A DNA stretch of 64,000 nucleotides, taken from Burkholderiales bacterium. GTDB lineage: Bacteria > Pseudomonadota > Gammaproteobacteria > Burkholderiales > Burkholderiaceae_C. Shown piece after piece: positions 1-64,000 of the stretch (position 1 is its first letter; the number at the start of each line of letters is the position of its first letter). Under the pieces are notes generated by a model. The model searched no databases and had not been told where the DNA came from. It saw nothing but the letters and a program-made list of their open reading frames with translations. The stretch covers positions 902 to 64,901 of the forward strand of contig JAGWXI010000003.1 of assembly GCA_018969975.1 (NCBI GenBank), in the 5' to 3' direction. The position numbers were made by a program, and so were the translations under genes.

Positions 1-186
1 ATCCACAAGATATAAATAGCTTCCATCAAATGCAAGATGTCGCAGATAAGCCATTGAGTTTCCACTGGCAAACACAACAGGAGACGTTGTTGAAGAACTA
101 GAGGAACTAGAGCCACCCCCACCTCCACCGCATCCACAAAGAAACGAGGCAATAATAATTAAAGTAGCGTAATTTTTAAATCGCAT
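1..186 (-). CDS. Putative lipoprotein, 5' part only (runs off the window edge)
   Basis: Manual translation from ATG at 186: MRFKNYATLIIIASFLCGCGGGGGGSSSSSSSTTSPVVFASGNSMAYLRHLAFDGSYLYLVD. Basic N-region, hydrophobic stretch, lipobox-like LCGC and a Gly/Ser linker. Frame open to base 1. Not in the ORF track. Confidence 0.75.
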   Translation of the reverse strand, partial: MRFKNYATLIIIASFLCGCGGGGGGSSSSSSSTTSPVVFASGNSMAYLRHLAFDGSYLYLVD

Positions 187-287
187 AAATATTGAATTCG
201 ACCAAGCACCAACTTTCTAGAGCGACTTGTAACCCATAGGCCGTTACTGATAAAGTTATCCCTGTTCCAACCGACCAAACTAATGCC

Positions 288-857
288 ATGATGAATAAGT
301 TGTGCATCCTGATATGCTTGTTTTTATCCCTTTGGAGCCAAGCTAACGCGCAAACTAAAGCTGAAGCCCCAAATGCATCTCGTGCCATCTTGGCTCGCCC
401 GCCGCAGAGCGGAAAAGAGCCTATGTTGCTTTTAGGGCCCAAAAACAAACCATATTCCGAGCCTCTGCTCAACACCACCAAAATGGACTACTTTGACTGC
501 GATGGTATTGTCGCACCATGGTTTAGGGAGCTTTTGGTAGCCGAAATGAACTATTTTGCAGAACTCAGCGAATTGCCCTTTATTCAAGGAGACGCCTGCG
601 TAGTCAGTATCGGAACAAAACGTAGCCTGACACCAGGGAGAATCAGCATCCACCTCTACTCCAATGTCAATCGGCTTAAGGCTTGTGTTCATAACGAACA
701 ATGCCCCGTATTTCGCAGCATCAGTCTGATCCCTAAAGGCGAAGTGCTCTACAGATCCTACTTTTTGTCAGACATGTCCAGAAAACTCATTGCCCAACAC
801 TGTGTCACAGATAAAGGCAAACTTCACAGCGATACCACCTGCTACAGCGTGCCTTGA
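288..857 (+). CDS. Secreted hypothetical protein with a six-Cys C-terminal domain
   Basis: Signal peptide ending SQANA; C-terminal ~125 aa align by eye with the next ORF. Confidence 0.75.
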   Translation: MMNKLCILICLFLSLWSQANAQTKAEAPNASRAILARPPQSGKEPMLLLGPKNKPYSEPLLNTTKMDYFDCDGIVAPWFRELLVAEMNYFAELSELPFIQGDACVVSIGTKRSLTPGRISIHLYSNVNRLKACVHNEQCPVFRSISLIPKGEVLYRSYFLSDMSRKLIAQHCVTDKGKLHSDTTCYSVP

Positions 858-927
858 CACATACCTCTTTTAAATTAAAGCAAAACGGGGGCGTGTCGAT
901 TCATATTCGTTAACTCTCACCTTTGGT

Positions 928-1857
928 ATGCAGCGCTTTAAGTCTCAATTTATCTCTTGCTTGGCATGTTTAGTTATTTCTAGCATGTCAGGATGGAGTT
1001 CGCTTGCCCTCGCGGGCGACCCTCCTAAAGCACCGGTGGAGGAAGAAAAAAAGCCGAATTACGCGAAAGAAAAAGGCGAAACAGCTAGGGATGGAACTGT
1101 CTTTAAACGCGTCTTGAAAGAGTCCTACGACGAACCTAAAACCGTTCCCAAAGCCGAATCAAATCCGTCTGACCCCAAAACAAAGAAAGATGCGCCTGTC
1201 AAATATGATGAAAAAGGGCAACCCATAGAAGAAAAGGAAGGTAAGCCCGCCAAAGAAGAGAAAAAGGACGACGGCCAAGCCAAGCCCAGTAAAGAAGAGA
1301 AAAAGAAAGACGCTAAAAAGGATGACAGCCACGGTGCGTCTAAGAAAGCTGAACCAACCCCAAGTGCTTTGTACGACCCGCAGGTTATCAAACTCGACCT
1401 CAACAACAGACCGCATACACCTGTAGTGCAAAGTAATTCTCAAGCCGATTACTTTCTCTGTAATAAGACTATTTCCAAAAAATACCAAGAAATTGTCTTC
1501 AATGAGATCAACACTTTCGCAGACAGAATGGGCCTGCCTAGAGCGCAACCCATGCCCTGTATGGTGAAAATTTCAAAACCAGGCACAAAATTTCCTGGTG
1601 CCGTGTTTGTGGAGTTTTATGTGGATGAACAAGCTGCCGCATCTTGCATTCGCCTCAATAACTGTGTTTCAGCGCGTCTGCTTATGCTCTATCCCAAGGA
1701 CAAAAAAGCAAAAACTGTCCAAGAGATCTATCGCTCATATGTATTGACAGATGAGCGAAAGTTCAGGCGTAGTTCGTTTTGTGTTTCGCCAGACGGACAG
1801 CTTTTGGGAGAGAAAAACTGCTACGTTTCGCTGCACCCAGACTGGTTGTTTAATTAG
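928..1857 (+). CDS. Secreted hypothetical protein: Lys/Glu/Asp/Pro-rich linker plus six-Cys domain (paralogue of 288..857)
   Basis: Signal peptide ending ALA, low-complexity KEEKK-type region, C-terminal domain with DYF-C, YRSY-L-D and CV...G-L...CY. Confidence 0.8.
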   Translation: MQRFKSQFISCLACLVISSMSGWSSLALAGDPPKAPVEEEKKPNYAKEKGETARDGTVFKRVLKESYDEPKTVPKAESNPSDPKTKKDAPVKYDEKGQPIEEKEGKPAKEEKKDDGQAKPSKEEKKKDAKKDDSHGASKKAEPTPSALYDPQVIKLDLNNRPHTPVVQSNSQADYFLCNKTISKKYQEIVFNEINTFADRMGLPRAQPMPCMVKISKPGTKFPGAVFVEFYVDEQAAASCIRLNNCVSARLLMLYPKDKKAKTVQEIYRSYVLTDERKFRRSSFCVSPDGQLLGEKNCYVSLHPDWLFN

Positions 1858-1918
1858 GAATTGGCTTGAGTCATGCGCGCTTCCTTGTAAACTTAAAAAA
1901 TTATCTTAAGGAAATTCA

Positions 1919-2362
1919 ATGGTTTTTCATGGCAAGTGGTTTGAAGAACTCAATTTAGGACAAACATTTGGGAGTTCATTAACAATTACAGAAGCCCATT
2001 TGGTTTTGGGGGCAGGCTTATTTGGCGACTTTAATCCCTTACATGTCAATGAAGCTTACGCAAGAAAAACAAGATTCGGATCGCGAATTTTGCATGGGCC
2101 TCTTACTGGAGCCTTGATGTCAGCCCCGATTGGCATGTTTTTTTCGGGTACAGCTATCGCCTATCTGCAACATGACTGCAAGTTTTTATCACCCATTCGA
2201 GCAGGTGATACTGTCACAACAAAATGGACGATTACGGAATTAATTTCAAAGAGTCAAAAAAACGCAGGAATTGTGACCATGGATGGGGAATGTACGCACG
2301 ATAATGGTGAGGTTGCAGCTCAAGCAAACGGCAAGATACTTATATCCTTCAAGCCAGTTTGA
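1919..2362 (+). CDS. MaoC-family (hotdog fold) acyl-CoA dehydratase
   Basis: GDFNPLH and FGSRILHG hydratase motifs. Confidence 0.85.
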   Translation: MVFHGKWFEELNLGQTFGSSLTITEAHLVLGAGLFGDFNPLHVNEAYARKTRFGSRILHGPLTGALMSAPIGMFFSGTAIAYLQHDCKFLSPIRAGDTVTTKWTITELISKSQKNAGIVTMDGECTHDNGEVAAQANGKILISFKPV

Positions 2363-2368
2363 GGTATC

Positions 2369-4006
2369 TCAATTCTTGCCAATTGAATCGCGCAAGCGCA
2401 ACTCTTTACGCTGAATCTTGCCAGTAGTGGTCATTGGCAAACTGTCCACAAATTCAATTTCTCTAGGGTACTCGTAAGGCGCCAATCTCGACCGCACATG
2501 CTGTCTTATATCGTCTTCGAGGCCTAGAGAGGGCTTCTCTCCTGGCTGTAGGACTATGAATGCTTTAACGATGGCCCCCTTTGATTCATCAGGCTTTCCG
2601 ACCACAGCAGCCAAAGCTATAGAAGGATGCCGGAGCAAACAGTTCTCAATCTCAGAGGGGCCAATTCGATAGCCAGAACTTTTAATAATGTCATCCGATC
2701 GACCCTGATACCAAATATAACCATCTTCATCCATTCTTCCTTGGTCGCCGGTACATCCCCAGTCGCCTATAAATTTTTCCTTCGTAGCCTGAGGATTACG
2801 CCAGTACTCAAGGAAGAATACTGGATCAAGTTCCCCATGGATATCAAAACGGTTAACCGCAATTTCTCCTAACTCACCCGCTTTAACTGGCTGGCCCTCC
2901 TCATCAATGATCATTACCCTGTGGCCAGGATAGCCCCTGCCTATAGATCCCGGTTTTACTGGCCATGCTGCTTGACAGTTACCAACAACATAATTAATTT
3001 CCGTTTGACCGAACATCTCATTTAAAGTCACATTTAGTTGGTCACGTGCCCATTCAAACACTGTGACACCTACTGACTCTCCAGCACTCATCATCGATCT
3101 CAAATTTAATTGATAACTTTGACGCGGCTTGGGCACAGCTTTCATCATTAATTTCAGAGCTGTTGGAAATAAAAATGTGTTTCTAATTTCATAACGTTGC
3201 AATAAATCAAATGCCTTTTCGGGATCAAACTTTCCCCTATATCCAAGAATCGTTAATCCCTCGTACCAAGTTGGTAACAATGCATCAAATAATCCGCCAG
3301 CCCAAGCCCAATCAGCAGGTGACCAGAATTTGTCTCCTTCTTTAGGAAAGAAATCATGAGAATGAGAAAACCCGCTCAGATTACCTAATATAGAGCGATG
3401 AGCCAGTAAAGCACCCTTGGGGTCGCCAGTTGTTCCACTGGTATAAATAATGAGGGCAGGGTCATCAGCAAGCGTATTTACCGGTGTGAATTCGTCACTG
3501 GATCTCGCTAACAATCCAGCCCATTCATGGACGCCGTTTTCTTGAGCTCCGGCAACACCAATAACTGAGCGTAAATCTGTCAAACCGTCCCGAATACTCA
3601 GTAGTGTCTGAAGAGACTGGGGGTCAACGATGGCTGTGCTAGCCTGCGCATTTGCCAAGCGATACTCTAAAGCTTCAGATCCGAACAAATGGGAAAGCGG
3701 TAAAGCTATAGCCCCCATTTGAAAAATAGCCATAAATCCTATAGCCATCTCTGGCCTCTGCGGCAGTACGAGTGCTACCCGATCACCTCTTTTAATTCCC
3801 AGTGCTTTTAAGGCATTTGATAATCGATTGGCCTGCTTTTGAATCTCACAGAAAGTGTGGGTACTTTGCTCACCACTTTCATCTTCCCAAAGTAATGCAA
3901 TGCGAGAAGAATCCCCGCTCCAGCGTCTGCAACAATGGTTTGCAATATTGAAATACTTCGGAGTATTCCATCGAAAGTTTTGATAAAGATGTTCAAATCG
4001 ATCCAT
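2369..4006 (-). CDS. Acyl-CoA synthetase (AMP-forming, short/medium chain)
   Basis: YTSGTTGDPKG AMP-binding loop, FGQTE, GRSDDIIKSSGYRIGPSEIE, LPMTTTGKI. Confidence 0.9.
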   Translation of the reverse strand: MDRFEHLYQNFRWNTPKYFNIANHCCRRWSGDSSRIALLWEDESGEQSTHTFCEIQKQANRLSNALKALGIKRGDRVALVLPQRPEMAIGFMAIFQMGAIALPLSHLFGSEALEYRLANAQASTAIVDPQSLQTLLSIRDGLTDLRSVIGVAGAQENGVHEWAGLLARSSDEFTPVNTLADDPALIIYTSGTTGDPKGALLAHRSILGNLSGFSHSHDFFPKEGDKFWSPADWAWAGGLFDALLPTWYEGLTILGYRGKFDPEKAFDLLQRYEIRNTFLFPTALKLMMKAVPKPRQSYQLNLRSMMSAGESVGVTVFEWARDQLNVTLNEMFGQTEINYVVGNCQAAWPVKPGSIGRGYPGHRVMIIDEEGQPVKAGELGEIAVNRFDIHGELDPVFFLEYWRNPQATKEKFIGDWGCTGDQGRMDEDGYIWYQGRSDDIIKSSGYRIGPSEIENCLLRHPSIALAAVVGKPDESKGAIVKAFIVLQPGEKPSLGLEDDIRQHVRSRLAPYEYPREIEFVDSLPMTTTGKIQRKELRLRDSIGKN

Positions 4007-4043
4007 GAGCTTTTTAGAGTGCTTTGATAACTGCGGCCGTTAC

Positions 4044-4120
4044 TGGCCTGCCCGGAGGGGATCGAACCCCCGACCCACAGCTTAGAAGGCTGTTGCTCTA
4101 TCCAACTGAGCTACGGGCAG
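4044..4120 (-). tRNA. tRNA-Arg (anticodon TCT)
   Basis: Reverse complement CTGCCCGTAGCTCAGTTGGATAGAGC...CT-TCT-AA...GGTTCGATCC...GGGCAGGCCA; 77 nt cloverleaf with encoded CCA. Confidence 0.95.
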
Positions 4121-4127
4121 ATTTCAC

Positions 4128-4155
4128 AAAAAAGGCCCCGAAAGGAGCCTTTTTG
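4128..4155 (-). terminator. Intrinsic terminator-like hairpin between tRNA-Pro and tRNA-Arg
   Basis: Minus strand AAAAAGGCTCC-TTTC-GGGGCCTTTTTT; A/T tracts on both sides, so possibly bidirectional. Confidence 0.7.
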
Positions 4156-4160
4156 ATATG

Positions 4161-4237
<77 letters not shown>

Positions 4238-4245
4238 AATCCGAT

Positions 4246-4273
4246 ATTTTACCTCGAAGAAAACCTTGGGCAA
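4246..4273 (-). promoter_or_regulatory. Putative sigma70 promoter of tRNA-Pro
   Basis: Minus strand TTGCCC-N16-TAAAAT just upstream of the tRNA. Confidence 0.55.
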
Positions 4274-4321
4274 TTAGACTAAGTAATCTGAACAAATCAG
4301 ACAGTAATATTCCCCCCACAT

Positions 4322-5230
4322 ATGACCTCCACCAGTTCTAATCTCAAACCACTCAAAGGGGTTCGTGTGTTGAGCACGGCTCTTAATCTGCCTGGACCGG
4401 CTGCACTCATGCGCTTGAAACAAATGGGTGCAACTTGTACCAAGCTAGAACCACCAGCACAACCTTTGACCCCTACGGCGGATCCAATGGGTGTTTACAA
4501 ACCAGAAGCCTACAAGACTATGCACAAAGGTATTCGTCTTGTACAGGCTGATCTAAAAACGCCATTGGGACAATCTACGCTGCACCAACTACTTGCCCAA
4601 ACTGATGTTTTGATAACCTCATTTAGACCCTCTGCGTTGACTAAGCTGGGGCTTGACTGGAAGGTCTTACATCGCCTATTTCCCAGTTTATGCATGGTGG
4701 GTGTTGTAGGTGCCCCTGGGCCACGTGCAGAAGAACCGGGACACGACCTGACCTACCTGGCAGAAAATGAACTCATCCAAAAATTGGATCTCCCCCCCAC
4801 TTTATATGCTGATATGGCTGGATCACTTATGGTTACTGAAGCCGTTCTAGGGTCTCTATTGGCTAGGCAAAGCAATGTTCATCAAAGTGGGGCTGGCGTC
4901 TTTCAAGAAATTGCTCTCTTGGATGCAGCTAGCTATCTTGCGTTACCGAGAACTTGGGGCTTATCCACTCCTGACGGAGATGTGGGAGGTCTGCACGCTG
5001 GTTACAAGATCTATCCCTGTAAGAATGGCCGCGTTGCAGTTGCGGCCCTAGAACCCCATTTTGCAGCGCGATTATGTTTGGCAGTAGGCTTACCGCAGAA
5101 AAGCATGCATGCTATGCGAGAAAAAAGAGTGCATACTGCTTTTGCAAAATTTTTTGCTACGCAAACAAGGCGACAACTCGATCGTTTGGCTATCAAAAAC
5201 GATATACCGTTGCATACATTAGTACCTTGA
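4322..5230 (+). CDS. Class III CoA transferase (CaiB/BaiF family), short form
   Basis: PLKGVRVL, LPGP, DVLITSFRP, GHDLTY and the catalytic Asp region LYADMAG. Confidence 0.85.
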   Translation: MTSTSSNLKPLKGVRVLSTALNLPGPAALMRLKQMGATCTKLEPPAQPLTPTADPMGVYKPEAYKTMHKGIRLVQADLKTPLGQSTLHQLLAQTDVLITSFRPSALTKLGLDWKVLHRLFPSLCMVGVVGAPGPRAEEPGHDLTYLAENELIQKLDLPPTLYADMAGSLMVTEAVLGSLLARQSNVHQSGAGVFQEIALLDAASYLALPRTWGLSTPDGDVGGLHAGYKIYPCKNGRVAVAALEPHFAARLCLAVGLPQKSMHAMREKRVHTAFAKFFATQTRRQLDRLAIKNDIPLHTLVP

Positions 5231-5258
5231 ACCGCGCCAAAGCTCTTTGGCGGTTTGA

Positions 5259-6404
5259 TTATTTGCTGTCTTTCAAATGCCGCAGAGGATGAAGTTCTGA
5301 TGGCCAAGGGCTTTGAAAAAAGGGCAGCACCATTTCAGGCGTAATTTCTTCAATTAAGGCTGGTTGCCACCGTGGTTGGCGATCTTTATCAATTACCAAG
5401 GCCCGAATGCCCTCAACCGTCTCAGTTTGAGCGCCACGGCGCGAAAGATGGTCGGTGTGAAAACAATGACGAACCAAATCACGCTCCATTCGCAAAACTT
5501 CAGACAAGCGCATGGTTCTACCGCGTCGAATTTGCTCCAAGCTCACTGCTGACAACAAGGGTGAGCGTTGCCTCAGTGCTTTTAACGTTTCAGTTGCCCA
5601 TCCATTTGGTTGTTGACTCTCAAGGCTTTTTAATGCTGCAACCATATCGGCTAATGAAGGCAAAGAAAATATAGAGTCCAACTGGGGATGCCACCAATCT
5701 GGTCTCTTGTGAAATTCTTTATCTTCAAAGCGCAGAGATGACTGGGCTTTGATCCAATTTACGACAGCACTACCGTCAGTCCATTTTTGATCTTTCAGCC
5801 CGTTCCACAAAGAAACTAATGTTTCGGAGGCTACAAAAACATCTGCCAGTCCTACTGCAAGCGATTGGTCACCCCGCAGCAGTTGCCCCGTTAGAGCGAG
5901 GTATTCACCCGTATGACCAGGGCAGCGACTTAAAAAATATCCCCCACCTACGTCTGGAAACAAACCAATCTGTGTTTCAGGCATGGCCATTTGCGTACGC
6001 TCTGTCACTACACGTAAGGCAATACCTTGGCTCAAACCCATGCCTCCGCCAACGACAATGCCATCCATAAATGAAATATAGGGTTTGTCGTAAGTGTGAA
6101 TCAAGTGATTGAGGTTGTATTCTTCAGTAAAGAAATCTTCCAAGCTTGCATCGCCTGAGAGGGCTGCTTGGTGAAAATAACGGATATCGCCACCAGCACT
6201 AAAAGCGCCAAATGGACCCTCTTTATTACTACCGCGAATCACTACTGCTAATACGTCTGCATCAGCCGCGAAGTCACGTAATACATGAGTGAGTTCTCGC
6301 ACCATGGGTAGTGACAAAGCATTCAATGCTTTGGGTCGGTTTAAGGTTAAGTAGCCAATTCCTCCCAATTTTTCAGATACGACGTCTTCACTATAGAAAT
6401 TCAC
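5259..6404 (-). CDS. Enoyl-CoA hydratase/isomerase family protein (3-hydroxyisobutyryl-CoA hydrolase-like)
   Basis: LNRPKALNAL, FSAGGDI, GGGMG, MPETQIGLFPDVG, EGIRALVIDKD. Confidence 0.88.
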   Translation of the reverse strand: MNFYSEDVVSEKLGGIGYLTLNRPKALNALSLPMVRELTHVLRDFAADADVLAVVIRGSNKEGPFGAFSAGGDIRYFHQAALSGDASLEDFFTEEYNLNHLIHTYDKPYISFMDGIVVGGGMGLSQGIALRVVTERTQMAMPETQIGLFPDVGGGYFLSRCPGHTGEYLALTGQLLRGDQSLAVGLADVFVASETLVSLWNGLKDQKWTDGSAVVNWIKAQSSLRFEDKEFHKRPDWWHPQLDSIFSLPSLADMVAALKSLESQQPNGWATETLKALRQRSPLLSAVSLEQIRRGRTMRLSEVLRMERDLVRHCFHTDHLSRRGAQTETVEGIRALVIDKDRQPRWQPALIEEITPEMVLPFFQSPWPSELHPLRHLKDSK

Positions 6405-7288
6405 GACTTTGATTCCTCCATGGCTTTACTTTTCATGCCATAAGCATTGACTACTAGTGCAACTATGACCAAGATGCCCCCACTGATGACGCGCGCGTTA
6501 GGTTCTTCCCCCGCGCCAACCCAAGCTAAAAATATTCCAAATAGCACTTCAAGCAATGAAAGCAGTGAAATCTCAGGCGCAGACAAAATACGCGCACAAA
6601 ACACCAATAAGGTGCAAGGCATAGCTAACTGAACCAATCCCAATAAAGCCAACCAAGCGATATCGTGCGCACTCGATTGCAATGGCCATGCAAAAGCCAA
6701 TGTGGCCAAGGCTGAGATAACAGCACCAACTAACACTGCAGGCAAAAGATCCAAAGAGTCACCTGTTTTTTGTGCATCTTGGACGACGCACCAATTTACC
6801 GCTGCGGCGGTGGGAACTAAAAAACCAATCAAGGTACCCCATGCCAATCCGGACACTTGCGGCTGTGCATACATCCAAAACATTCCCGCACCAGCAATCA
6901 CAATAGCAATCCACGTGGGAAGTTGGATGGTTTGTTTATAAAAAATTCTCGCTACTAAGGCTGTGAGCAGTGGACCCACAGACATCGTCACTAAAACTTC
7001 TGCCACACTCGCCAGCGTTAAAGCCACCATGAACGCAGTGAACATCACGGACCAGCACAATCCGCTTAACCAAAGTCTTTTAGGCGCATTGATAAGTCTA
7101 GATAAAACACCTGGGCCTTGTAAAACTCGAAGGAAAAGCAACAAGCACAAAGCAGTAAACAAACTTCTCCAAAAAGTCAGCTCAAAACTTTGTGCCGAAT
7201 CCAACTGGCGAGTAACTACACCAGCGATAGACCACATGGCTGTTGCAACAACCATCATCCATACTGCGCGGGAATGGGTCCATCCCAT
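6401..7288 (-). CDS. DMT/EamA-family transporter
   Basis: About 10 hydrophobic segments in 295 aa with a two-repeat EamA layout. Confidence 0.8.
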   Translation of the reverse strand: MGWTHSRAVWMMVVATAMWSIAGVVTRQLDSAQSFELTFWRSLFTALCLLLFLRVLQGPGVLSRLINAPKRLWLSGLCWSVMFTAFMVALTLASVAEVLVTMSVGPLLTALVARIFYKQTIQLPTWIAIVIAGAGMFWMYAQPQVSGLAWGTLIGFLVPTAAAVNWCVVQDAQKTGDSLDLLPAVLVGAVISALATLAFAWPLQSSAHDIAWLALLGLVQLAMPCTLLVFCARILSAPEISLLSLLEVLFGIFLAWVGAGEEPNARVISGGILVIVALVVNAYGMKSKAMEESKS

Positions 7289-7299
7289 AGTTTGATTCC

Positions 7300-9120
7300 T
7301 TAAATTTTGTTTTTCTTGCGCTCGTGTTCTTTCAAGAAACGTTTACGCAAACGCACACTCTTAGGTGTAATTTCAACCAATTCATCGTCATCGATAAATT
7401 CCACACCGTATTCCAAAGTCAAATCAATAGGTGGCGTTATTTTTATCGCATCTTCCTTGCCCGATACGCGAAAGTTGGTGAGCTGTTTGGTGCGGGTGGC
7501 ATTGACCACCAAGTCGTTATCTCGGCTGTGTATGCCCACAATCATGCCTTCGTACACGGGATCATTGGCTTTGACGAACATACGACCACGGTCATCGAGT
7601 TTGCCCAAGGCGTAGGTGAAGATTTCACCGTCATCCATAGAAATCAATACACCGTTTTTGCGTCCACCGATATCACCTTTGTGCGGCTCGTAGCTGTCAA
7701 ATATGTTGGAGATCAAACCAGAGCCACGCGTCAAGTTTAAAAATTCGTTGGTAAAACCAATCAAACCACGTGCAGGAATACGATATTCCAAACGCACCCG
7801 GCCGCGTCCATCGGATTCCATGTTGACGAGTTCACCTTTGCGCTCGCCTAAAGCTTGCATCACGCCGCCTTGGTGGGTTTCTTCGATATCGGCTGTTACC
7901 AATTCGATAGGTTCATGGCGCTCACCATGGACCTCGCGATAAACCACACGCGGTTTAGAAACGGCCAACTCATAGCCTTCACGGCGCATGTTCTCTAACA
8001 AGATAGTTAAGTGCAATTCACCCCGTCCCATCACTTCAAACACACCTTCTTCGTCGGTCTCTTTGACACGCAAAGCCACGTTGTGTTGCAGTTCCTTTTG
8101 TAGACGATCCCATATTTGGCGGCTGGTTACAAACTTGCCTTCGCGTCCAGCTAAGGGGCTGGTATTGACGCAAAAGTTCATCGTCAAAGTAGGTTCATCC
8201 ACCTTCAACATAGGCAATGGAGATGGATTCAACGGATCGGTGATAGTGACACCGATACCAATATCGGCAATACCGTTGATCAAGACGATGTCACCAGGAC
8301 CAGCCTCTGTGGCTTGCACGCGCTCTAAACCTTGGAACGTCAACACTTGGTTGATACGGCCCTTGACTGGCTTGCCATCGACGCCTTCCATCACCACCAC
8401 ATCCGTCATGGGTTTAATGGTGCCTTGGCTAATACGGCCAACGCCAATGCGTCCTACAAATGTTGAGAAATCCAGCGCAGAAATTTGCAATTGCAAAGGC
8501 GCACTTGGGTCACCTTTTTGTGAAGGAACGTGTTTCAAAATCGTATTGAACAAAGCCGACATATCTGGGCCCCACTGCTCACCAGGTGCGCCCTCTTCCA
8601 TCGATGTCCAACCATTGATCCCCGAGGCATAGACCACAGGAAAATCAAGCTGCTCGTCAGTCGCACCGAGTTTGTCAAACAAGTCAAACGCCGCATTCAC
8701 TACAAAATTAGGTCGTGCGCCTGGCTTGTCAACTTTGTTCACCACCAAAATGGGGCGCAAACCCAAAGCCAAAGCTTTCTTGGTCACAAAACGGGTTTGT
8801 GGCATTGGGCCTTCTTGTGCGTCAATCAACAACACCACGCCGTCAACCATGGACAGGGCACGCTCCACTTCGCCGCCAAAGTCCGCGTGGCCTGGGGTAT
8901 CGACGATATTGATATGGGTACCTTGCCAGCTCACCGCACAGTTTTTGGCCAAGATGGTGATGCCACGCTCACGCTCAATCGCGTTGTTGTCCATCACGGT
9001 ATCAACCACTTTTTCGTGCTCTGCAAAAGTGCCGGATTGGCGCAATAGTTGATCGACCATGGTTGTTTTGCCATGGTCCACGTGCGCGATGATCGCGATA
9101 TTGCGAATTTGCTTACTCAT
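7300..9120 (-). CDS. typA: Translational GTPase TypA/BipA
   Basis: [45 protein letters not shown]. Confidence 0.98.
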
Positions 9121-10067
9121 ACTTCACTCTCCAAAATAGTCTGAATTTCTAGGGGGCTTAACAAGCGCCCAGGTATTAGTTCTCCGGCTTTCACATGCGC
9201 AGTGCCCAGCAATGCGCGAGGAGACTCGCCGTAGACAGCGGTTTGTTCGCAATCGGGCCAATTGCCTCTGCGACGTAAACCACTTAAAAATCTGCCCGCA
9301 TCATCCTTGGCCAAGGTGACAGGCGTATGTCCGTCCAATAGCGCATCGACTGGTAATAAACGGTTGGCGCGGTCTGCTTCAGACAAGGCCTCGAGATCTT
9401 TAAGACCAATGCATTGGTCTACTTGGAAAGACCCAGTCGCTGTGCGTCGTAAAAAACTCAGGTGCGCTCCACAGCCTAGGGAATTGCCAATATCTTGCGC
9501 CAAAGTTCGTATGTAAGTGCCCTTGCTGCAACGCACGCGAATGCGTAAACGTCGTACACCTGCTTCAGGCGCAATTTCTTCTAACGTGAGATGGTGGATA
9601 GTGATGTTGCGGGCTTCGCGTTCAACTTCAATGCCAGCACGCGCATAGTCGTAGAGGGCTTTGCCGTCTTTTTTCAATGCGCTGTACATAGGCGGAATTT
9701 GCGCAATGGGTCCCGTGAAACGTTCTTGAACTGCCTGAAGTTGTTCAAGTGAAAAATCTACTGGCTTGGTTGCAAGGACTTCGCCTTCAGCATCGCCTGT
9801 GGTGGTTTCAATGCCTAGAGAGGCAATCGCTTCATACGATTTATCAGCATCCAAATGCAATTGGCTAAATTTAGTGGCCGCACCAAAACACAATGGCAAG
9901 ACTCCAGTGGCCAAAGGATCTAGGGTGCCGGTATGGCCCGCTTTTTCTGCGCGCAACAACCACTTGGCCTTTTGCAAAGCGTCATTGCTAGAGATGGAGA
10001 GGGGTTTATCTAACAGCAACACCCCATGCACAGGGCGTCGCTGCACCCTGGTGCGCGGCGCATTCAT
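9117..10067 (-). CDS. truB: tRNA pseudouridine(55) synthase
   Basis: [30 protein letters not shown]; ATG at 10067 preferred as start. Confidence 0.97.
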
Positions 10068-10069
10068 GC

Positions 10070-10441
10070 TCAATCGTCCTTAGCGCGCGAAGAAACGGCT
10101 TTGGCGATCAAGGCATTCATATCCGACGCGCGCTCTGGCGTGCGGTCATAGATGAAATGCAAAGTAGGCACTGTGTGGATATGCAAACGCTTGAATAAAC
10201 CATTACGCAAAAAACCAGCCGCTTGGTTCAAACCTTCTGCAGTTTCAACAGGGTCACCATTGAGCACACTGAAATGCACTTTGGCATGGGCATAGTCTGG
10301 TGTGACTTCCACGCCTTGCAAAGTCACCATACCTACACGCGGATCTTTTAACTCGCGCGCAATAAGTTCGGCCAGGTCACGTTGGATCTGGTCGGCTACT
10401 TGGTAACTGCGGTTAGGCGTTGAACTAGGTTTACGGGCCAT
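10070..10441 (-). CDS. rbfA: 30S ribosome-binding factor A
   Basis: [17 protein letters not shown]; lies between infB and truB. Confidence 0.96.
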
Positions 10442-10453
10442 GGCACTCGCGTT

Positions 10454-13255
10454 TTACAACGAACGGGCAACCTCTTTGATTTCAAAGAACTCCAACACAT
10501 CGCCTTCGACGATATCGTTGTAATTTTTGATGGTCAAGCCGCATTCAAAGTTCTCTTTGACTTCTTTGGCGTCGTCTTTGAAACGCTTCAAGCTGTCGAG
10601 TTCGCCTGTCAAGATAACCACGTTGTTGCGCAATAAGCGCAGCTTTGCGGTGCGACGTACCAAGCCAGAGGTAACCATACAACCCGCGATCGCACCAATT
10701 TTGCTGACCCGCAATACTTGGCGAATTTCTGCAGTGCCGATGATTTCTTCCTTCTTGTCTGGCGTCAACATGCCAGACATGGCAGCTTTGAGTTCGTCTA
10801 CTGCGTCGTAAATGATGTTGTAGTAACGGATTTCGACGTCATTGGTTTCGGCCAACTTGCGTGCACCTGCATCTGCGCGAGTGTTGAATCCAATCACCAC
10901 GGCTTTAGAGGCAATCGCCAAATTCACATCACTCTCACTAATGCCACCCACCGCGGCATATACCAGTTGTATCTTGACCTCGTCGGTTGACAACTTGAGT
11001 AAGGACGCAGCCAAGGCTTCTTGGGAACCCTGTACATCGGCTTTAACGATGATAGGCAGCATCTTGACATCACCGGAGGTCATGTCAGAGAACATGTTCT
11101 CAAGTTTCGATGCTTGTTGTTTAGCCAACTTGGTATTACGCACCTTGCCAGCGCGGTATGTCGCAATTTCACGGGCACGGCGCTCATCGGTCATGACCAT
11201 GAAGTCATCTCCCGCCTGTGGTACTTCAGTCAAGCCTTGGATCTCGACTGGAATAGAAGGGCCAGCTGTTTTGATAGGTTTGCCGTTTTCATCCAACATC
11301 GCTCTGACACGGCCAAATGTTTGACCCGCCAAGACCACGTCGCCCACATTCAAGGTGCCAGATTGCACCAAGACGGTGGCCACAGGTCCACGACCCTTGT
11401 CCAAACGCGCTTCGATCACAAGCCCCTTAGCCATTGCGTCAACAGGCGCTTTGAGTTCCAGCACTTCGGCTTGTAACAAGACTTGTTCAAGCAACCCATC
11501 AATGCCCTCGCCTGTTTTGGCAGAAACCAAGACAAACGGCGAATCGCCACCGAATTCTTCTGGGACCACTTCTTCGCTTACCAATTCACCTTTGACGCGC
11601 TCTGGATTCGCACCGGGTTTATCGATCTTATTGACCGCCACCACGATGGGTACGCCTGCCGCTTTTGCATGTTTAATGGCTTCTTTGGTTTGTGGCATCA
11701 CGCCGTCGTCGGCTGCCACTACCAAGATCACGATGTCCGTCGCTTTAGCACCGCGGGCACGCATGGCGGTAAACGCTTCGTGGCCTGGAGTGTCTAAGAA
11801 AGAAATCATGCCGCGTGGTGTTTCTACGTGGTAAGCGCCGATATGTTGGGTAATACCACCAGCCTCACCAGAAGCCACTTTGGCACGTCGGATGTAGTCG
11901 AGCAAAGATGTTTTACCGTGGTCTACGTGGCCCATGACCGTGACCACAGGAGCACGGGTCACCGCATCCGCATGGTGCACAGAAGCTTCTTCTTCGGTAA
12001 ATGCCTCGGGGTCATCCAAGGCAGCCACGATGGCTTTGTGGCCCATTTCTTCGACCAAAATCATTGCTGTGTCTTGGTCTAAAGGCTGGTTGATGGTGGC
12101 CATTTGGCCAAGCTTCATCAACTGCTTGATGACTTCAGACGCTTTGACAGCCATCTTGTGTGCGAGTTCAGCAACTGTGATGGTTTCAGGAACGTGGACT
12201 TCAATGACACGCGCTTCGACGGGCGCGCTGGACTCATGGATTTCTTCACGGCCTGATCGATCACGTCGTGCGCGGGGACCACTTCGCCAATTGTTGCGCC
12301 CAACACCACCACTGGTGTCACCACGGGTTTTGATTTCTTTCTTCTTGGCTTGTTCGTCTGCCCAGCTGGAGGACAGTTTTGCACTCTTAATTTCTTTATT
12401 GCCGGGTGCAGCGCTTGTACCGGGAGCGGGACGTTCTTTGGCGCTGGTGCTACCAGCAGGTTTGTGCAAAGTACCTTTGATGGGTTTGCCTTCTGCAGGT
12501 GGTGGAACCACTTTTTTGGGAGCAACTTTTTGCGGGGAATTCATCATGCCGCGAATAGCTTCAGCTTCAGCCAAGGCTTTGCGTCTGCGGGTATCGAGAT
12601 CTTTGGCTATTAAAGTGTCCTGTTCGGCACTGATCTGAGCAGCAAGTTTGGCATCCCTGATTGCATCTGCTTGTGCAGTCGCTTGCGCTGTTGCAGAAGT
12701 TTCCTCTACGGAGTTTTCTTCCTTGGCGGGACCTTTTTTAGCTTGAGAGGCTTCAGCTTCAATTGCAGCGGAGGCTTCTTTGGCTTCACGGACGCGGCGT
12801 TTTTCGGCTAGTTCTTCTTCCTGACGCCTTATAAGCTCGGCTTGACGTCTGGCATCATTTTCACGACGAGCCAGTTCATCATGCCCAATCACCGATTGCG
12901 TATTGGGTGCAGTAACTTGCGGCTCAGCAGGAGCGGTATTTTCTGTTTCGTTGTCATCTCGTTTGACAAATACCCGCTTCTTACGAACTTCAACTTGAAT
13001 GGTTCGGGCTTTGCCAGTGGCGTCAGCCTGTTTGATTTCACTCGTCGATTTTTTAACCAACGAGATTTTTTTACGTTCGGTAGTAGCTGTACCGTGGCTG
13101 GTTTGTAAGTGCGTCAAAAGCTTTTGTTTATCTTTTTCGGTTAGTGAGTCACTAGCCGATGATTTAGGTACTCCTGCAGAGACGAGTTGCTCAAGCAGGG
13201 TCTCGGTTGGTTTTTTGAGTTCTTTTGCAAACTCGGCTACTGTCGTAGTGGGCAT
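10454..13255 (-). CDS. infB: Translation initiation factor IF-2
   Basis: [41 protein letters not shown]. Confidence 0.99.
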
Positions 13256-13279
13256 ATGTTGTGTTCCTTCCCATGACCG

Positions 13280-14764
13280 TTACTCAAGACCTGCGAACCA
13301 ATGTTCGCGCGCCTTCAAGATCAGGGTTTTGGCCTCTTCTTCGCTTTGGCCGGTGATGGCTGTGAGCTCGTCTACGGCCAAATCGGCCAAATCGTCACGG
13401 GTATGCACACCGTTCTCTGCCAGTTTGGGCAAGAGTTCAACATCCAATCCTTCAAGGTCGCGCAAATCTTGCGACACCTCTTCGACACTTTCTTCGCGAG
13501 CGATTTCCATCGTCAACAAAGCGTCTTTGGCGCGGCTGCGCAATTCATTGACCGTGTCTTCGTCAAAGCTTTCGATCTCGAGCATTTCTTGCAGCGGAAC
13601 GTAGGCGACTTCTTCTAAACTGGTGAAGCCTTCTTCGATCAAGATGTCTGCTACTTCTTGATCGACATCGAGCTTGTCCATGAACAAAGCTCGGATTGAA
13701 TGCGATTCATCAGCCTGCTTTTGGGCGGATTCGGCTGCGTCCATGATGTTGATTTTCCAGCCGGTGAGGTCAGAGGCCAAACGCACGTTTTGGCCACCAC
13801 GTCCAATCGCGATGGCGAGGTTCTCCTCGTCGACCACCACGTCCATCGCGTGTTTTTCTTCATCAACCACGATAGAACTGACGTTGGCAGGGGCCAGAGC
13901 ACCGATCACGAATTGGGCTGGGTCTTCGCTCCACAAAACGATGTCAACGCGCTCTCCAGCAAGCTCGGTGGTGACCGCATTCACGCGGGTACCGCGCACG
14001 CCCACACAGGTGCCGATAGGGTCAACACGTTTGTCGTGCGACAACACAGCAATCTTGGCGCGTGAACCGGGGTCACGGGCGCAGGATTTGATTTCCAACA
14101 AGCCTTGCTCGATTTCAGGCACCTCATGGCGAAACAACTCCACCATGTATTCAGGAGCCGAACGCGACAAGATGATGGGTGCGCCGCGCAATGTGAGGTC
14201 GACGTCCATGATCATGGCGCGCACACGGTCACCGTTACGCAGGTTTTCTTTGGGGATCATTTCGCCACGGCGCAGACGGCCTTCGACGCGACCCGCTTCC
14301 ACAATGATGTCGCCCTTGTCCATGCGTTTGACAGTGCCGACAAAGATTTTTTCGCCGCGTGCCATGAAGTCGTTGAGCAACATTTCGCGCTCTGCATCGC
14401 GGATTTTTTGCAAAATGACTTGCTTCGCAGCCATCGCGCCAATGCGGCCGATGGGCAAGGACTCGATACCTTCTTCGATGTATTCGCCCTCTTCGACGTC
14501 GGCTACCCGCTCGCGGGCATCCATCAAAAGTTCTTCGGCATCAGGATTTTGCAGACCAGCTTCGTCAGGAACGACTAACCAGCGGCGGAAGGTTTCATAG
14601 TCACCCGTGTCACGGTCCATGGCGACGCGGATGTCTACATCTCCTTCGTAGAGTTTTTTGGTCGCTTGTGCGAGCGCAGACTCCACAGCGCCGAAGACGA
14701 TATCGCGCTCCACGTTTTTCTCGCGCGAGATGGCATCTACCAACATCAACATTTCGCGGTTCAT
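13280..14764 (-). CDS. nusA: Transcription termination/antitermination factor NusA
   Basis: [37 protein letters not shown]-terminal acidic repeats. Confidence 0.98.
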
Positions 14765-14792
14765 AACGACTACTCCTTCTCAAGACCTAAGT

Positions 14793-15350
14793 TCAACGGG
14801 GCTTTCTGCCCTTGAAATCCACAATCGGTGCCAGACGTGCTTCACGCAACTCGTCTAACGTGAACCCCAGTACGTGTACGGGGGTTTCCATTCTTTTTTT
14901 GCTGATTTTCTGGCCTGGCTTTGCCTCTGGCACATCACGCCATGTGATTTGCCAACCTGTGCCGTCCGCTGTGCGCTCGAGCGTGCCACGAAACTTTTTG
15001 CGGTTTGCCGACACTTGGCCTGCCGCCGCGGCGCCTATCGGCGCTTTTAGCGTCAGGTCCACCAGTTCGCCGGCAAACCTCTCAAAGTCTTGTGCATGCC
15101 GAAGCACCCGATCAATACCAGGTGAAGAAACCTCCAACCGTTGGTATTGCGAGCCATCGACTTCGAGGGCAAATTGCAGTTGACGGGTGACCCGCTCGCA
15201 ATCTTCCACGTTGACGAAAAGCTCGGGCGACTCTGCGCTCCAGGGGTGATCAATCGTGATGCGCAAAAGGCCTCCAGCGGAGCGTTCAATCTCCACTAGG
15301 TCGTACCCTAAGCCGGTCACGGTTTCTTCCACTGTTTGCTGCAAGGCCAC
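14793..15350 (-). CDS. rimP: Ribosome maturation factor RimP
   Basis: EDCERV, LEVSSPGIDR; first gene of the nusA-infB operon; GTG at 15350 is the likely start. Confidence 0.93.
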   Translation of the reverse strand: MALQQTVEETVTGLGYDLVEIERSAGGLLRITIDHPWSAESPELFVNVEDCERVTRQLQFALEVDGSQYQRLEVSSPGIDRVLRHAQDFERFAGELVDLTLKAPIGAAAAGQVSANRKKFRGTLERTADGTGWQITWRDVPEAKPGQKISKKRMETPVHVLGFTLDELREARLAPIVDFKGRKPR

Positions 15351-15390
15351 TTCGACAAAAAACCTTCCAAACCCAACCACCAAAAACAAT

Positions 15391-15433
15391 CGACCAAAAA
15401 AAACGGGCCGGTAATTACCCGCCCGTTTGGTCG
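15391..15433 (-). terminator. rimP-leader-type terminator hairpin
   Basis: Minus strand AAACGGGC-GGGTAATTACCG-GCCCGTTTTTTTT, located between the predicted promoter and rimP. Confidence 0.75.
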
Positions 15434-15443
15434 TGAAGCGCTC

Positions 15444-15472
15444 ATTGTAACGCCTAAATGCTTGATTTGCAA
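15444..15472 (-). promoter_or_regulatory. sigma70 promoter of the rimP-nusA-infB operon
   Basis: Minus strand TTGCAA-N17-TACAAT, close to consensus. Confidence 0.75.
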
Positions 15473-15481
15473 AGGTTTAGT

Positions 15482-17125
15482 TCATTTTTTGTCGTATCCG
15501 GCGTTGACCAAAAGTCGGGTGTAGGGATGGGTGGAATGGTGCAGGATATGGTCGATATTGCCTGAATCGACCAACTTGGCGTTTTGCACCACCAGAACTT
15601 GGTGCGCCATCGCACGGATCACGTCTACATCGTGGGTAATCAGCAAATAACTCAAGCCGCGCTGTTTTTGTAACTTTTGAAGTAGTTGCAAGACTTGCTG
15701 TTGGGTGGTGACGTCCAAAGCGCTGGTGGGCTCATCCAAAATTAAAACTTGGGGGTCGAGCACCAGCACACGCGCAATTGCCAGCCGTTGACGCTGTCCT
15801 CCCGAGAATTCATGCGGATAACGTGACAACAAATTAGGGAATTCTTGCTCGGTCAATCCAACAGAGGACAAGGCGATAAGAACGCGGCGAAGGCGTCCTA
15901 AGCTATCCAATTCAGGCAAATGGACCGCTATCCCCTCGGCAATTATTTCTGCGACATTCATCCGCGGAGACAAGGATGAAAAAGGGTCTTGAAATACCAC
16001 TTGCACGGTGCGTCTGAGGGGCAAATCGACTTGGGCATCACCGGACCAAGAGTGTCCAGAGACTTTCATCTGGCCATGGATCGGAACCAGACCCAAAGCG
16101 GCCAAAGCTAAGCTCGTTTTTCCAGAGCCGGATTCACCAATAACGCCCAGGGTTTGACCTTGGCGCAATACAAAATTCACCTCTTGCAAAGCTGTAAATT
16201 TTTTAGGTTTGAACCAAGCTTTCACGCCACCACCACGGATGGGGTAAGAAACCCCTAATCCCCAACCTTGTAATAACACGGGCGCGTCTGGTGGCGGAAG
16301 AACTACGTCGCGGATGGGCTGACTGTTGAGTAGTTTTTGTGTGTAGGGGTGGCGTGGATCAGCCAACACCTCTTTGGCCTCCCCTTGCTCGACAACCATG
16401 CCTTTTTCCATCACCAAAACGCGATCGGCGAATCGACGCACGGCTTCCAGGTCATGGGTAATGAGTAGAACAGCCATGCCAAAGCGGTATTGCAAGTGGT
16501 CCAGCAAATCCAATATTTGGCTACGAACCGTCACATCCAAGGCGGTGGTGGGTTCATCAGCAATCAACAAACGCGGACGGCAAGCCAAGGCCATGGCGAT
16601 CATCACCCGTTGTCGTTGCCCTCCCGAGAGTTGGTGCGGATAAGACTTAGCACGCCGCACGGGTTCAGAAATGCCCGTCACTTTGATCAAATCGATCGCT
16701 TCGTGCCAAGCTTCTTCGCGGGTCATACCCCGTTTGATGAGAAGCACTTCAGAAATTTGCTCACCCACGGTAAACAGTGGGTTCAAGGCGGTCATTGGTT
16801 CCTGGAATACAAACGCAATGTCCTGACCGCGAATAAATTCCAACTGTTTTTCTGTCAGTTTGACTAAATCCAGGGTGCTCGGAGAGTCCGTGGAGTCGGG
16901 CGCTACGTTTTGTTCATCTTGTCGCGTCCAAAGGCATCGCCCTGAGAGTTGAGCGCCCTCGATAAGTTTGACCAAACTCAACGCAAGTACGCTCTTTCCC
17001 GAACCAGACTCACCGACCAGGGCAATCTTTTCACCCAATGCCAAATTGAATGAAATACCTTTAACAACCTCTACTTGGTTAAATGCGATTCGAAGTTCGC
17101 GGACTTGTAAAAGAGGTAGTCTCAT
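15482..17125 (-). CDS. yejF: Peptide ABC transporter dual ATPase (YejF-like)
   Basis: Two GESGSGK(S/T) Walker A motifs and two SGGQRQR signatures. Confidence 0.85.
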   Translation of the reverse strand: MRLPLLQVRELRIAFNQVEVVKGISFNLALGEKIALVGESGSGKSVLALSLVKLIEGAQLSGRCLWTRQDEQNVAPDSTDSPSTLDLVKLTEKQLEFIRGQDIAFVFQEPMTALNPLFTVGEQISEVLLIKRGMTREEAWHEAIDLIKVTGISEPVRRAKSYPHQLSGGQRQRVMIAMALACRPRLLIADEPTTALDVTVRSQILDLLDHLQYRFGMAVLLITHDLEAVRRFADRVLVMEKGMVVEQGEAKEVLADPRHPYTQKLLNSQPIRDVVLPPPDAPVLLQGWGLGVSYPIRGGGVKAWFKPKKFTALQEVNFVLRQGQTLGVIGESGSGKTSLALAALGLVPIHGQMKVSGHSWSGDAQVDLPLRRTVQVVFQDPFSSLSPRMNVAEIIAEGIAVHLPELDSLGRLRRVLIALSSVGLTEQEFPNLLSRYPHEFSGGQRQRLAIARVLVLDPQVLILDEPTSALDVTTQQQVLQLLQKLQKQRGLSYLLITHDVDVIRAMAHQVLVVQNAKLVDSGNIDHILHHSTHPYTRLLVNAGYDKK

Positions 17126-18165
17126 GCGTTGATCTTTCGGGGATCAAGCGCATCGCGCAGGGCGTCGCCCATAAAAGTTAACAACATCAAAGTTATAACC
17201 AGCACCCCAAAGGTCGATAAAGATATCCACCAAGCGTCGATGTTGCTTTTCCCTTGGGCCAATAGTTCACCTAAGCTAGGGGTTCCAGGGGGTACTCCAA
17301 GACCCAAAAAATCCAGCGACGTCAAGGCCAAAATCGCTGCACTCATGCGAAAGGGCAAAAAAGTCACTACCGGCGTCAGGCTGTTGGGCAGCACATGGCT
17401 TTTGATAATGGCCCAATTGCTCAATCCCAATGCACGCGCAGCACGAACGTAGTCAAGTTGGCGATTTCTTAAAAACTCCGCACGCACATAGTCTGATAAA
17501 CCCATCCAGCCAAATAAGCCCAACAGTACCAATAGCAAGCCTATGCTGGGATCAAAAACTGCTGAAAAAATAATGAGTAAGTACAACTCCGGCATAGCGC
17601 TCCATATTTCAATGAGACGCTGCATCGTCAAATCGATCTTGCCGCCAAAAAAACCTTGGATTGCGCCGGTTAAAACCCCAATCACAGTGCCAAAAATAGT
17701 TAGTGCCAGGGCAAATAAAACTGAGATACGAAAACCATACAGCAGTCGGGCAACCACATCGCGCCCTCTGTCATCTGTCCCAAGCCAGTTGTCTGCTGAG
17801 GGAGCGGCAGGATGCGGCGCCTTCGCAAAATAATTGAGAGTGCTGTGGTGGTAAGGGTTGATCGGGTAGATCGCCCAGTTTCCTTTTTTTTCAAATTCGG
17901 ACTGTATGAATGGGTCGAGAAAGTCAGTAGGCGTATCAAAGTCACCCCCAAATGCTGTCTCAGGAATGGTTTGAATAACAGGCACATACCAACTTCCTTG
18001 GTAACCAGCTAGCAAAGGTTTATCGTTAGAGATGACTTCCGCAAAGAGACTGACAAAGAACATCGCGGCAAAAACTACAGCGCTGTAAAAACCCAATCGA
18101 TTGGCCCTGAAGCGGAACCAAGCCCGTTTAAGCGGAGGAAGTGAGTGGTTAGTCGAATTTGACAC
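17122..18165 (-). CDS. yejE: Peptide ABC transporter permease (YejE-like)
   Basis: NWLGTDDRGRDVVARLLYGFRIS, VRAEFLRNR; GTG start about 18165. Confidence 0.87.
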   Translation of the reverse strand: MSNSTNHSLPPLKRAWFRFRANRLGFYSAVVFAAMFFVSLFAEVISNDKPLLAGYQGSWYVPVIQTIPETAFGGDFDTPTDFLDPFIQSEFEKKGNWAIYPINPYHHSTLNYFAKAPHPAAPSADNWLGTDDRGRDVVARLLYGFRISVLFALALTIFGTVIGVLTGAIQGFFGGKIDLTMQRLIEIWSAMPELYLLIIFSAVFDPSIGLLLVLLGLFGWMGLSDYVRAEFLRNRQLDYVRAARALGLSNWAIIKSHVLPNSLTPVVTFLPFRMSAAILALTSLDFLGLGVPPGTPSLGELLAQGKSNIDAWWISLSTFGVLVITLMLLTFMGDALRDALDPRKINA

Positions 18166-19183
18166 GTGGATCCACCCAGACATAACAAAGGTCACTGATG
18201 AGCTTGGTGACCAAGCCTATCAAGGTAAATAAATACAAAGTACCCAACACTACAGGGTAGTCGCGGCGCATCACACTCTCAAAACTCAAAAGTCCAAGCC
18301 CATCAAGCGAGAAAAGCGTCTCAATCAACAGTGAACCTGTGAAAAATGCTCCGACAAACGCCGCTGGAAAACCTGTAACCAGTGGAATTAAAGCATTGCG
18401 AAAGACATGTACCCACAAGACTCGACGAGGCGACAAACCCTTCGCTCTAGCCGTCAACACATATTGTTTGCGGATTTCTTCCAGCATGGCGTTTTTGGTC
18501 AGCATAGTAATAACTGCAAATGAGCCCAAAACGCTGGCTGTAACAGGCAAAACGATGTGCCATAAATAGTCTGTGATGCGCTCCATCCATCCCAATTGCG
18601 CCCAATTAGTTGAAGTCAGTCCGCGTAAGGGAAACCATTGCAACTGCCCGCCAAAAACCACCAACAGCAGCACGCCTAAAACAAAACCTGGAATCGCATA
18701 ACCCGTCAGTACGATCAAACTGGTGACAGTGTCAAACCGGGAACCTGACCGTACTGCCTTGGCTACGCCTAGTGGCACCGAAATGGCGTAGCTTATAAAA
18801 AAAGTCCACAGTCCTAAACTGATAGATACAGGAAGCTTTTCTTTGATCAATTCCCAAACGTCTTTAGGATAAAAAAAGCTTTTACCAAGATCAAATCGGG
18901 CAAATTGCTGAACCATTTGCCAAAACCGCTCTGGGGCTGGCTTATCAAAACCATAGAGTTGCTTAATTTCCTCAATGCGCGCAGCATCTACGCCTTGGCG
19001 TCCACGGTAACCAGCCCCTGTGGCTGCTGCGCCCTCACCGCCACTGTCTCGCCCTTGTAATTGCGACACCATTTGTTCGACCGGTCCACCGGGCACAAAT
19101 TGGATCACTGCAAAAGTCAGCATCAAGACGCCCAAGAGGGTAGGCACCATCAGCAATAAACGTTTGAAAATATATGCCGTCAT
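18149..19183 (-). CDS. yejB: Peptide ABC transporter permease (YejB-like)
   Basis: IQFVPGGPVEQ, YVLTARAKGL, YVWVDPRV. Confidence 0.88.
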   Translation of the reverse strand: MTAYIFKRLLLMVPTLLGVLMLTFAVIQFVPGGPVEQMVSQLQGRDSGGEGAAATGAGYRGRQGVDAARIEEIKQLYGFDKPAPERFWQMVQQFARFDLGKSFFYPKDVWELIKEKLPVSISLGLWTFFISYAISVPLGVAKAVRSGSRFDTVTSLIVLTGYAIPGFVLGVLLLVVFGGQLQWFPLRGLTSTNWAQLGWMERITDYLWHIVLPVTASVLGSFAVITMLTKNAMLEEIRKQYVLTARAKGLSPRRVLWVHVFRNALIPLVTGFPAAFVGAFFTGSLLIETLFSLDGLGLLSFESVMRRDYPVVLGTLYLFTLIGLVTKLISDLCYVWVDPRVKFD

Positions 19184-19184
19184 A

Positions 19185-21044
19185 TCAATTCACAACTGCT
19201 TTCCCAGCAGACAGATCTACCCGATTTTTAATCGTGGCCCACCAAGTCGATGTGGCCCAGGCTTCTGGCTGGTAATACCTAGGGGTAATACGAGGCAGCT
19301 CAAATCGGCCGTTGCGCCAAGCGACACGGTGCACGCCGCCATACCAGTGCGGGACACTGTAATGGCCATGGCGTAAAACACGGTCTAAAGCGCGAACAGC
19401 TGTCACCAACTGCGCTCTGGTGTTGGCCGCAATCACTTTCTGTAGCAAAGCATCGACTGCGGGGTCACTGATACCCATGTAATTGGCAGATCCTTCGGTT
19501 TGCGCTGCCTTTGAACCAAATCGCTCAAATAATTCCGTACCTGGCGACTCCGAGCCCACATTCCGATTGCTAATGATCTCGAAGTCAAATACATCAAGTC
19601 GTTTTTGCAAAATGGCAAAGTCAATCACCTTGTAATTGACTTTGAAGCCCAATTTTTCGAGGTTTTTGGCGTAGGGCGTGACCACCCGGCCCATGGAGCC
19701 TGAGTTGTCTAAAAACTCTAAGGTGAAGGGTTCCCCTTTGGCATTGCGCAAAGCGCCGTCTCGGTAAATCCAACCCGCATCCGCCAATAGTTTTTTAGCA
19801 CGCCGCAAATGGTCGCGCAAAGTGTGGCCTGAGGCTGTGTCCATCGAAGTCACAGGTGGAACAGGCACATTTTGGGTGAGCACTGCAGCCGAGAGTTTGT
19901 CGCGCAAAGGCAAAAGCAAGGCCATTTCGTTTGCATCTGGCAGTCCAGTTGCCTCAAAGTCGCTGCCTACGAAATATCCGCGCACGCGTTGGTAAGCGTT
20001 ATAAAACAGCTGCCGATTGATCCATTCAAAATCAACAGCCAAACCAATAGCTTCGCGCACACGCACATCTTGGAATTTTTCTAACCGGGTGTTCAACAAA
20101 AACCCTTGAAAGTCCCCCGCATTGCCGTGCTTGAGTTCGCGTTTGATCAACTCGCCATTGGCAAACTGCTTGCCCGTGTAGCCCCTCGCCCACTCACGGG
20201 CAATGAAAGACTGGATTAAATCAAACTCGCCCGCCTTGAAGCCTTCGAGTTGGGCTGTGTTGTCTTTGTAAAGCCTGTAGGTAATGCGGTCAAAGTTAAA
20301 CATGCCCACGCGAACATTGAGTTCACGCCCCCAATAGTCTGGGTTACGGTCATAACTGATGTCGCGACCAAAAGCCGTTTGGCCGGCAACGTAAGGACCG
20401 CTTGCAATAGGGAACTCTGTAATGAGTTTGTCAAACGCCTTACGCGGGGCGTTATCTTGTTGGCCCCATCGTGCGCTAAAAACAGGCATCCCACCTACGA
20501 TCAAAGGCAACTCGGGATTGGCAGAGCGAAATTCAAAGCGCACAGTGCGAACGTCTATCACGTTTATGCCAGCAACTTCAGCATACAGAGTTCGAAATTG
20601 CGGGGCCGCTTGTTTACTGATTAAGGTCTCGAAGGAATGTTTAACGTCTTGGGCCGTTACAGGATCGTTATTGTTAAAACGGGCCTGGGGACGTATCTTA
20701 AAAACCACCGATCGCTTATCGGGCGCTACGCTCACATCCTCTGCCAGCAAACCATACGCAGTAGTGGGTTCATCCATAGTCCCCACCAGCAAAGACTCAA
20801 ATACAAGTTGTCCCAAACCAGGAGCAGCTGTCCCTTTGAGCGTAAAAGGGTTGAACTTATCAAAACTCGTTACCCGGGAAGGGGGAACCAAAATTAATTC
20901 ACCCCCTTTAGGGGCTTGCGGATTGACATAGTCCAAAAATTTGAAATTGACTGGATATTTGATATCCCCAAACTGGGCATAAGCATGGGCTGCCCAGCAC
21001 GATGGGAACCACATAAAAGCCAAAAAAACTACAAAACTGCGCAT
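19185..21044 (-). CDS. yejA: Peptide ABC transporter substrate-binding protein (YejA-like)
   Basis: [21 protein letters not shown]; signal peptide from ATG 21044 ([10 protein letters not shown]...). Confidence 0.87.
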
Positions 21045-21079
21045 GCGACAATTCTGCAAGATTTTTTTGGAGTCAATCT

Positions 21080-21886
21080 GTGGGTACAAAAACTGGCTTT
21101 CTTACTGGGAAAAAACTGCTCATCACCGGCGTTTTATCGAACCGCTCCATCGCTTATGGCATTGCCAAAGCCTGTCATGACCAAGGCGCAGATCTCGCCT
21201 TCGGATATGTAGGAGAGCGTTTCAAAGAGCGCATCACCGAATTTGCTGCCGATTTTGGCTCCCAACTCGTTTTTGACTGCGATGTCGCCAACGACCTACA
21301 AATCGACCAATTATTCAAAGACTTGAGCAGGCATTGGCCCACCTTCGATGGTTTTGTCCACAGCATTGGTTTCGCCCCCAAAGAGGCAATTGCAGGCGAT
21401 TTCCTGGAAGGTCTCTCCCGCGAATCCTTCCAAATTGCACATGACATCAGTGCCTACAGCTTTCCCGCTTTGGCCAAAGCGGCGCTACCTTACCTCAACG
21501 ATAGATCTGCCGTGTTGACCTTGTCTTATTTAGGCGCCATCCGCACCGTACCGAACTACAACACCATGGGCTTGGCTAAGGCCTCCTTAGAAGCATCGGT
21601 GCGATACCTAGCAGAATCTTTAGGTAGCAAGAATCGCGGACTACGCGCCAACGGTATCAGTGCGGGACCCATTAAAACCTTGGCTGCAAGTGGTATTAAA
21701 GGTTTTGGCAAGATTTTGAGCGTTGTGGCGGAGGCTTCGCCCATTCGCCGCAATGTCACTATAGAAGATGTTGGCAACGTGGCCGCATTCTTGATGAGTG
21801 ACTTAGCTGCAGGGGTAACGGCTGAAATTACCTATGTGGATGGCGGATTTAGCCAAGTGGTCGGTGGAATAGCCGACCCTAGCTAA
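21080..21886 (+). CDS. fabI: Enoyl-ACP reductase
   Basis: [35 protein letters not shown]; GTG start preceded by GGAG. Confidence 0.97.
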
Positions 21887-21889
21887 TTT

Positions 21890-24154
21890 TTACTTTTTCA
21901 CACAATCAGCAAAGTAGCGCTTTACGCCGTCGTCACCGACCTCTTCCACCATGCCGTGGATGTCTGTCTCAAATCCAGGACATTGGCGATTGAATTCGCG
22001 GGCGAACTTCAAATAGTCCACGATCTTTTTATTAAACACTTCACCTGGAACAAGTAGGGGGATTCCAGGTGGATAAGGCGTTAGCAAACTTGTCGTGACA
22101 CGCCCTTCGAGTGCATCAACCGATACCCGCTCAGTGTTGCGTCGTGCAATTTGCGCATAAGCGTCACTGGGTTTCATGGCTGGGGTAAGGTCACTTAGAT
22201 ACATATCCGTTGTGAGTCGGGCAATGTCGTATTTCGCATAGAGCGTATGCACATGCTGGCAAAGGTCACGCAAGCCCATGCGTTCGTATTTTTTGTATTT
22301 TTGACAGAACTCCGGCAAGATGCGCCACATCGGTTGGTTGCGGTCATAGTCGTCTTTGAACTGCTGCAAAGCTGTGAGCAAAGAGTTCCAACGACCTTTG
22401 GTGATACCGATGGTGAACATGATGAAGAAGCTGTAGAGCCCGGTCTTTTCTACGATCACGCCGTGCTCGGCCAAAAACTTGGTCACGATGCTGGCAGGAA
22501 TGCCTGCGTTGTCGAACTTGCCGTCCAAATCTAATCCCGGAGTCACGATGGTCGCCTTGATGGGATCGAGCATATTGAAACCATCCGCCAACTTGCCAAA
22601 TCCGTGCCACTTGGAGGTTTTGCCCGCTCCTTTGATCACCCAGCTATCCGCGCGTCCGATACCGTCTTCTACTAAGTCGTCAGGCCCCCAAACTTTGAAC
22701 CACCAATCTTTGCCATATTCCTCGTCCACTTTGCGCATGGCGCGACGGAAATCAAGCGCCTCAGCAATACTTTCTTCAACCAGGGCCGTTCCACTGGGAG
22801 GCTCCATCATGGCGGCGGCCACGTCGCAGCTAGCAATGATGCTGTACTGCGGGCTGGTACTGGTGTGCATCAAGTAGGCCTCGTTGAACAAATGTCTATC
22901 GAGCTTGTTCTTTTGCGAGTCTTGCACCAATACATGGCTGGCTTGGCTAATTCCTGCTAATAGTTTGTGAATAGACTGGGTCGAATACACCATCGAATGG
23001 ACGGGACGTACGCGCTTTTTTCCCATGGCATGGTAAGCACCGTAGAAGGGATGAAATGCCGCATGGGGTAGCCAAGCCTCATCAAAATGCAGGTTAGGAA
23101 TATAGCCATCCAACATCTGCTTGATGGTCTCGGTGTTGTAGAGAACGCCGTCATAGGTTGACTGGGTTAGCGTCAGAACACGCGGAATAGCCTTTTTAGG
23201 ATTGACACCTTTGAGCAATGGATTAGCTTTTATTTTTTCTTGAATTGCTTCAGGCGCAAATTCGCTTTGCGGGATAGGCCCAATGATGCCGTAATGGTTA
23301 CGCGTTGGCTTTAAAAATACCGGCACCGCACCTGTCATGATGATGGCATGCAAGACCGACTTGTGGCAGTTGCGATCAACGACTACAACGTCATCGGGTG
23401 CTACCGTGTGGTGCCACACCATTTTGTTAGAAGTGCTGGTGCCGTTGGTCACAAAAAAGCAATGGTCCGCATTAAAAATACGCGCTGCATTGCGTTCACT
23501 CTCGCCAATCGCGCCGTTATGGTCGAGTAATTGACCGAGTTCTTCAACAGCGTTACAAACATCAGCGCGCAACATGTTTTCACCATAAAACTGGTGGTAC
23601 ATCTGCCCCACAGGACTCTTTAAAAACGCTACCCCCCCAGAGTGACCAGGACAGTGCCAAGAATAAGAGCCATCTTCTGCATAGTCGAGCAAGGCTTTAA
23701 AGAAAGGGGGCTGCACACCTTCCAAATACACCTTGGCTTCACGGATGATGTGACGCGCTACAAATTCAGGCGTGTCTTCAAACATATGAATAAAGCCGTG
23801 CAACTCGCGCAAGATGTCATTGGGAAGATGACGCGATGTTTTGGTTTCACCGTATACGTAAATGGGGACATCCTCATTTTTACGACGAACTTCTTGGATA
23901 AAGTCGCGCAGATTCATCACTGCAGGATCTAAATCAGGGCCTGGCGTAAATTCTTCATCATCGATAGACAAAATAAAAGCACTGGCGCGAGACTGTTGTT
24001 GCGCAAACTGGCTCAAATCACCATAACTGGTCACACCCATAACCTCGTAACCCTCGCCTTCAATGGCATCGGCTAGTGCACGAATGCCCAGGCCCGACGT
24101 GTTCTCGGAACGAAAATCCTCGTCGATGATGACAATAGGAAAACGAAATTTCAT
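21890..24154 (-). CDS. Arginine/lysine/ornithine decarboxylase (PLP fold type I with wing domain)
   Basis: WHCPGHSGG, TNGTSTSN, DRNCHKS, HFDEAW, QSIHKLL (PLP lysine), PYPPGIP. Confidence 0.93.
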   Translation of the reverse strand: MKFRFPIVIIDEDFRSENTSGLGIRALADAIEGEGYEVMGVTSYGDLSQFAQQQSRASAFILSIDDEEFTPGPDLDPAVMNLRDFIQEVRRKNEDVPIYVYGETKTSRHLPNDILRELHGFIHMFEDTPEFVARHIIREAKVYLEGVQPPFFKALLDYAEDGSYSWHCPGHSGGVAFLKSPVGQMYHQFYGENMLRADVCNAVEELGQLLDHNGAIGESERNAARIFNADHCFFVTNGTSTSNKMVWHHTVAPDDVVVVDRNCHKSVLHAIIMTGAVPVFLKPTRNHYGIIGPIPQSEFAPEAIQEKIKANPLLKGVNPKKAIPRVLTLTQSTYDGVLYNTETIKQMLDGYIPNLHFDEAWLPHAAFHPFYGAYHAMGKKRVRPVHSMVYSTQSIHKLLAGISQASHVLVQDSQKNKLDRHLFNEAYLMHTSTSPQYSIIASCDVAAAMMEPPSGTALVEESIAEALDFRRAMRKVDEEYGKDWWFKVWGPDDLVEDGIGRADSWVIKGAGKTSKWHGFGKLADGFNMLDPIKATIVTPGLDLDGKFDNAGIPASIVTKFLAEHGVIVEKTGLYSFFIMFTIGITKGRWNSLLTALQQFKDDYDRNQPMWRILPEFCQKYKKYERMGLRDLCQHVHTLYAKYDIARLTTDMYLSDLTPAMKPSDAYAQIARRNTERVSVDALEGRVTTSLLTPYPPGIPLLVPGEVFNKKIVDYLKFAREFNRQCPGFETDIHGMVEEVGDDGVKRYFADCVKK

Positions 24155-24234
24155 GCAGCGCTCCGAATTTGAAAAAAGAACAAAGCCATAAACAGCGCCG
24201 AAGTGTAACTGCCACTGTTAGAATTATCGGCAAC

Positions 24235-24324
24235 GGAGCGGTGGATGAGCGGTTTAAGTCACACGCCTGGAAAGCGTGCGTGGGTTAATCCCCACCGCGG
24301 GTTCGAATCCCGCCTGCTCCGCCA
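24235..24324 (+). tRNA. tRNA-Ser (anticodon GGA)
   Basis: GGAGCGGTGGATGAGCGG...CT-GGA-AA...long variable arm...GGTTCGAATCC...GCTCCGCCA; 90 nt. Confidence 0.95.
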
Positions 24325-24431
24325 AATGTCAAGGCCTTATGTGGCACTCTTGCTTTACCCAATAAGTTCATGTAACTTCATCCAATTTATTTAAGCAATT
24401 TTCTATTTCCTTCCTCAGCAAAGGCCTCTCA

Positions 24432-25010
24432 ATGTCATTGATCGAAATTCGCAAGCGCTCCCTGTTGATAGAAACTACGCACCACGAAGGGGGCCCTTTG
24501 GTGGATACCCCGTTAAAACTTGCAGCCTCTTGTGCAGTGATACGTAACCCATTTGCTGGACGCTACGAACCAAATTTGATGCCGTTTATGGCCGAATTGC
24601 GTAGCTTAGGTACCTTGCTAGCAAATGAGTTGGTCGACACCTTGGGAAAAGAAAACGTAGAGGTCTACAGCAAGGCTGCAATCGTCGGCATCAATGGCGA
24701 AATGGAACACGGTGCAGTCTGGCATGAAGCCGGGGGGTGGGCCATGCGTTCGGTTCTTGGTGAACCCAAAGCCATGGTACCTGCGGTGAAAGCTGTTGCC
24801 AGTGCCGGATACCGCATGATGGTTCCTGTTCACTATATTCATGCTTCTTATGTACGAAGCCATTTCAACAGCATAGAAATTGGCATTCAAGATGCGCCAC
24901 GTCCCAACGAAATATTGTTTGCATTGGTCATGGGAACAGGTGGGCGCGTGCACTCTCGCTTAGGTGGTTTACTCAAGGAAAAAGTTTCAGTACACGACGG
25001 ACAGCGCTGA
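24432..25010 (+). CDS. DUF1185 (amino acid synthesis family) protein, paralogue A
   Basis: AVIRNPFAGRY, KAAIVG..GEMEH, VRSHF, DAPRPNEI, RLGGL. Confidence 0.85.
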   Translation: MSLIEIRKRSLLIETTHHEGGPLVDTPLKLAASCAVIRNPFAGRYEPNLMPFMAELRSLGTLLANELVDTLGKENVEVYSKAAIVGINGEMEHGAVWHEAGGWAMRSVLGEPKAMVPAVKAVASAGYRMMVPVHYIHASYVRSHFNSIEIGIQDAPRPNEILFALVMGTGGRVHSRLGGLLKEKVSVHDGQR

Positions 25011-25090
25011 GCAGAAAACCCTTGGTTCCCTCTCAGATGTAAAAGTCCCAGCGTTACTGGATATTGCCTATAACCACAAGCATCTTTTAG

Positions 25091-28000
25091 TCAAGGTGCG
25101 CGCAGCCGCGATATAGATTCAGTGAGATTCTGCCAAGCGGGTTGCAGGGGTGCGTAGCGCTCCCGCATCCAAGCTACGATTTCTGCTAATTGCTGGTCGT
25201 TAAGGCTGTTTGCAAATCCCGGCATAAAACCAATCTCACGTGATGCGGGTCGTTGAACGCCTTCCAAAATAACCCGAATCAAATTGTCTGGCCTCTCACT
25301 ATGCAATTTGGAACTGAGCGCCAAGGGATGATTCAAGCCAAGCACTTGCGGACCTTCACCATCGTGGTGGCAACTTGCGCAACTGCCCTCAAACTGTCTT
25401 TGTGCGGAACTTGGTAATGGCGCAAATGCGGCTGCATATTGCACGACCTCCAACGCCTGCGTTGCAAGTTGAGGGGTTTCCTTCACAGGGTTGAGGCTAC
25501 TCAAGTAAACAGCCATAGCACGCAAATCACTCTCTCCCACCGCTTGTAATTCTCTTATGACTTGAGCCATGGGGCCTGCGGCCATGCCATGCTGAGGGCT
25601 GTGGCCTTTACGTAAATATTGGTAAAAGGCCTCTTGTGACCATGGCACAGGGCTTCTATTGAAAGCGTTCAATGCAGGTGCTTCCCAGCCATCAACCAAA
25701 GCACCTTGCATATAAGATGTTCGACTTTTCTCGGCACCTAAGAAACCACGAGGTGTATGACATCCTCCACAGTGCCCCACACCGTTGACTAACTCAGCGC
25801 CTCGATTCCAAGCATCAGACTGATTAGCATCGGGTAAGAACCGCGTCTCGGTGTGAAATATCGCATTCCAAAATCCCATCAAAGGCCGCAAATTAAAAGG
25901 AAAAACAAGTTGCGTTTTCGGCGGTCGCGACGACACCGGGGCTTGCGTCATCAAGTAAGCGTACAAAGCCATCATGTCTTCGTCGCGCATTTGTGCAAAG
26001 GCTGTGTAAGGAAAAGCTGGATACAGCGCATGGCCTTCGCGCGATATTCCTTCGCGCATAGCGCGCTCGAACGCACGAAAAGTCCAACCCCCGATGCCGG
26101 TCTCTTTATCGGGTGTGAGATTGGTGGTGTAAACCGTGCCAAATGGTGTGGTCATCGCACGACCACCTGCATTATGTTGTCCATTTTCTGATGTGTGGCA
26201 ACCAGCACAATTGCCTAATGCAGCGACTTGTTGTCCGCGTGCCAACATACTCGCGCTAAAGGAAGACACTTCCACTCCAGCTACTTTGGGCAGACTACTT
26301 CGCCAACCCAGCAATGCTCCACTAACGGTCAAGACACCCATTGCAAAAGCAGAGATTTGCCCTATTCGTCTTCGCCAATAAGGCTTTTGGGCAGGTTGTT
26401 GCGTAAAGGCAGGTTTCCACTTTTTCCATATTGGGGTCGTTTTGTTCGAACCGGTTGAATTGGTACTTACGCTCGAGTCCCCTAGAGGATGCAAAGCCGC
26501 ACGAACCACCTCTGGCGTAAAGGGCGGGTTTCGAAAGCGAATTCCAGTGGCATCAAAAATAGCGTTTGCAATTGCCGCAGTACCCGGTACAGATGATGAC
26601 TCCCCGGCTCCCAAAGGCACCTCATCTTGTCTCGGCATTTGCATAACTTCAATAACTGGCACCTCACGAAAACTCAAAATTGGATAGCTCCCCCACTCTT
26701 GGCTCACCACACTGCCGTTTATGGGGTTCGTTTGCACTTGTTCTTTTAAAGCACGACTGGTGGTTTGCACCACATTTCCATGGACTTGGTGTTGCACCCC
26801 TTGCGGATTGATCATCAAACCAGCATCGTGTCCCACCACCACTCTTTTTACATGTACCTCACCTGTAAGGCGATGTACTTGCACATCAGCAACCCATGCG
26901 GCCCAAGCTGCGCCAAACCCTGGCCACTTGCTGTGAATGTAACGCGCATAGGCAAAACCCTGTCCTTGAAGCCACTCCCCTTCGCGGGCTTGTTGTTGCG
27001 GTTGAACATGCGACTTCCATTGCGCACGATTAGCAGTGGCTTGCACAAGTTCATGCGCTCGCGGATCTTGCAAGATACGTAAGCGGTATTCGACGGGATC
27101 TACTTTGGCCGCAGTTGCTAACTCATCGATATAGCTTTCATGCGCAAAAGAATTGGGTAGCGCCGACACTCCACGCAACCAAGAAGCACGCAATATAGGT
27201 GGCATATCTTGTACACGCACTCGTAGATTTTTGTAGTCGTAGGGAGGGCGTGCAGTGCGGTCACCCATCTCAAAAGCTCGGGCCAAAGGCTCAATCGTGC
27301 GGGTTAACAGCAATGCCAAAGTGGGTGCACCATTCGACGGGTAGGCTGTTTGAAAGTCGTAGGCGGCAGGCGTGCCGTCGGAATAGATACCCCCCCGCAC
27401 TTGCATCAGTTGCGCAGCGCCTTTGGGCTCCCAAACATGCTCTTGCTCGCGGGTTAACTGCACGCGTACTGGTGCAAGCACAGCGCGAGATAACAAGGCA
27501 GCATCAGCCGTCACATCATCAGCCCCATTTCGGCCGTAACATCCTGCAGCCTCCATGCGAACAACATCTACAGCGGTATCTGCAATACCCATCAAGAGAG
27601 CTAAATCAGCTCGAAGGACGTGCGGATTTTGGCTACCCGACCAGACCCGCAATTGAATCTGTGGCGCTTCAGGGTCACCCTTTTCCATCCAATGTGCAAC
27701 AGCACAGGAAGGCCCTAGGGAGGCATGCATCTGGTAAGGCCAAACATAAGTGCGATCCAGAGTTTTATCCGCGTCTAGCAGGGCCTGGTCAACTTGGCCT
27801 TCATTGACTAACTCGCGCGTGGTACTGGATTGGTTACGTAAGGCTTGCTCAATATCTTCTAACCCGCGAATACCTGGCCAAGACTTCCAGTGAACCTCTA
27901 GTTCAAGCAAAGCTTGCTCTGCATGTTCTTCACGTTGCGCAACTACGCCAACAAAGTCGCGTTGCGTCACAACCGCCAAGATACCTGGAATGTGATGGAT

Positions 28001-28753
28001 GGACGCTGGCTCTACACGCTCCAAGGTGTTTCCAATAAAGTCCCCGCTATCAACCCCCGCATAAGGCGGTCGCACTACTCGACCATGTAGCATTCCCGGT
28101 AATCGCATATCGTGCACAAACGTCGTTTCACCCTTAACTTTGGCTAACAAATCCACCCGTGGCAAATTGGTGCCTATCAAGGTGTAATCCGCAGGAGTCT
28201 TCAGTGTGACGCTGGTATCAAGCATCAGCTGCGTCCGTTGGCCTCGTAACCATTGACTAATGTTTGCAGCTTGCGTGGGGCCTCGCACAACACCATCGAT
28301 CATCTGCAACACTGAAACTTCCAAGGACCAAGCTTTTGCAGCTTGCTGCAGGAGCCAATGCCGAGCTTGCGCACACGCATAACGCAAGGGTTGCGCATGG
28401 ATTTGTAAAGAAGCGCTAGCAATGGTGGCGCCTTGGTTTGGAGCCACTGCGGTATTGCCCATTACCACCCGAACCCGCTCAGGCAAGATATTCAGTTCCT
28501 CTGCTACCACCTGTGTTAAAGCGGTACGCAAACCAGTGCCCAAATCCACATGACCATGAAAAGCCGTAACGCTACCGTCATCCCATAAAGCCAATAAAAA
28601 TTCGAGGCCCTCAGCTGGATTTCCCACCACTAAAGCAGGTTGGCCGGGGCTTGGTGGTGGAGCTGGTGGCGGGTCTCGCGCGATCAGCAAGACACCTTGG
28701 GCGACATGCAAATCGGCGCGGCTAAGCGCGAGTTTTGCTCGTAGGTCACTCAT
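25091..28753 (-). CDS. nicB: Nicotinate dehydrogenase large subunit (NicB-like): xanthine-oxidase-family molybdopterin domain fused to tri-haem cytochrome c
   Basis: GHVDLGTG, GMLHGRVVRPP, PLGAGE, ANAIFDATGIRFR; one hydrophobic helix followed by CAGCH, CGGCH and CASCH; ATG at 28753 overlaps the upstream stop; substrate inferred from context. Confidence 0.82.
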   Translation of the reverse strand: MSDLRAKLALSRADLHVAQGVLLIARDPPPAPPPSPGQPALVVGNPAEGLEFLLALWDDGSVTAFHGHVDLGTGLRTALTQVVAEELNILPERVRVVMGNTAVAPNQGATIASASLQIHAQPLRYACAQARHWLLQQAAKAWSLEVSVLQMIDGVVRGPTQAANISQWLRGQRTQLMLDTSVTLKTPADYTLIGTNLPRVDLLAKVKGETTFVHDMRLPGMLHGRVVRPPYAGVDSGDFIGNTLERVEPASIHHIPGILAVVTQRDFVGVVAQREEHAEQALLELEVHWKSWPGIRGLEDIEQALRNQSSTTRELVNEGQVDQALLDADKTLDRTYVWPYQMHASLGPSCAVAHWMEKGDPEAPQIQLRVWSGSQNPHVLRADLALLMGIADTAVDVVRMEAAGCYGRNGADDVTADAALLSRAVLAPVRVQLTREQEHVWEPKGAAQLMQVRGGIYSDGTPAAYDFQTAYPSNGAPTLALLLTRTIEPLARAFEMGDRTARPPYDYKNLRVRVQDMPPILRASWLRGVSALPNSFAHESYIDELATAAKVDPVEYRLRILQDPRAHELVQATANRAQWKSHVQPQQQAREGEWLQGQGFAYARYIHSKWPGFGAAWAAWVADVQVHRLTGEVHVKRVVVGHDAGLMINPQGVQHQVHGNVVQTTSRALKEQVQTNPINGSVVSQEWGSYPILSFREVPVIEVMQMPRQDEVPLGAGESSSVPGTAAIANAIFDATGIRFRNPPFTPEVVRAALHPLGDSSVSTNSTGSNKTTPIWKKWKPAFTQQPAQKPYWRRRIGQISAFAMGVLTVSGALLGWRSSLPKVAGVEVSSFSASMLARGQQVAALGNCAGCHTSENGQHNAGGRAMTTPFGTVYTTNLTPDKETGIGGWTFRAFERAMREGISREGHALYPAFPYTAFAQMRDEDMMALYAYLMTQAPVSSRPPKTQLVFPFNLRPLMGFWNAIFHTETRFLPDANQSDAWNRGAELVNGVGHCGGCHTPRGFLGAEKSRTSYMQGALVDGWEAPALNAFNRSPVPWSQEAFYQYLRKGHSPQHGMAAGPMAQVIRELQAVGESDLRAMAVYLSSLNPVKETPQLATQALEVVQYAAAFAPLPSSAQRQFEGSCASCHHDGEGPQVLGLNHPLALSSKLHSERPDNLIRVILEGVQRPASREIGFMPGFANSLNDQQLAEIVAWMRERYAPLQPAWQNLTESISRLRAP

Positions 28754-29223
28754 TCCGTAGCGGCCATTAAGGCGCAGGCTCGATTCAACGCATCCATAAT
28801 TTCCAGATGAGCACCGCATCGACAAAGATTTCCAGACATGGCATTTCGAATGTGCGCTTCAGTTGGCTTTGGATTCTTATTGAGCATGGCAACCGCTGTC
28901 ATAACCATGCCGTTTAAGCAGTAACCGCATTGAGCTGCTTGGGCATCAACAAACGCTTGCTGCACAAAATGCAATTTTTTCCCAGTGGCGAGCCCCTCTA
29001 GGGTAGTGATAGATCGGTCTTGCACTTCGCTCGCGGGTATCACACATGCCCGAGCAGCAATTCCGTCAACGAGCACAGTGCATGCACCACACTCGCCTAA
29101 TCCACAGCCGTACTTGGGTCCATTGAGTCCTAAGTCGTTGCGCAAAACATGAAGCAAAGTTGCCTGCTTGGTGAGCGACAAACTATGTGTCTGACCATTG
29201 ACGAACAACTGGACCTGTTTCAT
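28750..29223 (-). CDS. nicA: Nicotinate dehydrogenase small subunit, two [2Fe-2S] clusters (NicA-like)
   Basis: GCGLGECGACTV, QCGYC, NLCRCG; coupled to the large subunit; AGGA precedes ATG 29223. Confidence 0.82.
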   Translation of the reverse strand: MKQVQLFVNGQTHSLSLTKQATLLHVLRNDLGLNGPKYGCGLGECGACTVLVDGIAARACVIPASEVQDRSITTLEGLATGKKLHFVQQAFVDAQAAQCGYCLNGMVMTAVAMLNKNPKPTEAHIRNAMSGNLCRCGAHLEIMDALNRACALMAATE

Positions 29224-29237
29224 CGTTCCTATCAGGT

Positions 29238-29960
29238 TCAAGTTATCTTCAGATCGCTCGACTGGATTCGCTTGACGCCCTTAGTCGCCATATTTTTCCA
29301 TGCAGCGTCAACCGAGCCATTGAGGTCAATCCCGCGACAAGCATCTTCCACCACATAGGTGGTAAAGCCCGCAGTGCGAGCATCTAAGGCGGTCCACGCC
29401 ACGCAAAAGTCTGTCGCCAAACCGACCACAAAAACGGTGTGGATGCCACGTTGTTTGAGATAACCTGCTAGCCCAGTTGCGGTTTTCCTATCTGCCTCCA
29501 TGAAGGCTGAGTAGCTGTCAACATTAGCGTGGTAACCCTTACGTAAAACCAATTGGGCCGTTGGGAGTTTGAGGTCGGGGTGCAGCGCCGCATCGTTGCT
29601 GCCTTGGACGCAATGGTCGGGCCACAGCACCTGCGTGCCGTAGGGCATGTTTGTAGTCTCAAAGGGTTTTTTACCAGCATGGGCACTAGCAAATGAGGCG
29701 TGTCCTTGAGTGTGCCAGTCTTGCGTAACGATGATGTTGGCAAAAGCGGAGGCAATTTTGTTGATCACGGGTACAACCTCTGCCCCTTTAGCAACGGGTA
29801 GGGTTCCACCTTCTACAAAGCAATTCTGCACATCAACTACTATCAATGCGGACTTGTTGCTGGGTTTTATTTTCTCTGCTGAGAGCGCCCAAGGTGCCAT
29901 CGTTCCTAACGCACTCAAAATTCCGATCGAACTAACAAGTTGTCTACGATTTTTTTGCAT
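29238..29960 (-). CDS. pncA: Nicotinamidase/pyrazinamidase with N-terminal twin-arginine-like signal
   Basis: VDVQNCF, QDWH, LWPDHC, RKG...DSYSAF, ATDFCV; N-terminus NRRQLV plus hydrophobic stretch. Confidence 0.92.
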   Translation of the reverse strand: MQKNRRQLVSSIGILSALGTMAPWALSAEKIKPSNKSALIVVDVQNCFVEGGTLPVAKGAEVVPVINKIASAFANIIVTQDWHTQGHASFASAHAGKKPFETTNMPYGTQVLWPDHCVQGSNDAALHPDLKLPTAQLVLRKGYHANVDSYSAFMEADRKTATGLAGYLKQRGIHTVFVVGLATDFCVAWTALDARTAGFTTYVVEDACRGIDLNGSVDAAWKNMATKGVKRIQSSDLKIT

Positions 29961-29995
29961 AGTTTTACCCCTTTTGAAATCATTGAGAAAAAAGA

Positions 29996-30736
29996 CTAAA
30001 CACTTAAGTAATTTCGCTGCACCTCTTCGTCATCTAATAAATCTTGCATCGGAGCCTCATGACGAATTTGACCTTTTTCAAGAATGTAGGCACGGTCTGC
30101 GACCCACTGCGCAAAATGCAAGTTCTGTTCAGACAACAAAATGCTGACGCCTTCAGCCTTGAGTGCCAAGATCATATCGGCCATTTGTTCAACGATAAGC
30201 GGCGCTACGCCTTCGGACGGCTCGTCCAGCAACACTACCAAGGGGTTTGACATCAACGTTCGCGCCACTGTCAGCATTTGTTGCTCTCCGCCACTCATGC
30301 GCCCGCCAGCGCGATCTTGCATCTCGCCAAGGTTGGGAAACAGCTTAAATAATTTTTCATGAGTCCATAAGGGCGCTGGTGTTCCGTCAGGAAACAGTCG
30401 CGCTGGTTGGCGCCCTACTCTCAGGTTTTCTAGAACTGTCAGTTCTCTAAAGATGCGACGATCCTCGGGTACATACCCAAGGCCTTGTCGAGCCACTTGA
30501 TAGGGTTCAGCATGGGAGATATCTCGGTTTAAGAAACTAACCTGTCCACTGCGCTTGGTCATCATGCCCATGATGGCTTTGAGGGTCGTAGATTTACCTG
30601 CACCATTTCGCCCCATCAAGGCCACTACCTCGCCGCGTTGAACCTGAAGGCTCACGTCGAACAGAATATGTGCAGCACCATACCAAGTGTTGAGCTCTTG
30701 GGTCTGAAGCAATGAGTTGGGAGTCATATTCATCAT
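29996..30736 (-). CDS. LIV-type ABC transporter ATPase (LivF-like)
   Basis: GRNGAGKST, MSGGEQQML, LLDEPSEG. Confidence 0.9.
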   Translation of the reverse strand: MMNMTPNSLLQTQELNTWYGAAHILFDVSLQVQRGEVVALMGRNGAGKSTTLKAIMGMMTKRSGQVSFLNRDISHAEPYQVARQGLGYVPEDRRIFRELTVLENLRVGRQPARLFPDGTPAPLWTHEKLFKLFPNLGEMQDRAGGRMSGGEQQMLTVARTLMSNPLVVLLDEPSEGVAPLIVEQMADMILALKAEGVSILLSEQNLHFAQWVADRAYILEKGQIRHEAPMQDLLDDEEVQRNYLSV

Positions 30737-31497
30737 TATTTTTTTTGTTCGAAGGTTTTGCCGCTACCAAAATAGACCTCTTTTACTCTGGGATGATCGC
30801 GGATGTCTTTTGGCAGTCCTTGCGCAATCAATTGGCCCCGCGCCAAAACAATGATTCGATCTGCAAAACCGAAAACTACGTCCATGCTGTGTTCGGTAAA
30901 GAGCACAGCCATACCACTTTGCGTCACCAACTCACGGGTCAGTGCCATCAGTTTGTTACGCTCTGAAGGAGCCATACCTGCCGTAGGTTCGTCCATCAAC
31001 AACAAGCGGGGATGGTTGGCCATTGCTATCGCTAACTCTAATCGTTTGACATCTCCATAAGCGAGTTCGCTACAAGGGCGTTCAGCTTGTTCCACCAAAC
31101 CTACCTGTTCTAGCAAAGCCAGCGCATCCGTTCGACGGTAATGTGTGGCGCGTTGCCACATCGAAAACAAGTGGTTGTCATCAGACAACATAGCCATCTG
31201 TACGTTTTCAACCACTGTCAATGAATAAAAAGTTTCTGCCACTTGGAAGGTTCGACTCACCCCCATTTGCCAAACCTCGCGGGGATGCAGTCCCAGTAAC
31301 GATTTGCCTGCTAGGGTAATTTGACCAATGTCCGGGCGCAGTTGTCCATTTAGCATATTGAAAGTAGTTGACTTACCAGCTCCATTAGGACCAATCAGGG
31401 CTAATAATTCGCCAGCAGCGAGATCAAAACTAATATCGTCTACCGCGAGGTTACCGCCAAAAGATTTGCGAAGGCCTTGTACACAGAGCAAGTTCAT
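30736..31497 (-). CDS. LIV-type ABC transporter ATPase (LivG-like)
   Basis: GPNGAGKST, LAYGDVKRLE, MDEPTAG; start MNLLCV at 31497. Confidence 0.9.
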   Translation of the reverse strand: MNLLCVQGLRKSFGGNLAVDDISFDLAAGELLALIGPNGAGKSTTFNMLNGQLRPDIGQITLAGKSLLGLHPREVWQMGVSRTFQVAETFYSLTVVENVQMAMLSDDNHLFSMWQRATHYRRTDALALLEQVGLVEQAERPCSELAYGDVKRLELAIAMANHPRLLLMDEPTAGMAPSERNKLMALTRELVTQSGMAVLFTEHSMDVVFGFADRIIVLARGQLIAQGLPKDIRDHPRVKEVYFGSGKTFEQKK

Positions 31498-33404
31498 AGG
31501 GCACCACCTTGACGTGCTTTCCGTGAACGCAACCAATCTTGGACAAAGCCTGCTAGTCCTTGTGGGAAAACCATCACTAGCAACAAAATTGTTCCACCCA
31601 AGACTGCTCGCCAGTAGTCAGTACTACGAGCAATCGTATCTTGCAAGGTTGTAAAGGTGATCGCCCCGACCAAAGGACCGACCACAGTTTGGACGCCACC
31701 CAACAACACCATAACTAAGCCATCCACTGATTTGGTGACACCCAAAGCGTCGGGCGAAATACTGCCCTTAGAGAACGCAAACAACGCTCCCGATAAACCT
31801 GCAAATGTCGCAGCCACAACAAATCCAACCCATTGCAGACGTTTGACATGCATGCCAATTGCTTCAGCACGTACCACCGAGTCACGACTAGCACGCAAAG
31901 CGTAACCAAATGGAGCAAACAACATACGACGCAATGCATAAATTCCAAGGATACAAAAACCCAAAGTAAGGTAGTAATAGATACGCTTATTGGCTAGCCA
32001 AGGACTCGGCCATACGCTGGTGAGTCCGTTACTTCCCCCCGTGAAGCTATCCCATTGAAAACAGATCGACCATAATATTTGACCAAACGCTAAAGTCAGC
32101 ATGGCAAGGTAAACACCCGATAAACGAACGCAGAACCAACCGATCAAAGCAGCTGCAATAGCAGTTAGCAATGGCGCAAAAATCAAAGTTAATTCCATAG
32201 GCATTTGAGCGCGCAGAACCAAAAGAGCTGCAATATAAGCGCCCAAGCCAAAGTACGCCGCATGTCCAAAGGAATGCATTCCTGCAGGCCCCATGATGAA
32301 GTGCAAACTGCAGGCAAATAGTGCTGCAGTCAATAAATCGATTGCCAAAACTGTTGTGTACGGTGATTGGGAAGTGAGATGGGGCAAAGCCCAAAGCACC
32401 ACCAAACACAAAATCCAAATACCCCACTGCATTTGACTGACCAATCGCAAAGGTGCTTCCCCTTCCCCTGGATTACGGGGCGTGCTTTGCGGTTTACCCA
32501 TTAAGCCCCATGGACGCAGCATCAATACCAAGGCCATTACCAAAAACTCTGCTACTAATGTAAGTTTTGAAAAGGCAAAACTGGTTCCCCATAATTCCAC
32601 GGTTCCTAAACCCACGCACAAGGCTTTGATTTCAGCAATCAACAATGCCGCAACATAGGCTCCAGGAATCGAACCCATACCACCTACCACCACAACCACA
32701 AATGCGTCGCCGATGGTCAATAAATCTAAACCTAGATTGGCAGGTTCGCGCGGCAATTGCAATGCACCGCCTAGGCCAGCAAGTGCACAGCCCAACGCAA
32801 ACACACCGGTAAATAACCAGTGTTGGTGAATGCCCAAAGCGCCAACCATTTCTCGGTCTTGCGTAGCTGCACGCACCAGGATGCCGAAAAGGGTTCGGTT
32901 CAACAGCAACCACATCAGCCCCAAGACCAAAGGCCCTACTACGATCAATAACAAGTCATAGGTGGGAAAACGACGACCCAAAATATCAATGGCACCAGAA
33001 AAACCCGGCGCGCGCGGGCCTAACAAGTCTTCCGGTCCCCAGATCCATAAAGCGGCATCTTTGATAACCAATACCAAAGCAAAGGTAGCTAATAGTTGAA
33101 ACAACTCAGGCGCACGATAGATGCGTCGTAAAAGTAGCATTTCTATTAACCCGCCCAACAAGCCAGTTATCAAAGCTGCTAATAACAACCAGCACCAAAA
33201 ACTCAGGGCCAATCCGACCGAACGACCAAAATACTCAACCAAGGAGTAGGCAATATAAATACCCAGCATGAAAAACGAGCCATGGGCAAAGTTGACGATA
33301 CGCGTGACCCCAAAGATCAACGACAGTCCAGCGGAGACTAAAAATAAAGAGGACGCACCGGCCAGACCGTTGAGCGCTTGGACCACAAAGCCAGAAAAAT
33401 CCAT
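31494..33404 (-). CDS. Fused LivH-LivM-type ABC permease
   Basis: First half GLSLIFGVTRIVNFAHG; second half SFGHAAYFGLGAY and GVYLAMLTLAF; start MDFSGF at 33404. Confidence 0.88.
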   Translation of the reverse strand: MDFSGFVVQALNGLAGASSLFLVSAGLSLIFGVTRIVNFAHGSFFMLGIYIAYSLVEYFGRSVGLALSFWCWLLLAALITGLLGGLIEMLLLRRIYRAPELFQLLATFALVLVIKDAALWIWGPEDLLGPRAPGFSGAIDILGRRFPTYDLLLIVVGPLVLGLMWLLLNRTLFGILVRAATQDREMVGALGIHQHWLFTGVFALGCALAGLGGALQLPREPANLGLDLLTIGDAFVVVVVGGMGSIPGAYVAALLIAEIKALCVGLGTVELWGTSFAFSKLTLVAEFLVMALVLMLRPWGLMGKPQSTPRNPGEGEAPLRLVSQMQWGIWILCLVVLWALPHLTSQSPYTTVLAIDLLTAALFACSLHFIMGPAGMHSFGHAAYFGLGAYIAALLVLRAQMPMELTLIFAPLLTAIAAALIGWFCVRLSGVYLAMLTLAFGQILWSICFQWDSFTGGSNGLTSVWPSPWLANKRIYYYLTLGFCILGIYALRRMLFAPFGYALRASRDSVVRAEAIGMHVKRLQWVGFVVAATFAGLSGALFAFSKGSISPDALGVTKSVDGLVMVLLGGVQTVVGPLVGAITFTTLQDTIARSTDYWRAVLGGTILLLVMVFPQGLAGFVQDWLRSRKARQGGAL

Positions 33405-33424
33405 GTCATCACAATCAATGAAAA

Positions 33425-33452
33425 TCAGCGTGCTAACGAGAAAGCACGCTGA
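33425..33452 (-). terminator. Stem-loop after the binding-protein gene (partial terminator or mRNA stabiliser)
   Basis: Perfect 10-bp stem TCAGCGTGCT/AGCACGCTGA, followed by TTTTC on the minus strand. Confidence 0.65.
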
Positions 33453-33466
33453 CAAGAAAGATCTGC

Positions 33467-34672
33467 TTAGTCGGCAGCGCGTAGTTTCTTGACTTCTTCG
33501 TTGCTCGGTTGAAAGTTAGCACCGTCAAGGTAGCGATAGTCCACCATCACGCCCTTACCGTTCTCGTTTTTGATGCGTCCAACAAAGGCACCCATTGTGG
33601 ATTGATGGTCTTGGCCACGAAAGGTCACTTTACCAAACGGGCTTGTCAAACTAAGCTCGCGAAAAGCAACAGCTAGTTTTTCAGAGTCAGTGCTGCCAGC
33701 TTTTTTGATGCCAGCGGCCAAAGCCTGGATCATGGTGTAGCCCACTACGGAACCTAAGCGAGGATAGTCATTGAACTTAGCTTGGTAAGCACTTAAAAAA
33801 GCTTTGTGCTCGGGAGTATTAATACCATTCCATGGATAGCCTGTGACGATCCAGCCATTAGGTGTCTCGTCCTTCAAGGGATCCAAGTACTCAGGCTCAC
33901 CCGTGAGCAAACTCACAACTTCGCGTCCTTGGAACAAGCCGCGGGTATTGCCTTCACGTACGAACTTGGTTAAGTCCGCGCCAAAGAGCACGTTGAAGAT
34001 AGCATCGGGCTTTGCATCAGCGAGCGCTTGAGCCACCGCGCCTGCGTCGACTTTACCCAGCGCTGGCGCCTGCTCAGCGACAAACTCCACATCAGGTTGT
34101 GCGGCTTTTAGTAATTGCTTGAAAGTGGCAACGGCAGATTGGCCATATTCGTAGTTGGGATAGACCACTGCCCAGCGCTTTTTCTTAAGCTTGGCTGCTT
34201 CTGGCACCAACATTGCCGATTGCATGTATGTAGAGGCGCGTAATCGGTAGGTGTATTTATTACCCCCTTGCCAAACGATTTTGTCTGTAAGCGGCTCACC
34301 CGCGAGGAAAAAGAATTTCTTTTGTTTAGAGAAATCTGTGACCGCTAAACCAATATGCGAGAGAAAAGTTCCGCTGAGAAGGTCAACTTGTTCACGCGAG
34401 ACCAACTCTTCGGCAGCTCTAACTGCATCGCCAGGATTAGCATTGTCATCACGAATGAAGAGTTGCAGTTTTTTTCCATTTACACCACCGGCGGCGTTAA
34501 TTTCGTCGACCGCTAGATCCATGCCTTTTTTGTAGGGTTCCAAAAAGGCGGGCTGGGCTTTGTAGCTATTGATCTCTCCTATCTTGATGACGCTTTGTGC
34601 AAATACCGGGGCAAGACCAACTGCCAATACAACAGCAACTGCTGTGTGGGTCAGATTACGAAAACTTTTCAT
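33467..34672 (-). CDS. ABC transporter periplasmic binding protein (LivJ/K-like fold; probably nicotinate-related)
   Basis: Signal peptide ending VFA-Q, IKIGEINSY, EINAAGGVNG; ligand inferred from context. Confidence 0.85.
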   Translation of the reverse strand: MKSFRNLTHTAVAVVLAVGLAPVFAQSVIKIGEINSYKAQPAFLEPYKKGMDLAVDEINAAGGVNGKKLQLFIRDDNANPGDAVRAAEELVSREQVDLLSGTFLSHIGLAVTDFSKQKKFFFLAGEPLTDKIVWQGGNKYTYRLRASTYMQSAMLVPEAAKLKKKRWAVVYPNYEYGQSAVATFKQLLKAAQPDVEFVAEQAPALGKVDAGAVAQALADAKPDAIFNVLFGADLTKFVREGNTRGLFQGREVVSLLTGEPEYLDPLKDETPNGWIVTGYPWNGINTPEHKAFLSAYQAKFNDYPRLGSVVGYTMIQALAAGIKKAGSTDSEKLAVAFRELSLTSPFGKVTFRGQDHQSTMGAFVGRIKNENGKGVMVDYRYLDGANFQPSNEEVKKLRAAD

Positions 34673-34716
34673 ACTGGCTCCTTTAATAAATTGAGACTGA
34701 ACTATGCGCCGACCAT

Positions 34717-35301
34717 TCATCGTAAACCATCTTGGCCGACGATTTCTGAGGCTTGCAATCCGCCAATGCGAGGCAAAGGCCGACCGCTATCCGTGACGAC
34801 AACTGCAACCACGATTTCATTGGCCCTTGGTGCATCGCTCACACGCGCTTCCATGGCATCAAAGTGGCTACGTACGAAAGCTGCATCTTTGTGCCCTAAC
34901 GGGACATCAATGATGGTTCCTAATGTGCCGCGTTTTTTAGCTGAAGGAACCAACGCCGCACCATGGCTCACGGCCTTACGTAAAGGCGCGCCTAATTTGG
35001 GATGCAAGATAGCGGCTGCATGCTCTAGTTCGCCATCTTCGCCCACGATGGCAGCTTTGCCGTAACTTTGCGCTTGGTCTGGCGATATTCCCAAGGCCTG
35101 AACACAGCGCTGACCCAACAAACCACCTAACTCTTCACCCATCTCAATCAACACGTCAAGATTAGGGCTGTATTTGCCCGCATAAGGGTTATCAATCACA
35201 GCCATTGCAAGAGCTTGGCGTGTAGGGGGTTCTACGCTTTGCCCACCTTCGGTGTGGGTTTCGTCGATTTGCACAACAATTTTGCGAATTTTGGCTTTCA
35301 T
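34717..35301 (-). CDS. DUF1185 (amino acid synthesis family) protein, paralogue B
   Basis: AVIDNPYAGKY, YGKAAIVGEDGELEH, VRSHFD, DAPRANEI, RIGGL. Confidence 0.87.
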   Translation of the reverse strand: MKAKIRKIVVQIDETHTEGGQSVEPPTRQALAMAVIDNPYAGKYSPNLDVLIEMGEELGGLLGQRCVQALGISPDQAQSYGKAAIVGEDGELEHAAAILHPKLGAPLRKAVSHGAALVPSAKKRGTLGTIIDVPLGHKDAAFVRSHFDAMEARVSDAPRANEIVVAVVVTDSGRPLPRIGGLQASEIVGQDGLR

Positions 35302-35313
35302 GGGTTTTTTCTC

Positions 35314-36213
35314 CTAAACATTTAAGCAGGCTTTAAGCCCAACTATTTCGATTTGCCCTTGGCAATACAACAGGGCAGCAAATATAAGTCCTTGCGTTTG
35401 CAATCCTTGTGCATATTGTTGTCCTCTCTCCAATGCTTGGGCTACAACTTTTGGTGCAAGTACTGGCACATCCACCGTCACCCGACGCGAACCCAAGTCC
35501 GTATCGTCAAGTAATTGATTAGCGGGTTGTCGCACTATGCTTGGATCGTCACAGTTCACAGCATTTGCAATTAAGGTTGCTGCAGCATCTGCCTGTGCTG
35601 CCGTTGCCGCTAAAACAGTAACACTATCTGCAATACCGAATGAGTGACTTCGACCCCGCCAACCGCTAGTAGCAACACCTCGCACAGGCATTTGTGCCTC
35701 GATAAGCAGTTCTCCATCAAGTAGTAACTCGGAGTCAGGATCACGCCCCATGGCCCGCGTGATGTCGCTTACCAAGCCAATTTGTACGGAAGTATCGTTG
35801 GTCAAATAGAGGGCAATATCGCCCCCATTGTTTACCCATGCGCGCTCAATACCAGATCTCTGGTAGGACGATAAAACAGCTTGCGCTACAGCGCCCGCCA
35901 CGGCCGCCATCGACGTAATAAACCCTTCGGGATGTGTCAAAGTAGGTTGTGCTAAGGGCGCACAGGCCTCCCACATACTGCGCGCGATAGTGCCCCGCAT
36001 GGGATTAGACGCACACAAATCAATGGCTCTTCGCAACTGCGCTAACTCTTGCACCAGTTCAGGCAGCATGGTTTGAAACTGCGCCCAAGCGAGTTCGTGC
36101 GCGCTGAGAACGCAATTTGGTTCTCCATCTGCATGTACCGTTAAGTCAATTGGGCCGTGTCGAAAATGCCAACACTGTGGATTGCGGTTGTAACGCTGAG
36201 CTGTCATCAACAT
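35314..36213 (-). CDS. UPF0280 / ApbE-like protein
   Basis: HGPIDL, MAAVAGAVA, NNGGDI, GVATSGWRGRS, ADAAATLIAN; ATG at 36213 overlaps the hnr stop. Confidence 0.85.
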   Translation of the reverse strand: MLMTAQRYNRNPQCWHFRHGPIDLTVHADGEPNCVLSAHELAWAQFQTMLPELVQELAQLRRAIDLCASNPMRGTIARSMWEACAPLAQPTLTHPEGFITSMAAVAGAVAQAVLSSYQRSGIERAWVNNGGDIALYLTNDTSVQIGLVSDITRAMGRDPDSELLLDGELLIEAQMPVRGVATSGWRGRSHSFGIADSVTVLAATAAQADAAATLIANAVNCDDPSIVRQPANQLLDDTDLGSRRVTVDVPVLAPKVVAQALERGQQYAQGLQTQGLIFAALLYCQGQIEIVGLKACLNV

Positions 36214-37805
36214 CAACCCAACATTGGTGGGTTGTCTAACGGCCAAGGACTATCACTGGCAGGAGGCGCCACCCACCGAATCTGCTTAGGCGCGCCATCA
36301 TTGTGCCAAGCGCCGTACTTTAAGCTGTTATCCAAACTGCGTACGTACCCCATATGCCCACCCAACGTTTCGTAGTCAGACAACCGCATGGTGAACTCGA
36401 TCGGTGCAACGATAGCGGGTGTTGGAACTGTGCCAAAACTACCAGGCGGCATGCGCATCACGTCCACCATGATGGTGATTCCACCACCCGGCCAAACATA
36501 AGAAGGTGCTCCGCCACAAGTAACGTTCACTAATGCACGCTTTATTGCATGTGTTAATTGCACAGGGTTGTCTGTGACACCAGCTCGCAAACTCCCACCC
36601 GCACCTCCTAAAAATAATACAGAAACCATCGACGGTTCACAGTTTTCACCAATGCGATCAACCACCCGACGAACACTGGCTGGCATCTCCGCTATTTGCG
36701 GTTGGAGTTGATCGTCGAGTACATACCAAGCAGAATGTTCGCCCGTAGTTGAGGTCATCAATAAGCGAAGCCCAGACCACGCAACAGCACTGTCCCATGG
36801 ATCCAAGATAGCAAGGGGGTCTTGGATATCGGTGCCACCCCATCCTGTGCCCGGATTAGCAACTTGGAAGTAACGCCCCGGTGTTGACTTGCGCCCTTTT
36901 ATACGAATTCCACTGGGCTGCATGTTCAAACAGCGTCCAGCCTGGTGCTCTGACAATACTCCGGTGATGTGGTCATCCACCACCACCACTTCATCGCACA
37001 ACCCTAACCACTGCTGGGCAAAAATGCCAATGGCGGCCGATCCGCAACCAACGCGCATTCTTTGTTCAGTTATCCCGTTGACGATCGGGGGTTGCCCAGC
37101 TTGCAACACGACGTTAGCGCCACCATCGATACTGACTTCCACCGGATGGAGGTTACAAAGGTCTTGCATCATGTTCATGGTGACGCGGCCTTCTTTTTTA
37201 GTACCTCCCGTCAAGTGATGAACACCGCCTAGGCTAAGCATTTGTGAGCCATATTCGGCCGTCGTAACATGCCCCACCACTTCACCATTACACCGCACCG
37301 CTGCTTGTTCAGGTCCAAGGTAGCGGTCAGTGTCGATTTTTACTTTCAAACTGCAATAACTAAAAATACCTTCAGTAACTACCGTCACCATATCGACACC
37401 GCGCGATTGCGAAGCGACTATGAAAGGCGCTGGTTTGTAATCGGGATAGGTTGTGGAAGATCCGATGCCGGTAACAAACATACCCTGGGAATCACTCGGT
37501 TGTTTGTCCTCCACACTTACGCTTAAAGACCCACGCTCCGATAAATCTGAGATCTCACTTGCACAAGTTGAACCTTGTCGTAGCACCACAACTGGGTCGA
37601 TACGAATCAAAATTCCTTTGCGATTGGCATACCGATCACATGCACCTACGCGACCATCAGAGATTTGACACAAGACGGGACAAGCATTGCACTCCACCTT
37701 ATCACCGATCATCTGTTCATTGCGAAGTGCAGATCGCTCCATCCCCCATTGGAGATTCACATCGTCTGAACTAGGCAGGCCGTCACCTTTGATGTGGGTC
37801 GTCAT
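36213..37805 (-). CDS. hnr: 6-hydroxynicotinate reductase-like Fe-S protein
   Basis: N-terminal CNACPVLC...GACDRYAN Cys cluster; TTYPDYKPAPFIV, VTVVTEGIFSYC, EYGSQMLSLGG, VDDHITG, VWPGGGI; divergent from enamidase; ATG 37805 likely start. Confidence 0.85.
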   Translation of the reverse strand: MTTHIKGDGLPSSDDVNLQWGMERSALRNEQMIGDKVECNACPVLCQISDGRVGACDRYANRKGILIRIDPVVVLRQGSTCASEISDLSERGSLSVSVEDKQPSDSQGMFVTGIGSSTTYPDYKPAPFIVASQSRGVDMVTVVTEGIFSYCSLKVKIDTDRYLGPEQAAVRCNGEVVGHVTTAEYGSQMLSLGGVHHLTGGTKKEGRVTMNMMQDLCNLHPVEVSIDGGANVVLQAGQPPIVNGITEQRMRVGCGSAAIGIFAQQWLGLCDEVVVVDDHITGVLSEHQAGRCLNMQPSGIRIKGRKSTPGRYFQVANPGTGWGGTDIQDPLAILDPWDSAVAWSGLRLLMTSTTGEHSAWYVLDDQLQPQIAEMPASVRRVVDRIGENCEPSMVSVLFLGGAGGSLRAGVTDNPVQLTHAIKRALVNVTCGGAPSYVWPGGGITIMVDVMRMPPGSFGTVPTPAIVAPIEFTMRLSDYETLGGHMGYVRSLDNSLKYGAWHNDGAPKQIRWVAPPASDSPWPLDNPPMLG

Positions 37806-37956
37806 GGGATGAGTGGTACCGTGATTAGTTTGTGGAATCACTAATATAACAACTAACGCATAAACCACAGTAGGTGAAATTCCCCTAGAAACCGGCGTGT
37901 CGAGGCATTACGATTTGCATACCCACTCTTAGTTAGCTATACATTGGAGCAAGTAA

Positions 37957-39147
37957 ATGGCCACGGCAACCGTTGAAGAAAAATCTGGAAAAGTTGTAAT
38001 ACGTAATATTGGATTGATGCTTTCTGGGGACATTGACCGTCCCATATTGAATGCCAATACTATCGTTATCCATGATGGGATCATCACCGCAGTCGGACAA
38101 GAAAAAGATTGCGATATTTCACAAGCAAAAACCACCATCGACGTGCGCCAAACATGTATTGCTCCTGGGTTGATAGACAGCCATGTGCATCCCGTATTTG
38201 GTGATTGGACACCTCGCCAAAACCAATTGGGCTGGATTGAGTCGACTATGAATGGTGGCGTCACCACGATGATTTCAGCTGGTGAAGTCCACTTACCTGG
38301 TCGACCCAAAGATATATTGGGCCTCAAGGCATTAGCCATCACAGCACAACGTGCATTTGATAATTTTCGCCCTGGGGGCGTAAAAGTGATTGCTGGTGCG
38401 CCTATCATTGAAAAAGGAATGACGGAACATGACTTCCAAGAACTTGCTGAAGCTGGGGTCATGCTCTTAGGTGAAGTTGGGCTAGGGTCTGTAAAAGCTG
38501 GCTACGAAGCCAAGGAAATGGTATCTTGGGCTCGAAAATATGGCATACAAAGCACCATTCATACAGGTGGGCCGTCCATTCCTGGTTCAGGTTTAATTGA
38601 TAAAGATGTCGTTCTTGAGGCGGATGCTGATGTGATTGGACACATCAATGGCGGTCACACCTCATTACCTGAATCTCACGTGTGTGAACTTTGCGAAAAG
38701 TCCATCAGAGCTATAGAGATCGTGCACAACGGTAACGAACGAGTTGCAATTGCAGCAGCAAAAGCAGCTTTAGAACTCAAGTGTCCGCATCGAGTTATTT
38801 TGGGTACTGATGGACCCGCGGGATCGGGTGTTCAACCATTAGGAATGCTTCGAATGATCGCCTTACTCTCAAGCTTGGCAAATATTCCAGCCGAGTTGGT
38901 TTTTTGTTTTGCAACTGGGAACACTGCGCGAATCCGTCAATTAAATTGTGGACTGATCGAAGTAGGTCGGGCAGCAGACTTTGTGTTTATGGACAGGGCG
39001 CAACATACTGCTGGAAAAACATTGCTTGAGAGCGTCAGTTTGGGCGACATTCCAGGTATTGGTATGGTGATGATTGACGGTTTGATTAGGTGTTTTAGAA
39101 GTCGTAACACCCCACCAGCGACAGAGGTACCCCAAGTAGTTCACTGA
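37957..39147 (+). CDS. ena: Enamidase-like binuclear amidohydrolase
   Basis: PGLIDSHVH, GDWTPRQ, ISAGEVHLPGRP, GEVG, IHTGG, GHINGG, LGTD; adjacent to hnr. Confidence 0.85.
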   Translation: MATATVEEKSGKVVIRNIGLMLSGDIDRPILNANTIVIHDGIITAVGQEKDCDISQAKTTIDVRQTCIAPGLIDSHVHPVFGDWTPRQNQLGWIESTMNGGVTTMISAGEVHLPGRPKDILGLKALAITAQRAFDNFRPGGVKVIAGAPIIEKGMTEHDFQELAEAGVMLLGEVGLGSVKAGYEAKEMVSWARKYGIQSTIHTGGPSIPGSGLIDKDVVLEADADVIGHINGGHTSLPESHVCELCEKSIRAIEIVHNGNERVAIAAAKAALELKCPHRVILGTDGPAGSGVQPLGMLRMIALLSSLANIPAELVFCFATGNTARIRQLNCGLIEVGRAADFVFMDRAQHTAGKTLLESVSLGDIPGIGMVMIDGLIRCFRSRNTPPATEVPQVVH

Positions 39148-39175
39148 TAAGGGCACAGTTAAGAGAAGCAGCGGC

Positions 39176-39619
39176 TTAAGAACTTCCCTCTTGCGCCTTG
39201 CGAATTACATTTTTTGCATCGGCATTACTGTTAGCTGCGGCTGAGCTGTTAGGGTTTTGAATCACTAAACCTAGTAAGCGAGCGCCGTGTTCGACGGCAA
39301 TGGATCCGTACGAAATATCGCCTTGAACGACTGATTCTTTATGAAATTCAACGCGCTCTGCAGCATATATATTGCCTTCAACCTTACCAGCCACCATAAC
39401 GCGATGCGCTGTAATATCTCCTGATACTTCCCCCGTCAAACCAATCGCTACGGTAACTTTGTTGTCTTTGGTGGTTTCAATATTGCCGACGACTTTGCCA
39501 TCTATTCGAACGCTGTCGAGTAGGACCAAGCGACCATAAATCTGGGTGGTGCGACCAATGATGGTGTCAAAGCGCTCTTGAGAGGGGGACAAGGATTTGT
39601 CTTTGAGTTTTTCAAACAT
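39176..39619 (-). CDS. Bactofilin (polymer-forming cytoskeletal protein)
   Basis: Beta-helix repeats TIIG, VRIDGKVVGNI, GEVSGDI, GKVEGNI, VQGDI. Confidence 0.88.
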   Translation of the reverse strand: MFEKLKDKSLSPSQERFDTIIGRTTQIYGRLVLLDSVRIDGKVVGNIETTKDNKVTVAIGLTGEVSGDITAHRVMVAGKVEGNIYAAERVEFHKESVVQGDISYGSIAVEHGARLLGLVIQNPNSSAAANSNADAKNVIRKAQEGSS

Positions 39620-39659
39620 CTTTGACCTTTTTGCTTTAATCGAGGTAGTCAATATTTAA

Positions 39660-40595
39660 TTATTGGCTTGCCAAATTGGTTTGCGGCAACATTTGGGTGG
39701 GATTGATCACACGATCAAAGCGCATCACCTCATAGTGCATATGCGGCCCAGTTGAGCGACCGGTATTCCCAAGCAAGCCAATGGTTTCTTGGCGTTGAAT
39801 TTTTTGACCCACTTGCACAAGCCGTTTGCTGAGATGGCCATATCGGGTGCTAAATCCTTCGATGTGACTTATCTCAATCACGTTTCCGTAGGCATGGTCC
39901 CATTCAGAGCGCGTAACTGTACCCGCAGCTGTCGCAACAATGGGTGAACCAACCTCAGCTACAAAGTCAAGACCTTCATGCATAGCGAGTTGACCGGTAA
40001 AAGGGTCATTACGAATACCAAAACCGCTGGTGATTCGATAGTCTTTGCCCATAGGTATTCCAGTAGGCAAGCCATTTAGCCATGTCAATTGGGAAGCCCA
40101 GTTTTGGGCCAGTGATTTGACAGCAGCTTGCGTTTGTGTGAAGTCGTCGATAGTGGCCATCATTTCTTGGACAAGAGATTGGGAATCACTCGTTTGGAGT
40201 CGGGGAGCAACCCAAGGCCCACCTTTGGAGTCATCTTTTTTCGACATTTTTTCTCGCAGATTCACTGGAGTTGCAATATCCATGAATCTGTTTTTGAGTG
40301 CTTCTAGTTGGCGTATGTCTTGTACTGTTGTGTTCAAGGATTCACGCAATTTATCAAGTCTTTCACGGTAAGTAGCTTCGACTCTTTGTTGCTCTGCTTC
40401 TGTGGTGACACCACCTAGGCTTCTAGCAAAACTAGGGCTAACTTCAATAGCAATTCGAAAACCAATAAAGTGCAACAAGATTCCAAGGAGCACACACCCG
40501 GCCGCCGCCATAGAAACCCAAACGAGCACTTTATGAGTTGTAATGGAAACAGTTTTCACCGAATCGGTGGGCCCCGACATCCACATCAATTGCAT
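39660..40595 (-). CDS. M23-family peptidoglycan endopeptidase with TM anchor and coiled coil
   Basis: HEGLD, YGHLS, STGPHMHYEV zinc motifs. Confidence 0.9.
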   Translation of the reverse strand: MQLMWMSGPTDSVKTVSITTHKVLVWVSMAAAGCVLLGILLHFIGFRIAIEVSPSFARSLGGVTTEAEQQRVEATYRERLDKLRESLNTTVQDIRQLEALKNRFMDIATPVNLREKMSKKDDSKGGPWVAPRLQTSDSQSLVQEMMATIDDFTQTQAAVKSLAQNWASQLTWLNGLPTGIPMGKDYRITSGFGIRNDPFTGQLAMHEGLDFVAEVGSPIVATAAGTVTRSEWDHAYGNVIEISHIEGFSTRYGHLSKRLVQVGQKIQRQETIGLLGNTGRSTGPHMHYEVMRFDRVINPTQMLPQTNLASQ

Positions 40596-40740
40596 AGTTC
40601 ACCCCGATTTATATTTTTTTGAGTGACGGTAAAGTCATCTTTTCCGACAAGGAAGTGCATTGTAGGGATTTCGACTCAGACGCCAAGCAAAATTTTCCGA
40701 AAATCAATTAAATAATCACTTTATTATTAATTTTTTGAAG

Positions 40741-41505
40741 ATGTCAATACAAAAGAACAGCATCCCATGGATTGAAGAAAACGAACCCTTGCCTTCAGCT
40801 CTAAGTGCTTGTAGGGACAAGTCAAGCGGCCTGTCTGGTTTGGTAGCTGCAGGAGGAGGTTTGTCGGTCAGCAGACTTCATGAGGCATACAGCCAAGGCA
40901 TGTTCCCTTGGTTTTCAGATGGACAGCCAGTTTTATGGTGGTCGCCCTCGCCAAGAATGGTTCTTGAAGTCAAGGGGTTCAAATTACACAAGTCATTGCA
41001 TAAGACTTTAAAAAAATTTACGCGATCACCCTTAGCGTGTGTCAAATTTGACACCGCGTTTGATCGCGTTATTGCGCATTGCTCTCAATTCAACAGACCG
41101 GGACAAAGCGGCACTTGGATTGTTGAAGATATGGTTACTGCCTACAAGAAACTTCACCGTGCAGGATTTGCGCACAGTCTTGAGACATGGATAGATGATG
41201 AATTGGTGGGTGGCTTGTATTTCGTCTCGATTGGTACTGCGCTATTTGGCGAGTCGATGTTTTCACATCGAACGGATGCGTCCAAGATTGCATTGGCCGC
41301 GCTTGTGGCTTTTGCAAAGGAACATAACATGGGATGGATTGACTGCCAGCAAAATACAAGACATTTAGCCTCTTTAGGTGCTCGAGAAATTTCTCAAGAA
41401 GTTTTTTTACAAGCAGTGAGCCAAGCTGTCTCCCAAACTTCACCTCGCTGGGAATTCCTACCTCTATACTGGAAAAATGTTTTCTCGACGCCTGTGATAC
41501 CGTGA
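40741..41505 (+). CDS. aat: Leucyl/phenylalanyl-tRNA--protein transferase
   Basis: [34 protein letters not shown]. Confidence 0.95.
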
Positions 41506-42233
41506 CCCACCTCAAGGATCTACCTCTTCAAACACTGCAGTTCTATGCAACAGCACCTTATCCGTGCAGCTATTTGAGTGAGCAAACAGCCCGTTCTCAA
41601 GTGGCAACTCCTAGTCACTTGATCCATAACGATGTTTACTCTGAATTAGTTCGTCAAGGTTTTCGTCGCAGTGGTTTATTCACCTACCGGCCCTATTGCG
41701 ACAGTTGTAAGGCGTGTGTGCCTCTGAGAATTAACGTCGATGCATTTAATCCGACTAGAAGCCAATCTCGGGCAATGAAACGTCACCAACTATTGGAGGT
41801 ACGTGTTCTCCAACTAGGCTACTACCAACCGCATTACGATCTATATCTGCGTTATCAAACTAGCAGGCATGCAGGTGGCGGCATGGACCAAGATAGCGTA
41901 GAACAATACACGCAGTTCTTATTACAAAGCCGAGTGAATTCGCGCTTGGTTGAATTTCGAGTGCCAGATGGCAACAACCCAGAAGGAATCCTAAAAATGG
42001 TTTCTATCGTCGATGTTCTCGACGATGGTATGTCAGCGGTCTACACGTTTTATGAGCCAAATGATGCGGCAAGCTATGGCACTTACAACATACTTTGGCA
42101 AATAGAACAAACGCGAAAAATGGGGCTTTCCTATGTTTATCTTGGATATTGGATTCAACAAAGCAACAAGATGGATTACAAATCACAATTTTCACCACAT
42201 GAGTGTTTGATTGAAGGAACTTGGAAAGCTTAA
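41502..42233 (+). CDS. bpt: Bacterial ATE-like aminoacyl-tRNA--protein transferase (Bpt)
   Basis: PYPCSYL, GFRRSG, YRPYC, SAVYTFY, YLGYWI, KMDYK. Confidence 0.9.
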
Positions 42234-42256
42234 ATTTCACAAGATAAAATTGCTGG

Positions 42257-43042
42257 ATGCGTAAATCCACTGTTCCTGCCGCCCCCAATATCCAAGTCAT
42301 CGAACGTATGTTCACCTTGATTGATGTGTTGGCATCCAAAGAAGAAGCTATATCGCTCAAAGAAATTAGCGAAAAAACAGGCCTTCATCCCTCCACTGCT
42401 CACCGTATCTTGAATGATCTGGGAGTAGGTCGTTTTGTTGATCGCCCTGAGGCCGGAAGCTATCGCTTAGGCATGCGTCTTTTAGAGTTGGGAAATCTTG
42501 TCAAAGGCCGACTTAATGTCCGAGACGTAGCACTGCAACCAATGCGAGAGTTACATAAACTGACACAACAACCCGTTAATCTGAGTATGAGACAAGGGGA
42601 CGAAATTGTCTATGTCGAGCGCGCATTTAGTGAGCGCTCGGGCATGCAAGTTGTTCGTGCAATAGGAGGTAGGGCACCGCTGCACTTAACATCTGTTGGA
42701 AAGCTATTTTTGGCTTTGGATGATCCGCCAAAAATTCGCGCGTATGCAACCCGCACTGGATTAAGCGGACAAACGCGCAACAGCATCACCCAACTCCCCG
42801 TTTTAGAGCGCGAACTTGCTAAAGCGCGGCAAAACGGCGTAGCGCGAGACAATGAAGAATTAGAACTAGGTGTGCGCTGTATGGCCTCTGGTATTTACGA
42901 CGACCAAGGGCAATTGGTGGCGGGTTTGTCTATTTCTTCGCCCGCTGATCGGTTAGACGAATCTTGGCTCTCCAAACTGCAAATGACGACCCAAGAAATT
43001 TCGCGCTCGCTGGGATTTAAGGGCAATCCCAGTCGCTTATAG
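42257..43042 (+). CDS. IclR-family transcriptional regulator
   Basis: HTH GLHPSTAHRIL, PLHLTSVGKLFL, EELELGVRC. Confidence 0.92.
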   Translation: MRKSTVPAAPNIQVIERMFTLIDVLASKEEAISLKEISEKTGLHPSTAHRILNDLGVGRFVDRPEAGSYRLGMRLLELGNLVKGRLNVRDVALQPMRELHKLTQQPVNLSMRQGDEIVYVERAFSERSGMQVVRAIGGRAPLHLTSVGKLFLALDDPPKIRAYATRTGLSGQTRNSITQLPVLERELAKARQNGVARDNEELELGVRCMASGIYDDQGQLVAGLSISSPADRLDESWLSKLQMTTQEISRSLGFKGNPSRL

Positions 43043-43046
43043 ATTT

Positions 43047-44072
43047 TTAAGTTTGGGGACGAAAGGCATGGTTAACTTCGACCCAACGGCGCACGCGCTC
43101 AGCATCTGTAATTCGACTTAGTTTTCCAGCAGAGTCCAAGAAGACCATGATTAACTTGCGGCCTGCAATTTTGGCTTGCATAACCAAGCACTGACCAGCC
43201 TCAGAGATATAGCCCGTCTTTTGTAATCCGATATCCCAATTTGGATTTTTAATGAGCCGATTTGTCGTTTTGTAATTCAAAGTATGTTTCCCAACCTCGA
43301 CTTGGTAACTTGAAGAGGTTGACATTTCACGCAACAAAGAGTCTTGGTAAGCAAAAGACACCAACGTTGCTAAATCTTTAGCGCTTGACTGGTTTTTGCT
43401 GGAAAGGCCTGTTGGCTCAATATAGCGAGTGTCACGCATGCCAAGGGATAAGGCCTTGGCATTCATGCGTTCAACGAAAGTGTTCAAACCTCCTGGGAAA
43501 GCTCTGCCCAACGCATGTGCAGCTCGGTTTTCACTCGCCATCAAAGATAAATGCAACAACTCCGCTCTGGTCAAAGATGTGCCAACCTTCAAACGAGAGC
43601 TACTTCCTTTCTCCGTATCAATATCATCCTGTGTGATGGTAATGAGTTCATCCATTGGTAAATTAGCTTCGCTGATCACAACGCCGGTCATCAGTTTGGT
43701 AATAGAAGCAATAGGTAAGACGGCTTGGTCGTTTTTACTCAAAAGAACTTCTTGGGTGTCTTGGTCAATGACATAAGCCACGCTCGACTTCAAATCCAAA
43801 TCGTCTGAAGTGGAGTGCAAACCTGCTAACTTACCAAAAGAGGGGCGTGGGGGGGGAGCATTGACCAAACGGCTTTTTTTTACTTTGGCGAGTGGGCGTT
43901 TGGTTTTCTTGACAGTTGTGCGTTGTTCGTTAGCTGCCAAAGTAGGTAAGGAACACGTTAAGGTGAATAAACCGATTGATAAAGCCAATAGTAGTTGTCT
44001 CAAATCTGTTCCTTTAGCTCTGTCCGAAAATGCTGCAAAGTGTAACAAGAATAAAAAATCTCGCAAGATCAA
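43047..44072 (-). CDS. pbpG: D-alanyl-D-alanine endopeptidase (PBP7)
   Basis: ASITK (SxxK), SEN (SxN), KTG; start uncertain. Confidence 0.88.
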   Translation of the reverse strand: MILRDFLFLLHFAAFSDRAKGTDLRQLLLALSIGLFTLTCSLPTLAANEQRTTVKKTKRPLAKVKKSRLVNAPPPRPSFGKLAGLHSTSDDLDLKSSVAYVIDQDTQEVLLSKNDQAVLPIASITKLMTGVVISEANLPMDELITITQDDIDTEKGSSSRLKVGTSLTRAELLHLSLMASENRAAHALGRAFPGGLNTFVERMNAKALSLGMRDTRYIEPTGLSSKNQSSAKDLATLVSFAYQDSLLREMSTSSSYQVEVGKHTLNYKTTNRLIKNPNWDIGLQKTGYISEAGQCLVMQAKIAGRKLIMVFLDSAGKLSRITDAERVRRWVEVNHAFRPQT

Positions 44073-44114
44073 AGACTTGCGAGATAAATTTAATAACCCA
44101 GATAAGTTGAGGGT

Positions 44115-45653
44115 TTACCCTTGAGCCGCTACTCGTTCAGATTTGCTTTGTAATTTGTTCAAGGCACTGAGGTAGGCCTTAGCTGAAGCGACCACGATAT
44201 CGGGATCAGATCCAACTCCGTTGACAACACGCCCACTGTTTTGGAGTCGCACAGTCACTTCGCCTTGGCTTTCAGTTGAACCGCTGATGGCGTTCACAGA
44301 ATAGAGAACCATCTCTGCTCCACTTTTGACATGCGACTCAATTGCCTTGAGGGATGCGTCTACTGGGCCATTGCCATCCGACTCGCCGTGCACCTCGGTT
44401 CCAGCAACAGTAAAAACCACCTTGGCATGCGGGCGCTCACCCGTCTCACTGTGTTGTGCCAAAGAAACAAAAGCAAACTGCTCTTTGTCGTTTAAAACAC
44501 TTTCTTCACTCATTAATGCCAGGATATCTTCATCAAATATTTCACTTTTGCGATCGGCCAATTCTTTAAATTTCAAAAAAGCTGCGTTGGTCTCGCTTTC
44601 GCTCTCCATTTGTACGCCTAACTCTTCCAAACGCTGCTTGAATGCATTGCGACCACTGAGCTTACCTAAAACAATCTTGTTTGCACTCCAGCCTACATCT
44701 TCTGCGCGCATGATTTCATAGGTGTCTCGCGCTTTGAGCACCCCGTCTTGGTGAATTCCAGAAGCGTGCGCAAAAGCATTAGCGCCGACTACAGCCTTAT
44801 TAGGTTGCACGACGAAGCCCGTGGTTTGGCTCACCATTCTGCTGGCTGCGAGTATCTGGTTGGTTTCTATTCCAAGATTTAAGTTGAAATAGTCTTTGCG
44901 AGTTTTGACTGCCATCACAATTTCTTCTAAAGAGCAGTTGCCAGCGCGCTCACCTAATCCATTGATCGTGCATTCGACTTGACGCGCACCGCCTATTTTG
45001 ACTCCTGCCAAAGAATTAGCCACTGCCATTCCCAAGTCGTTGTGGCAATGAACAGACCATATGGCTTTATCGCTGTTGGGAATTCGCTCTCGTAAAGTTT
45101 TGATGAAGTTGCCGTACAACTCAGGTACTGCATAGCCAACAGTGTCAGGTACGTTAATGGTGCTTGCACCTTCGGCAATCACAGCTTCAAGGACTCGGCA
45201 AAGAAAATCCATGTCACTGCGATAACCGTCTTCTGGGCTGAACTCGATATCGCCCATCAGATTGCGGGCAAATCGCGTAGCCTGTTTTGCTTGCTCGAAC
45301 ACTTGCTCAGGAGACATACGTAATTTCTTTTCCATGTGCAAGGCACTGGTAGCTAGAAAAATATGGATGCGCGCATTGCTTGCACCCTCTAAGGCCTCTG
45401 CTGCGCGAGAGATATCGCGATCATTGGCACGCGCCAAAGAACACACCGTTGAATCTTTGATGGCATTGGCAATGGATTTAACGCAGTCAAAGTCACCGTT
45501 CGAGCTTGCAGCAAAGCCTGCTTCTATAACATCGACCCTCAACCGCTCTAACTGACGGGCAATACGTAGTTTTTCGTCGCGTGTCATAGATGCGCCTGGC
45601 GATTGTTCACCGTCACGCAAAGTGGTGTCAAAAATAATGAGTTTGTCAGTCAT
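44115..45653 (-). CDS. leuA: 2-isopropylmalate synthase
   Basis: [34 protein letters not shown]. Confidence 0.97.
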
Positions 45654-45700
45654 GTTGTTAACTCCTTGTCAATCTTTAAAACTTGCAGCTAGGACGCCCC

Positions 45701-45740
45701 ACAAAGCAAAAGGCCCGCTGCATTTGCATACGGGCCTTGT
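45701..45740 (-). terminator. leuA attenuator terminator hairpin
   Basis: Minus strand AAGGCCCG-TATGCAAATGCAG-CGGGCCTT-TTGCTTT, just downstream of the Leu-rich leader. Confidence 0.8.
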
Positions 45741-45757
45741 GTGGATTTGCGCGTACG

Positions 45758-45814
45758 CTACCAACTCCGCCCGTTGGGGGAAAGTAGTAGTAGAGCTAGC
45801 AAAACTTTCTTCAT
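45758..45814 (-). CDS. leuA leader peptide MKKVLLALLLLSPNGRSW
   Basis: ATG AAG AAA GTT TTG CTA GCT CTA CTA CTA CTT ... TGG TAG: six Leu codons (four CTA) ahead of a terminator and leuA. Confidence 0.85.
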   Translation of the reverse strand: MKKVLLALLLLSPNGRSW

Positions 45815-45852
45815 GGATTGAATTTAACACAATATGAAGTACTGTGGGGCAC

Positions 45853-46656
45853 TTACTTGTGAAGGCCCTCTTCATCGGGCTCATCCGTGGAGGTACTGAT
45901 TACACTGGTTTGCAATCCTTTCGCTTTTCTCCAAGCATACAAAACATATCCACTGAGACCGTACATCACAAACATGGCAAATAAAACCACCGGCGGGTGA
46001 ATATTGATAACCCCAATAGCCAAAGCAATGCATACGATAACAATAAAGGGAACGCTTTTCTTCATGCGTAAGTCTTTGAAGCTGTAAAAAGGCGCGTTGG
46101 TCACCATGGTCAAACCGGCAAATAAACACATAGCAAAAGCAAACCAGACCACTTCAGATCCGCTGTAGCCCATATCATTCATGAGCCAAATAAACCCCAT
46201 TACCAATGCAGCAGCCGCTGGTGAAGGTAATCCTTGAAAGTACCTACGATCAACAACTGCCGTGTTGACGTTAAACCTTGCTAATCGCAGGGCCGCACAG
46301 GCACAGTAAACAAAAGCCGCCATCCAGCCCCATCGCCCTATTCCCTTGAGTGCCCATTCGTAAGAGATCAAAGCAGGCGCGGCGCCAAAAGAGACCATAT
46401 CTGCAAGTGAATCCATTTGCTCACCAAACGCGCTTTGCGTGTTGGTCATGCGAGCAACTCGACCATCTAAGCTGTCGAGCACCATGGCGCAAAAAACGCC
46501 AATGGCTGCCATTTCGAAACGTTCATTCATAGCCATCACAATGGCGTAGAAACCCCCAAACAATGCAGCCAAGGTGAAAAGATTTGGCAAAACATAAATG
46601 CCCTTGCTGGGCTTTTGCGGTGCCTCTTCTGCAGATGGTTGGGAGGAATCAGTCAT
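45853..46656 (-). CDS. pssA: CDP-diacylglycerol--serine O-phosphatidyltransferase
   Basis: LPNLFT, DSLDGRVAR, DSLADMVSFG, LRLARFN, FQGLPSP. Confidence 0.93.
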   Translation of the reverse strand: MTDSSQPSAEEAPQKPSKGIYVLPNLFTLAALFGGFYAIVMAMNERFEMAAIGVFCAMVLDSLDGRVARMTNTQSAFGEQMDSLADMVSFGAAPALISYEWALKGIGRWGWMAAFVYCACAALRLARFNVNTAVVDRRYFQGLPSPAAAALVMGFIWLMNDMGYSGSEVVWFAFAMCLFAGLTMVTNAPFYSFKDLRMKKSVPFIVIVCIALAIGVINIHPPVVLFAMFVMYGLSGYVLYAWRKAKGLQTSVISTSTDEPDEEGLHK

Positions 46657-46665
46657 GAAGTTCAA

Positions 46666-47694
<1,029 letters not shown>

Positions 47695-47720
47695 CTAAAA
47701 ATGGGGTAGTTCGGGTGAAT

Positions 47721-48212
47721 TTATACGCGCAGGATGCGCTCGCCACGGCCAATGCCACAGGCGCCTGTTCTGACCGTCTCCAAAATGGCAGAGCGGTCAA
47801 TGGCTTCTAAGAACGCGTCGTTCTTAGAAACGTCTCCAGTTAGTTCCAAGGTGTAACTTTTCTCCGTCACATCGATGATGCGACCGCGAAAAATGTCGGC
47901 CATGCGCTTCATTTCTTCGCGCTCTTTGCCGACAGCGCGCACTTTAACGAGCATGAGCTCGCGTTCGGTGTAAGCGCCTTCGGTCAGGTCTACCACTTTC
48001 ACCACTTCGATGAGGCGGTTCAAGTGCTTGGTAATTTGTTCGATGACGTCGTCTGAGCCATGGGTTTGGATGGTCATACGTGAGAGGCTCAGGTCTTCGG
48101 TCGGCGCCACGGTGAGTGACTCGATGTTGTAACCACGGGCAGAGAAAAGTCCGACAACCCGCGACAAAGCACCGGGTTCGTTTTCGAGCATGAGAGAGAT
48201 GATGTGTTTCAT
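47721..48212 (-). CDS. ilvH: Acetolactate synthase small subunit
   Basis: ENEPGALSRVVGLFSARGYNIESL. Confidence 0.95.
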   Translation of the reverse strand: MKHIISLMLENEPGALSRVVGLFSARGYNIESLTVAPTEDLSLSRMTIQTHGSDDVIEQITKHLNRLIEVVKVVDLTEGAYTERELMLVKVRAVGKEREEMKRMADIFRGRIIDVTEKSYTLELTGDVSKNDAFLEAIDRSAILETVRTGACGIGRGERILRV

Positions 48213-48226
48213 AGTGCCCTCCCCGC

Positions 48227-50005
48227 TTACAGATCTTCGCTGCCGAGCAGCATTTCCGTAATTCCCTTGCCGGCTTGCACCATAGGGAACACGTTTTCTA
48301 GGGGGTCGGTGCGAATGTCTAAAAACACGGTGCGGTCTTTGAGTTTGCGAGCTTCGCGCAGAGCGGGTTCGACATCTTGAGGGCGCTCAATCAACATACC
48401 GACGTGGCCATAAGCCTCGGCCAGTTTCACGAAATTGGGCAAGGCGTCCATATAGCTGTGGCTGTAACGGCTCTCGTATTCCACCTCTTGCCACTGACGC
48501 ACCATGCCTAGATAGCGGTTGTTCAAGGCCAAGATTTTGATCGGTGTGTTGTATTGCAAACAGGTGGAGAGTTCTTGGATACACATTTGCACCGAGCCTT
48601 CGCCCGTGACGCAGAAAACTTCGCTGTCAGGTTTGGCGAGTTTGATGCCCATCGCGTAAGGAATACCTACGCCCATGGTGCCCAAGCCACCTGAGTTGAT
48701 CCAACGGCGCGGCTCGTCGAAACCGTAATACTGCGCGGCCCACATTTGGTGTTGACCCACGTCTGAGGTGATGTAGGTGTCGGTGCCCTTGGTCATGTTG
48801 TGCAAGGTTTCGATCACGAACTGGGGCTTGATTACCGTTTGGTTGTCGCGGTCGTATTTCAAACAATCCCGGCTACGCCAACCTTCGATGGTTTCCCACC
48901 AACCCGCCAAAGCCTTGGCATCTGGCTTTTGTGCGGATTCTTTGATCATGTCGATCATCTCGACCAACACGTCTTTGACGTCGCCGACGATGGGCACGTC
49001 GACTTTCACGCGTTTGGAAATACTGGAAGGGTCGATATCGATATGGATGATCTTGCGTTCGTTTTGCGCGAAGTGCTTGGGGTTACCAATCACACGGTCG
49101 TCAAAACGGGCACCAACGGCCAACAATACATCGCAATGCTGCATGGCGTTATTGGCTTCGATGGTGCCGTGCATGCCGAGCATGCCGAGAAATTTGGGTG
49201 AACTTGCGGGGTATGCGCCCAAGCCCATCAAGGTGTTGGTGCAGGGATAACCCAGCGTGTCGACCAAGGTGCGAAGCTCTTGCGAGGCGTTGCCCAACAA
49301 CACACCACCACCTGTGTAGATGTAGGGACGTTTGGCGGCCAAGAGTAATTGCAGCGCTTTGCGAATTTGACCACTGTGGCCCTTACGCACCGGGTTGTAA
49401 GAACGCATTTGTACCTCTTCTGGGTAACCCTCATAAGGAGTTTTCTTGAAGGACACGTCCTTAGGAATATCCACCACCACAGGGCCAGGACGGCCGCTTC
49501 GTGCAATGTGAAATGCCTTTTTCAAGACCACGGCGAGGTCGCGTACATCGCTGACTAGGAAGTTGTGTTTCACAATCGGACGCGTGATGCCTACGGTGTC
49601 GCACTCTTGGAAGGCGTCTAGGCCAATTGCGTGTGTCGGCACTTGCCCAGTGATGATCACCATAGGAATGCTGTCCATGTAGGCAGTTGCAATTCCTGTA
49701 ACTGCATTGGTTACGCCAGGCCCTGACGTTACTAGTGCAACCCCCACGTCGCCTGTAGCCCGGGCGTAACCATCTGCGGCATGAACAGCGGCTTGCTCAT
49801 GTCGCACTAAGACGTGCTTGATGGTGTCTTGTTTGAAAAAAGCATCGTAAATGTAGAGAACCGCACCGCCTGGGTAGCCCCAAACATATTGCACGTTTTC
49901 AGCCTGAAGTGCTTTAACGAGGATTTCTCCACCCATCAAATCTTTGGATTGCCCAAATGAGGAATGGGATGTAGCGGAATTTTTTTCCGCAAGTGTTTTT
50001 TCCAT
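48227..50005 (-). CDS. ilvI: Acetolactate synthase large subunit
   Basis: GYPGGAVL, RHEQAA, SDVGQHQMW, SGGLGTMG, GMVRQWQ. Confidence 0.95.
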   Translation of the reverse strand: MEKTLAEKNSATSHSSFGQSKDLMGGEILVKALQAENVQYVWGYPGGAVLYIYDAFFKQDTIKHVLVRHEQAAVHAADGYARATGDVGVALVTSGPGVTNAVTGIATAYMDSIPMVIITGQVPTHAIGLDAFQECDTVGITRPIVKHNFLVSDVRDLAVVLKKAFHIARSGRPGPVVVDIPKDVSFKKTPYEGYPEEVQMRSYNPVRKGHSGQIRKALQLLLAAKRPYIYTGGGVLLGNASQELRTLVDTLGYPCTNTLMGLGAYPASSPKFLGMLGMHGTIEANNAMQHCDVLLAVGARFDDRVIGNPKHFAQNERKIIHIDIDPSSISKRVKVDVPIVGDVKDVLVEMIDMIKESAQKPDAKALAGWWETIEGWRSRDCLKYDRDNQTVIKPQFVIETLHNMTKGTDTYITSDVGQHQMWAAQYYGFDEPRRWINSGGLGTMGVGIPYAMGIKLAKPDSEVFCVTGEGSVQMCIQELSTCLQYNTPIKILALNNRYLGMVRQWQEVEYESRYSHSYMDALPNFVKLAEAYGHVGMLIERPQDVEPALREARKLKDRTVFLDIRTDPLENVFPMVQAGKGITEMLLGSEDL

Positions 50006-50260
50006 CTTTAACCTTAGTGAATTTCTACAATGAAAAACCTGGGGTGCTTCTTCACTTACTTTTTTGGAGCAGTGTCAAAACTTTGGACCTGTAGCCATAG
50101 ACGCATATGTCATCGCGCCAAACCGAGACCCGTTTGCCATTTTTTTGTCGAATTGCAACGCGCATTATTGCATTTCTTTGACAGTCTTCATACCAAATGT
50201 CTAAAACCTAGGAGCCGATGACATAAACTGCGCCGAAATCTTCCCTCGGTATTTTTTGAA

Positions 50261-50827
50261 GTGGCCACAGAAAAAGAACTTTCAGATTTTCTTCAAAGCG
50301 TTGAAAAACGAGCATTTAAACGCTCGCTCTACCACGTTCGAGATGATGAAGCGGCCCTTGATATCGTGCAAGACAGCATGATGAAACTCGCGGAACACTA
50401 CAGCGATAAGCCCATTAATGAACTGCCGATGCTTTTTCAGCGTATTTTGTCCAACACCACACTGGACTGGTTTAGGCGTAACAAAACTAAAAACGCCCTT
50501 TTCAGCAATTTCAGCGACTTCGAATCCAAGTCTGACAACGATGAATTTGACATTTTGGAGTCTTTGACACAAAACGACAACAACCCCAAAGTACAAAGTG
50601 CAGAGGAAAACTACGCAAGCGTGGCAAATTTTCACGAAATTGAAGACGAAGTACAAAAGCTGCCCGCACGTCAACGAGAAGCTTTCCTATTGCGTTATTG
50701 GGAGGACCTAGACGTTGCAGAGACTGCAGCGGCGATGGGATGTTCAGAAGGAAGTGTTAAAACACACTGCTCAAGAGCAATACATTCACTACATAAGGCT
50801 TTATTGGCAAGGGGAATTAAACCATGA
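50261..50827 (+). CDS. ECF RNA polymerase sigma factor
   Basis: ALDIVQD (region 2), LPARQREAFLLRYWE and GSVKTHCSRA (region 4). Confidence 0.92.
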   Translation: MATEKELSDFLQSVEKRAFKRSLYHVRDDEAALDIVQDSMMKLAEHYSDKPINELPMLFQRILSNTTLDWFRRNKTKNALFSNFSDFESKSDNDEFDILESLTQNDNNPKVQSAEENYASVANFHEIEDEVQKLPARQREAFLLRYWEDLDVAETAAAMGCSEGSVKTHCSRAIHSLHKALLARGIKP

Positions 50828-51270
50828 CAAGATTAGGCTCAGAATCCATGCAAAACACTCATAACCAATTTGCTTATCGTGTTGTTGCCCACCTAGACGC
50901 AGCAGTAACCGATCTACCCCGAGATATCAGCGAACGCCTTCGTGCATCGCGTGCAAGGGCTATCGCCAATCGCAAAGTACTTCTGCAACCTAGCAACCGA
51001 AACGTATTACAAAATGGTGTTATCGCAATTAACGGTGGAGATGAGGGTCTAAACTTCTGGAACCGCATTGGTTCACTTATTCCACTAATTGCTCTTGTCG
51101 CTGGTCTGGCAACTATCAAAAGCTTTCTCGATGATGATCGTGCCAACCAACTAGCTGAAGTCGATGCGGCACTTCTAGCGGATGATCTACCCCCTTCCGC
51201 TTACGTAGATCCTGGCTTTTTACAGTTCTTGAAACTACCAACCCTTACTGAAAACGAAAAGCAGGAGTAA
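50824..51270 (+). CDS. DUF3619-like single-pass membrane protein (candidate anti-sigma)
   Basis: ERLRASRARA, one TM helix, DAALLADDLPPSAYVDPGF; overlaps the sigma stop. Confidence 0.75.
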   Translation: MTRLGSESMQNTHNQFAYRVVAHLDAAVTDLPRDISERLRASRARAIANRKVLLQPSNRNVLQNGVIAINGGDEGLNFWNRIGSLIPLIALVAGLATIKSFLDDDRANQLAEVDAALLADDLPPSAYVDPGFLQFLKLPTLTENEKQE

Positions 51271-51279
51271 AACTCTCGA

Positions 51280-51942
51280 ATGTGTCACTGGCTCCATTGC
51301 ATATTTTTGAAACAATTTTCACGCCTCTTTACTTTTCTAGTAGGTGTTTTTATAGCTATTGCCGCCCTTGCCCCTCTTCATGCGCAAAGCCTTCCAGCAA
51401 CGGAACCCAAAGCCATCAAAAATACGGGGCCAGCTTGGTCGGAGCTTAGTACACCGCAGCAACAAGCCCTTAAACCTCTTTCAAATTTGTGGCCATCGAT
51501 GACGGCTGCACACAAGCGTAAGTGGCTTGCTGTTTCGCATAACTTTATTCAACTGACAGACCAAGAGCAAATTACTATCCAAAGCCGTATGCAAGAGTGG
51601 GTCGCACTAAGCCCCCAACAGCGTTCTTTTGCCAGACTTAATTTCGCAGGCACGCAGCAACTCCCAAGCGAAGATAAACGCGCTAAATGGGATGCCTACC
51701 AAGCACTTTCAGTCGAAGAAAAACAAAAACTAGCTGCACAACAAAATCGTCCTGTTGGCGGCGGAGCACTTGCCATCAAACCAGTTGCGGCTGAAAAACT
51801 AGCATCTCCTCCTGCTGCAAATACGAACAAACCTTTGCCACGCATTGACACCAATCAGACAGCGCCTGCCACCCTTTTGCCGACTACTACTTCTACTTCA
51901 GCAACTGCCCCCGCTCCTGAGAGTGCTGCCACGCAGCAATGA
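51280..51942 (+). CDS. DUF3106-like periplasmic helical-repeat protein
   Basis: Repeated (W/F/Y)xxL(S/T) units such as WSELST, WVALSP, YQALSV after a hydrophobic N-terminus; start uncertain. Confidence 0.75.
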   Translation: MCHWLHCIFLKQFSRLFTFLVGVFIAIAALAPLHAQSLPATEPKAIKNTGPAWSELSTPQQQALKPLSNLWPSMTAAHKRKWLAVSHNFIQLTDQEQITIQSRMQEWVALSPQQRSFARLNFAGTQQLPSEDKRAKWDAYQALSVEEKQKLAAQQNRPVGGGALAIKPVAAEKLASPPAANTNKPLPRIDTNQTAPATLLPTTTSTSATAPAPESAATQQ

Positions 51943-52496
51943 GTTTTCAATCTGGGCTCACCTCCTCGCAAGCCGATTTACCTGCACCCAGCTTGAAGCG
52001 CCGAATGGCATGCTGGCTTTATGAAGGCTTGTTACTTTTCGCGGTTATTTTCATTGCAGGGTATCTTTTCAGCAGCTTAAGCCAAACGCGTTACGCCCTT
52101 GATAACCGCCATGGTCTCCAGGCTTTTATTTTTTTAATTTTGGCTATTTATTTCACATGGTTTTGGCACAAGGGGCAAACTCTAGCAATGAAAACATGGC
52201 AAATACGCGTTGTTGACATTCATGGCCTACCTCTGACCCAACAAAGAGCGTTCATACGCTTTCTTTTAAGTTGGATCTGGTTTATTCCACCCTTGATCGT
52301 TTCGAATTTTTTTTCATATTCCGGACTCAGTAGTCTGCTGGTGTTAATGCTGTGGATATGGGTATGGGCCTTGCTATCAAAATTGCAAAAACTTGATCAT
52401 TTCTGGCATGACGTTTGGGCTGGAACCCGGTTGGTTCGTACCGAATCCCAACTCAGCGATGATTTAAACCATGAACATGCAAAAAAATCTCAATAA
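51939..52496 (+). CDS. RDD-family membrane protein
   Basis: RRMACWLYE, GQTLAMK, WHDVWAGTRLV. Confidence 0.85.
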   Translation: MSFQSGLTSSQADLPAPSLKRRMACWLYEGLLLFAVIFIAGYLFSSLSQTRYALDNRHGLQAFIFLILAIYFTWFWHKGQTLAMKTWQIRVVDIHGLPLTQQRAFIRFLLSWIWFIPPLIVSNFFSYSGLSSLLVLMLWIWVWALLSKLQKLDHFWHDVWAGTRLVRTESQLSDDLNHEHAKKSQ

Positions 52497-53079
52497 ATTA
52501 CCCGCCTTCTCTATCTGCGTTTACTGCGGTTCACGAACCGGTGTATCTGCGCAATTTGCCCAAGTAGCCCAGCAGGTGGGAAATTGGATTGGTTCACATC
52601 AGGGTCAGTTAGTCTACGGAGGCGGAGAGAATGGGTTGATGGGGTTGGTCGCCAAATCAACTATGCAATCGGGAGGTCGCGTTGTAGGCGTAATACCCAC
52701 TGCGTTGCAATCTAAAGAAAAACCGCTTTTCGATTGTGATGAACTCTACGTCGTAGAAACCATGCATGAGCGCAAACAAATAATGGCTGAGCGCGCTGAT
52801 GCATTTTTAGCCTTGCCAGGTGGTATTGGTACTTTTGAGGAATTTTTTGAAATATGGACCTGGCGTCAACTTGGCTACCATGACAAGCCTATTGGCTTAC
52901 TCAATACGGAAGGTTATTACGATGGCCTGTTGTCTTTCGTGCAAACCAGTGTGGAAAAAGGCTTTTTAAGTGAGTCACAAATGGCTCTTATCAAAACTGG
53001 CAACCATGTTGAGGAACTCTTACGCACCTTGGTGCAAGATGCTGGGTTTAGTCCGCAATCGATTGCCAAGGGGCTTTAA
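52471..53079 (+). CDS. LOG-family nucleotide phosphoribohydrolase (TIGR00730-like)
   Basis: CVYCGS, LVYGGG..GLMG, MHERK, PGGIGTFEE. Confidence 0.92.
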   Translation: MNMQKNLNKLPAFSICVYCGSRTGVSAQFAQVAQQVGNWIGSHQGQLVYGGGENGLMGLVAKSTMQSGGRVVGVIPTALQSKEKPLFDCDELYVVETMHERKQIMAERADAFLALPGGIGTFEEFFEIWTWRQLGYHDKPIGLLNTEGYYDGLLSFVQTSVEKGFLSESQMALIKTGNHVEELLRTLVQDAGFSPQSIAKGL

Positions 53080-53095
53080 TAAGTTTCAGCTTTTT

Positions 53096-55111
<2,016 letters not shown>

Positions 55112-55113
<2 letters not shown>

Positions 55114-56287
55114 GGCAACAGTGAAAACAAAAGTGGATTATGTCACCCGCATCTTCCAAGACCCCTGCGAAATCCCTACACAAGCGTGGGATGGTTTGTG
55201 CGCGCAACAAGATACGCCAACTCCCTTCATGTCGCATGCTTACTTGGCTGCCTTGCATGCAAGCGGCAGCGCCTCGCCTAAAACTGGCTGGAAACCCCAT
55301 TTCATGACGCTTTGGAAAAATGATCAGTTGGTTGCAGCATGTGCTCTGTATTTGAAAAGCCATTCTTATGGCGAATATGTCTTTGACTGGGCCTGGGCCA
55401 ATGCCTACGCAGAGCACGGCCTTGCCTATTACCCGAAGGGCTTGGTAGCTGTTCCCTTTACACCGGTGCCAGGCGATCGCTTGCTAGCCGTAGATGCAGA
55501 TAGCCGTACTTATTTACTCAAATCAGTATTGGATCTTTGTAAAGAGCAAGGACTTTCGTCTCTACATCTGCTTTTTACTAGCTCGCAAGACCGTATCGCT
55601 TGCAATGCACTAGGTTTGATGCAAAGACAAACTGTGCAATTTCATTGGCATAACGCCCAGTTCACCAATTTCGATCATTTTTTGAGCTCTCTTTCTCAAG
55701 AAAAACGTAAAAAGATAAAACAAGAACGTCGACGCGTTCAAGAGGCTGGTGTAAGCTTCGAAGCCCGCATCGGCCCAGAAATTTCCACACAAGAATGGGG
55801 CTTTTTTTATAAATGCTACGAACGCACCTACCTTGAGCACGGTAACGCCCCCTATCTAAGCCGTAGTTTTTTCCAATCTATGCAAAACCACATGGCGCAC
55901 AACTGGGTCTTGTTCATTGCACAGCGGCAGGGTCAGCCTATTGCATGCAGTTTGATTGCAGTGCATGATTTAGGAAGCGATAAAGCTGTGGCCTATGGGC
56001 GCTATTGGGGCGCATTAGAACGCGTGGATTGCCTGCACTTCGAGGCCTGTTACTACCAACCATTAAATTGGTGTATTGACCATAAGGTGTCAACATTTGA
56101 GGGTGGTGCACAGGGCGAGCACAAAATGGCCAGAGCCTTGATGCCAGTTACCACCTACAGCGCACATTGGCTTGCGCATCCCGCCTTTGCAGATGCTGTA
56201 GAACGCTTTTTAGAACGGGAAAGTTCAGGCGTCAACCAATACCTTGAGCACTTAGCTGATCGTTCTCCCTTTAAACAAAGTGCCTGA
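55112..56287 (+). CDS. GNAT/FemAB-like protein (DUF482 family)
   Basis: KSHSYGEYVFDWAWA, PFTPVPG, YGRYWG, LHFEACYYQ, GAQGEHK. Confidence 0.85.
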
Positions 56288-56288
56288 T

Positions 56289-56825
56289 TTATAGGTGCTC
56301 TTTTTGGTAATTGGCAATGCCATCCATGATTTCTCTCTTGGCTGACTCAGGGCCTTCCCAACCGATGATCTTGACCCATTTGCCTTCTTCCAAATCTTTG
56401 TAGTGCTCAAAAAAATGGGCGATGGTTTTTAAGCGTAAGGGGTTGAGGTCTTCTGGTTTTTGCCATTGTGTGTAAATGGATAAGATTTTGTCGATCGGCA
56501 CTGCGAGCACCTTGCCATCTTCACCCGCTTCGTCTTGCATTTTCAAAATACCGATGGGCCGACATGGGACAACCACACCTGGAATCAAAGGCACTGGAGT
56601 AATAACCAAAACGTCAACTGGATCGCCATCACCACTGATAGTTTTGGGAACATAACCATAGTTCGTTGGGTAGTGCATAGACGTACTCATAAAGCGATCG
56701 ACAAAAATAGCGCCTGTCGCCTTGTCGACTTCGTACTTAACTGGATCCGCATTCATGGGAATTTCAATGATGACATTGAATGAATCTGGGGCTTTACTTC
56801 CGGGGGTGACGTTATCAAGTGACAT
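56289..56825 (-). CDS. ppa: Soluble family I inorganic pyrophosphatase
   Basis: [29 protein letters not shown]. Confidence 0.96.
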
Positions 56826-57033
56826 GGTTGTTTTTTGTTGGTATTTCAAAGACTAGGGAATAACCCGAATTTTACGTTGTTAAAACTTACACAAGCCTTT
56901 ATATGACTTAAAGTCTGCAAGTTGGCCAATCTTGTGACAAGACCCTCTTGTGGCTCGAGGAAGCAATGCAGAGGTGGCATCAGGCAACCCGAGTGACGCC
57001 CAACCTTTAGAGATAGAACATCAAGGAGTTTTT

Positions 57034-59079
57034 ATGTCAAGTAATACTGCGCTTATTTTTGCGCTGGCCTGTGGCCTTATTGCCGTTATTTACGGCTTTT
57101 GGGCACGATCTTCCATTTTGGCTTTGGATTCAGGTAATTCCCGTATGCAAGAAATTGCTGAGGCTATTCAACTTGGAGCTTCTGCCTATCTGGCACGCCA
57201 GTACCGAACCATAGCCATCGTTGGGGTGGTTCTTGCCGTTCTAATTGGCATATTTCTCAACACTACAACTGCTGTAGGCTTTGTTATTGGTGCAGTCTTA
57301 TCTGGTGCTTGCGGCTTCATCGGCATGAACGTTTCTGTCAAAGCCAATGTTCGTACTGCGCAAGCCGCAACACACGGAATTGGTCCTGCATTGGACGTTG
57401 CTTTCAAGGGTGGTGCGATCACCGGCATGTTGGTGGTGGGACTTGGCCTCTTGGGGGTGGGGGGTTTTTATTGGTTCCTAGCCGGTAACGGCAACTACAC
57501 GCCCGATAAAAACCTCGCACACTTGCTCAACCCTTTGATGGGATTGGCATTTGGTTCTTCTTTGATTTCTATTTTTGCCCGTTTGGGCGGTGGCATTTTC
57601 ACCAAGGGCGCTGACGTCGGTGCAGATTTGGTTGGAAAAGTTGAAGCAGGTATTCCCGAAGACGATCCACGCAATCCTGCGGTAATCGCTGACAACGTGG
57701 GAGACAACGTAGGCGACTGTGCTGGTATGGCTGCTGACTTGTTTGAAACTTATGCAGTGACGCTTATCGCCACGATGGTTCTGGGCGCCTTGATGGTGGC
57801 GAGTGCTCCGACCCAAGCAGTTCTCTATCCATTGGTACTGGGTGGTGTATCCATCTTGGCCTCTATCGTCGGTTGCTTCTTTGTCAAAGCTTCTCCAGAT
57901 ATGAAAAATGTGATGCCTGCCCTCTACAAAGGCTTGGCTGTAGCTGGTGTCTTGTCGCTCATCGCCTTTTACTTTGTGACTGTTGCCGTCATGCCCAACG
58001 ACGCATTGGGTGCTGGCACACACATTCGTTTGTGGGGCGCGTGTGCTGTTGGCTTATTGCTGACTGCTGCATTGGTTTGGATTACGGAGTACTACACCGG
58101 TACGCAATACCCACCTGTGCAACACATTGCACAAGCATCCACAACGGGTCACGGCACCAACATCATTGCTGGCTTAGGAGTTTCCATGCGTTCAACTGCA
58201 TGGCCCGTGCTCATGGTGTGCGCAGGTATTTTGTCGGCATACCAACTCGGCGAGTTGTATGGCATTGCTATTGCCGCAACGGCAATGCTCAGCATGGCTG
58301 GCATCGTCGTAGCTTTGGATGCTTATGGTCCTATCACGGACAACGCAGGCGGTATTGCAGAAATGGCTGAATTACCAGCATCCGTCCGAGATGTGACTGA
58401 CCCACTCGATGCTGTAGGTAACACTACAAAGGCCGTGACCAAGGGCTACGCCATTGGTTCTGCCGGACTAGCTGCTCTGGTTTTGTTTGCCGACTTCACC
58501 CATTCGCTAGAAGGACGTGGCCTGAGCGTAGCTTTTAGTTTGAGTGATCCGAAAGTCATTGTGGGCTTATTCATTGGTGGCCTGATACCTTACCTCTTTG
58601 GTGCAATGGCCATGGAGGCCGTGGGCCGCGCAGCTGGTTCTGTGGTGGTAGAAGTACGACGCCAGTTTCAAGATGGTCAAATCATGGCCGGACAACGCAA
58701 ACCTGACTACAGCGCTGCTGTAGACATGCTGACCACTGCAGCAATCAAGGAAATGGTGGTTCCATCACTATTGCCAGTAGTTGTTCCCGTTTTGGTCGGA
58801 CTGATACTCGGCGCGGCAGCCTTGGGCGGTTTATTAATGGGAACTATCGTTACTGGACTATTCGTTGCGATTTCTATGTGTACTGGTGGCGGCGCATGGG
58901 ACAACGCCAAAAAATACATTGAAGATGGACACCATGGCGGCAAGGGTAGCGAAGCACACAAGTCAGCCGTTACCGGTGACACCGTGGGCGATCCGTACAA
59001 AGACACTGCTGGCCCAGCCGTGAATCCTTTAATCAAGATCATCAACATCGTGGCCTTGCTTATCGTTCCGCTTCTCTAG
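57034..59079 (+). CDS. hppA: Membrane-bound H+-translocating pyrophosphatase, K+-independent signature
   Basis: [36 protein letters not shown]; AAGGAG precedes ATG 57034. Confidence 0.95.
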
Positions 59080-59113
59080 AAATTTTGTAATGTGGGCGTT
59101 TTAGCACTCCGGT

Positions 59114-60238
59114 ATGAAGATAAAGTTAGTTGACCAACGCCTGAATTCCTTGCGTGCTGAAATTCCCCCACTAGATTGGTCTGGTGAATTACTCTCAGAC
59201 CAACTCAAGCGCCCTTTGCATGATTTACGCATTAGCGTGACTGATCGTTGCAATTTTCGATGCAATTACTGCATGCCCAAAGAAGTATTCAACAAGGACT
59301 ACAACTACCTGCCCCATGGAGATCTGCTTAGTTTTGAGGAAATCACCCGACTTGCCAAAGTTTTTGTATCGCTTGGGGTTCGGAAAATTCGCCTCACAGG
59401 TGGAGAACCATTGTTAAGAAAGAATTTAGAAATATTAGTAGCGCAGCTTTCTAAAATTACCACTCCTGATGGCGACAAATTAGACCTCACCCTAACTACC
59501 AACGGTTCTTTACTTTCCAAAAAAGCGCTGCTCCTAAAAGATGCAGGGCTCAACCGAATAACAGTTAGTCTCGATGGATTAGATGATGCAGTCTTCAAAT
59601 CCATGAATGATGTAGATTTTCCAGTGCATGATGTGCTTGATGGAATTGCTGCTGCTCAAAGTGCAGGTATGGATGTCAAAGTCAATATGGTTGTTAAGCG
59701 TCAAACCAATACCAACCAAATCATTCCCATGGCCGAGCACTTTCGTGCAAGCGGTATTACTTTGCGTTTCATTGAGTACATGGATGTAGGCGTTACCAAT
59801 GGATGGAGAATGGATGAAGTTGTTCCTTCTTCTGATGTTTTAGCTTTAATTCGAAGTAATTACCCTTTGGTTCCATTGACTGCAAGTGCTTTTGGTGAAA
59901 CAGCACAACGCTGGGGCTATGCTGATTCTTTTGGTAACTGGGATCGATCCTTGGGTGAAATAGGACTGATCAGCAGCGTGACGCAAGCATTTTGTTCCAC
60001 CTGCACCCGTGCACGCCTGTCCACTGAAGGCAAGTTATACCTGTGTTTATTTGCAAGCCTTGGCTTCGATTTGCGCGAGCTTATTCGCAACGATTGCGCT
60101 AGTGATAGGCAAATAGCTTCATCGATTGCCCATATTTGGGAAAACCGAGTTGACCGCTATTCTCAGTTGCGAACCAACATGTCTGGCGATGAAGGTAAAA
60201 CCGCAAAGCGCGTTGAAATGAGCTACATCGGGGGCTGA
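59114..60238 (+). CDS. moaA: GTP 3',8-cyclase
   Basis: CNFRCNYC radical SAM motif, C-terminal FCSTC..C, ends MSYIGG. Confidence 0.96.
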
Positions 60239-60243
60239 CAAGG

Positions 60244-60885
60244 ATGTCCAACTCCATTTCAAGGCAGGACATCACAGGCGTTATCTTGGCCGGCGGACGG
60301 GCAAATCGCATGGGTGGAGTCGACAAAGGTTTACAAAACTTCAACGGTATGGCCTTAGCTTTGCATACCCTGATGCGACTTCAAACACAAGTGCATGATG
60401 TCTTGATCAATGCCAACCGAAACTTATCTGCCTATGAGTCGTTTGGTGCGCCCGTCTGGCCTGATTCAAATTCGGACTTTGCAGGACCTCTTTCTGGCTT
60501 TTTAGTTGGTTTGGAGCGTTGTGAAACACCTTACTTGCTCACAGTTCCATGTGACACCCCGCGCTTTCCTCTAGATCTAGCAATTCGACTGGCCGAGGCA
60601 CTGGAATTGGATCATGCTGATATCGCGATGGCTGCTGGTTTTGAAACAGATAGCCAAGGCAATCGCGTCATCCGCACCCAACCCGTCTTTTGTCTCTTGC
60701 GATCGGAGTTACTAGAGAGCTTGGTGCAGTTCACGCACGGCGGTGGACGCAAGATTGACGCTTGGACAGCCTTACACAAAACATCCATCGTTAACTTTCA
60801 TCAAGCCCATGACGACCCACACGCCTTTGCCAACGCCAACACCCTACAAGAATTGGTTGCACTAGAAGCACTACCGTTGTCATGA
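60244..60885 (+). CDS. mobA: Molybdenum cofactor guanylyltransferase
   Basis: LAGGRANRMGGVDKG, GPLSG, PCDTP, NANT. Confidence 0.93.
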   Translation: MSNSISRQDITGVILAGGRANRMGGVDKGLQNFNGMALALHTLMRLQTQVHDVLINANRNLSAYESFGAPVWPDSNSDFAGPLSGFLVGLERCETPYLLTVPCDTPRFPLDLAIRLAEALELDHADIAMAAGFETDSQGNRVIRTQPVFCLLRSELLESLVQFTHGGGRKIDAWTALHKTSIVNFHQAHDDPHAFANANTLQELVALEALPLS

Positions 60886-62162
60886 AAAGTTTGGATGAGA
60901 TTGCTCTAGCGTTGCAAGGTTTTGATCCGCAAGCCTTGAGTGTTGAAAAAGCCCAAGAATTTATTAAACAACTGGTGCACCCCCCTGTTCCTGCGGCAAC
61001 AGAAGAGCTAGCGCTTATGCAGGCTTTTGGCCGTGTAGTTGCAAAGGACATTGTTTCCCCCATTAACGTTCCTGCCCATGACAACTCTGCTATGGATGGT
61101 TTTGCTTTTGATGGAAAGCAGTTAAAACATGGGTCTTTGCAATTACGCGTAGTCGGTACTGCCTATGCAGGTAAAGCTTGGCAGGGACAGGTAGGTTCAG
61201 GGGAATGCATAAAGATCATGACTGGTGCTGTGATGCCAGATGGCCTAGACACCGTTATTCCGCAAGAACTTACCAAGGTCAGTAACACTCCAAATACGAC
61301 GACTATAGAGATTCCTGCAAACATGCTCCAAGCGGGAGATAACAGACGCAAAGCGGGAGAAGACCTACAACTCGGACTGGCAGCTTTGCATGCTGGAATG
61401 ACACTTACACCTGCTGCAATTGGCTTAGTTGCAAGCCTAGGCATCGAAAAGGTAGAGGTTTATCGCCAACTGCGTGTCGCTTATTTTTCGACGGGCGACG
61501 AAGTGCTTAGCCTAGGCGAAACAATGCGAGAGGGTGCGGTGTTTGACAGCAACCGCTACAGCGTCTTGGGTCTTTTAAACCGATTGGGTTGCACCGTGGT
61601 TGATATGGGCGTCGTGCGTGATGACCCTGTTTTGCTAGAGCGCGCATTCCAACAAGCCGCTGCAAAGGCAGATGTCATCATTACCAGTGGCGGCGTGAGT
61701 GTTGGCGAAGCAGACTTCACCAAATCCATGATGAAAAAACTCGGTGATGTCGCTTTTTGGAAAATTGCAATGCGTCCAGGTCGCCCCATGGCTGTTGGTC
61801 GTTTAGGTAAGGCTATTTTGTTTGGATTGCCAGGAAACCCAGTAGCAGTGATGGTTACGTTTCTAGCCTTTGTCAAACCTGCACTTCTTCAAATGATGGG
61901 AAGCAAAGGTAAGCCAGCGCCTTACTTGAGAGCGCAAAGTGCTGTGGAATTAAGAAAAAAACCTGGCAGAACCGAGTACCAAAGAGGTTTTGTTAGCACG
62001 CTGTCAGACGGAACACTTCAAGTGCGAGCTGCTACCAACCAGGGCTCTGGCGTACTTCGTTCCATGGTGGAAGCTAACGGTCTGATTGTTTTGCACCACC
62101 AGCAGGGTAACGTGGCTGCTGGAGAAGAGGTTGATGTGATGATGTTCGATGGAGTAATTTAG
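60882..62162 (+). CDS. moeA: Molybdopterin molybdotransferase
   Basis: SAMDGFA, IMTGA, STGDE, SGGVSVGEAD, GLPGNP. Confidence 0.95.
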   Translation: MKSLDEIALALQGFDPQALSVEKAQEFIKQLVHPPVPAATEELALMQAFGRVVAKDIVSPINVPAHDNSAMDGFAFDGKQLKHGSLQLRVVGTAYAGKAWQGQVGSGECIKIMTGAVMPDGLDTVIPQELTKVSNTPNTTTIEIPANMLQAGDNRRKAGEDLQLGLAALHAGMTLTPAAIGLVASLGIEKVEVYRQLRVAYFSTGDEVLSLGETMREGAVFDSNRYSVLGLLNRLGCTVVDMGVVRDDPVLLERAFQQAAAKADVIITSGGVSVGEADFTKSMMKKLGDVAFWKIAMRPGRPMAVGRLGKAILFGLPGNPVAVMVTFLAFVKPALLQMMGSKGKPAPYLRAQSAVELRKKPGRTEYQRGFVSTLSDGTLQVRAATNQGSGVLRSMVEANGLIVLHHQQGNVAAGEEVDVMMFDGVI

Positions 62163-64000
62163 GCTCTAACACCAGCATCGTCATGGCGCGTCGTAATGGC
62201 ACCTGGAATAGCTTTACGAGCAAACAAACTGTACATAGTTGGGACCACGAATATCGTGAGCAAAGTGCCAAGGCTCATACCACCCACAATCACCCATCCG
62301 ATTTGTTTACGACTCTCTGCACCGGCTCCCGTAGCCAACGCTAGGGGAATGGCACCCAAGACCATGGCTCCAGTTGTCATCAAAATTGGGCGTAGACGCA
62401 AAGTAGCAGATTCTTTGACCGCCTCTATGACTTCCTTGCCCTCAGCGCGTAACTGATTAGCGAATTCAACAATCAAAATTCCGTGTTTAGTAATTAAACC
62501 GACCAAGGTAATTAATCCAATTTGGCTAAACACATTCAAAGTGCCTCCGCTCAATTGCAAAGCTATCAATGCGCCCACCATAGAGAGTGGGACTGATAAC
62601 AAGATCACCAAGGGATCAATAAAACTCTCGAACTGAGCTGCTAAAACCAAGAAAATAAAAAATAGCGCCAAGACGAAAACAATGAGTAGCGAGCCGGAAG
62701 ACTTAACAAATTCACGGGAAGTTCCATTGAGATCAGTGGAGTAACCAGGCTTGAGAACTTTGGAAGCAGTGGTGTTCATAAAACTAATTGCTTCTCCCAA
62801 AGAATAGTTGGGGGCGATATTGGCTGTAATCGTTGCACTTCTTCTTTGACCGAAGTGATTAAGTTCACGAGGAACCACAACCTCTTTGATACGCACCAAG
62901 GAGGACAAAGGAATCATGGCGTCATTTCGTCCGCGAACAAAAATATGTTCAATATCGTCTGGCGTATCCCTTGCAGAGGGAGAGGTTTGAACCATCACGT
63001 CGTATTGATCACCTTCACGTTTATAGCGGGTAACCAACCTTCCACCCATCATGGTCTCAACTGCACGCGCAATATTGTCAACAGGCACGCCCATATCAGC
63101 GGCGCGTTCACGATCAACATCCATACTGATTTCAGGTTTGTTCAACCTCAAATCTGTATCAACGCTGACGATGCCGGGGTTTTTGGCAATTTCATCCTGA
63201 AAGCTTCTTACAACTTGTGCAAGATTTTGGTAACTATCGGTGGTCAAAATAACGAAATTGAGGGGTCGCTCTCTGAAAGGCTGCCCCAACGAAGGTGGCG
63301 TTACAGGAAAGGCAGTAACGCCAGGTAAGCCGGAAATAGCGGGGGTCATTTCACGCGCAATTTCAAGCGTGCTTTTCTCTCGAAGCTCCCATGGTTTAGC
63401 TCGGTAAAAAACATTACCTTGCGCCACTGTGGGATTTCCCACTACCGTAAATATTCGGTCAAATTCGGTGTACTTGTTGGCCATGCGCTCAATAGTTTGT
63501 GCGTAACGTGTGGTGTAGTCCATGGTGGCGCCGTCTGGGCCATTGATCACTGTCAGAATCACTCCCCGATCTTCTAGAGGAGCCAACTCACTTTTGGTTG
63601 ATTTAAGTAAGGTGTAGGAGGCAATACCAGCTACGACCATCACAGAAACAACCAACCAACGTCTTGATATTTGAAAACCAAGCAATCTACCTGAAGAGAG
63701 CGTCCAACCCAAAAATTGACCATATCGCAAGGAGAGATTTTGTAAAAATCTTTCAATTGTTCTCTCAAACCAAGTGGGCTTATCGTTGTGTTTCAACATC
63801 ACAGAACACATCATGGGGGTGAGCGTCAATGCAACAAATCCAGAGACGATCACAGAGCCCGCCAAGGCCAAAGCGAATTCGGTAAAAAGCTTGCCCGTAC
63901 GTCCCGGCGTAAACGCCAAAGGCGCGTAGACCGCAGCAAGAGTGAGGGTCATAGCAACTACGGCAAAACCGACTTCACGCGCACCACGAATAGCAGCGTG
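62159..64000 (-). CDS. RND efflux permease (AcrB/AcrD/AcrF family), C-terminal part
   Basis: AMTLTLAAVYAP, LAAQFES, GLITKHGILIVEFAN, RLRPILMT; frame open to the window end. Confidence 0.93.
   Translation of the reverse strand, partial: HAAIRGAREVGFAVVAMTLTLAAVYAPLAFTPGRTGKLFTEFALALAGSVIVSGFVALTLTPMMCSVMLKHNDKPTWFERTIERFLQNLSLRYGQFLGWTLSSGRLLGFQISRRWLVVSVMVVAGIASYTLLKSTKSELAPLEDRGVILTVINGPDGATMDYTTRYAQTIERMANKYTEFDRIFTVVGNPTVAQGNVFYRAKPWELREKSTLEIAREMTPAISGLPGVTAFPVTPPSLGQPFRERPLNFVILTTDSYQNLAQVVRSFQDEIAKNPGIVSVDTDLRLNKPEISMDVDRERAADMGVPVDNIARAVETMMGGRLVTRYKREGDQYDVMVQTSPSARDTPDDIEHIFVRGRNDAMIPLSSLVRIKEVVVPRELNHFGQRRSATITANIAPNYSLGEAISFMNTTASKVLKPGYSTDLNGTSREFVKSSGSLLIVFVLALFFIFLVLAAQFESFIDPLVILLSVPLSMVGALIALQLSGGTLNVFSQIGLITLVGLITKHGILIVEFANQLRAEGKEVIEAVKESATLRLRPILMTTGAMVLGAIPLALATGAGAESRKQIGWVIVGGMSLGTLLTIFVVPTMYSLFARKAIPGAITTRHDDAGVRA

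Follow-up and report, generated by a model that had tools for sequence, protein, structure and literature searches.

The twelve genes between positions 24,432 and 39,147 of the window, a 64,000-nucleotide stretch from a Burkholderiales bacterium, very probably form an operon pair for the catabolism of nicotinamide and nicotinate by a reductive route of the Azorhizobium type. ORF and domain searches placed the genes as follows:

24432-25010, plus strand: DUF1185b (Pfam PF06684, E 1.5e-61)
25091-28753, minus strand: nicB, with MoCoBD_1/2, Cytochrom_C and Cytochrome_CBB3 domains
28750-29241, minus strand: nicA, with Fer2 and Fer2_2 domains
29238-29960, minus strand: pncA (NF008623, 195.9 bits against a cut-off of 174)
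29996-31536, minus strand: two ABC ATPases, LivF-like (29996-30736) and LivG-like (30736-31536), matching ABC_tran and BCA_ABC_TP_C
31494-33455, minus strand: fused double LIV-type permease (BPD_transp_2 in two stretches, E 1.3e-64)
33467-34720, minus strand: periplasmic solute-binding protein (Peripla_BP_6, E 2e-68)
34717-35301, minus strand: DUF1185a (PF06684, E 3.9e-72)
35314-36213, minus strand: UPF0280 (NF003322, 341.6 bits against a cut-off of 290)
36213-37805, minus strand: hnr (41% identity to the E. barkeri hnr product)
37806-37956, intergenic: divergent hnr/ena control region (151 bp, read directly)
37957-39147, plus strand: ena (PDB 2VUN, E 5.5e-106)

The coupling of the minus-strand run is real, since nicB and nicA, as well as nicA and pncA, overlap by four bases and the hnr stop and UPF0280 start share a TGATG. 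Hnr and ena diverge from the 151-bp spacer, in which a scan for consensus promoters returned nothing. The remaining genes of the window are housekeeping ones (nusA-infB-truB, leuA, ilvBC, aat/ate, nadE, moaA/moeA and an Orn/Lys/Arg decarboxylase), and within the 64 kb we found neither nicC/X/D/F/E-like genes nor an evident enzyme for 2-formylglutarate. The ORFs, domains, overlaps and gene content thus bear out a preliminary description of this DNA as to gene positions, tight coupling, and the lack of maleamate-pathway genes and of a recognisable 2-formylglutarate consumer in the window.

This arrangement is not the product of chance, as judged by its conservation across 103 Burkholderiales loci, each 20 kb or longer. 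Hnr, UPF0280 and both DUF1185 genes are present in all 103, Ena in 102, NicA in 101 and NicB in 97; the fused permease is kept in 100/103 and the ABC ATPase genes in 98-99. The cluster is very common in the order, and the identities proposed for PncA, NicAB, Hnr and Ena, together with their conserved linkage, are supported by homology and synteny.

Nor is the combination new. The preliminary description had presented it as a hybrid, with an implied novelty that does not hold: the same cluster, which combines steps one to three (a membrane/cytochrome-linked hydroxylase, Hnr and enamidase) with an ABC transporter and a pair of conserved unknown proteins, has been published for Azorhizobium caulinodans and further proteobacteria (Shettigar et al. 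2012, PMC3511419, with reference to Alhapel 2006). Listed carriers are A. caulinodans ORS571 (AZC_2790-2804), Bradyrhizobium japonicum USDA110, Rhodopseudomonas palustris HaA2 and Bradyrhizobiaceae SG-6C, the last of which grows on nicotinate and on 6-hydroxynicotinate (PMC3511419). Compared by published description, the window holds all the Azorhizobium-type components (hydroxylase, 6-hydroxynicotinate reductase, enamidase, ABC transporter and two conserved unknowns) in a contiguous form, and the Azorhizobium-type host is an aerobe in which the route runs via tetrahydro-6-oxonicotinate. What the window adds to the cluster as described is a pncA with a Tat leader inside the cluster; its second DUF1185 gene has also shifted to the other end. 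As a kind, then, this cluster is already known, well conserved and ordinary.

The hydroxylase of the window differs from that of Eubacterium barkeri, which is a soluble four-subunit NdhFSLM with a FAD subunit and without a cytochrome. Here, no FAD-binding (CoxM/NdhF-like) gene is found in the cluster. NicA carries two [2Fe-2S] domains (Fer2 and Fer2_2 in Pfam) and matches small-subunit models of the XdhC/CoxS type (E 1e-47 to 1e-36), in all cases under the equivalog cut-offs. In NicB, Mo-cofactor domains are fused to a tri-haem cytochrome c through a single predicted membrane helix: a hydrophobic 19-mer at residues 821-839, preceded by RRR, leads to three CxxCH motifs (at 873, 1019 and 1149 of the 1244-residue ORF), and the C-terminal 420 residues match cytochrome subunits of membrane dehydrogenases, including the tri-haem 8GY3_A (E 1.3e-93). 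An FAD-less 2x[2Fe-2S] / Mo / tri-haem cytochrome c architecture of the Pseudomonas putida type is thus supported for the putative NicAB. P. putida NicAB reportedly pairs a [2Fe-2S] small subunit with a Mo subunit to which c-type cytochrome domains are fused, and feeds the respiratory chain. The nic cluster of P. putida KT2440 shares with the window the domain architecture of this two-subunit FAD-less hydroxylase. However, it then takes 6-hydroxynicotinate down an oxygenolytic route, through 2,5-dihydroxypyridine and maleamate (NicC, NicX, NicD, NicF and NicE). The predicted topology of NicB would leave the Mo/FeS part on one side of the membrane and the haems on the other, a layout for which we know of no explanatory mechanism.

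The reductive branch has a described counterpart in the nicotinate fermentation cluster of E. barkeri (ndhFSLM, hnr, ena, hgd and further genes). Hnr is 41% identical over residues 97-492 (E 3.2e-94), with a further N-terminal segment bearing the Cys motif, to the product of the hnr gene that lies within the ndhFSLM-ena cluster of strain VPI 5359; more than 8000 homologues exist and are already named '6-hydroxynicotinate reductase' by NCBI. The E. barkeri enzyme is said to carry a covalently bound flavin and to reduce 6-hydroxynicotinate. Aligning nine proteobacterial and three Firmicute sequences gave over 100 invariant columns, and the cysteines C39, C42, C46, C56, C254 and C389 are common to both forms. 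Unlike the window's Hnr, that of E. barkeri carries at its N-terminus a 2x[4Fe-4S] ferredoxin domain, marked by a pair of CxxCxxCxxxCP motifs; this domain is present in 3/3 Firmicute and 0/9 proteobacterial sequences; no electron donor for Hnr is encoded in the cluster. Ena aligns from end to end with the E. barkeri enamidase of known structure, the amidohydrolase-superfamily protein 2VUN (residues 11-392 on 2-383, E 5.5e-106), and keeps the HxH metal motif (DSHVHP aligned with DTHVHV). The comparison with E. barkeri hence agrees with the Hnr and enamidase identities first put forward for this DNA, just as the NicB domains, CxxCH motifs and 8GY3_A match agree with a cytochrome-c-fused NicAB. 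It also extends to UPF0280 (31%) and DUF1185 (51%), with Ena at 45-50%. In E. barkeri, as in the window's module, hnr-UPF0280 and ena-DUF1185 are linked as pairs, and the hnr-UPF0280-DUF1185-ena module is linked in Firmicutes too.

At the entry of the route, PncA lies above the NCBIfam cut-off for a nicotinamidase equivalog. Its N-terminus (MQKNRRQLVSS...ALSA) is a twin-arginine leader, and RR leaders are kept in five in-cluster PncA homologues; an in-cluster pncA with a Tat leader occurs in 27/103 Burkholderiales loci. The protein is therefore predicted to reside in the periplasm through Tat export. The solute-binding protein has a Sec-type leader (hydrophobic stretch at 22-48) and is probably the receptor for nicotinate (or 6-hydroxynicotinate); the transporter would import nicotinate.

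Taken together, the assignments suggest a pathway in which exported PncA would deamidate nicotinamide in the periplasm, releasing a first NH3, and the LIV-type ABC system would import the nicotinate. NicAB would then hydroxylate nicotinate at C6 with water, passing the electrons to the respiratory chain. Hnr would reduce 6-hydroxynicotinate to 1,4,5,6-tetrahydro-6-oxonicotinate, and ring opening by the enamidase would yield 2-formylglutarate and a second NH3. Two NH3 per nicotinamide and the oxygenase-free logic of the route, both proposed in the preliminary description, follow from the known chemistry of the enzymes so assigned. From there, the route would presumably continue through glutarate, as in A. 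caulinodans. E. barkeri differs in that it reduces 2-formylglutarate downstream, and a gene for a 301-residue dehydrogenase adjoins its cluster.

It is at this last stage that another reading deserves most weight. The genome is a MAG of 2.7 Mb in 167 contigs, 89% complete, and in it we found no enzyme taking 2-formylglutarate onward along the glutarate route and no CsiD; none of the three acyl-CoA dehydrogenases tested, out of 15 in the genome, was GcdH-like. A small-genome freshwater bacterium could instead run the route chiefly for the two NH3 gained from each nicotinamide, with 2-formylglutarate bypassing glutaryl-CoA and being either excreted or consumed by as yet unrecognised enzymes. These missing enzymes, the lack of a consumer in the window, the small genome and the patchy occurrence of the trait within the genus (9/24 congeners) all speak for such a harvest. 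However, the search covered only 3/15 acyl-CoA dehydrogenases in a genome 89% complete, eight family-III CoA-transferases are encoded there, and relatives with the same cluster use nicotinate as sole carbon source (PMC3511419; PMC13510662). We consider ammonia harvest as the main purpose unlikely, albeit a serious contender.

Mo hydroxylases of the NicAB family are known for many heterocycles, and the cluster could in principle act on picolinate, isonicotinate or a substituted pyridine carboxylate: neither NicA nor NicB attains any substrate-specific equivalog model, and the resemblance of NicB to its P. putida namesake was judged by architecture. Yet nicA is translationally coupled to the gene for the nicotinamidase equivalog, an enzyme that yields nicotinate, and Hnr and Ena are orthologous to enzymes specific to the 6-hydroxynicotinate branch. 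Besides, a nicAB deletion mutant of Pseudorhodoferax A332 no longer makes 6-hydroxynicotinate and grows less well on both nicotinate and nicotinamide (PMC13510662). Two other Pseudorhodoferax genomes each have a single fused NicB, 64% identical to ours, and the genes around it run in the same order as in the window except for the relocated DUF1185b. Another N-heterocycle as substrate is thus very improbable. Least credible of all is that 6-hydroxynicotinate follows the P. putida maleamate route, with nicC/X/D/F/E elsewhere and Hnr and Ena serving something else: the MAG is incomplete and the P. putida pathway has been drawn for nicAB-carrying root isolates (PMC13510662), but Peptidase_M29 (PF02073, NicX-type), a model whose control genomes lay outside P. 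putida, had no match in the 89%-complete genome, in the two Pseudorhodoferax genomes or in P. xenovorans LB400, and hnr and ena are linked to nicAB across the 103 loci.

Within the reductive route, the two conserved unknown proteins can be given candidate roles. UPF0280, whose gene is translationally coupled to hnr in the window, lies directly 3' of hnr in E. barkeri and in 103/103 Burkholderiales loci. By profile comparison, it is an ApbE homologue: hhalign aligned it with ApbE at 96.5% probability (E 9.9e-10, 98 columns) over the catalytic core GGDI / ATSG / SVTV..ADAxAT, and in a profile search of the PDB, 6NXJ, with the same motifs (E 0.12), is the first match beyond the UPF0280-like 2O34. 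The Pfam ApbE model PF02424 gave no match to UPF0280 at E <= 0.001, and a genome-wide search with it was also empty. UPF0280 shares with the ApbE/Ftp FAD:protein FMN transferases the core GGxI, (A)TSG and SVTV...AD..(A/S)T. In contrast to them, it is devoid of the TSGDY...H..IDP insert, the signal peptide and the lipobox; its target would be cytoplasmic. That it is an ApbE-like flavin transferase maturing Hnr by flavin attachment is a real possibility, if one that falls somewhat short of probable.

DUF1185a, 51% identical to the gene directly 3' of ena in E. barkeri, is a conserved partner of the Hnr/Ena module and is proposed to help in the enamidase step. DUF1185b is a diverged paralogue (41% identical to DUF1185a); the two are adjacent, after UPF0280, in 96/103 related loci, and in the lineage of the window DUF1185b has been relocated to the opposite end. 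DUF1185a matches PDB 2QTP (E 6.2e-86), and the fold has been labelled BCM-like (Bacillus chorismate mutase-like) in a JCSG paper (PMC2954203). Foldseek recovered DUF1185 entries only. In structure comparison, the first neighbour outside the family is the Rid protein 9BK9, at only Z 7.1 (rmsd 3.2, 117 aligned), with several other Rid proteins at Z 4-6 and the chorismate mutase 1FNK at Z 4.6. A helper of Rid/chorismate-mutase fold acting at the enamine/imine or 2-formylglutarate stage is a rather doubtful idea.

To what was known of this cluster type, our analysis adds the hnr-UPF0280 and ena-DUF1185 linkage in E. barkeri itself, the homology of UPF0280 with ApbE, the proteobacterial Hnr without the clostridial 2x[4Fe-4S] domain, and the conserved Tat leader on the in-cluster PncA. 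A joint reading, which we offer only tentatively, would make UPF0280 a cytoplasmic, minimal ApbE-type transferase for the covalent flavin of Hnr, and DUF1185 a Rid-like enzyme completing or safeguarding the enamidase step from enamine/imine to 2-formylglutarate, while the aerobic Hnr, without 2x[4Fe-4S], would take its electrons from a donor other than the clostridial ferredoxin. If this were true, the two 'conserved unknown' genes would complete the reductive branch.

The nicotinamide/nicotinate cluster of the window belongs to a kind of system that is already known. An ORF and domain check found all twelve genes of the preliminary description in the places it had assigned them, both DUF1185 genes matching PF06684 (Pfam). 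The tight coupling it reported is borne out by 4-base overlaps at nicB/nicA and nicA/pncA, and by a TGATG in which the stop of hnr and the start of UPF0280 are shared. As read from the sequence, hnr and ena are divergent and separated by a 151-bp spacer; a scan for promoters and terminators gave fewer matches than shuffles, and none in this spacer. No regulator is found inside the cluster, the nearest being an IclR-type gene 3 kb past ena (42257-43042 (+)). In Paraburkholderia (P. xenovorans LB400, L024:8829-9548 (-)), a TetR-family gene is divergent from hnr.

The cluster is the one described by Shettigar et al. (PMC3511419), and in A. caulinodans the pathway proceeds from tetrahydro-6-oxonicotinate via glutarate (PMC3511419). 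In Pseudorhodoferax A332, deletion of nicAB abolished 6-hydroxynicotinate and impaired growth on nicotinate and nicotinamide (2026 Science Advances, PMC13510662). The two Pseudorhodoferax genomes that we searched (G051 and G052, neither of them A332) contain one fused NicB only, 64% identical to that of the window, and its gene sits inside the hnr/ena cluster (loci L004 and L006). Together, the published cluster, the deletion and the location of the fused NicB make the combination of NicAB with Hnr and enamidase, initially presented as a hybrid, a known kind of system of which the window is a further member, with minor variations: an in-cluster PncA bearing a Tat leader, and a relocated DUF1185b. 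A Peptidase_M29 (NicX-type) gene was found in neither G051 nor G052. The P. putida pathway was drawn for nicotinate use by A332 (PMC13510662), and the early extracellular 6-hydroxynicotinate of this strain may reflect a slow Hnr step. As a pathway, the window adds little: publications on the Azorhizobium-type route and its gene cluster go back to 1989-2012, and the reductase has already been named by annotation pipelines.

The pathway proposed in the preliminary description is backed by the homology of PncA, NicAB, Hnr and Ena. PncA would deamidate nicotinamide to nicotinate and NH3, NicAB would hydroxylate nicotinate to 6-hydroxynicotinate while passing electrons to c-type haems, Hnr would reduce the product to tetrahydro-6-oxonicotinate, and Ena would convert this to 2-formylglutarate and NH3. 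The route would also be oxygenase-free, as proposed, in the sense that O2 is not a substrate in any step assigned by homology; the haems would still require a terminal acceptor.

PncA scores above the NCBI nicotinamidase equivalog NF008623 (195.9 bits, cut-off 174) and starts with a twin-arginine leader (MQKNRRQLVSS...ALSA). This leader, with its RR kept in five in-cluster homologues, points to a deamidation that probably takes place in the periplasm, the nicotinate then being taken up by the ABC importer. Nothing specific came up in the literature when it was searched for a nicotinamidase that is periplasmic or Tat-exported. NicA carries Fer2 and Fer2_2, the domains of a Mo-hydroxylase small subunit, and NicB (25091-28753 (-)) has MoCoBD_1/2 in front of its c-type cytochrome domains. 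Its final 420 residues resemble cytochrome subunits with three haems from membrane-bound dehydrogenases (8GY3_A, E 1.3e-93) and contain three CxxCH motifs behind one hydrophobic helix; within residues ~800-900 of the ORF, this helix comes after KKWK...RRR and ahead of the three haem motifs, and the same helix is found in L004, L006 and L008. This one-helix arrangement, in two subunits lacking an N-terminal export signal, predicts a cytoplasmic Mo/FeS part and periplasmic haems, a topology that leaves the path of electrons across the membrane without explanation. In P. xenovorans LB400 there is a second NicB-like stretch (G053:C2:617545-620979), 36% identical over almost its full length and with two in-frame TGA codons, which may represent two genes, a pseudogene or read-through.

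Neither maleamate-pathway genes nor an evident enzyme for 2-formylglutarate were found in the window, in agreement with the preliminary description, and the remainder consists of housekeeping genes. Other features of the window are:

2369-4006, minus strand: AMP-binding ligase, beside the CoA-transferase/ECH_2 pair
4322-6404: family-III CoA-transferase (302 aa, plus strand) adjoining an ECH_2 enoyl-CoA hydratase/hydrolase (381 aa, minus strand)
53449-55113, minus strand: nadE, glutamine-dependent NAD synthase
59114-62162, plus strand: moaA (radical SAM and Mob_synth_C), MobA-like NTP transferase and moeA, for Mo-cofactor biosynthesis, ~20 kb from nicB

As far as can be seen, the ligase, the CoA-transferase and the ECH_2 gene (2369-6404) are unrelated to the nicotinate cluster. 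The genome is a MAG of 2.72 Mb in 167 contigs, 89% complete, and within that 89% we found neither a glutarate route or other fate for 2-formylglutarate nor CsiD. NCBIfam singled out no GcdH among eight acyl-CoA dehydrogenases, and the three of them compared with the PDB were not GcdH-like (L106 is ACAD11-like).

The preliminary description had proposed a comparison of Ena and Hnr with their E. barkeri counterparts, and both resemblances hold. From end to end, Ena matches the enamidase structure 2VUN (E 5.5e-106). The locus in E. barkeri VPI 5359 was reached through a back-translated 2VUN peptide taken from this alignment, after which the genome was searched; Hnr is 41% identical (E 3.2e-94) to the product of its hnr, a 499-aa ORF. 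A UPF0280 homologue (31% identity; L095 11511-12383 (-)) directly follows hnr, and a DUF1185 gene (51% identity with DUF1185a; L095 3897-4478 (-)) directly follows ena, with ndhF/S/L/M, ena and the DUF1185 gene on the same contig as hnr (L095, G001:C23:6000-25999). Between ndhM and ena there is an unassigned ORF of 391 aa (L095 5764-6939 (-)). In other Firmicutes, ena, hnr, UPF0280 and DUF1185 form a single row (L087). Given this linkage in E. barkeri and other Firmicutes, the four-gene module hnr-UPF0280-ena-DUF1185 is old and shared between phyla, and the clostridial and proteobacterial clusters differ only in their hydroxylase.

Hnr (36213-37805 (-)) has no match in Pfam, NCBIfam or the PDB, and more than 8000 close homologues, many of them named '6-hydroxynicotinate reductase' by NCBI. 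Its model (m03ad97cfa2df) is confident, with a pLDDT of 84.5 and a core above 90. Whole-model searches gave no solved relative, either with Foldseek (best E 0.013, TM below 0.11 for a model of more than 400 residues) or VIA-wide (best Z 3.9, on a 65-residue sub-barrel). Firmicute and proteobacterial Hnr share C39/C42/C46/C56, C254 and C389 in the alignment. The 2x[4Fe-4S] ferredoxin domain that the Firmicute enzymes carry at their N-terminus is absent from all the proteobacterial proteins compared. Two homologues, P0129 (982 aa) and P0140 (969 aa), have a module of 4Fe-4S ferredoxin, Fer4_20 and Pyr_redox_2 (GltD-like, NAD(P)H) fused to the Hnr core, which suggests that the electron donor differs among members of the family. 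The cluster contains no electron-donor gene for Hnr.

UPF0280 scores above NF003322 (341.6 bits, cut-off 290). Judging from profile comparison, it is a remote homologue of the ApbE flavin transferases: hhalign gives a probability of 96.5% (E 9.9e-10) spanning the GGDI / ATSG / SVTV..ADAxAT core, and 6NXJ is the first outside match in a PDB profile search. The protein fails the Pfam ApbE model, no export signal was found in it, and canonical ApbE is absent from the 89% complete genome. In the 2006 work of Alhapel, the Hnr of E. barkeri is reported to carry a covalent flavin. Because of this, and because the adjacency of hnr and UPF0280 is universal, our best guess, a tentative one, is that UPF0280 attaches flavin to Hnr. 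Invariant Hnr residues that are candidates for such an attachment include S256 (in GCGSA), C254, C389, H279 and H287. A complex prediction for the two proteins scored 0.00, which gives no verdict either way.

SPO0826, whose structure is solved (2QTP), shares 67-70% identity with DUF1185a. The JCSG paper on this family, which describes a hexamer whose fold is like that of Bacillus chorismate mutase, makes no mention of nicotinate (PMC2954203). Foldseek with the DUF1185a model returned DUF1185 entries only; against structure representatives, the first neighbour outside the family is the Rid protein 9BK9, a weak signal (Z 7.1), and several further Rid/YjgF rows appear in the same search. That DUF1185 decarboxylates 2-formylglutarate is unlikely, since E. 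barkeri, whose pathway retains the carboxyl group, has the gene as well. That it helps the enamidase reaction at the enamine/imine stage is a guess, and a rather doubtful one.

One scan gave 157 relatives, all of them Burkholderiales. Another, aimed at an alphaproteobacterial (Azorhizobium/Bradyrhizobium) locus, matched at least 583 species-representative genomes, with only Burkholderiales among the matches listed. Of the 103 Burkholderiales loci that span 20 kb or more, every one has Hnr, UPF0280 and the two DUF1185 genes; 102 have Ena, 101 NicA, 97 NicB (some being truncated where the locus stops), 98-100 the ABC genes and 27 pncA. The reductase is patchy in the window's own genus (9/24 congeners). 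Pseudorhodoferax loci have the gene order of the window, pncA included, with the exception of the relocated DUF1185b.

What remains of interest are two conserved genes without an assigned role, a reductase without solved or modelled relatives and the electron path of NicB, and cultivable relatives exist. The value of the cluster is as context: freshwater and soil Burkholderiales very commonly carry it, and it is probably behind the growth on nicotinate and nicotinamide and the release of 6-hydroxynicotinate that were recently tied to plant immunity in Pseudorhodoferax.

Follow-up and report, generated by a model that had tools for sequence, protein, structure and literature searches.

A nicotinamidase with a predicted twin-arginine leader in a nicotinate-degradation cluster of a Burkholderiales bacterium

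Results

Gene organization at the pncA locus

The window analyzed here (the whole 64,000-nt stretch of a Burkholderiales genome, positions 902 to 64,901 of contig JAGWXI010000003.1, assembly GCA_018969975.1) carries a pncA gene on the minus strand at 29238..29960, which has an ATG start, includes its stop codon within these coordinates and encodes a nicotinamidase precursor of 240 aa beginning MQKNRRQLVSSIGILSALGTMAPWALSAEKIKP. The gene is part of a minus-strand run in which the order is an hnr-like gene, UPF0280, DUF1185, a binding protein, a permease, two ATPases, pncA, nicA and nicB. The first three of these are the hnr-like gene (36213-37868, minus strand, 551 aa), assigned from synteny in at least 30 loci, the UPF0280 gene (35314-36246, minus strand; NF003322) and the DUF1185 gene (34717-35301, minus strand; Pfam AA_synth). 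Divergent to the run is an enamidase gene (37957-39147, plus strand), whose product matches PDB 2vun from Eubacterium barkeri over its full length (E 5.5e-106). An ORF at 37929-38462 (minus strand, 177 aa) that appeared to be a conserved gene in tblastn searches was rejected as spurious, being antisense to the enamidase gene, contained within it and without any family match.

Immediately upstream of pncA, in the same run, four genes (29996..34720, minus strand) encode a LIV-type ABC importer according to Pfam. They comprise a binding protein (33467-34720, minus strand) with a Sec-type leader (MKSFRNLTHTAVAVVLAVGLAPVFA followed by Q, with Met17 as the probable start), a fused LivH/LivM permease (31494-33455, minus strand; Pfam) and two ATPases (30736-31536 and 29996-30736, minus strand; Pfam), and the end of livF lies 35 nt from the start of pncA. 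The best family match of the importer is UrtA-like and falls far below the cut-off. On the other side of pncA are nicA and nicB (25091..29241, minus strand), which were identified with Pfam and NCBIfam and are conserved beside pncA. The nicA gene encodes the 2Fe-2S subunit and likely starts at an ATG at 29223, 14 nt past the pncA stop, and nicB encodes a protein that combines a MoCo domain with a single hydrophobic helix and three cytochrome c domains. Since NicB has no N-terminal signal and has basic residues before its helix, the Mo domain is predicted to be cytoplasmic, in which case nicotinate would need to be imported. The first-pass annotation had placed PncA next to an ABC binding protein, and the gene order bears this out, in that pncA follows directly after a binding-protein ABC importer and precedes nicAB within an hnr/enamidase nicotinate cluster. 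The order importer-pncA-nicAB is conserved at 31 loci in Burkholderiales.

Assignment of PncA as a nicotinamidase

Three lines of evidence bear on the identity of the enzyme. The NCBIfam PncA equivalog model NF008623 matched residues 36-237 with 195.9 bits (cut-off 174), and also matched all 12 members of an alignment (A1) of the window PncA and its homologues; residues 37-230 correspond to the Pfam Isochorismatase domain. The best PDB match was 2wt9, the nicotinamidase of Acinetobacter baumannii (E 5.3e-92, query residues 33-237). Finally, the catalytic triad of D43 (in VVDVQ), K141 (in RKG) and C186 (in TDFC) is invariant in A1 and aligned with 2wt9, and the metal ligands D81, H83, H87 and H116 (D-x-H, His, His) are likewise invariant in A1. 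The roles of D43, K141 and C186 are presumably those of D8, K96 and C138 of the M. tuberculosis enzyme, to which they were assigned by homology. With the equivalog model above its cut-off, the structural match and all catalytic and metal residues in place, the earlier naming of the gene as a nicotinamidase holds, and its product is very probably a nicotinamidase. The mature catalytic domain is predicted to span residues 29-240 (29241..29876, minus strand), with the 2wt9 alignment starting at residue 33 and Cys47 lying in the motif DVQN-C-F.

A predicted twin-arginine leader on PncA

Ahead of the catalytic domain, homologue conservation and predicted disorder point to a Tat-type signal peptide at residues 1-28 (29877..29960, minus strand; MQKNRRQLVSSIGILSALGTMAPWALSA). 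It comprises a short, polar n-region (MQKNRR), an h-region (QLVSSIGILSALGTMAPW) that forms a Gly/Ser/Thr/Ala-rich hydrophobic core after RR-x-L-V, and a c-region ending ALS/ALSA before E29, with signal peptidase I cleavage predicted after residue 27 or 28. The twin-arginine codons, R5 and R6, lie at 29943..29948 (minus strand) within the Tat motif N-R-R-Q-L-V at residues 4-9; all A1 members have R6, with either R or K ahead of it at position 5. A moderate AF2 model (mean pLDDT 69) built on a 12-sequence alignment gives residues 1-24 a pLDDT of less than 50 and leaves them without secondary structure, the first element of the fold being the strand formed by residues 37-44.

The leader is widely conserved among close relatives. 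Nearly all of the best 120 database homologues (71-100% identical) are about 240 aa long and have a leader of this type. Among 68 distinct leaders from 103 full-length close homologues, 64 have RR, three have KR and one has neither; their consensus is [TA][DQS]-R-R-x-[LF]-L-x-[AS] and their median length is 28. Homologues have the cleavage-site residues AMA, AWS, AFA or VLA followed by [AGS]-K-I-K-P. At the level of genome loci, an RR leader is present in 76 of the nearest 80 (taken from at least 599 matching species-level genomes), the exceptions being one RK leader, one Sec-type leader (locus L058), one leaderless gene (L060) and one garbled sequence (L049). The twin arginines are thus kept while the remainder of the leader varies, indicating that the leader is not a product of chance. 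The RR pair, hydrophobic stretch and small-residue cleavage site proposed in the first-pass annotation are accordingly present in the 29238..29960 ORF and retained, as to RR, across these loci.

The first-pass annotation also raised the prospect of translation from an internal Met, and an in-frame Met does exist at position 21. A start there, or a leader without function, would make this an ordinary cytoplasmic PncA. Such an enzyme is compatible with the pathway, since the PncA of this cluster is leaderless in a sister sublineage of the genus. Met21, however, is Val in an 88%-identical homologue and Ile in others and therefore cannot be a conserved start, and the next Met is inside the fold. 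Moreover, a Shine-Dalgarno-like AAGGGG (29968..29973, minus strand) ends 7 nt before the ATG of Met1, and a GGAG is found at equivalent spacing before the MK(A/T)DRRKLL start of same-genus pncA orthologues. The leader is also kept as protein in hundreds of sequences, whereas in the truly leaderless relatives the leader DNA is gone and a stop lies 6-15 codons upstream, suggesting that an unused leader is deleted. An internal start, or a PncA that stays in the cytoplasm, is thus very unlikely.

Given export, the route has to be considered. The window leader departs from the Tat consensus S/T-R-R-x-F-L-K in that L-V-S replaces F-L-K; at about 28 aa it is short for a Tat leader, its c-region lacks basic residues, and it is not matched by PF10518 or TIGR01409 (E values up to 10), which are also silent on the leader of the second PncA of this genome. 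Such features would suit Sec export or membrane anchoring, with RR acting as a mere positive n-region and folding and metal uptake taking place in the periplasm, as would the plain Sec-type leader of the L058 orthologue and the Sec-type leaders on many distant PncA homologues. Nevertheless, a nearly invariant RR followed by [LF]-L in otherwise variable leaders would be unexpected if only charge were needed. In addition, mean h-region hydropathy is 1.19 for the homologue leaders and 1.22 for the window leader, well under the 1.98 of the Sec leader on the adjacent binding protein, and several of 12 orthologous leaders were scored by curated Tat profiles (PF10518, one, E 2.7e-4; TIGR01409, five, best E 0.014; formate_TAT, three). 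On this evidence, Sec export or anchoring of the window protein is unlikely.

The genome encodes the machinery that Tat export would use, with tatA, tatB and tatC clustered on contig C23 (TatC at 223 bits, and two TatA/B-family genes in the same run). A permissive Tat-like filter was passed by 51 of the 3079 genome ORFs of at least 150 aa, and both PncA paralogues were among them. The conserved RR leader, the genomic tatABC and the Sec-type leader on one orthologue together make periplasmic export likely, and Tat is the probable route for the window PncA. The first-pass suggestion that the twin-arginine leader signals a periplasmic location therefore remains the best reading, given the conservation of RR and the presence of tatABC.

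Loss and replacement of the leader

Across a representative set (the best 150 representatives of 50%-identity clusters), 58 PncAs were leaderless, 13 had Tat-like and 18 had Sec/TM-like leaders, and the rest were fragments or had other extensions. In a tree of the catalytic domain only, the Tat forms fell mostly into one clade, which includes both PncA paralogues of the window genome.

The nicotinate cluster has three layouts within the window genus: an importer with Tat-type PncA (the window and L092), Tat-type PncA and no importer (L088-L091, also L007 and L008), and a leaderless PncA starting MSLISP with no importer (L093-L099 and L060), its start being preceded at 6-15 codons by an in-frame stop. 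The eight leaderless genes form one clade in a focused tree (support 100/100) on a long stem, and this clade is nested within a clade (support 96/86) of 21 Tat forms and one Sec form, indicating that the leader was lost secondarily in one sublineage of the genus. In the DNA alignment, the leader segment is missing from this third layout, and pncA starts about 17 nt past the DUF1185 stop. Apparent vestiges of RR upstream of these leaderless genes (SRRSAL, SRRFAL) were rejected, as they are the 3' end of DUF1185 in another frame. Replacement rather than loss is seen at L058, which keeps the cluster layout with importer and nicAB and has a classical Sec leader on PncA.

The presence of the importer and that of an exported PncA often coincide. 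All 32 loci with importer and nicAB have an exported-type PncA (31 Tat, one Sec), and nine of the 10 cases of leaderless PncA are without an importer. This co-occurrence fits functional coupling, although it represents very few independent events. The two can also occur apart: at six loci the cluster includes a Tat-type PncA but no importer, and one genome (L100) has an orthologous importer, its binding protein 82% identical, followed by a leaderless PncA, an arrangement that would fit import of nicotinamide itself.

Genomic context of Tat-type PncA

The first-pass annotation had asked whether Tat-type PncA tracks with hnr/enamidase clusters, and the answer is mixed. Linkage to nicAB/hnr is seen at 35 of the 76 RR-type loci. 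These 35 come exclusively from Betaproteobacteria or unclassified genomes, whereas the other 41 lie outside nic clusters and 31 of those 41 are from Alphaproteobacteria. Hnr was found in 15 of 201 sampled genomes of the order. In the 14 hnr-positive genomes other than that of the window, the distance from pncA to hnr is within 15 kb in four and 32-197 kb, on the same contig, in three; pncA is on another contig in four, and a PncA match is absent in three; with four of 14 within 15 kb, pncA is not a constant member of the hnr cluster. Linkage therefore stands for about half of the RR-type loci, and the broader association does not.

Nor is the leader confined to catabolic settings. In Bradyrhizobium, Tat-type pncA is located between dnaK and grpE/hrcA, i.e., among housekeeping genes, and in Limnohabitans sp. 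JirII-31, the closest relative, a Tat-type PncA 85% identical to that of the window is encoded away from nicAB. The window genome itself has a second PncA on contig C120, 62% identical and encoded beside panD, with an N-terminus that reads MKRRHFVS and then runs into a hydrophobic stretch. The Bradyrhizobium contexts and the C120 paralogue rule out a Tat leader specific to catabolic clusters. A search of the genome for a cytoplasmic PncA found none, the C120 paralogue with its RR leader being the sole other PncA. Export thus cannot be what separates nicotinamide catabolism from NAD recycling, and that part of the earlier proposal is not supported, given the RR leaders of both PncAs in this genome and the housekeeping surroundings of the Bradyrhizobium gene. 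Instead, the predicted export leader is best read as ancestral to a large clade of Beta- and Alphaproteobacteria PncAs and not as an adaptation of the window cluster.

Separate observations were made on NAD biosynthesis in this genus. Neither NadA nor a quinolinate phosphoribosyltransferase domain was found in the window genome (89% complete), and NadA was found in none of 12 same-genus genomes (several 99-100% complete) versus seven of eight genomes from other families. A PncA of any kind is present in just 14 of 31 genomes of the genus. Members of the genus may need to salvage vitamin B3.

A cysteine associated with exported PncAs

The periplasm is an oxidizing compartment, yet the catalytic Cys of a nicotinamidase must stay reduced, which counts against a periplasmic PncA. 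One residue near the catalytic Asp43 covaries with the leaders. At position 47 (x of DVQN-x-F), all Tat and Sec rows of the focused tree have Cys, with Gly instead in the clade that lost its leader secondarily, and among diverse representatives Cys47 is found in eight of nine Tat-like, 12 of 18 Sec/TM-like and four of 56 leaderless sequences, the Sec-type carriers including eukaryote-looking representatives. In the leaderless representatives, position 47 is mostly Asp, often then Phe-Cys, and Cys49 is present in 25 of 56. Cys117, beside the metal ligand His116, is present in 81 of 83 representatives. The correlation of Cys47 with export across lineages lends independent support to the view that the leaders are functional. 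A more speculative possibility, which we put forward tentatively, is that the cellular site of PncA action is itself evolvable and leaves a structural mark, that exported PncAs (Tat type in proteobacteria, Sec type in other lineages, eukaryote-like ones among them) independently acquired Cys47, that it pairs with Cys117 as a periplasm-specific disulfide or redox switch and was lost with the leader in the Limnohabitans-like sublineage, and that periplasmic deamidation is the main gateway for B3, as cofactor precursor and as nitrogen and carbon source, in a genus that apparently lacks NadA and NadC.

The same residue raises the question of substrate. Many amides are substrates of isochorismatase-like hydrolases, and the systematic difference at position 47, which shares the DVQN-x-F motif with the catalytic Asp43 and is Cys in exported forms versus Asp or Gly in cytoplasmic PncAs, might mean that the periplasmic substrate is another pyridine- or pyrazine-carboxamide or a small amide. 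This is improbable in view of the strong match to 2wt9 over the catalytic domain, the equivalog score, the complete set of PncA-specific metal ligands and the nicotinate-degrading neighbors, which fit nicotinate as the product.

Discussion

Comparison with known nicotinamidases

The closest solved relative of the window protein is the A. baumannii PncA (2wt9/2wta), which has the same catalytic Asp, Lys and Cys and the same metal ligands but has Gly at the position of Cys47. In the deposited 2wt9 chain of 235 residues, alignment with the window PncA begins at residue 27, leaving no room for an equivalent leader. Fold and chemistry are also shared with the classical PncAs of E. coli, M. tuberculosis (3pl1) and yeast (Pnc1, 2h0r), the latter two structures matching the window PncA with E values of 3e-25 and 3e-22, respectively. 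The classical cytoplasmic enzymes are leaderless, and the reaction they catalyze, the first step of the Preiss-Handler pathway, would also be that of the window PncA.

A secreted isoform of PNC-1 exists in C. elegans. For export, secreted eukaryotic nicotinamidases would rely on ER-type signals and not on Tat, and their clade is distinct from that of the window PncA. The characterized PncAs of A. baumannii, M. tuberculosis and P. horikoshii have no reported signal peptide, and we found no description in the literature of a bacterial PncA that is periplasmic, depends on Tat or bears a signal peptide. Thus, although the enzyme itself is known, its Tat-type form, which is common in nature, is apparently undescribed for bacteria.

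A catabolic role for a nicotinamidase has a precedent in NaaA of the betaproteobacterium Alcaligenes sp. P156, which opens the degradation of nicotinamide via nicotinate (PMC6403243). NaaA is a distant relative of the characterized nicotinamidases, with 27% identity to the Arabidopsis enzyme, and was cloned from its first ATG, and a signal peptide was not reported (PMC6403243). It feeds the 2,5-dihydroxypyridine/maleamate pathway (PMC6403243), whereas the window cluster encodes the Hnr/enamidase route. An hnr/enamidase nicotinate cluster has been described in Azorhizobium caulinodans and Bradyrhizobiaceae SG-6C, and the orthologous importer in these pncA-less clusters was taken as a nicotinate transporter, according to the available text of PMC3511419, which cites Alhapel et al. 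2006 for the cluster. Counterparts of its genes, the enamidase among them, are present in the window. The window and the 31 Burkholderiales loci differ in having a Tat-type pncA between the importer and nicA; the same text (PMC3511419), as available, does not mention pncA for the alphaproteobacterial cluster.

A proposed route for nicotinamide

The features of the locus suggest the following route. The PncA precursor would fold in the cytoplasm, where it would probably also take up its metal, and would then be exported in folded form by TatABC and cut by signal peptidase I near residue 27-28. In the periplasm, the enzyme would convert nicotinamide, which is uncharged and diffuses freely, to nicotinate and ammonium. 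The Sec-exported binding protein would capture the nicotinate anion, its presumed ligand, for the ABC importer to pump inward. Once in the cytoplasm, nicotinate would have two fates: hydroxylation by NicAB with further breakdown via Hnr and the enamidase, or NAD synthesis through PncB, the gene for which is present in the genome.

Taken as a whole, we consider it likely that a Tat-exported PncA deamidates nicotinamide in the periplasm, that the importer captures the nicotinate and that the leader is ancestral to the clade. For the specific link between PncA and its neighbor, namely that the importer encoded next to it takes up the nicotinate that PncA forms, our preference is slight.

Textbook schemes place nicotinamide deamidation in the cytoplasm, and to our knowledge most bacteria lack a dedicated high-affinity nicotinamide importer. 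If the proposed route is correct, periplasmic deamidation would yield an anionic product that could be accumulated by a binding-protein importer, and the presence of LIV-type importers in nicotinate clusters would be explained. The list of Tat cargo would gain a cysteine hydrolase metalloenzyme, and models of B3 scavenging and cross-feeding in communities of soil and freshwater Proteobacteria would change. Finally, the occurrence of Tat, Sec and leaderless versions of pncA in the same operon within one genus constitutes a natural contrast and thus an experimental system.

Secondary loss of the PncA signal peptide

The signal peptide of PncA has been secondarily lost at eight loci in the genus of the window (L093-L099 and L060). 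The eight leaderless proteins form a single clade with a support of 100/100, nested in the tree within the Tat-type clade, and the DNA encoding the leader is deleted from their genes, which retain the hnr-DUF1185-pncA-nicAB layout of their leader-bearing relatives. In one betaproteobacterial orthologue (L058:10001-10621; n = 1), which lies in a full importer-pncA-nicAB layout, the RR leader is replaced by a classical Sec-type leader, MKIILIALLLCLSAATHA|AD. Another orthologue (L049:10001-10645) retains MQRRDFV and has a charged, non-hydrophobic stretch at the position of the h-region; the leader may be decaying, or the anomaly may come from a frameshift or from faulty assembly. The genome of the window also carries a second PncA, a paralogue that is 62% identical and has an RR leader of its own, MKRRHFVSIFPLSLAAPLSLAVS; its gene (L003, G000:C120:845-1549) sits on a contig of 3 kb, downstream of panD.

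Residue 47 was compared across loci L088-L099 and proteins P0122-P0271. The window enzyme has Cys at this position, the x of DVQN-x-F (codon at 29820-29822), as do 8 of 9 representatives of the Tat-like group and 12 of 18 of the Sec/TM-like group, but just 4 of 56 leaderless representatives; in the sublineage from which the leader was lost, this position holds Gly. Nearly all sequences have Cys117, the neighbour of the metal ligand His116. A compartment-specific disulfide may be formed.

Variability of the nicotinate cluster

The PncA closest to that of the window, from Limnohabitans sp. JirII-31 (L005; 85% identical), also has an RR leader. Its gene does not adjoin nicAB, even though the genes on either side share 97-98% identity with other contigs of the window's genome, indicating that the nicotinate cluster is variable among near relatives. 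At a further locus in the genus (L100, G208:C33:52000-64755), the orthologous ABC importer, with a binding protein 82% identical, is followed by a leaderless PncA, and neither nicAB nor hnr is found nearby. Given this pairing, one may ask if nicotinamide itself could be a substrate of the importer. Within the enamidase gene of the window, a 177-aa antisense ORF (37929-38462, minus strand) is probably not a gene, and its apparent conservation is due solely to the gene on the opposite strand.

Vitamin B3 supply

Neither NadA nor QRPTase (NadC) was found in a search of the whole genome of the window. NadA was found in none of 12 genomes of the same genus, but 7 of 8 genomes belonging to the order's other families yielded it. 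Members of the genus may be auxotrophic for vitamin B3; this genome nonetheless encodes a nicotinate degradation cluster.

What the first reader, a model, noticed from the sequence alone, without database searches (positions are those of the whole stretch)
35314..37805. ApbE-like UPF0280 gene coupled to hnr: candidate cytoplasmic flavin-attachment maturase
Seen: the hnr stop overlaps the UPF0280 start (TGATG at 36211-36215). The protein has ApbE-type motifs (GGDI, ATSG, ADAAAT) but no signal peptide or lipobox. Established: ApbE enzymes transfer FMN from FAD onto Ser/Thr of target proteins, mostly outside the cytoplasm, and E. barkeri Hnr is described as carrying covalent flavin. Inference: this protein may be the dedicated flavinyl transferase for Hnr. 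I see no canonical (S/T)GA(S/T) acceptor motif in Hnr, so the site would be non-canonical; VTGIGSSTT is one guess.
Basis: partly seen in the sequence, partly recalled or inferred. Interest (0 to 1): 0.78.

Follow-up and report, generated by a model that had tools for sequence, protein, structure and literature searches.

The report
ApbE-fold helper gene of nicotinate reductase
A small cytoplasmic protein with the fold of the enzymes that attach flavin to proteins follows the 6-hydroxynicotinate reductase gene in every genome checked, so it is very probably that reductase's dedicated helper. Whether it attaches the flavin is an untested but easily testable idea.

Summary
On the minus strand the hnr-like gene (36213..37805) ends in TGA, whose A starts the ATG of a 299-aa UPF0280 gene (35314..36213). 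The protein has no signal peptide and carries the GGDI, ATSG and ADAAAT motifs, which are invariant across 104 relatives.

For:
- The model has a clear ApbE fold (Z 14-17 to ApbE/Ftp/FmnB; Z 20.7 to DVU1097).
- The ApbE active-site Ser, Asp and Mg-ligand Thr are kept.
- In 401 Pseudomonadota genomes the same 21 carry Hnr and UPF0280, always adjacent. All 80 Burkholderiales loci show the pair.
- Six complete Hnr-carrying genomes have no canonical ApbE.

Against:
- The loop with ApbE's catalytic His is deleted.
- Hnr has no canonical acceptor motif.
- The studied relatives (COG2122: MA1715, DvMF_0044) work with DUF39 homocysteine enzymes, which are not known flavoproteins.

My odds: about 0.85-0.9 that it is a dedicated Hnr helper, and about 0.4 that it is an FMN transferase.

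This scan has reported the same pair on at least 17 other genomes, with the same conclusion. No activity has been shown.

The parts
36213..37805 (-). hnr-like gene: 530 aa from the ATG (the ORF extends to a GTG at 37868). It encodes a predicted Fe-S protein with 7 invariant Cys.
   Evidence: Homologues at 68-88% identity are named 6-hydroxynicotinate reductase. It matches no Pfam, NCBIfam or PDB family. The AF2 model has pLDDT 84 and no solved-fold match.
36211..36215 (-). TGATG stop/start overlap between hnr and the UPF0280 gene.
   Evidence: Read directly from the sequence. Overlapping or abutting junctions recur in other lineages.
35314..36213 (-). UPF0280 / COG2122 gene: 299 aa, ApbE fold, cytoplasmic.
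   Evidence: NF003322 scores 341.7 bits against a cut-off of 290. Close relatives carry precomputed PF27030 (AbpE_bact). The AF2 model has pLDDT 95. Fold matches are Z 20.7 to 2o34 and Z 14-17 to ApbE/Ftp/FmnB. hhalign against an ApbE alignment gives probability 96.8%.
34717..35301 (-). DUF1185 / AA_synth gene, co-conserved with the pair. It starts 12 nt after the UPF0280 stop and has its own GGAG ribosome-binding site.
   Evidence: PF06684 at E 4e-72. PDB 2qtp at E 6e-86. Present in 77 of the 80 loci. Junction sequence read.
29996..34720 (-). LIV-type ABC importer: binding protein, fused permease and two ATPases.
   Evidence: Pfam matches.
25091..29960 (-). Isochorismatase-family (PncA-like) gene, a [2Fe-2S] subunit, and a Mo-cofactor/cytochrome c hydroxylase (NicAB-like).
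   Evidence: Pfam matches.
37957..39147 (+). Divergently transcribed enamidase orthologue.
   Evidence: Full-length match to the PDB entry titled ENAMIDASE, 2vun (E 5.5e-106).

Best explanation
The 299-aa protein is a cytoplasmic member of the UPF0280/COG2122 branch of the ApbE superfamily. It serves as a dedicated accessory (maturation) factor of the 6-hydroxynicotinate reductase encoded just upstream.

The mechanism I commit to is as follows. It binds FAD with Mg2+ through the retained ApbE core (GGD, the Ser of TSG, and Asp and Thr of ADAAAT). It then transfers the FMN moiety as a phosphoester onto a Ser or Thr of apo-Hnr at a non-canonical site, releasing AMP. This would give Hnr, which has no classical flavin-binding fold, its covalently bound flavin.

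Shown here: the fold, the retained core residues, the cytoplasmic location, and strict co-occurrence, adjacency and gene order.

Inferred: any binding to Hnr, FAD as substrate, FMN transfer, and the acceptor residue.

I put about 0.85-0.9 on 'dedicated Hnr helper' and about 0.4 on 'FMN transferase'. The confidence value refers to the latter.
For: 1. Fold. The model (pLDDT 95) aligns over its whole length to ApbE/Ftp/FmnB flavin transferases (Z 14.2-16.6, about 210-220 residues, rmsd 3.1-3.9). The next unrelated folds score Z 8 or less. Foldseek gives E 8e-6 to 1e-3.

2. Active-site core. hhalign of the 104-sequence family alignment against 22 ApbE sequences, including E. coli Ftp, gives probability 96.8% and E 2e-10. 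It equates GGD, the TSG Ser (S183 = Ser241 of V. cholerae ApbE) and ADAxxT (D209 = Asp285, plus T213). GGD, S183 and D209 are invariant and T213 is nearly so (103 of 104). Ser241 and Asp285 are two of the only three residues conserved among ApbEs (review PMC12052999).

3. Linkage to hnr.
- All 80 Burkholderiales hnr loci have the gene immediately downstream.
- In an even sample of 401 Pseudomonadota genomes, the same 21 have Hnr and NF003322, always adjacent and in the same order. None of the other 380 has either.
- More distant loci show the same arrangement.
- Stop/start overlaps recur.

4. No alternative transferase. PF02424 was not found in the window's genome (89% complete). It was also not found in 6 of 15 complete Hnr-carrying genomes.

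5. Hnr shows no known flavin-binding domain or solved fold, which suits a tethered cofactor.

6. UPF0280 evolves faster than its neighbours. Identity to the window's proteins is mostly 47-52% for UPF0280, against 65-83% for Hnr and 75-91% for DUF1185 and enamidase. In my experience accessory factors often evolve faster than catalytic subunits, so this fits a helper (weak, suggestive evidence).

7. From established knowledge (Alhapel 2006 abstract, recalled and not read here): purified E. barkeri Hnr contains covalently bound flavin.
Against: - The stretch between the TSG strand and the SVTV strand is 18-20 residues shorter than in ApbE. It lacks the HxxDPxTG loop with the general-base His. Position 190 is His in only 33 of 104 relatives.
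- The Pfam ApbE model does not detect the protein.
- Hnr lacks the ApbE acceptor motif in 47 of 47 sequences.
- The genetically studied relatives (MA1715 in M. acetivorans, DvMF_0044 in D. vulgaris) are needed with DUF39 and NIL/ferredoxin for homocysteine synthesis. [quoted passage not shown]
- The chemical type of the covalent flavin link in Hnr is unknown to me. 8-alpha or C6 links usually form without a helper.
- No biochemical data exist for any member of this subfamily.
Confidence: 0.4

Rival explanations
1. It is a dedicated Hnr helper, but not a flavin transferase. Like its COG2122 relatives in the DUF39 homocysteine pathway, it would assist a ferredoxin-dependent Fe-S enzyme in another way. 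Examples are insertion or repair of an Fe-S or other cofactor, a nucleotide-dependent activation step, or assembly chaperoning.
For: The closest structural relative is DVU1097, PDB 2o34 (titled Pfam DUF375), at Z 20.7. I take DUF375 to be the same UPF0280/COG2122 family. COG2122 is required together with DUF39 and NIL/ferredoxin (cofitness r = 0.98; PMC5764234). The ApbE catalytic His loop is missing. Hnr has no acceptor motif. Co-occurrence fits any obligate helper equally well.
Against: The sulfur-trafficking role proposed for MA1715 does not fit here. No Cys is conserved in this subfamily (at most 36 of 104 in any column), and the Hnr reaction involves no sulfur. DUF39 was not found in any of the 401 genomes, including the 21 with this gene. 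The conserved residues are those of the ApbE Mg2+/pyrophosphate site, which points to dinucleotide chemistry.
Confidence: 0.27
2. It is a stable subunit of the reductase that holds a non-covalent FAD or another nucleotide. It would form part of the electron path into Hnr in aerobes that lack the clostridial ferredoxin supply.
For: The 1-nt stop/start overlap suggests matched synthesis. A PDB entry title describes Salmonella ApbE as an FAD-binding protein (3pnd). I saw no dedicated ferredoxin or NAD(P)H reductase gene among the cluster ORFs I scanned.
Against: UPF0280 is much less conserved than Hnr. There is no NAD(P)H-binding domain or Cys ligand. Many relatives have 25-150 nt gaps rather than overlaps. 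As I recall, E. barkeri Hnr was described with the flavin bound to the enzyme itself.
Confidence: 0.15
3. It is a small-molecule enzyme of the pathway. One example would be a Mg2+-dependent dinucleotide pyrophosphatase (like the FAD pyrophosphatase activity of T. pallidum Ftp) acting on NAD or NaAD to feed nicotinamide/nicotinate catabolism.
For: PDB entry titles describe T. pallidum Ftp as a bifunctional FMN transferase/FAD pyrophosphatase. The Mg/pyrophosphate residues are retained. The cluster also carries a PncA-like gene.
Against: The gene tracks hnr, not pncA or nicAB. It sits directly after hnr in clusters with different hydroxylases and without pncA. Its relatives are likewise tied to one partner enzyme (PMC5764234).
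Confidence: 0.08

Closest known systems
UPF0280 / COG2122 / DUF375 proteins: DVU1097 (PDB 2o34), DvMF_0044 of D. vulgaris Miyazaki F, MA1715 of Methanosarcina acetivorans
   Same: Same family. NF003322 scores above its cut-off. Z 20.7 and 24% identity over 216 residues to 2o34. The family profile hits 2o34 at E 1e-13. They share the short loop G-[R/H]-S-x-S-L-G in place of the ApbE His loop. Each is bound genetically to one partner enzyme that is a ferredoxin-linked Fe-S protein (PMC5764234).
   Different: The partner here is Hnr, not DUF39 plus NIL/ferredoxin. PF01837 was not found in 401 Pseudomonadota genomes. The other NCBIfam UPF0280 models match only the core, residues about 47-226, far below their cut-offs. 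No Cys is conserved, whereas a C-terminal Cys-rich motif is described for a methanogen member (PMC9431491). The pathway is nicotinate catabolism, not sulfur assimilation.
ApbE / Ftp / FmnB FAD:protein FMN transferases (Pfam PF02424), including the cytoplasmic ApbE of Klebsiella pneumoniae
   Same: Same overall fold across the whole chain (Z 14-17). GGD, the TSG Ser, and the ADAxxT Asp and Thr are retained. A cytoplasmic location with a single cognate target has precedent (K. pneumoniae fumarate reductase; ApbE domains fused to their targets in trypanosomatids; PMC12052999).
   Different: About 17% identity. It is not detected by PF02424. The His-containing catalytic loop is deleted. It is about 30-50 residues shorter. 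The presumed target has neither an FMN_bind domain nor the D-x-x-[S/T]-G-A-[S/T] motif.
Nicotinate catabolic cluster of the Eubacterium barkeri type in Proteobacteria (Alhapel et al. 2006; Shettigar et al. 2012, PMC3511419)
   Same: Hydroxylase, hnr, enamidase and an ABC transporter are all present. [quoted passage not shown] These are most likely UPF0280 and DUF1185.
   Different: Neither paper, as far as I could read, assigns a role to the UPF0280 gene. No held paper contains both 'ApbE' and 'hydroxynicotinate'.

Membership tests
ApbE/Ftp FAD:protein FMN transferase (PF02424) | Match to the Pfam ApbE model | tested here: not met
   No Pfam hit at E <= 0.01. A six-frame search of the whole genome with PF02424 finds nothing, this gene included. 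Only profile-profile comparison detects the relation.
ApbE/Ftp FAD:protein FMN transferase (PF02424) | ApbE fold (paired T-fold-like domains around a central nucleotide cavity) | tested here: met
   Z 14.2-16.6 to 4ig1, 1vrm, 4xgv, 6nxi, 7esa, 3pnd and 5mgy over residues 10-299.
ApbE/Ftp FAD:protein FMN transferase (PF02424) | Conserved Ser241 and Asp285 (V. cholerae numbering) and the Asp/Thr Mg2+ ligands | tested here: met
   S183, D209 and T213 align to them. S183 and D209 are invariant and T213 is nearly so (103 of 104). The residue list comes from PMC12052999. The Thr as a Mg2+ ligand is from my own knowledge of T. pallidum Ftp.
ApbE/Ftp FAD:protein FMN transferase (PF02424) | General-base His257 in the HxxDPxTG loop | tested here: not met
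   The loop is an 18-20 residue gap in hhalign. The only His nearby (H190) is present in 33 of 104 relatives. A nearly invariant Arg188 (His in DVU1097) might substitute; this is inference only.
ApbE/Ftp FAD:protein FMN transferase (PF02424) | Target carries D-x-x-[S/T]-G-A-[S/T], usually in an FMN_bind domain | tested here: not met
   0 of 47 Hnr sequences have the motif. No PF04205 domain was found in the genome (the genome is 89% complete).
ApbE/Ftp FAD:protein FMN transferase (PF02424) | Mg2+-dependent transfer of FMN from FAD to a protein Ser/Thr | not testable with these tools
   Needs biochemistry.
UPF0280 / COG2122 (NCBIfam NF003322; Pfam PF27030) | Family model above the curated cut-off | tested here: met
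   NF003322 scores 341.7 bits against a cut-off of 290, covering residues 13-293. Close relatives carry precomputed PF27030.
UPF0280 / COG2122 (NCBIfam NF003322; Pfam PF27030) | Structure like DVU1097 (PDB 2o34) | tested here: met
   Z 20.7, rmsd 3.2, 216 residues aligned.
COG2122 of the DUF39 homocysteine pathway (MA1715 / DvMF_0044 type) | Co-occurrence with DUF39 (PF01837) and NIL/ferredoxin | tested here: not met
   PF01837 was found in 0 of 401 Pseudomonadota genomes, including the window's genome and the 20 others with this gene. The controls (M. jannaschii, M. acetivorans) rang.
6-hydroxynicotinate reductase (EC 1.3.7.1), for the upstream gene | Orthology to the E. barkeri enzyme and pathway context | tested here: inconclusive
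   Homologues are named Hnr. A proteobacterial homologue is reported as 42% identical to E. barkeri Hnr (PMC3511419). The gene sits beside an enamidase orthologue (2vun, E 5.5e-106) and a nicotinate-hydroxylase-like pair. I could not fetch the E. barkeri sequence itself.

The most novel reading that the evidence does not exclude
UPF0280/COG2122 proteins would be a second class of cytoplasmic protein-cofactor transferases, one that lacks the catalytic His. They would use the ApbE Mg2+/dinucleotide core to tether FMN (or another nucleotide-derived group) to non-canonical acceptor sites. Their targets would be ferredoxin-linked Fe-S reductases with no classical flavin fold: Hnr here, and possibly the DUF39 aspartate-semialdehyde sulfurtransferases of anaerobes.
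Probability: 0.3. Interest if true: 0.8.

Novelty: new variant of a known kind. Interest (0 to 1): 0.55.

Why it matters
If the helper attaches FMN to Hnr, three things follow:
- It would explain how an enzyme with no recognisable flavin domain acquires its covalent flavin.
- It would define a flavin transferase that works without ApbE's catalytic His and without the known acceptor motif. That would widen the set of proteins that can be predicted to be flavinylated.
- It would offer a concrete hypothesis for COG2122 proteins, whose role in DUF39-dependent homocysteine synthesis has been open since they were tied to that pathway (PMC5764234).

There is also a practical consequence. Anyone expressing proteobacterial or clostridial Hnr heterologously should co-express this gene.

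[quoted passage not shown] It would remain an obligate partner with unknown chemistry.

Tried and rejected
- Complex prediction of Hnr (residues 30-530) with UPF0280, each given as an alignment: no verdict (score 0.00). This is not evidence either way.

- Rosetta-stone search for Hnr-UPF0280 fusions.
  - Sixteen long proteins carry the domain and several align to Hnr followed by UPF0280.
  - The two fusions I inspected at the DNA level lie on 3x and 10x long-read contigs. There the Hnr or UPF0280 match changes reading frame, and on the 10x contig neighbouring genes are also split. I treat these two as assembly artefacts.
  - The other fusions were not inspected at the DNA level. I give them no weight.

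- Is Hnr a distant DUF39 relative? PF01837 hits nothing in 401 genomes, hnr loci included. I could not obtain DUF39 sequences for a profile-profile test, so remote homology stays open.

- Fold of Hnr: no PDB match by Foldseek (best E 0.03) or by the wide VIA search (best Z 3.5). The chain is 530 residues and single domains were not folded separately, so this does not show a new fold.

- Distant lineages.
  - My single genome-contig scan returned only Burkholderiales.
  - The plasmid search returned only Proteobacteria.
  - The most divergent UPF0280 representatives I traced still sit behind hnr.
  - I could not reach E. barkeri or any archaeon. Earlier notes of this scan claim the pair exists there, but I did not test that.

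- Papers not held: Alhapel 2006 and Rauch & Perona 2016.

- Sulfur-relay reading: rejected for this subfamily, because no Cys is conserved.
Full report
**What is there**

On the minus strand, one run of genes reads, in order:
- hnr-like (36213..37805)
- UPF0280 (35314..36213)
- DUF1185/AA_synth (34717..35301)
- a LIV-type ABC importer (29996..34720)
- an isochorismatase-family (PncA-like) gene
- a [2Fe-2S] subunit
- a Mo-cofactor/cytochrome c hydroxylase (25091..29960)

An amidohydrolase is transcribed divergently (37957..39147). That amidohydrolase is a full-length homologue of the solved protein titled enamidase, 2vun, which I know to be the E. barkeri enzyme (E 5.5e-106). Homologues of the 530-aa protein at 68-88% identity are named 6-hydroxynicotinate reductase. 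The cluster is therefore the E. barkeri-type nicotinate route that has been described in Proteobacteria. [quoted passage not shown]

**The observation**

The sequence reads GGT TGA TG at 36217..36211 on the minus strand. The stop of hnr and the ATG of the UPF0280 gene therefore share one base.

The N-terminus is polar and forms part of the folded core. There is no room for a signal peptide, and the sequence before Cys14 does not form a lipobox. Hnr has no ApbE acceptor motif in any of 47 sequences.

**What the protein is**

It scores above the cut-off for NCBIfam NF003322, a UPF0280 model. Close relatives carry the newer Pfam family PF27030 'AbpE_bact'. My Pfam copy and the ApbE model PF02424 do not detect it.

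The AlphaFold2 model is confident (pLDDT 95). Its structural matches are:
- Best match: DVU1097 of Desulfovibrio vulgaris (PDB 2o34), titled Pfam DUF375, which I take to be the same UPF0280/COG2122 family, at Z 20.7.
- Then about twenty ApbE/Ftp/FmnB flavin transferase entries at Z 14-17 across the full chain.
- Then a drop to Z 8 for unrelated T-fold proteins.

Profile-profile alignment to 22 ApbE sequences, including E. coli Ftp, gives probability 96.8%. A recent review names Ser241, His257 and Asp285 (V. cholerae numbering) as the only conserved ApbE active-site residues. It gives D-x-x-[S/T]-G-A-[S/T] as the acceptor motif (PMC12052999). In UPF0280:
- The Ser (S183) and Asp (D209) are invariant.
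- The Thr four residues after the Asp (T213) is nearly invariant (103 of 104).
- The GGD turn is invariant.
- The 18-20 residues that carry the His are missing, and no conserved His replaces it.
- A nearly invariant Arg188 sits in the shortened loop. DVU1097 has His at that position.

The nucleotide/Mg2+ core is therefore kept, while the known general base is not.

**How tightly it is tied to hnr**

- In 80 of 80 Burkholderiales hnr loci the gene follows hnr directly.
- In an even sample of 401 Pseudomonadota genomes, exactly the same 21 have Hnr and NF003322. [quoted passage not shown] These genomes are related, so the count is descriptive and not a statistical test.
- Two more divergent representatives (about 40% identity, lower G+C) again sit behind hnr, with overlapping stop and start.
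- Overlapping junctions recur in several alphaproteobacterial-like loci.
- UPF0280 diverges faster than its neighbours. Identity to the window's proteins is mostly 47-52%, against 65-83% for Hnr and 75-91% for DUF1185 and enamidase. In my experience accessory factors often evolve faster than catalytic subunits, so this fits a helper, but it is weak evidence.

**Is there another flavin transferase, or another target?**

The window's genome (89% complete) shows no PF02424 ApbE and no FMN_bind domain. Of 15 complete genomes that carry the pair, 6 have no PF02424 match. Canonical ApbE therefore cannot be the general source of a covalent flavin in Hnr. In those genomes UPF0280 is the only ApbE-fold protein detected.

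Hnr itself matches no Pfam family, apart from a sub-threshold hit to a small barrel domain, and no solved fold. It has seven invariant Cys. The first four form a C-x2-C-x3-C-x9-C cluster.

**What the family is known to do**

The only members with genetic data belong to a different branch. In D. vulgaris Miyazaki F the COG2122 protein is required, with DUF39 and NIL/ferredoxin, for homocysteine synthesis. Its fitness pattern is almost identical to that of DUF39 (r = 0.98). In M. acetivorans, MA1715 is needed at low sulfide. [quoted passage not shown]

Here that partner is absent. PF01837 was found in none of the 401 genomes. The subfamily has no conserved Cys, so a sulfur relay is unlikely. The parallel that remains is one COG2122-type protein bound to one ferredoxin-linked Fe-S enzyme.

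**Best reading**

The gene is a dedicated helper of Hnr (about 0.85-0.9). The most likely chemistry is ApbE-like: Mg2+-dependent transfer of FMN from FAD to a Ser or Thr of Hnr at a non-canonical site (about 0.4).

The main rivals are:
- a non-flavin maturation or activation role shared with the DUF39-linked relatives (about 0.27);
- a nucleotide- or flavin-holding subunit (about 0.15);
- a small-molecule pyrophosphatase (about 0.08).

Conserved loops that the model places with low confidence (residues 305-331 and 181-200) are at least as attractive.

**Comparison and novelty**

This is a member of the UPF0280/COG2122 family, with the ApbE fold but not the ApbE family signature. It fails three ApbE membership tests (family model, catalytic His, acceptor motif) and passes two (fold, Ser/Asp/Thr core). 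It may therefore work like an ApbE, but it should not be filed as one.

The gene cluster and the ApbE-superfamily label are already in the literature and databases. The proposed pairing of this helper with Hnr's covalent flavin does not appear in any paper I could search.

This scan has already reported the same pair on at least 17 other genomes, with the same partly supported verdict. My tests were run independently and agree.

**What led nowhere**

- The complex prediction gave no verdict.
- Fused Hnr-UPF0280 proteins in the database: the two I inspected are frameshift artefacts of low-coverage long-read contigs, and I give the rest no weight.
- I could not reach E. barkeri, archaeal members or DUF39 sequences with the scans left to me.
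- The two key papers (Alhapel 2006; Rauch & Perona 2016) are not held. The statement that E. barkeri Hnr has a covalently bound flavin therefore rests on my memory of the abstract.

Noticed in passing
window 36213-37805 (-): Hnr has no match to any Pfam or NCBIfam family or to any solved fold (best VIA Z 3.5 for the whole chain). It has only seven invariant Cys (39, 42, 46, 56, 151, 254, 389). That is fewer than the twelve that one [2Fe-2S] and two [4Fe-4S] clusters, as I recall them reported for the E. barkeri enzyme, would usually need.
   Followed up: partly
window 36213-37805 (-), Hnr residues 305-331 and 181-200: Two stretches are almost invariant across 47 sequences yet modelled with low confidence (pLDDT 62-79). 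They are rich in Ser, Thr, Gly and His, and could be cofactor or modification loops.
   Followed up: no
window 35314-36213 (-), residues 14 and 101: The window's UPF0280 has Cys where 94 of 104 relatives have Arg (position 14). It has Ser where 98 of 104 have Pro (position 101). It is a somewhat deviant member of its subfamily.
   Followed up: no
window 24432-25010 (+) and 34717-35301 (-); L025:12489-13724: The window holds two DUF1185/AA_synth paralogues in separate places. In Paraburkholderia xenovorans LB400 and most Paraburkholderia loci, two copies sit in tandem right after UPF0280. The conserved core therefore looks like Hnr + UPF0280 + 2 x DUF1185.
   Followed up: partly
window 34717-35301 (-): This DUF1185 protein matches PDB 2qtp at E 6e-86; I take 2qtp to be SPO0826, one of the two structures in that paper. 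The structure paper inferred a role in amino-acid metabolism from neighbouring 'branched-chain' ABC transporter genes (PMC2954203). Here the equivalent LIV-type transporter sits in a nicotinate cluster, so that family name may rest on a misleading context.
   Followed up: partly
L102/L103 (genome G024, contig 1, about 2969820-2971261): In one complete genome the hnr homologue is split into two overlapping reading frames (residues 36-269 and 265-525), while the downstream UPF0280 gene is intact. This could be a frameshifted pseudogene or a sequencing error.
   Followed up: no
L153, L154 (metagenome contigs): The two database 'fusion' proteins of Hnr and UPF0280 that I inspected come from 3x-10x long-read contigs with frameshifts inside the Hnr or UPF0280 match. 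Those two should not be used as Rosetta-stone evidence.
   Followed up: yes
window's genome (G000) and genomes G304, G056, G257, G329, G296, G323: No canonical ApbE (PF02424) was found in these Hnr-carrying genomes. The window's genome also shows no FMN_bind domain protein.
   Followed up: yes
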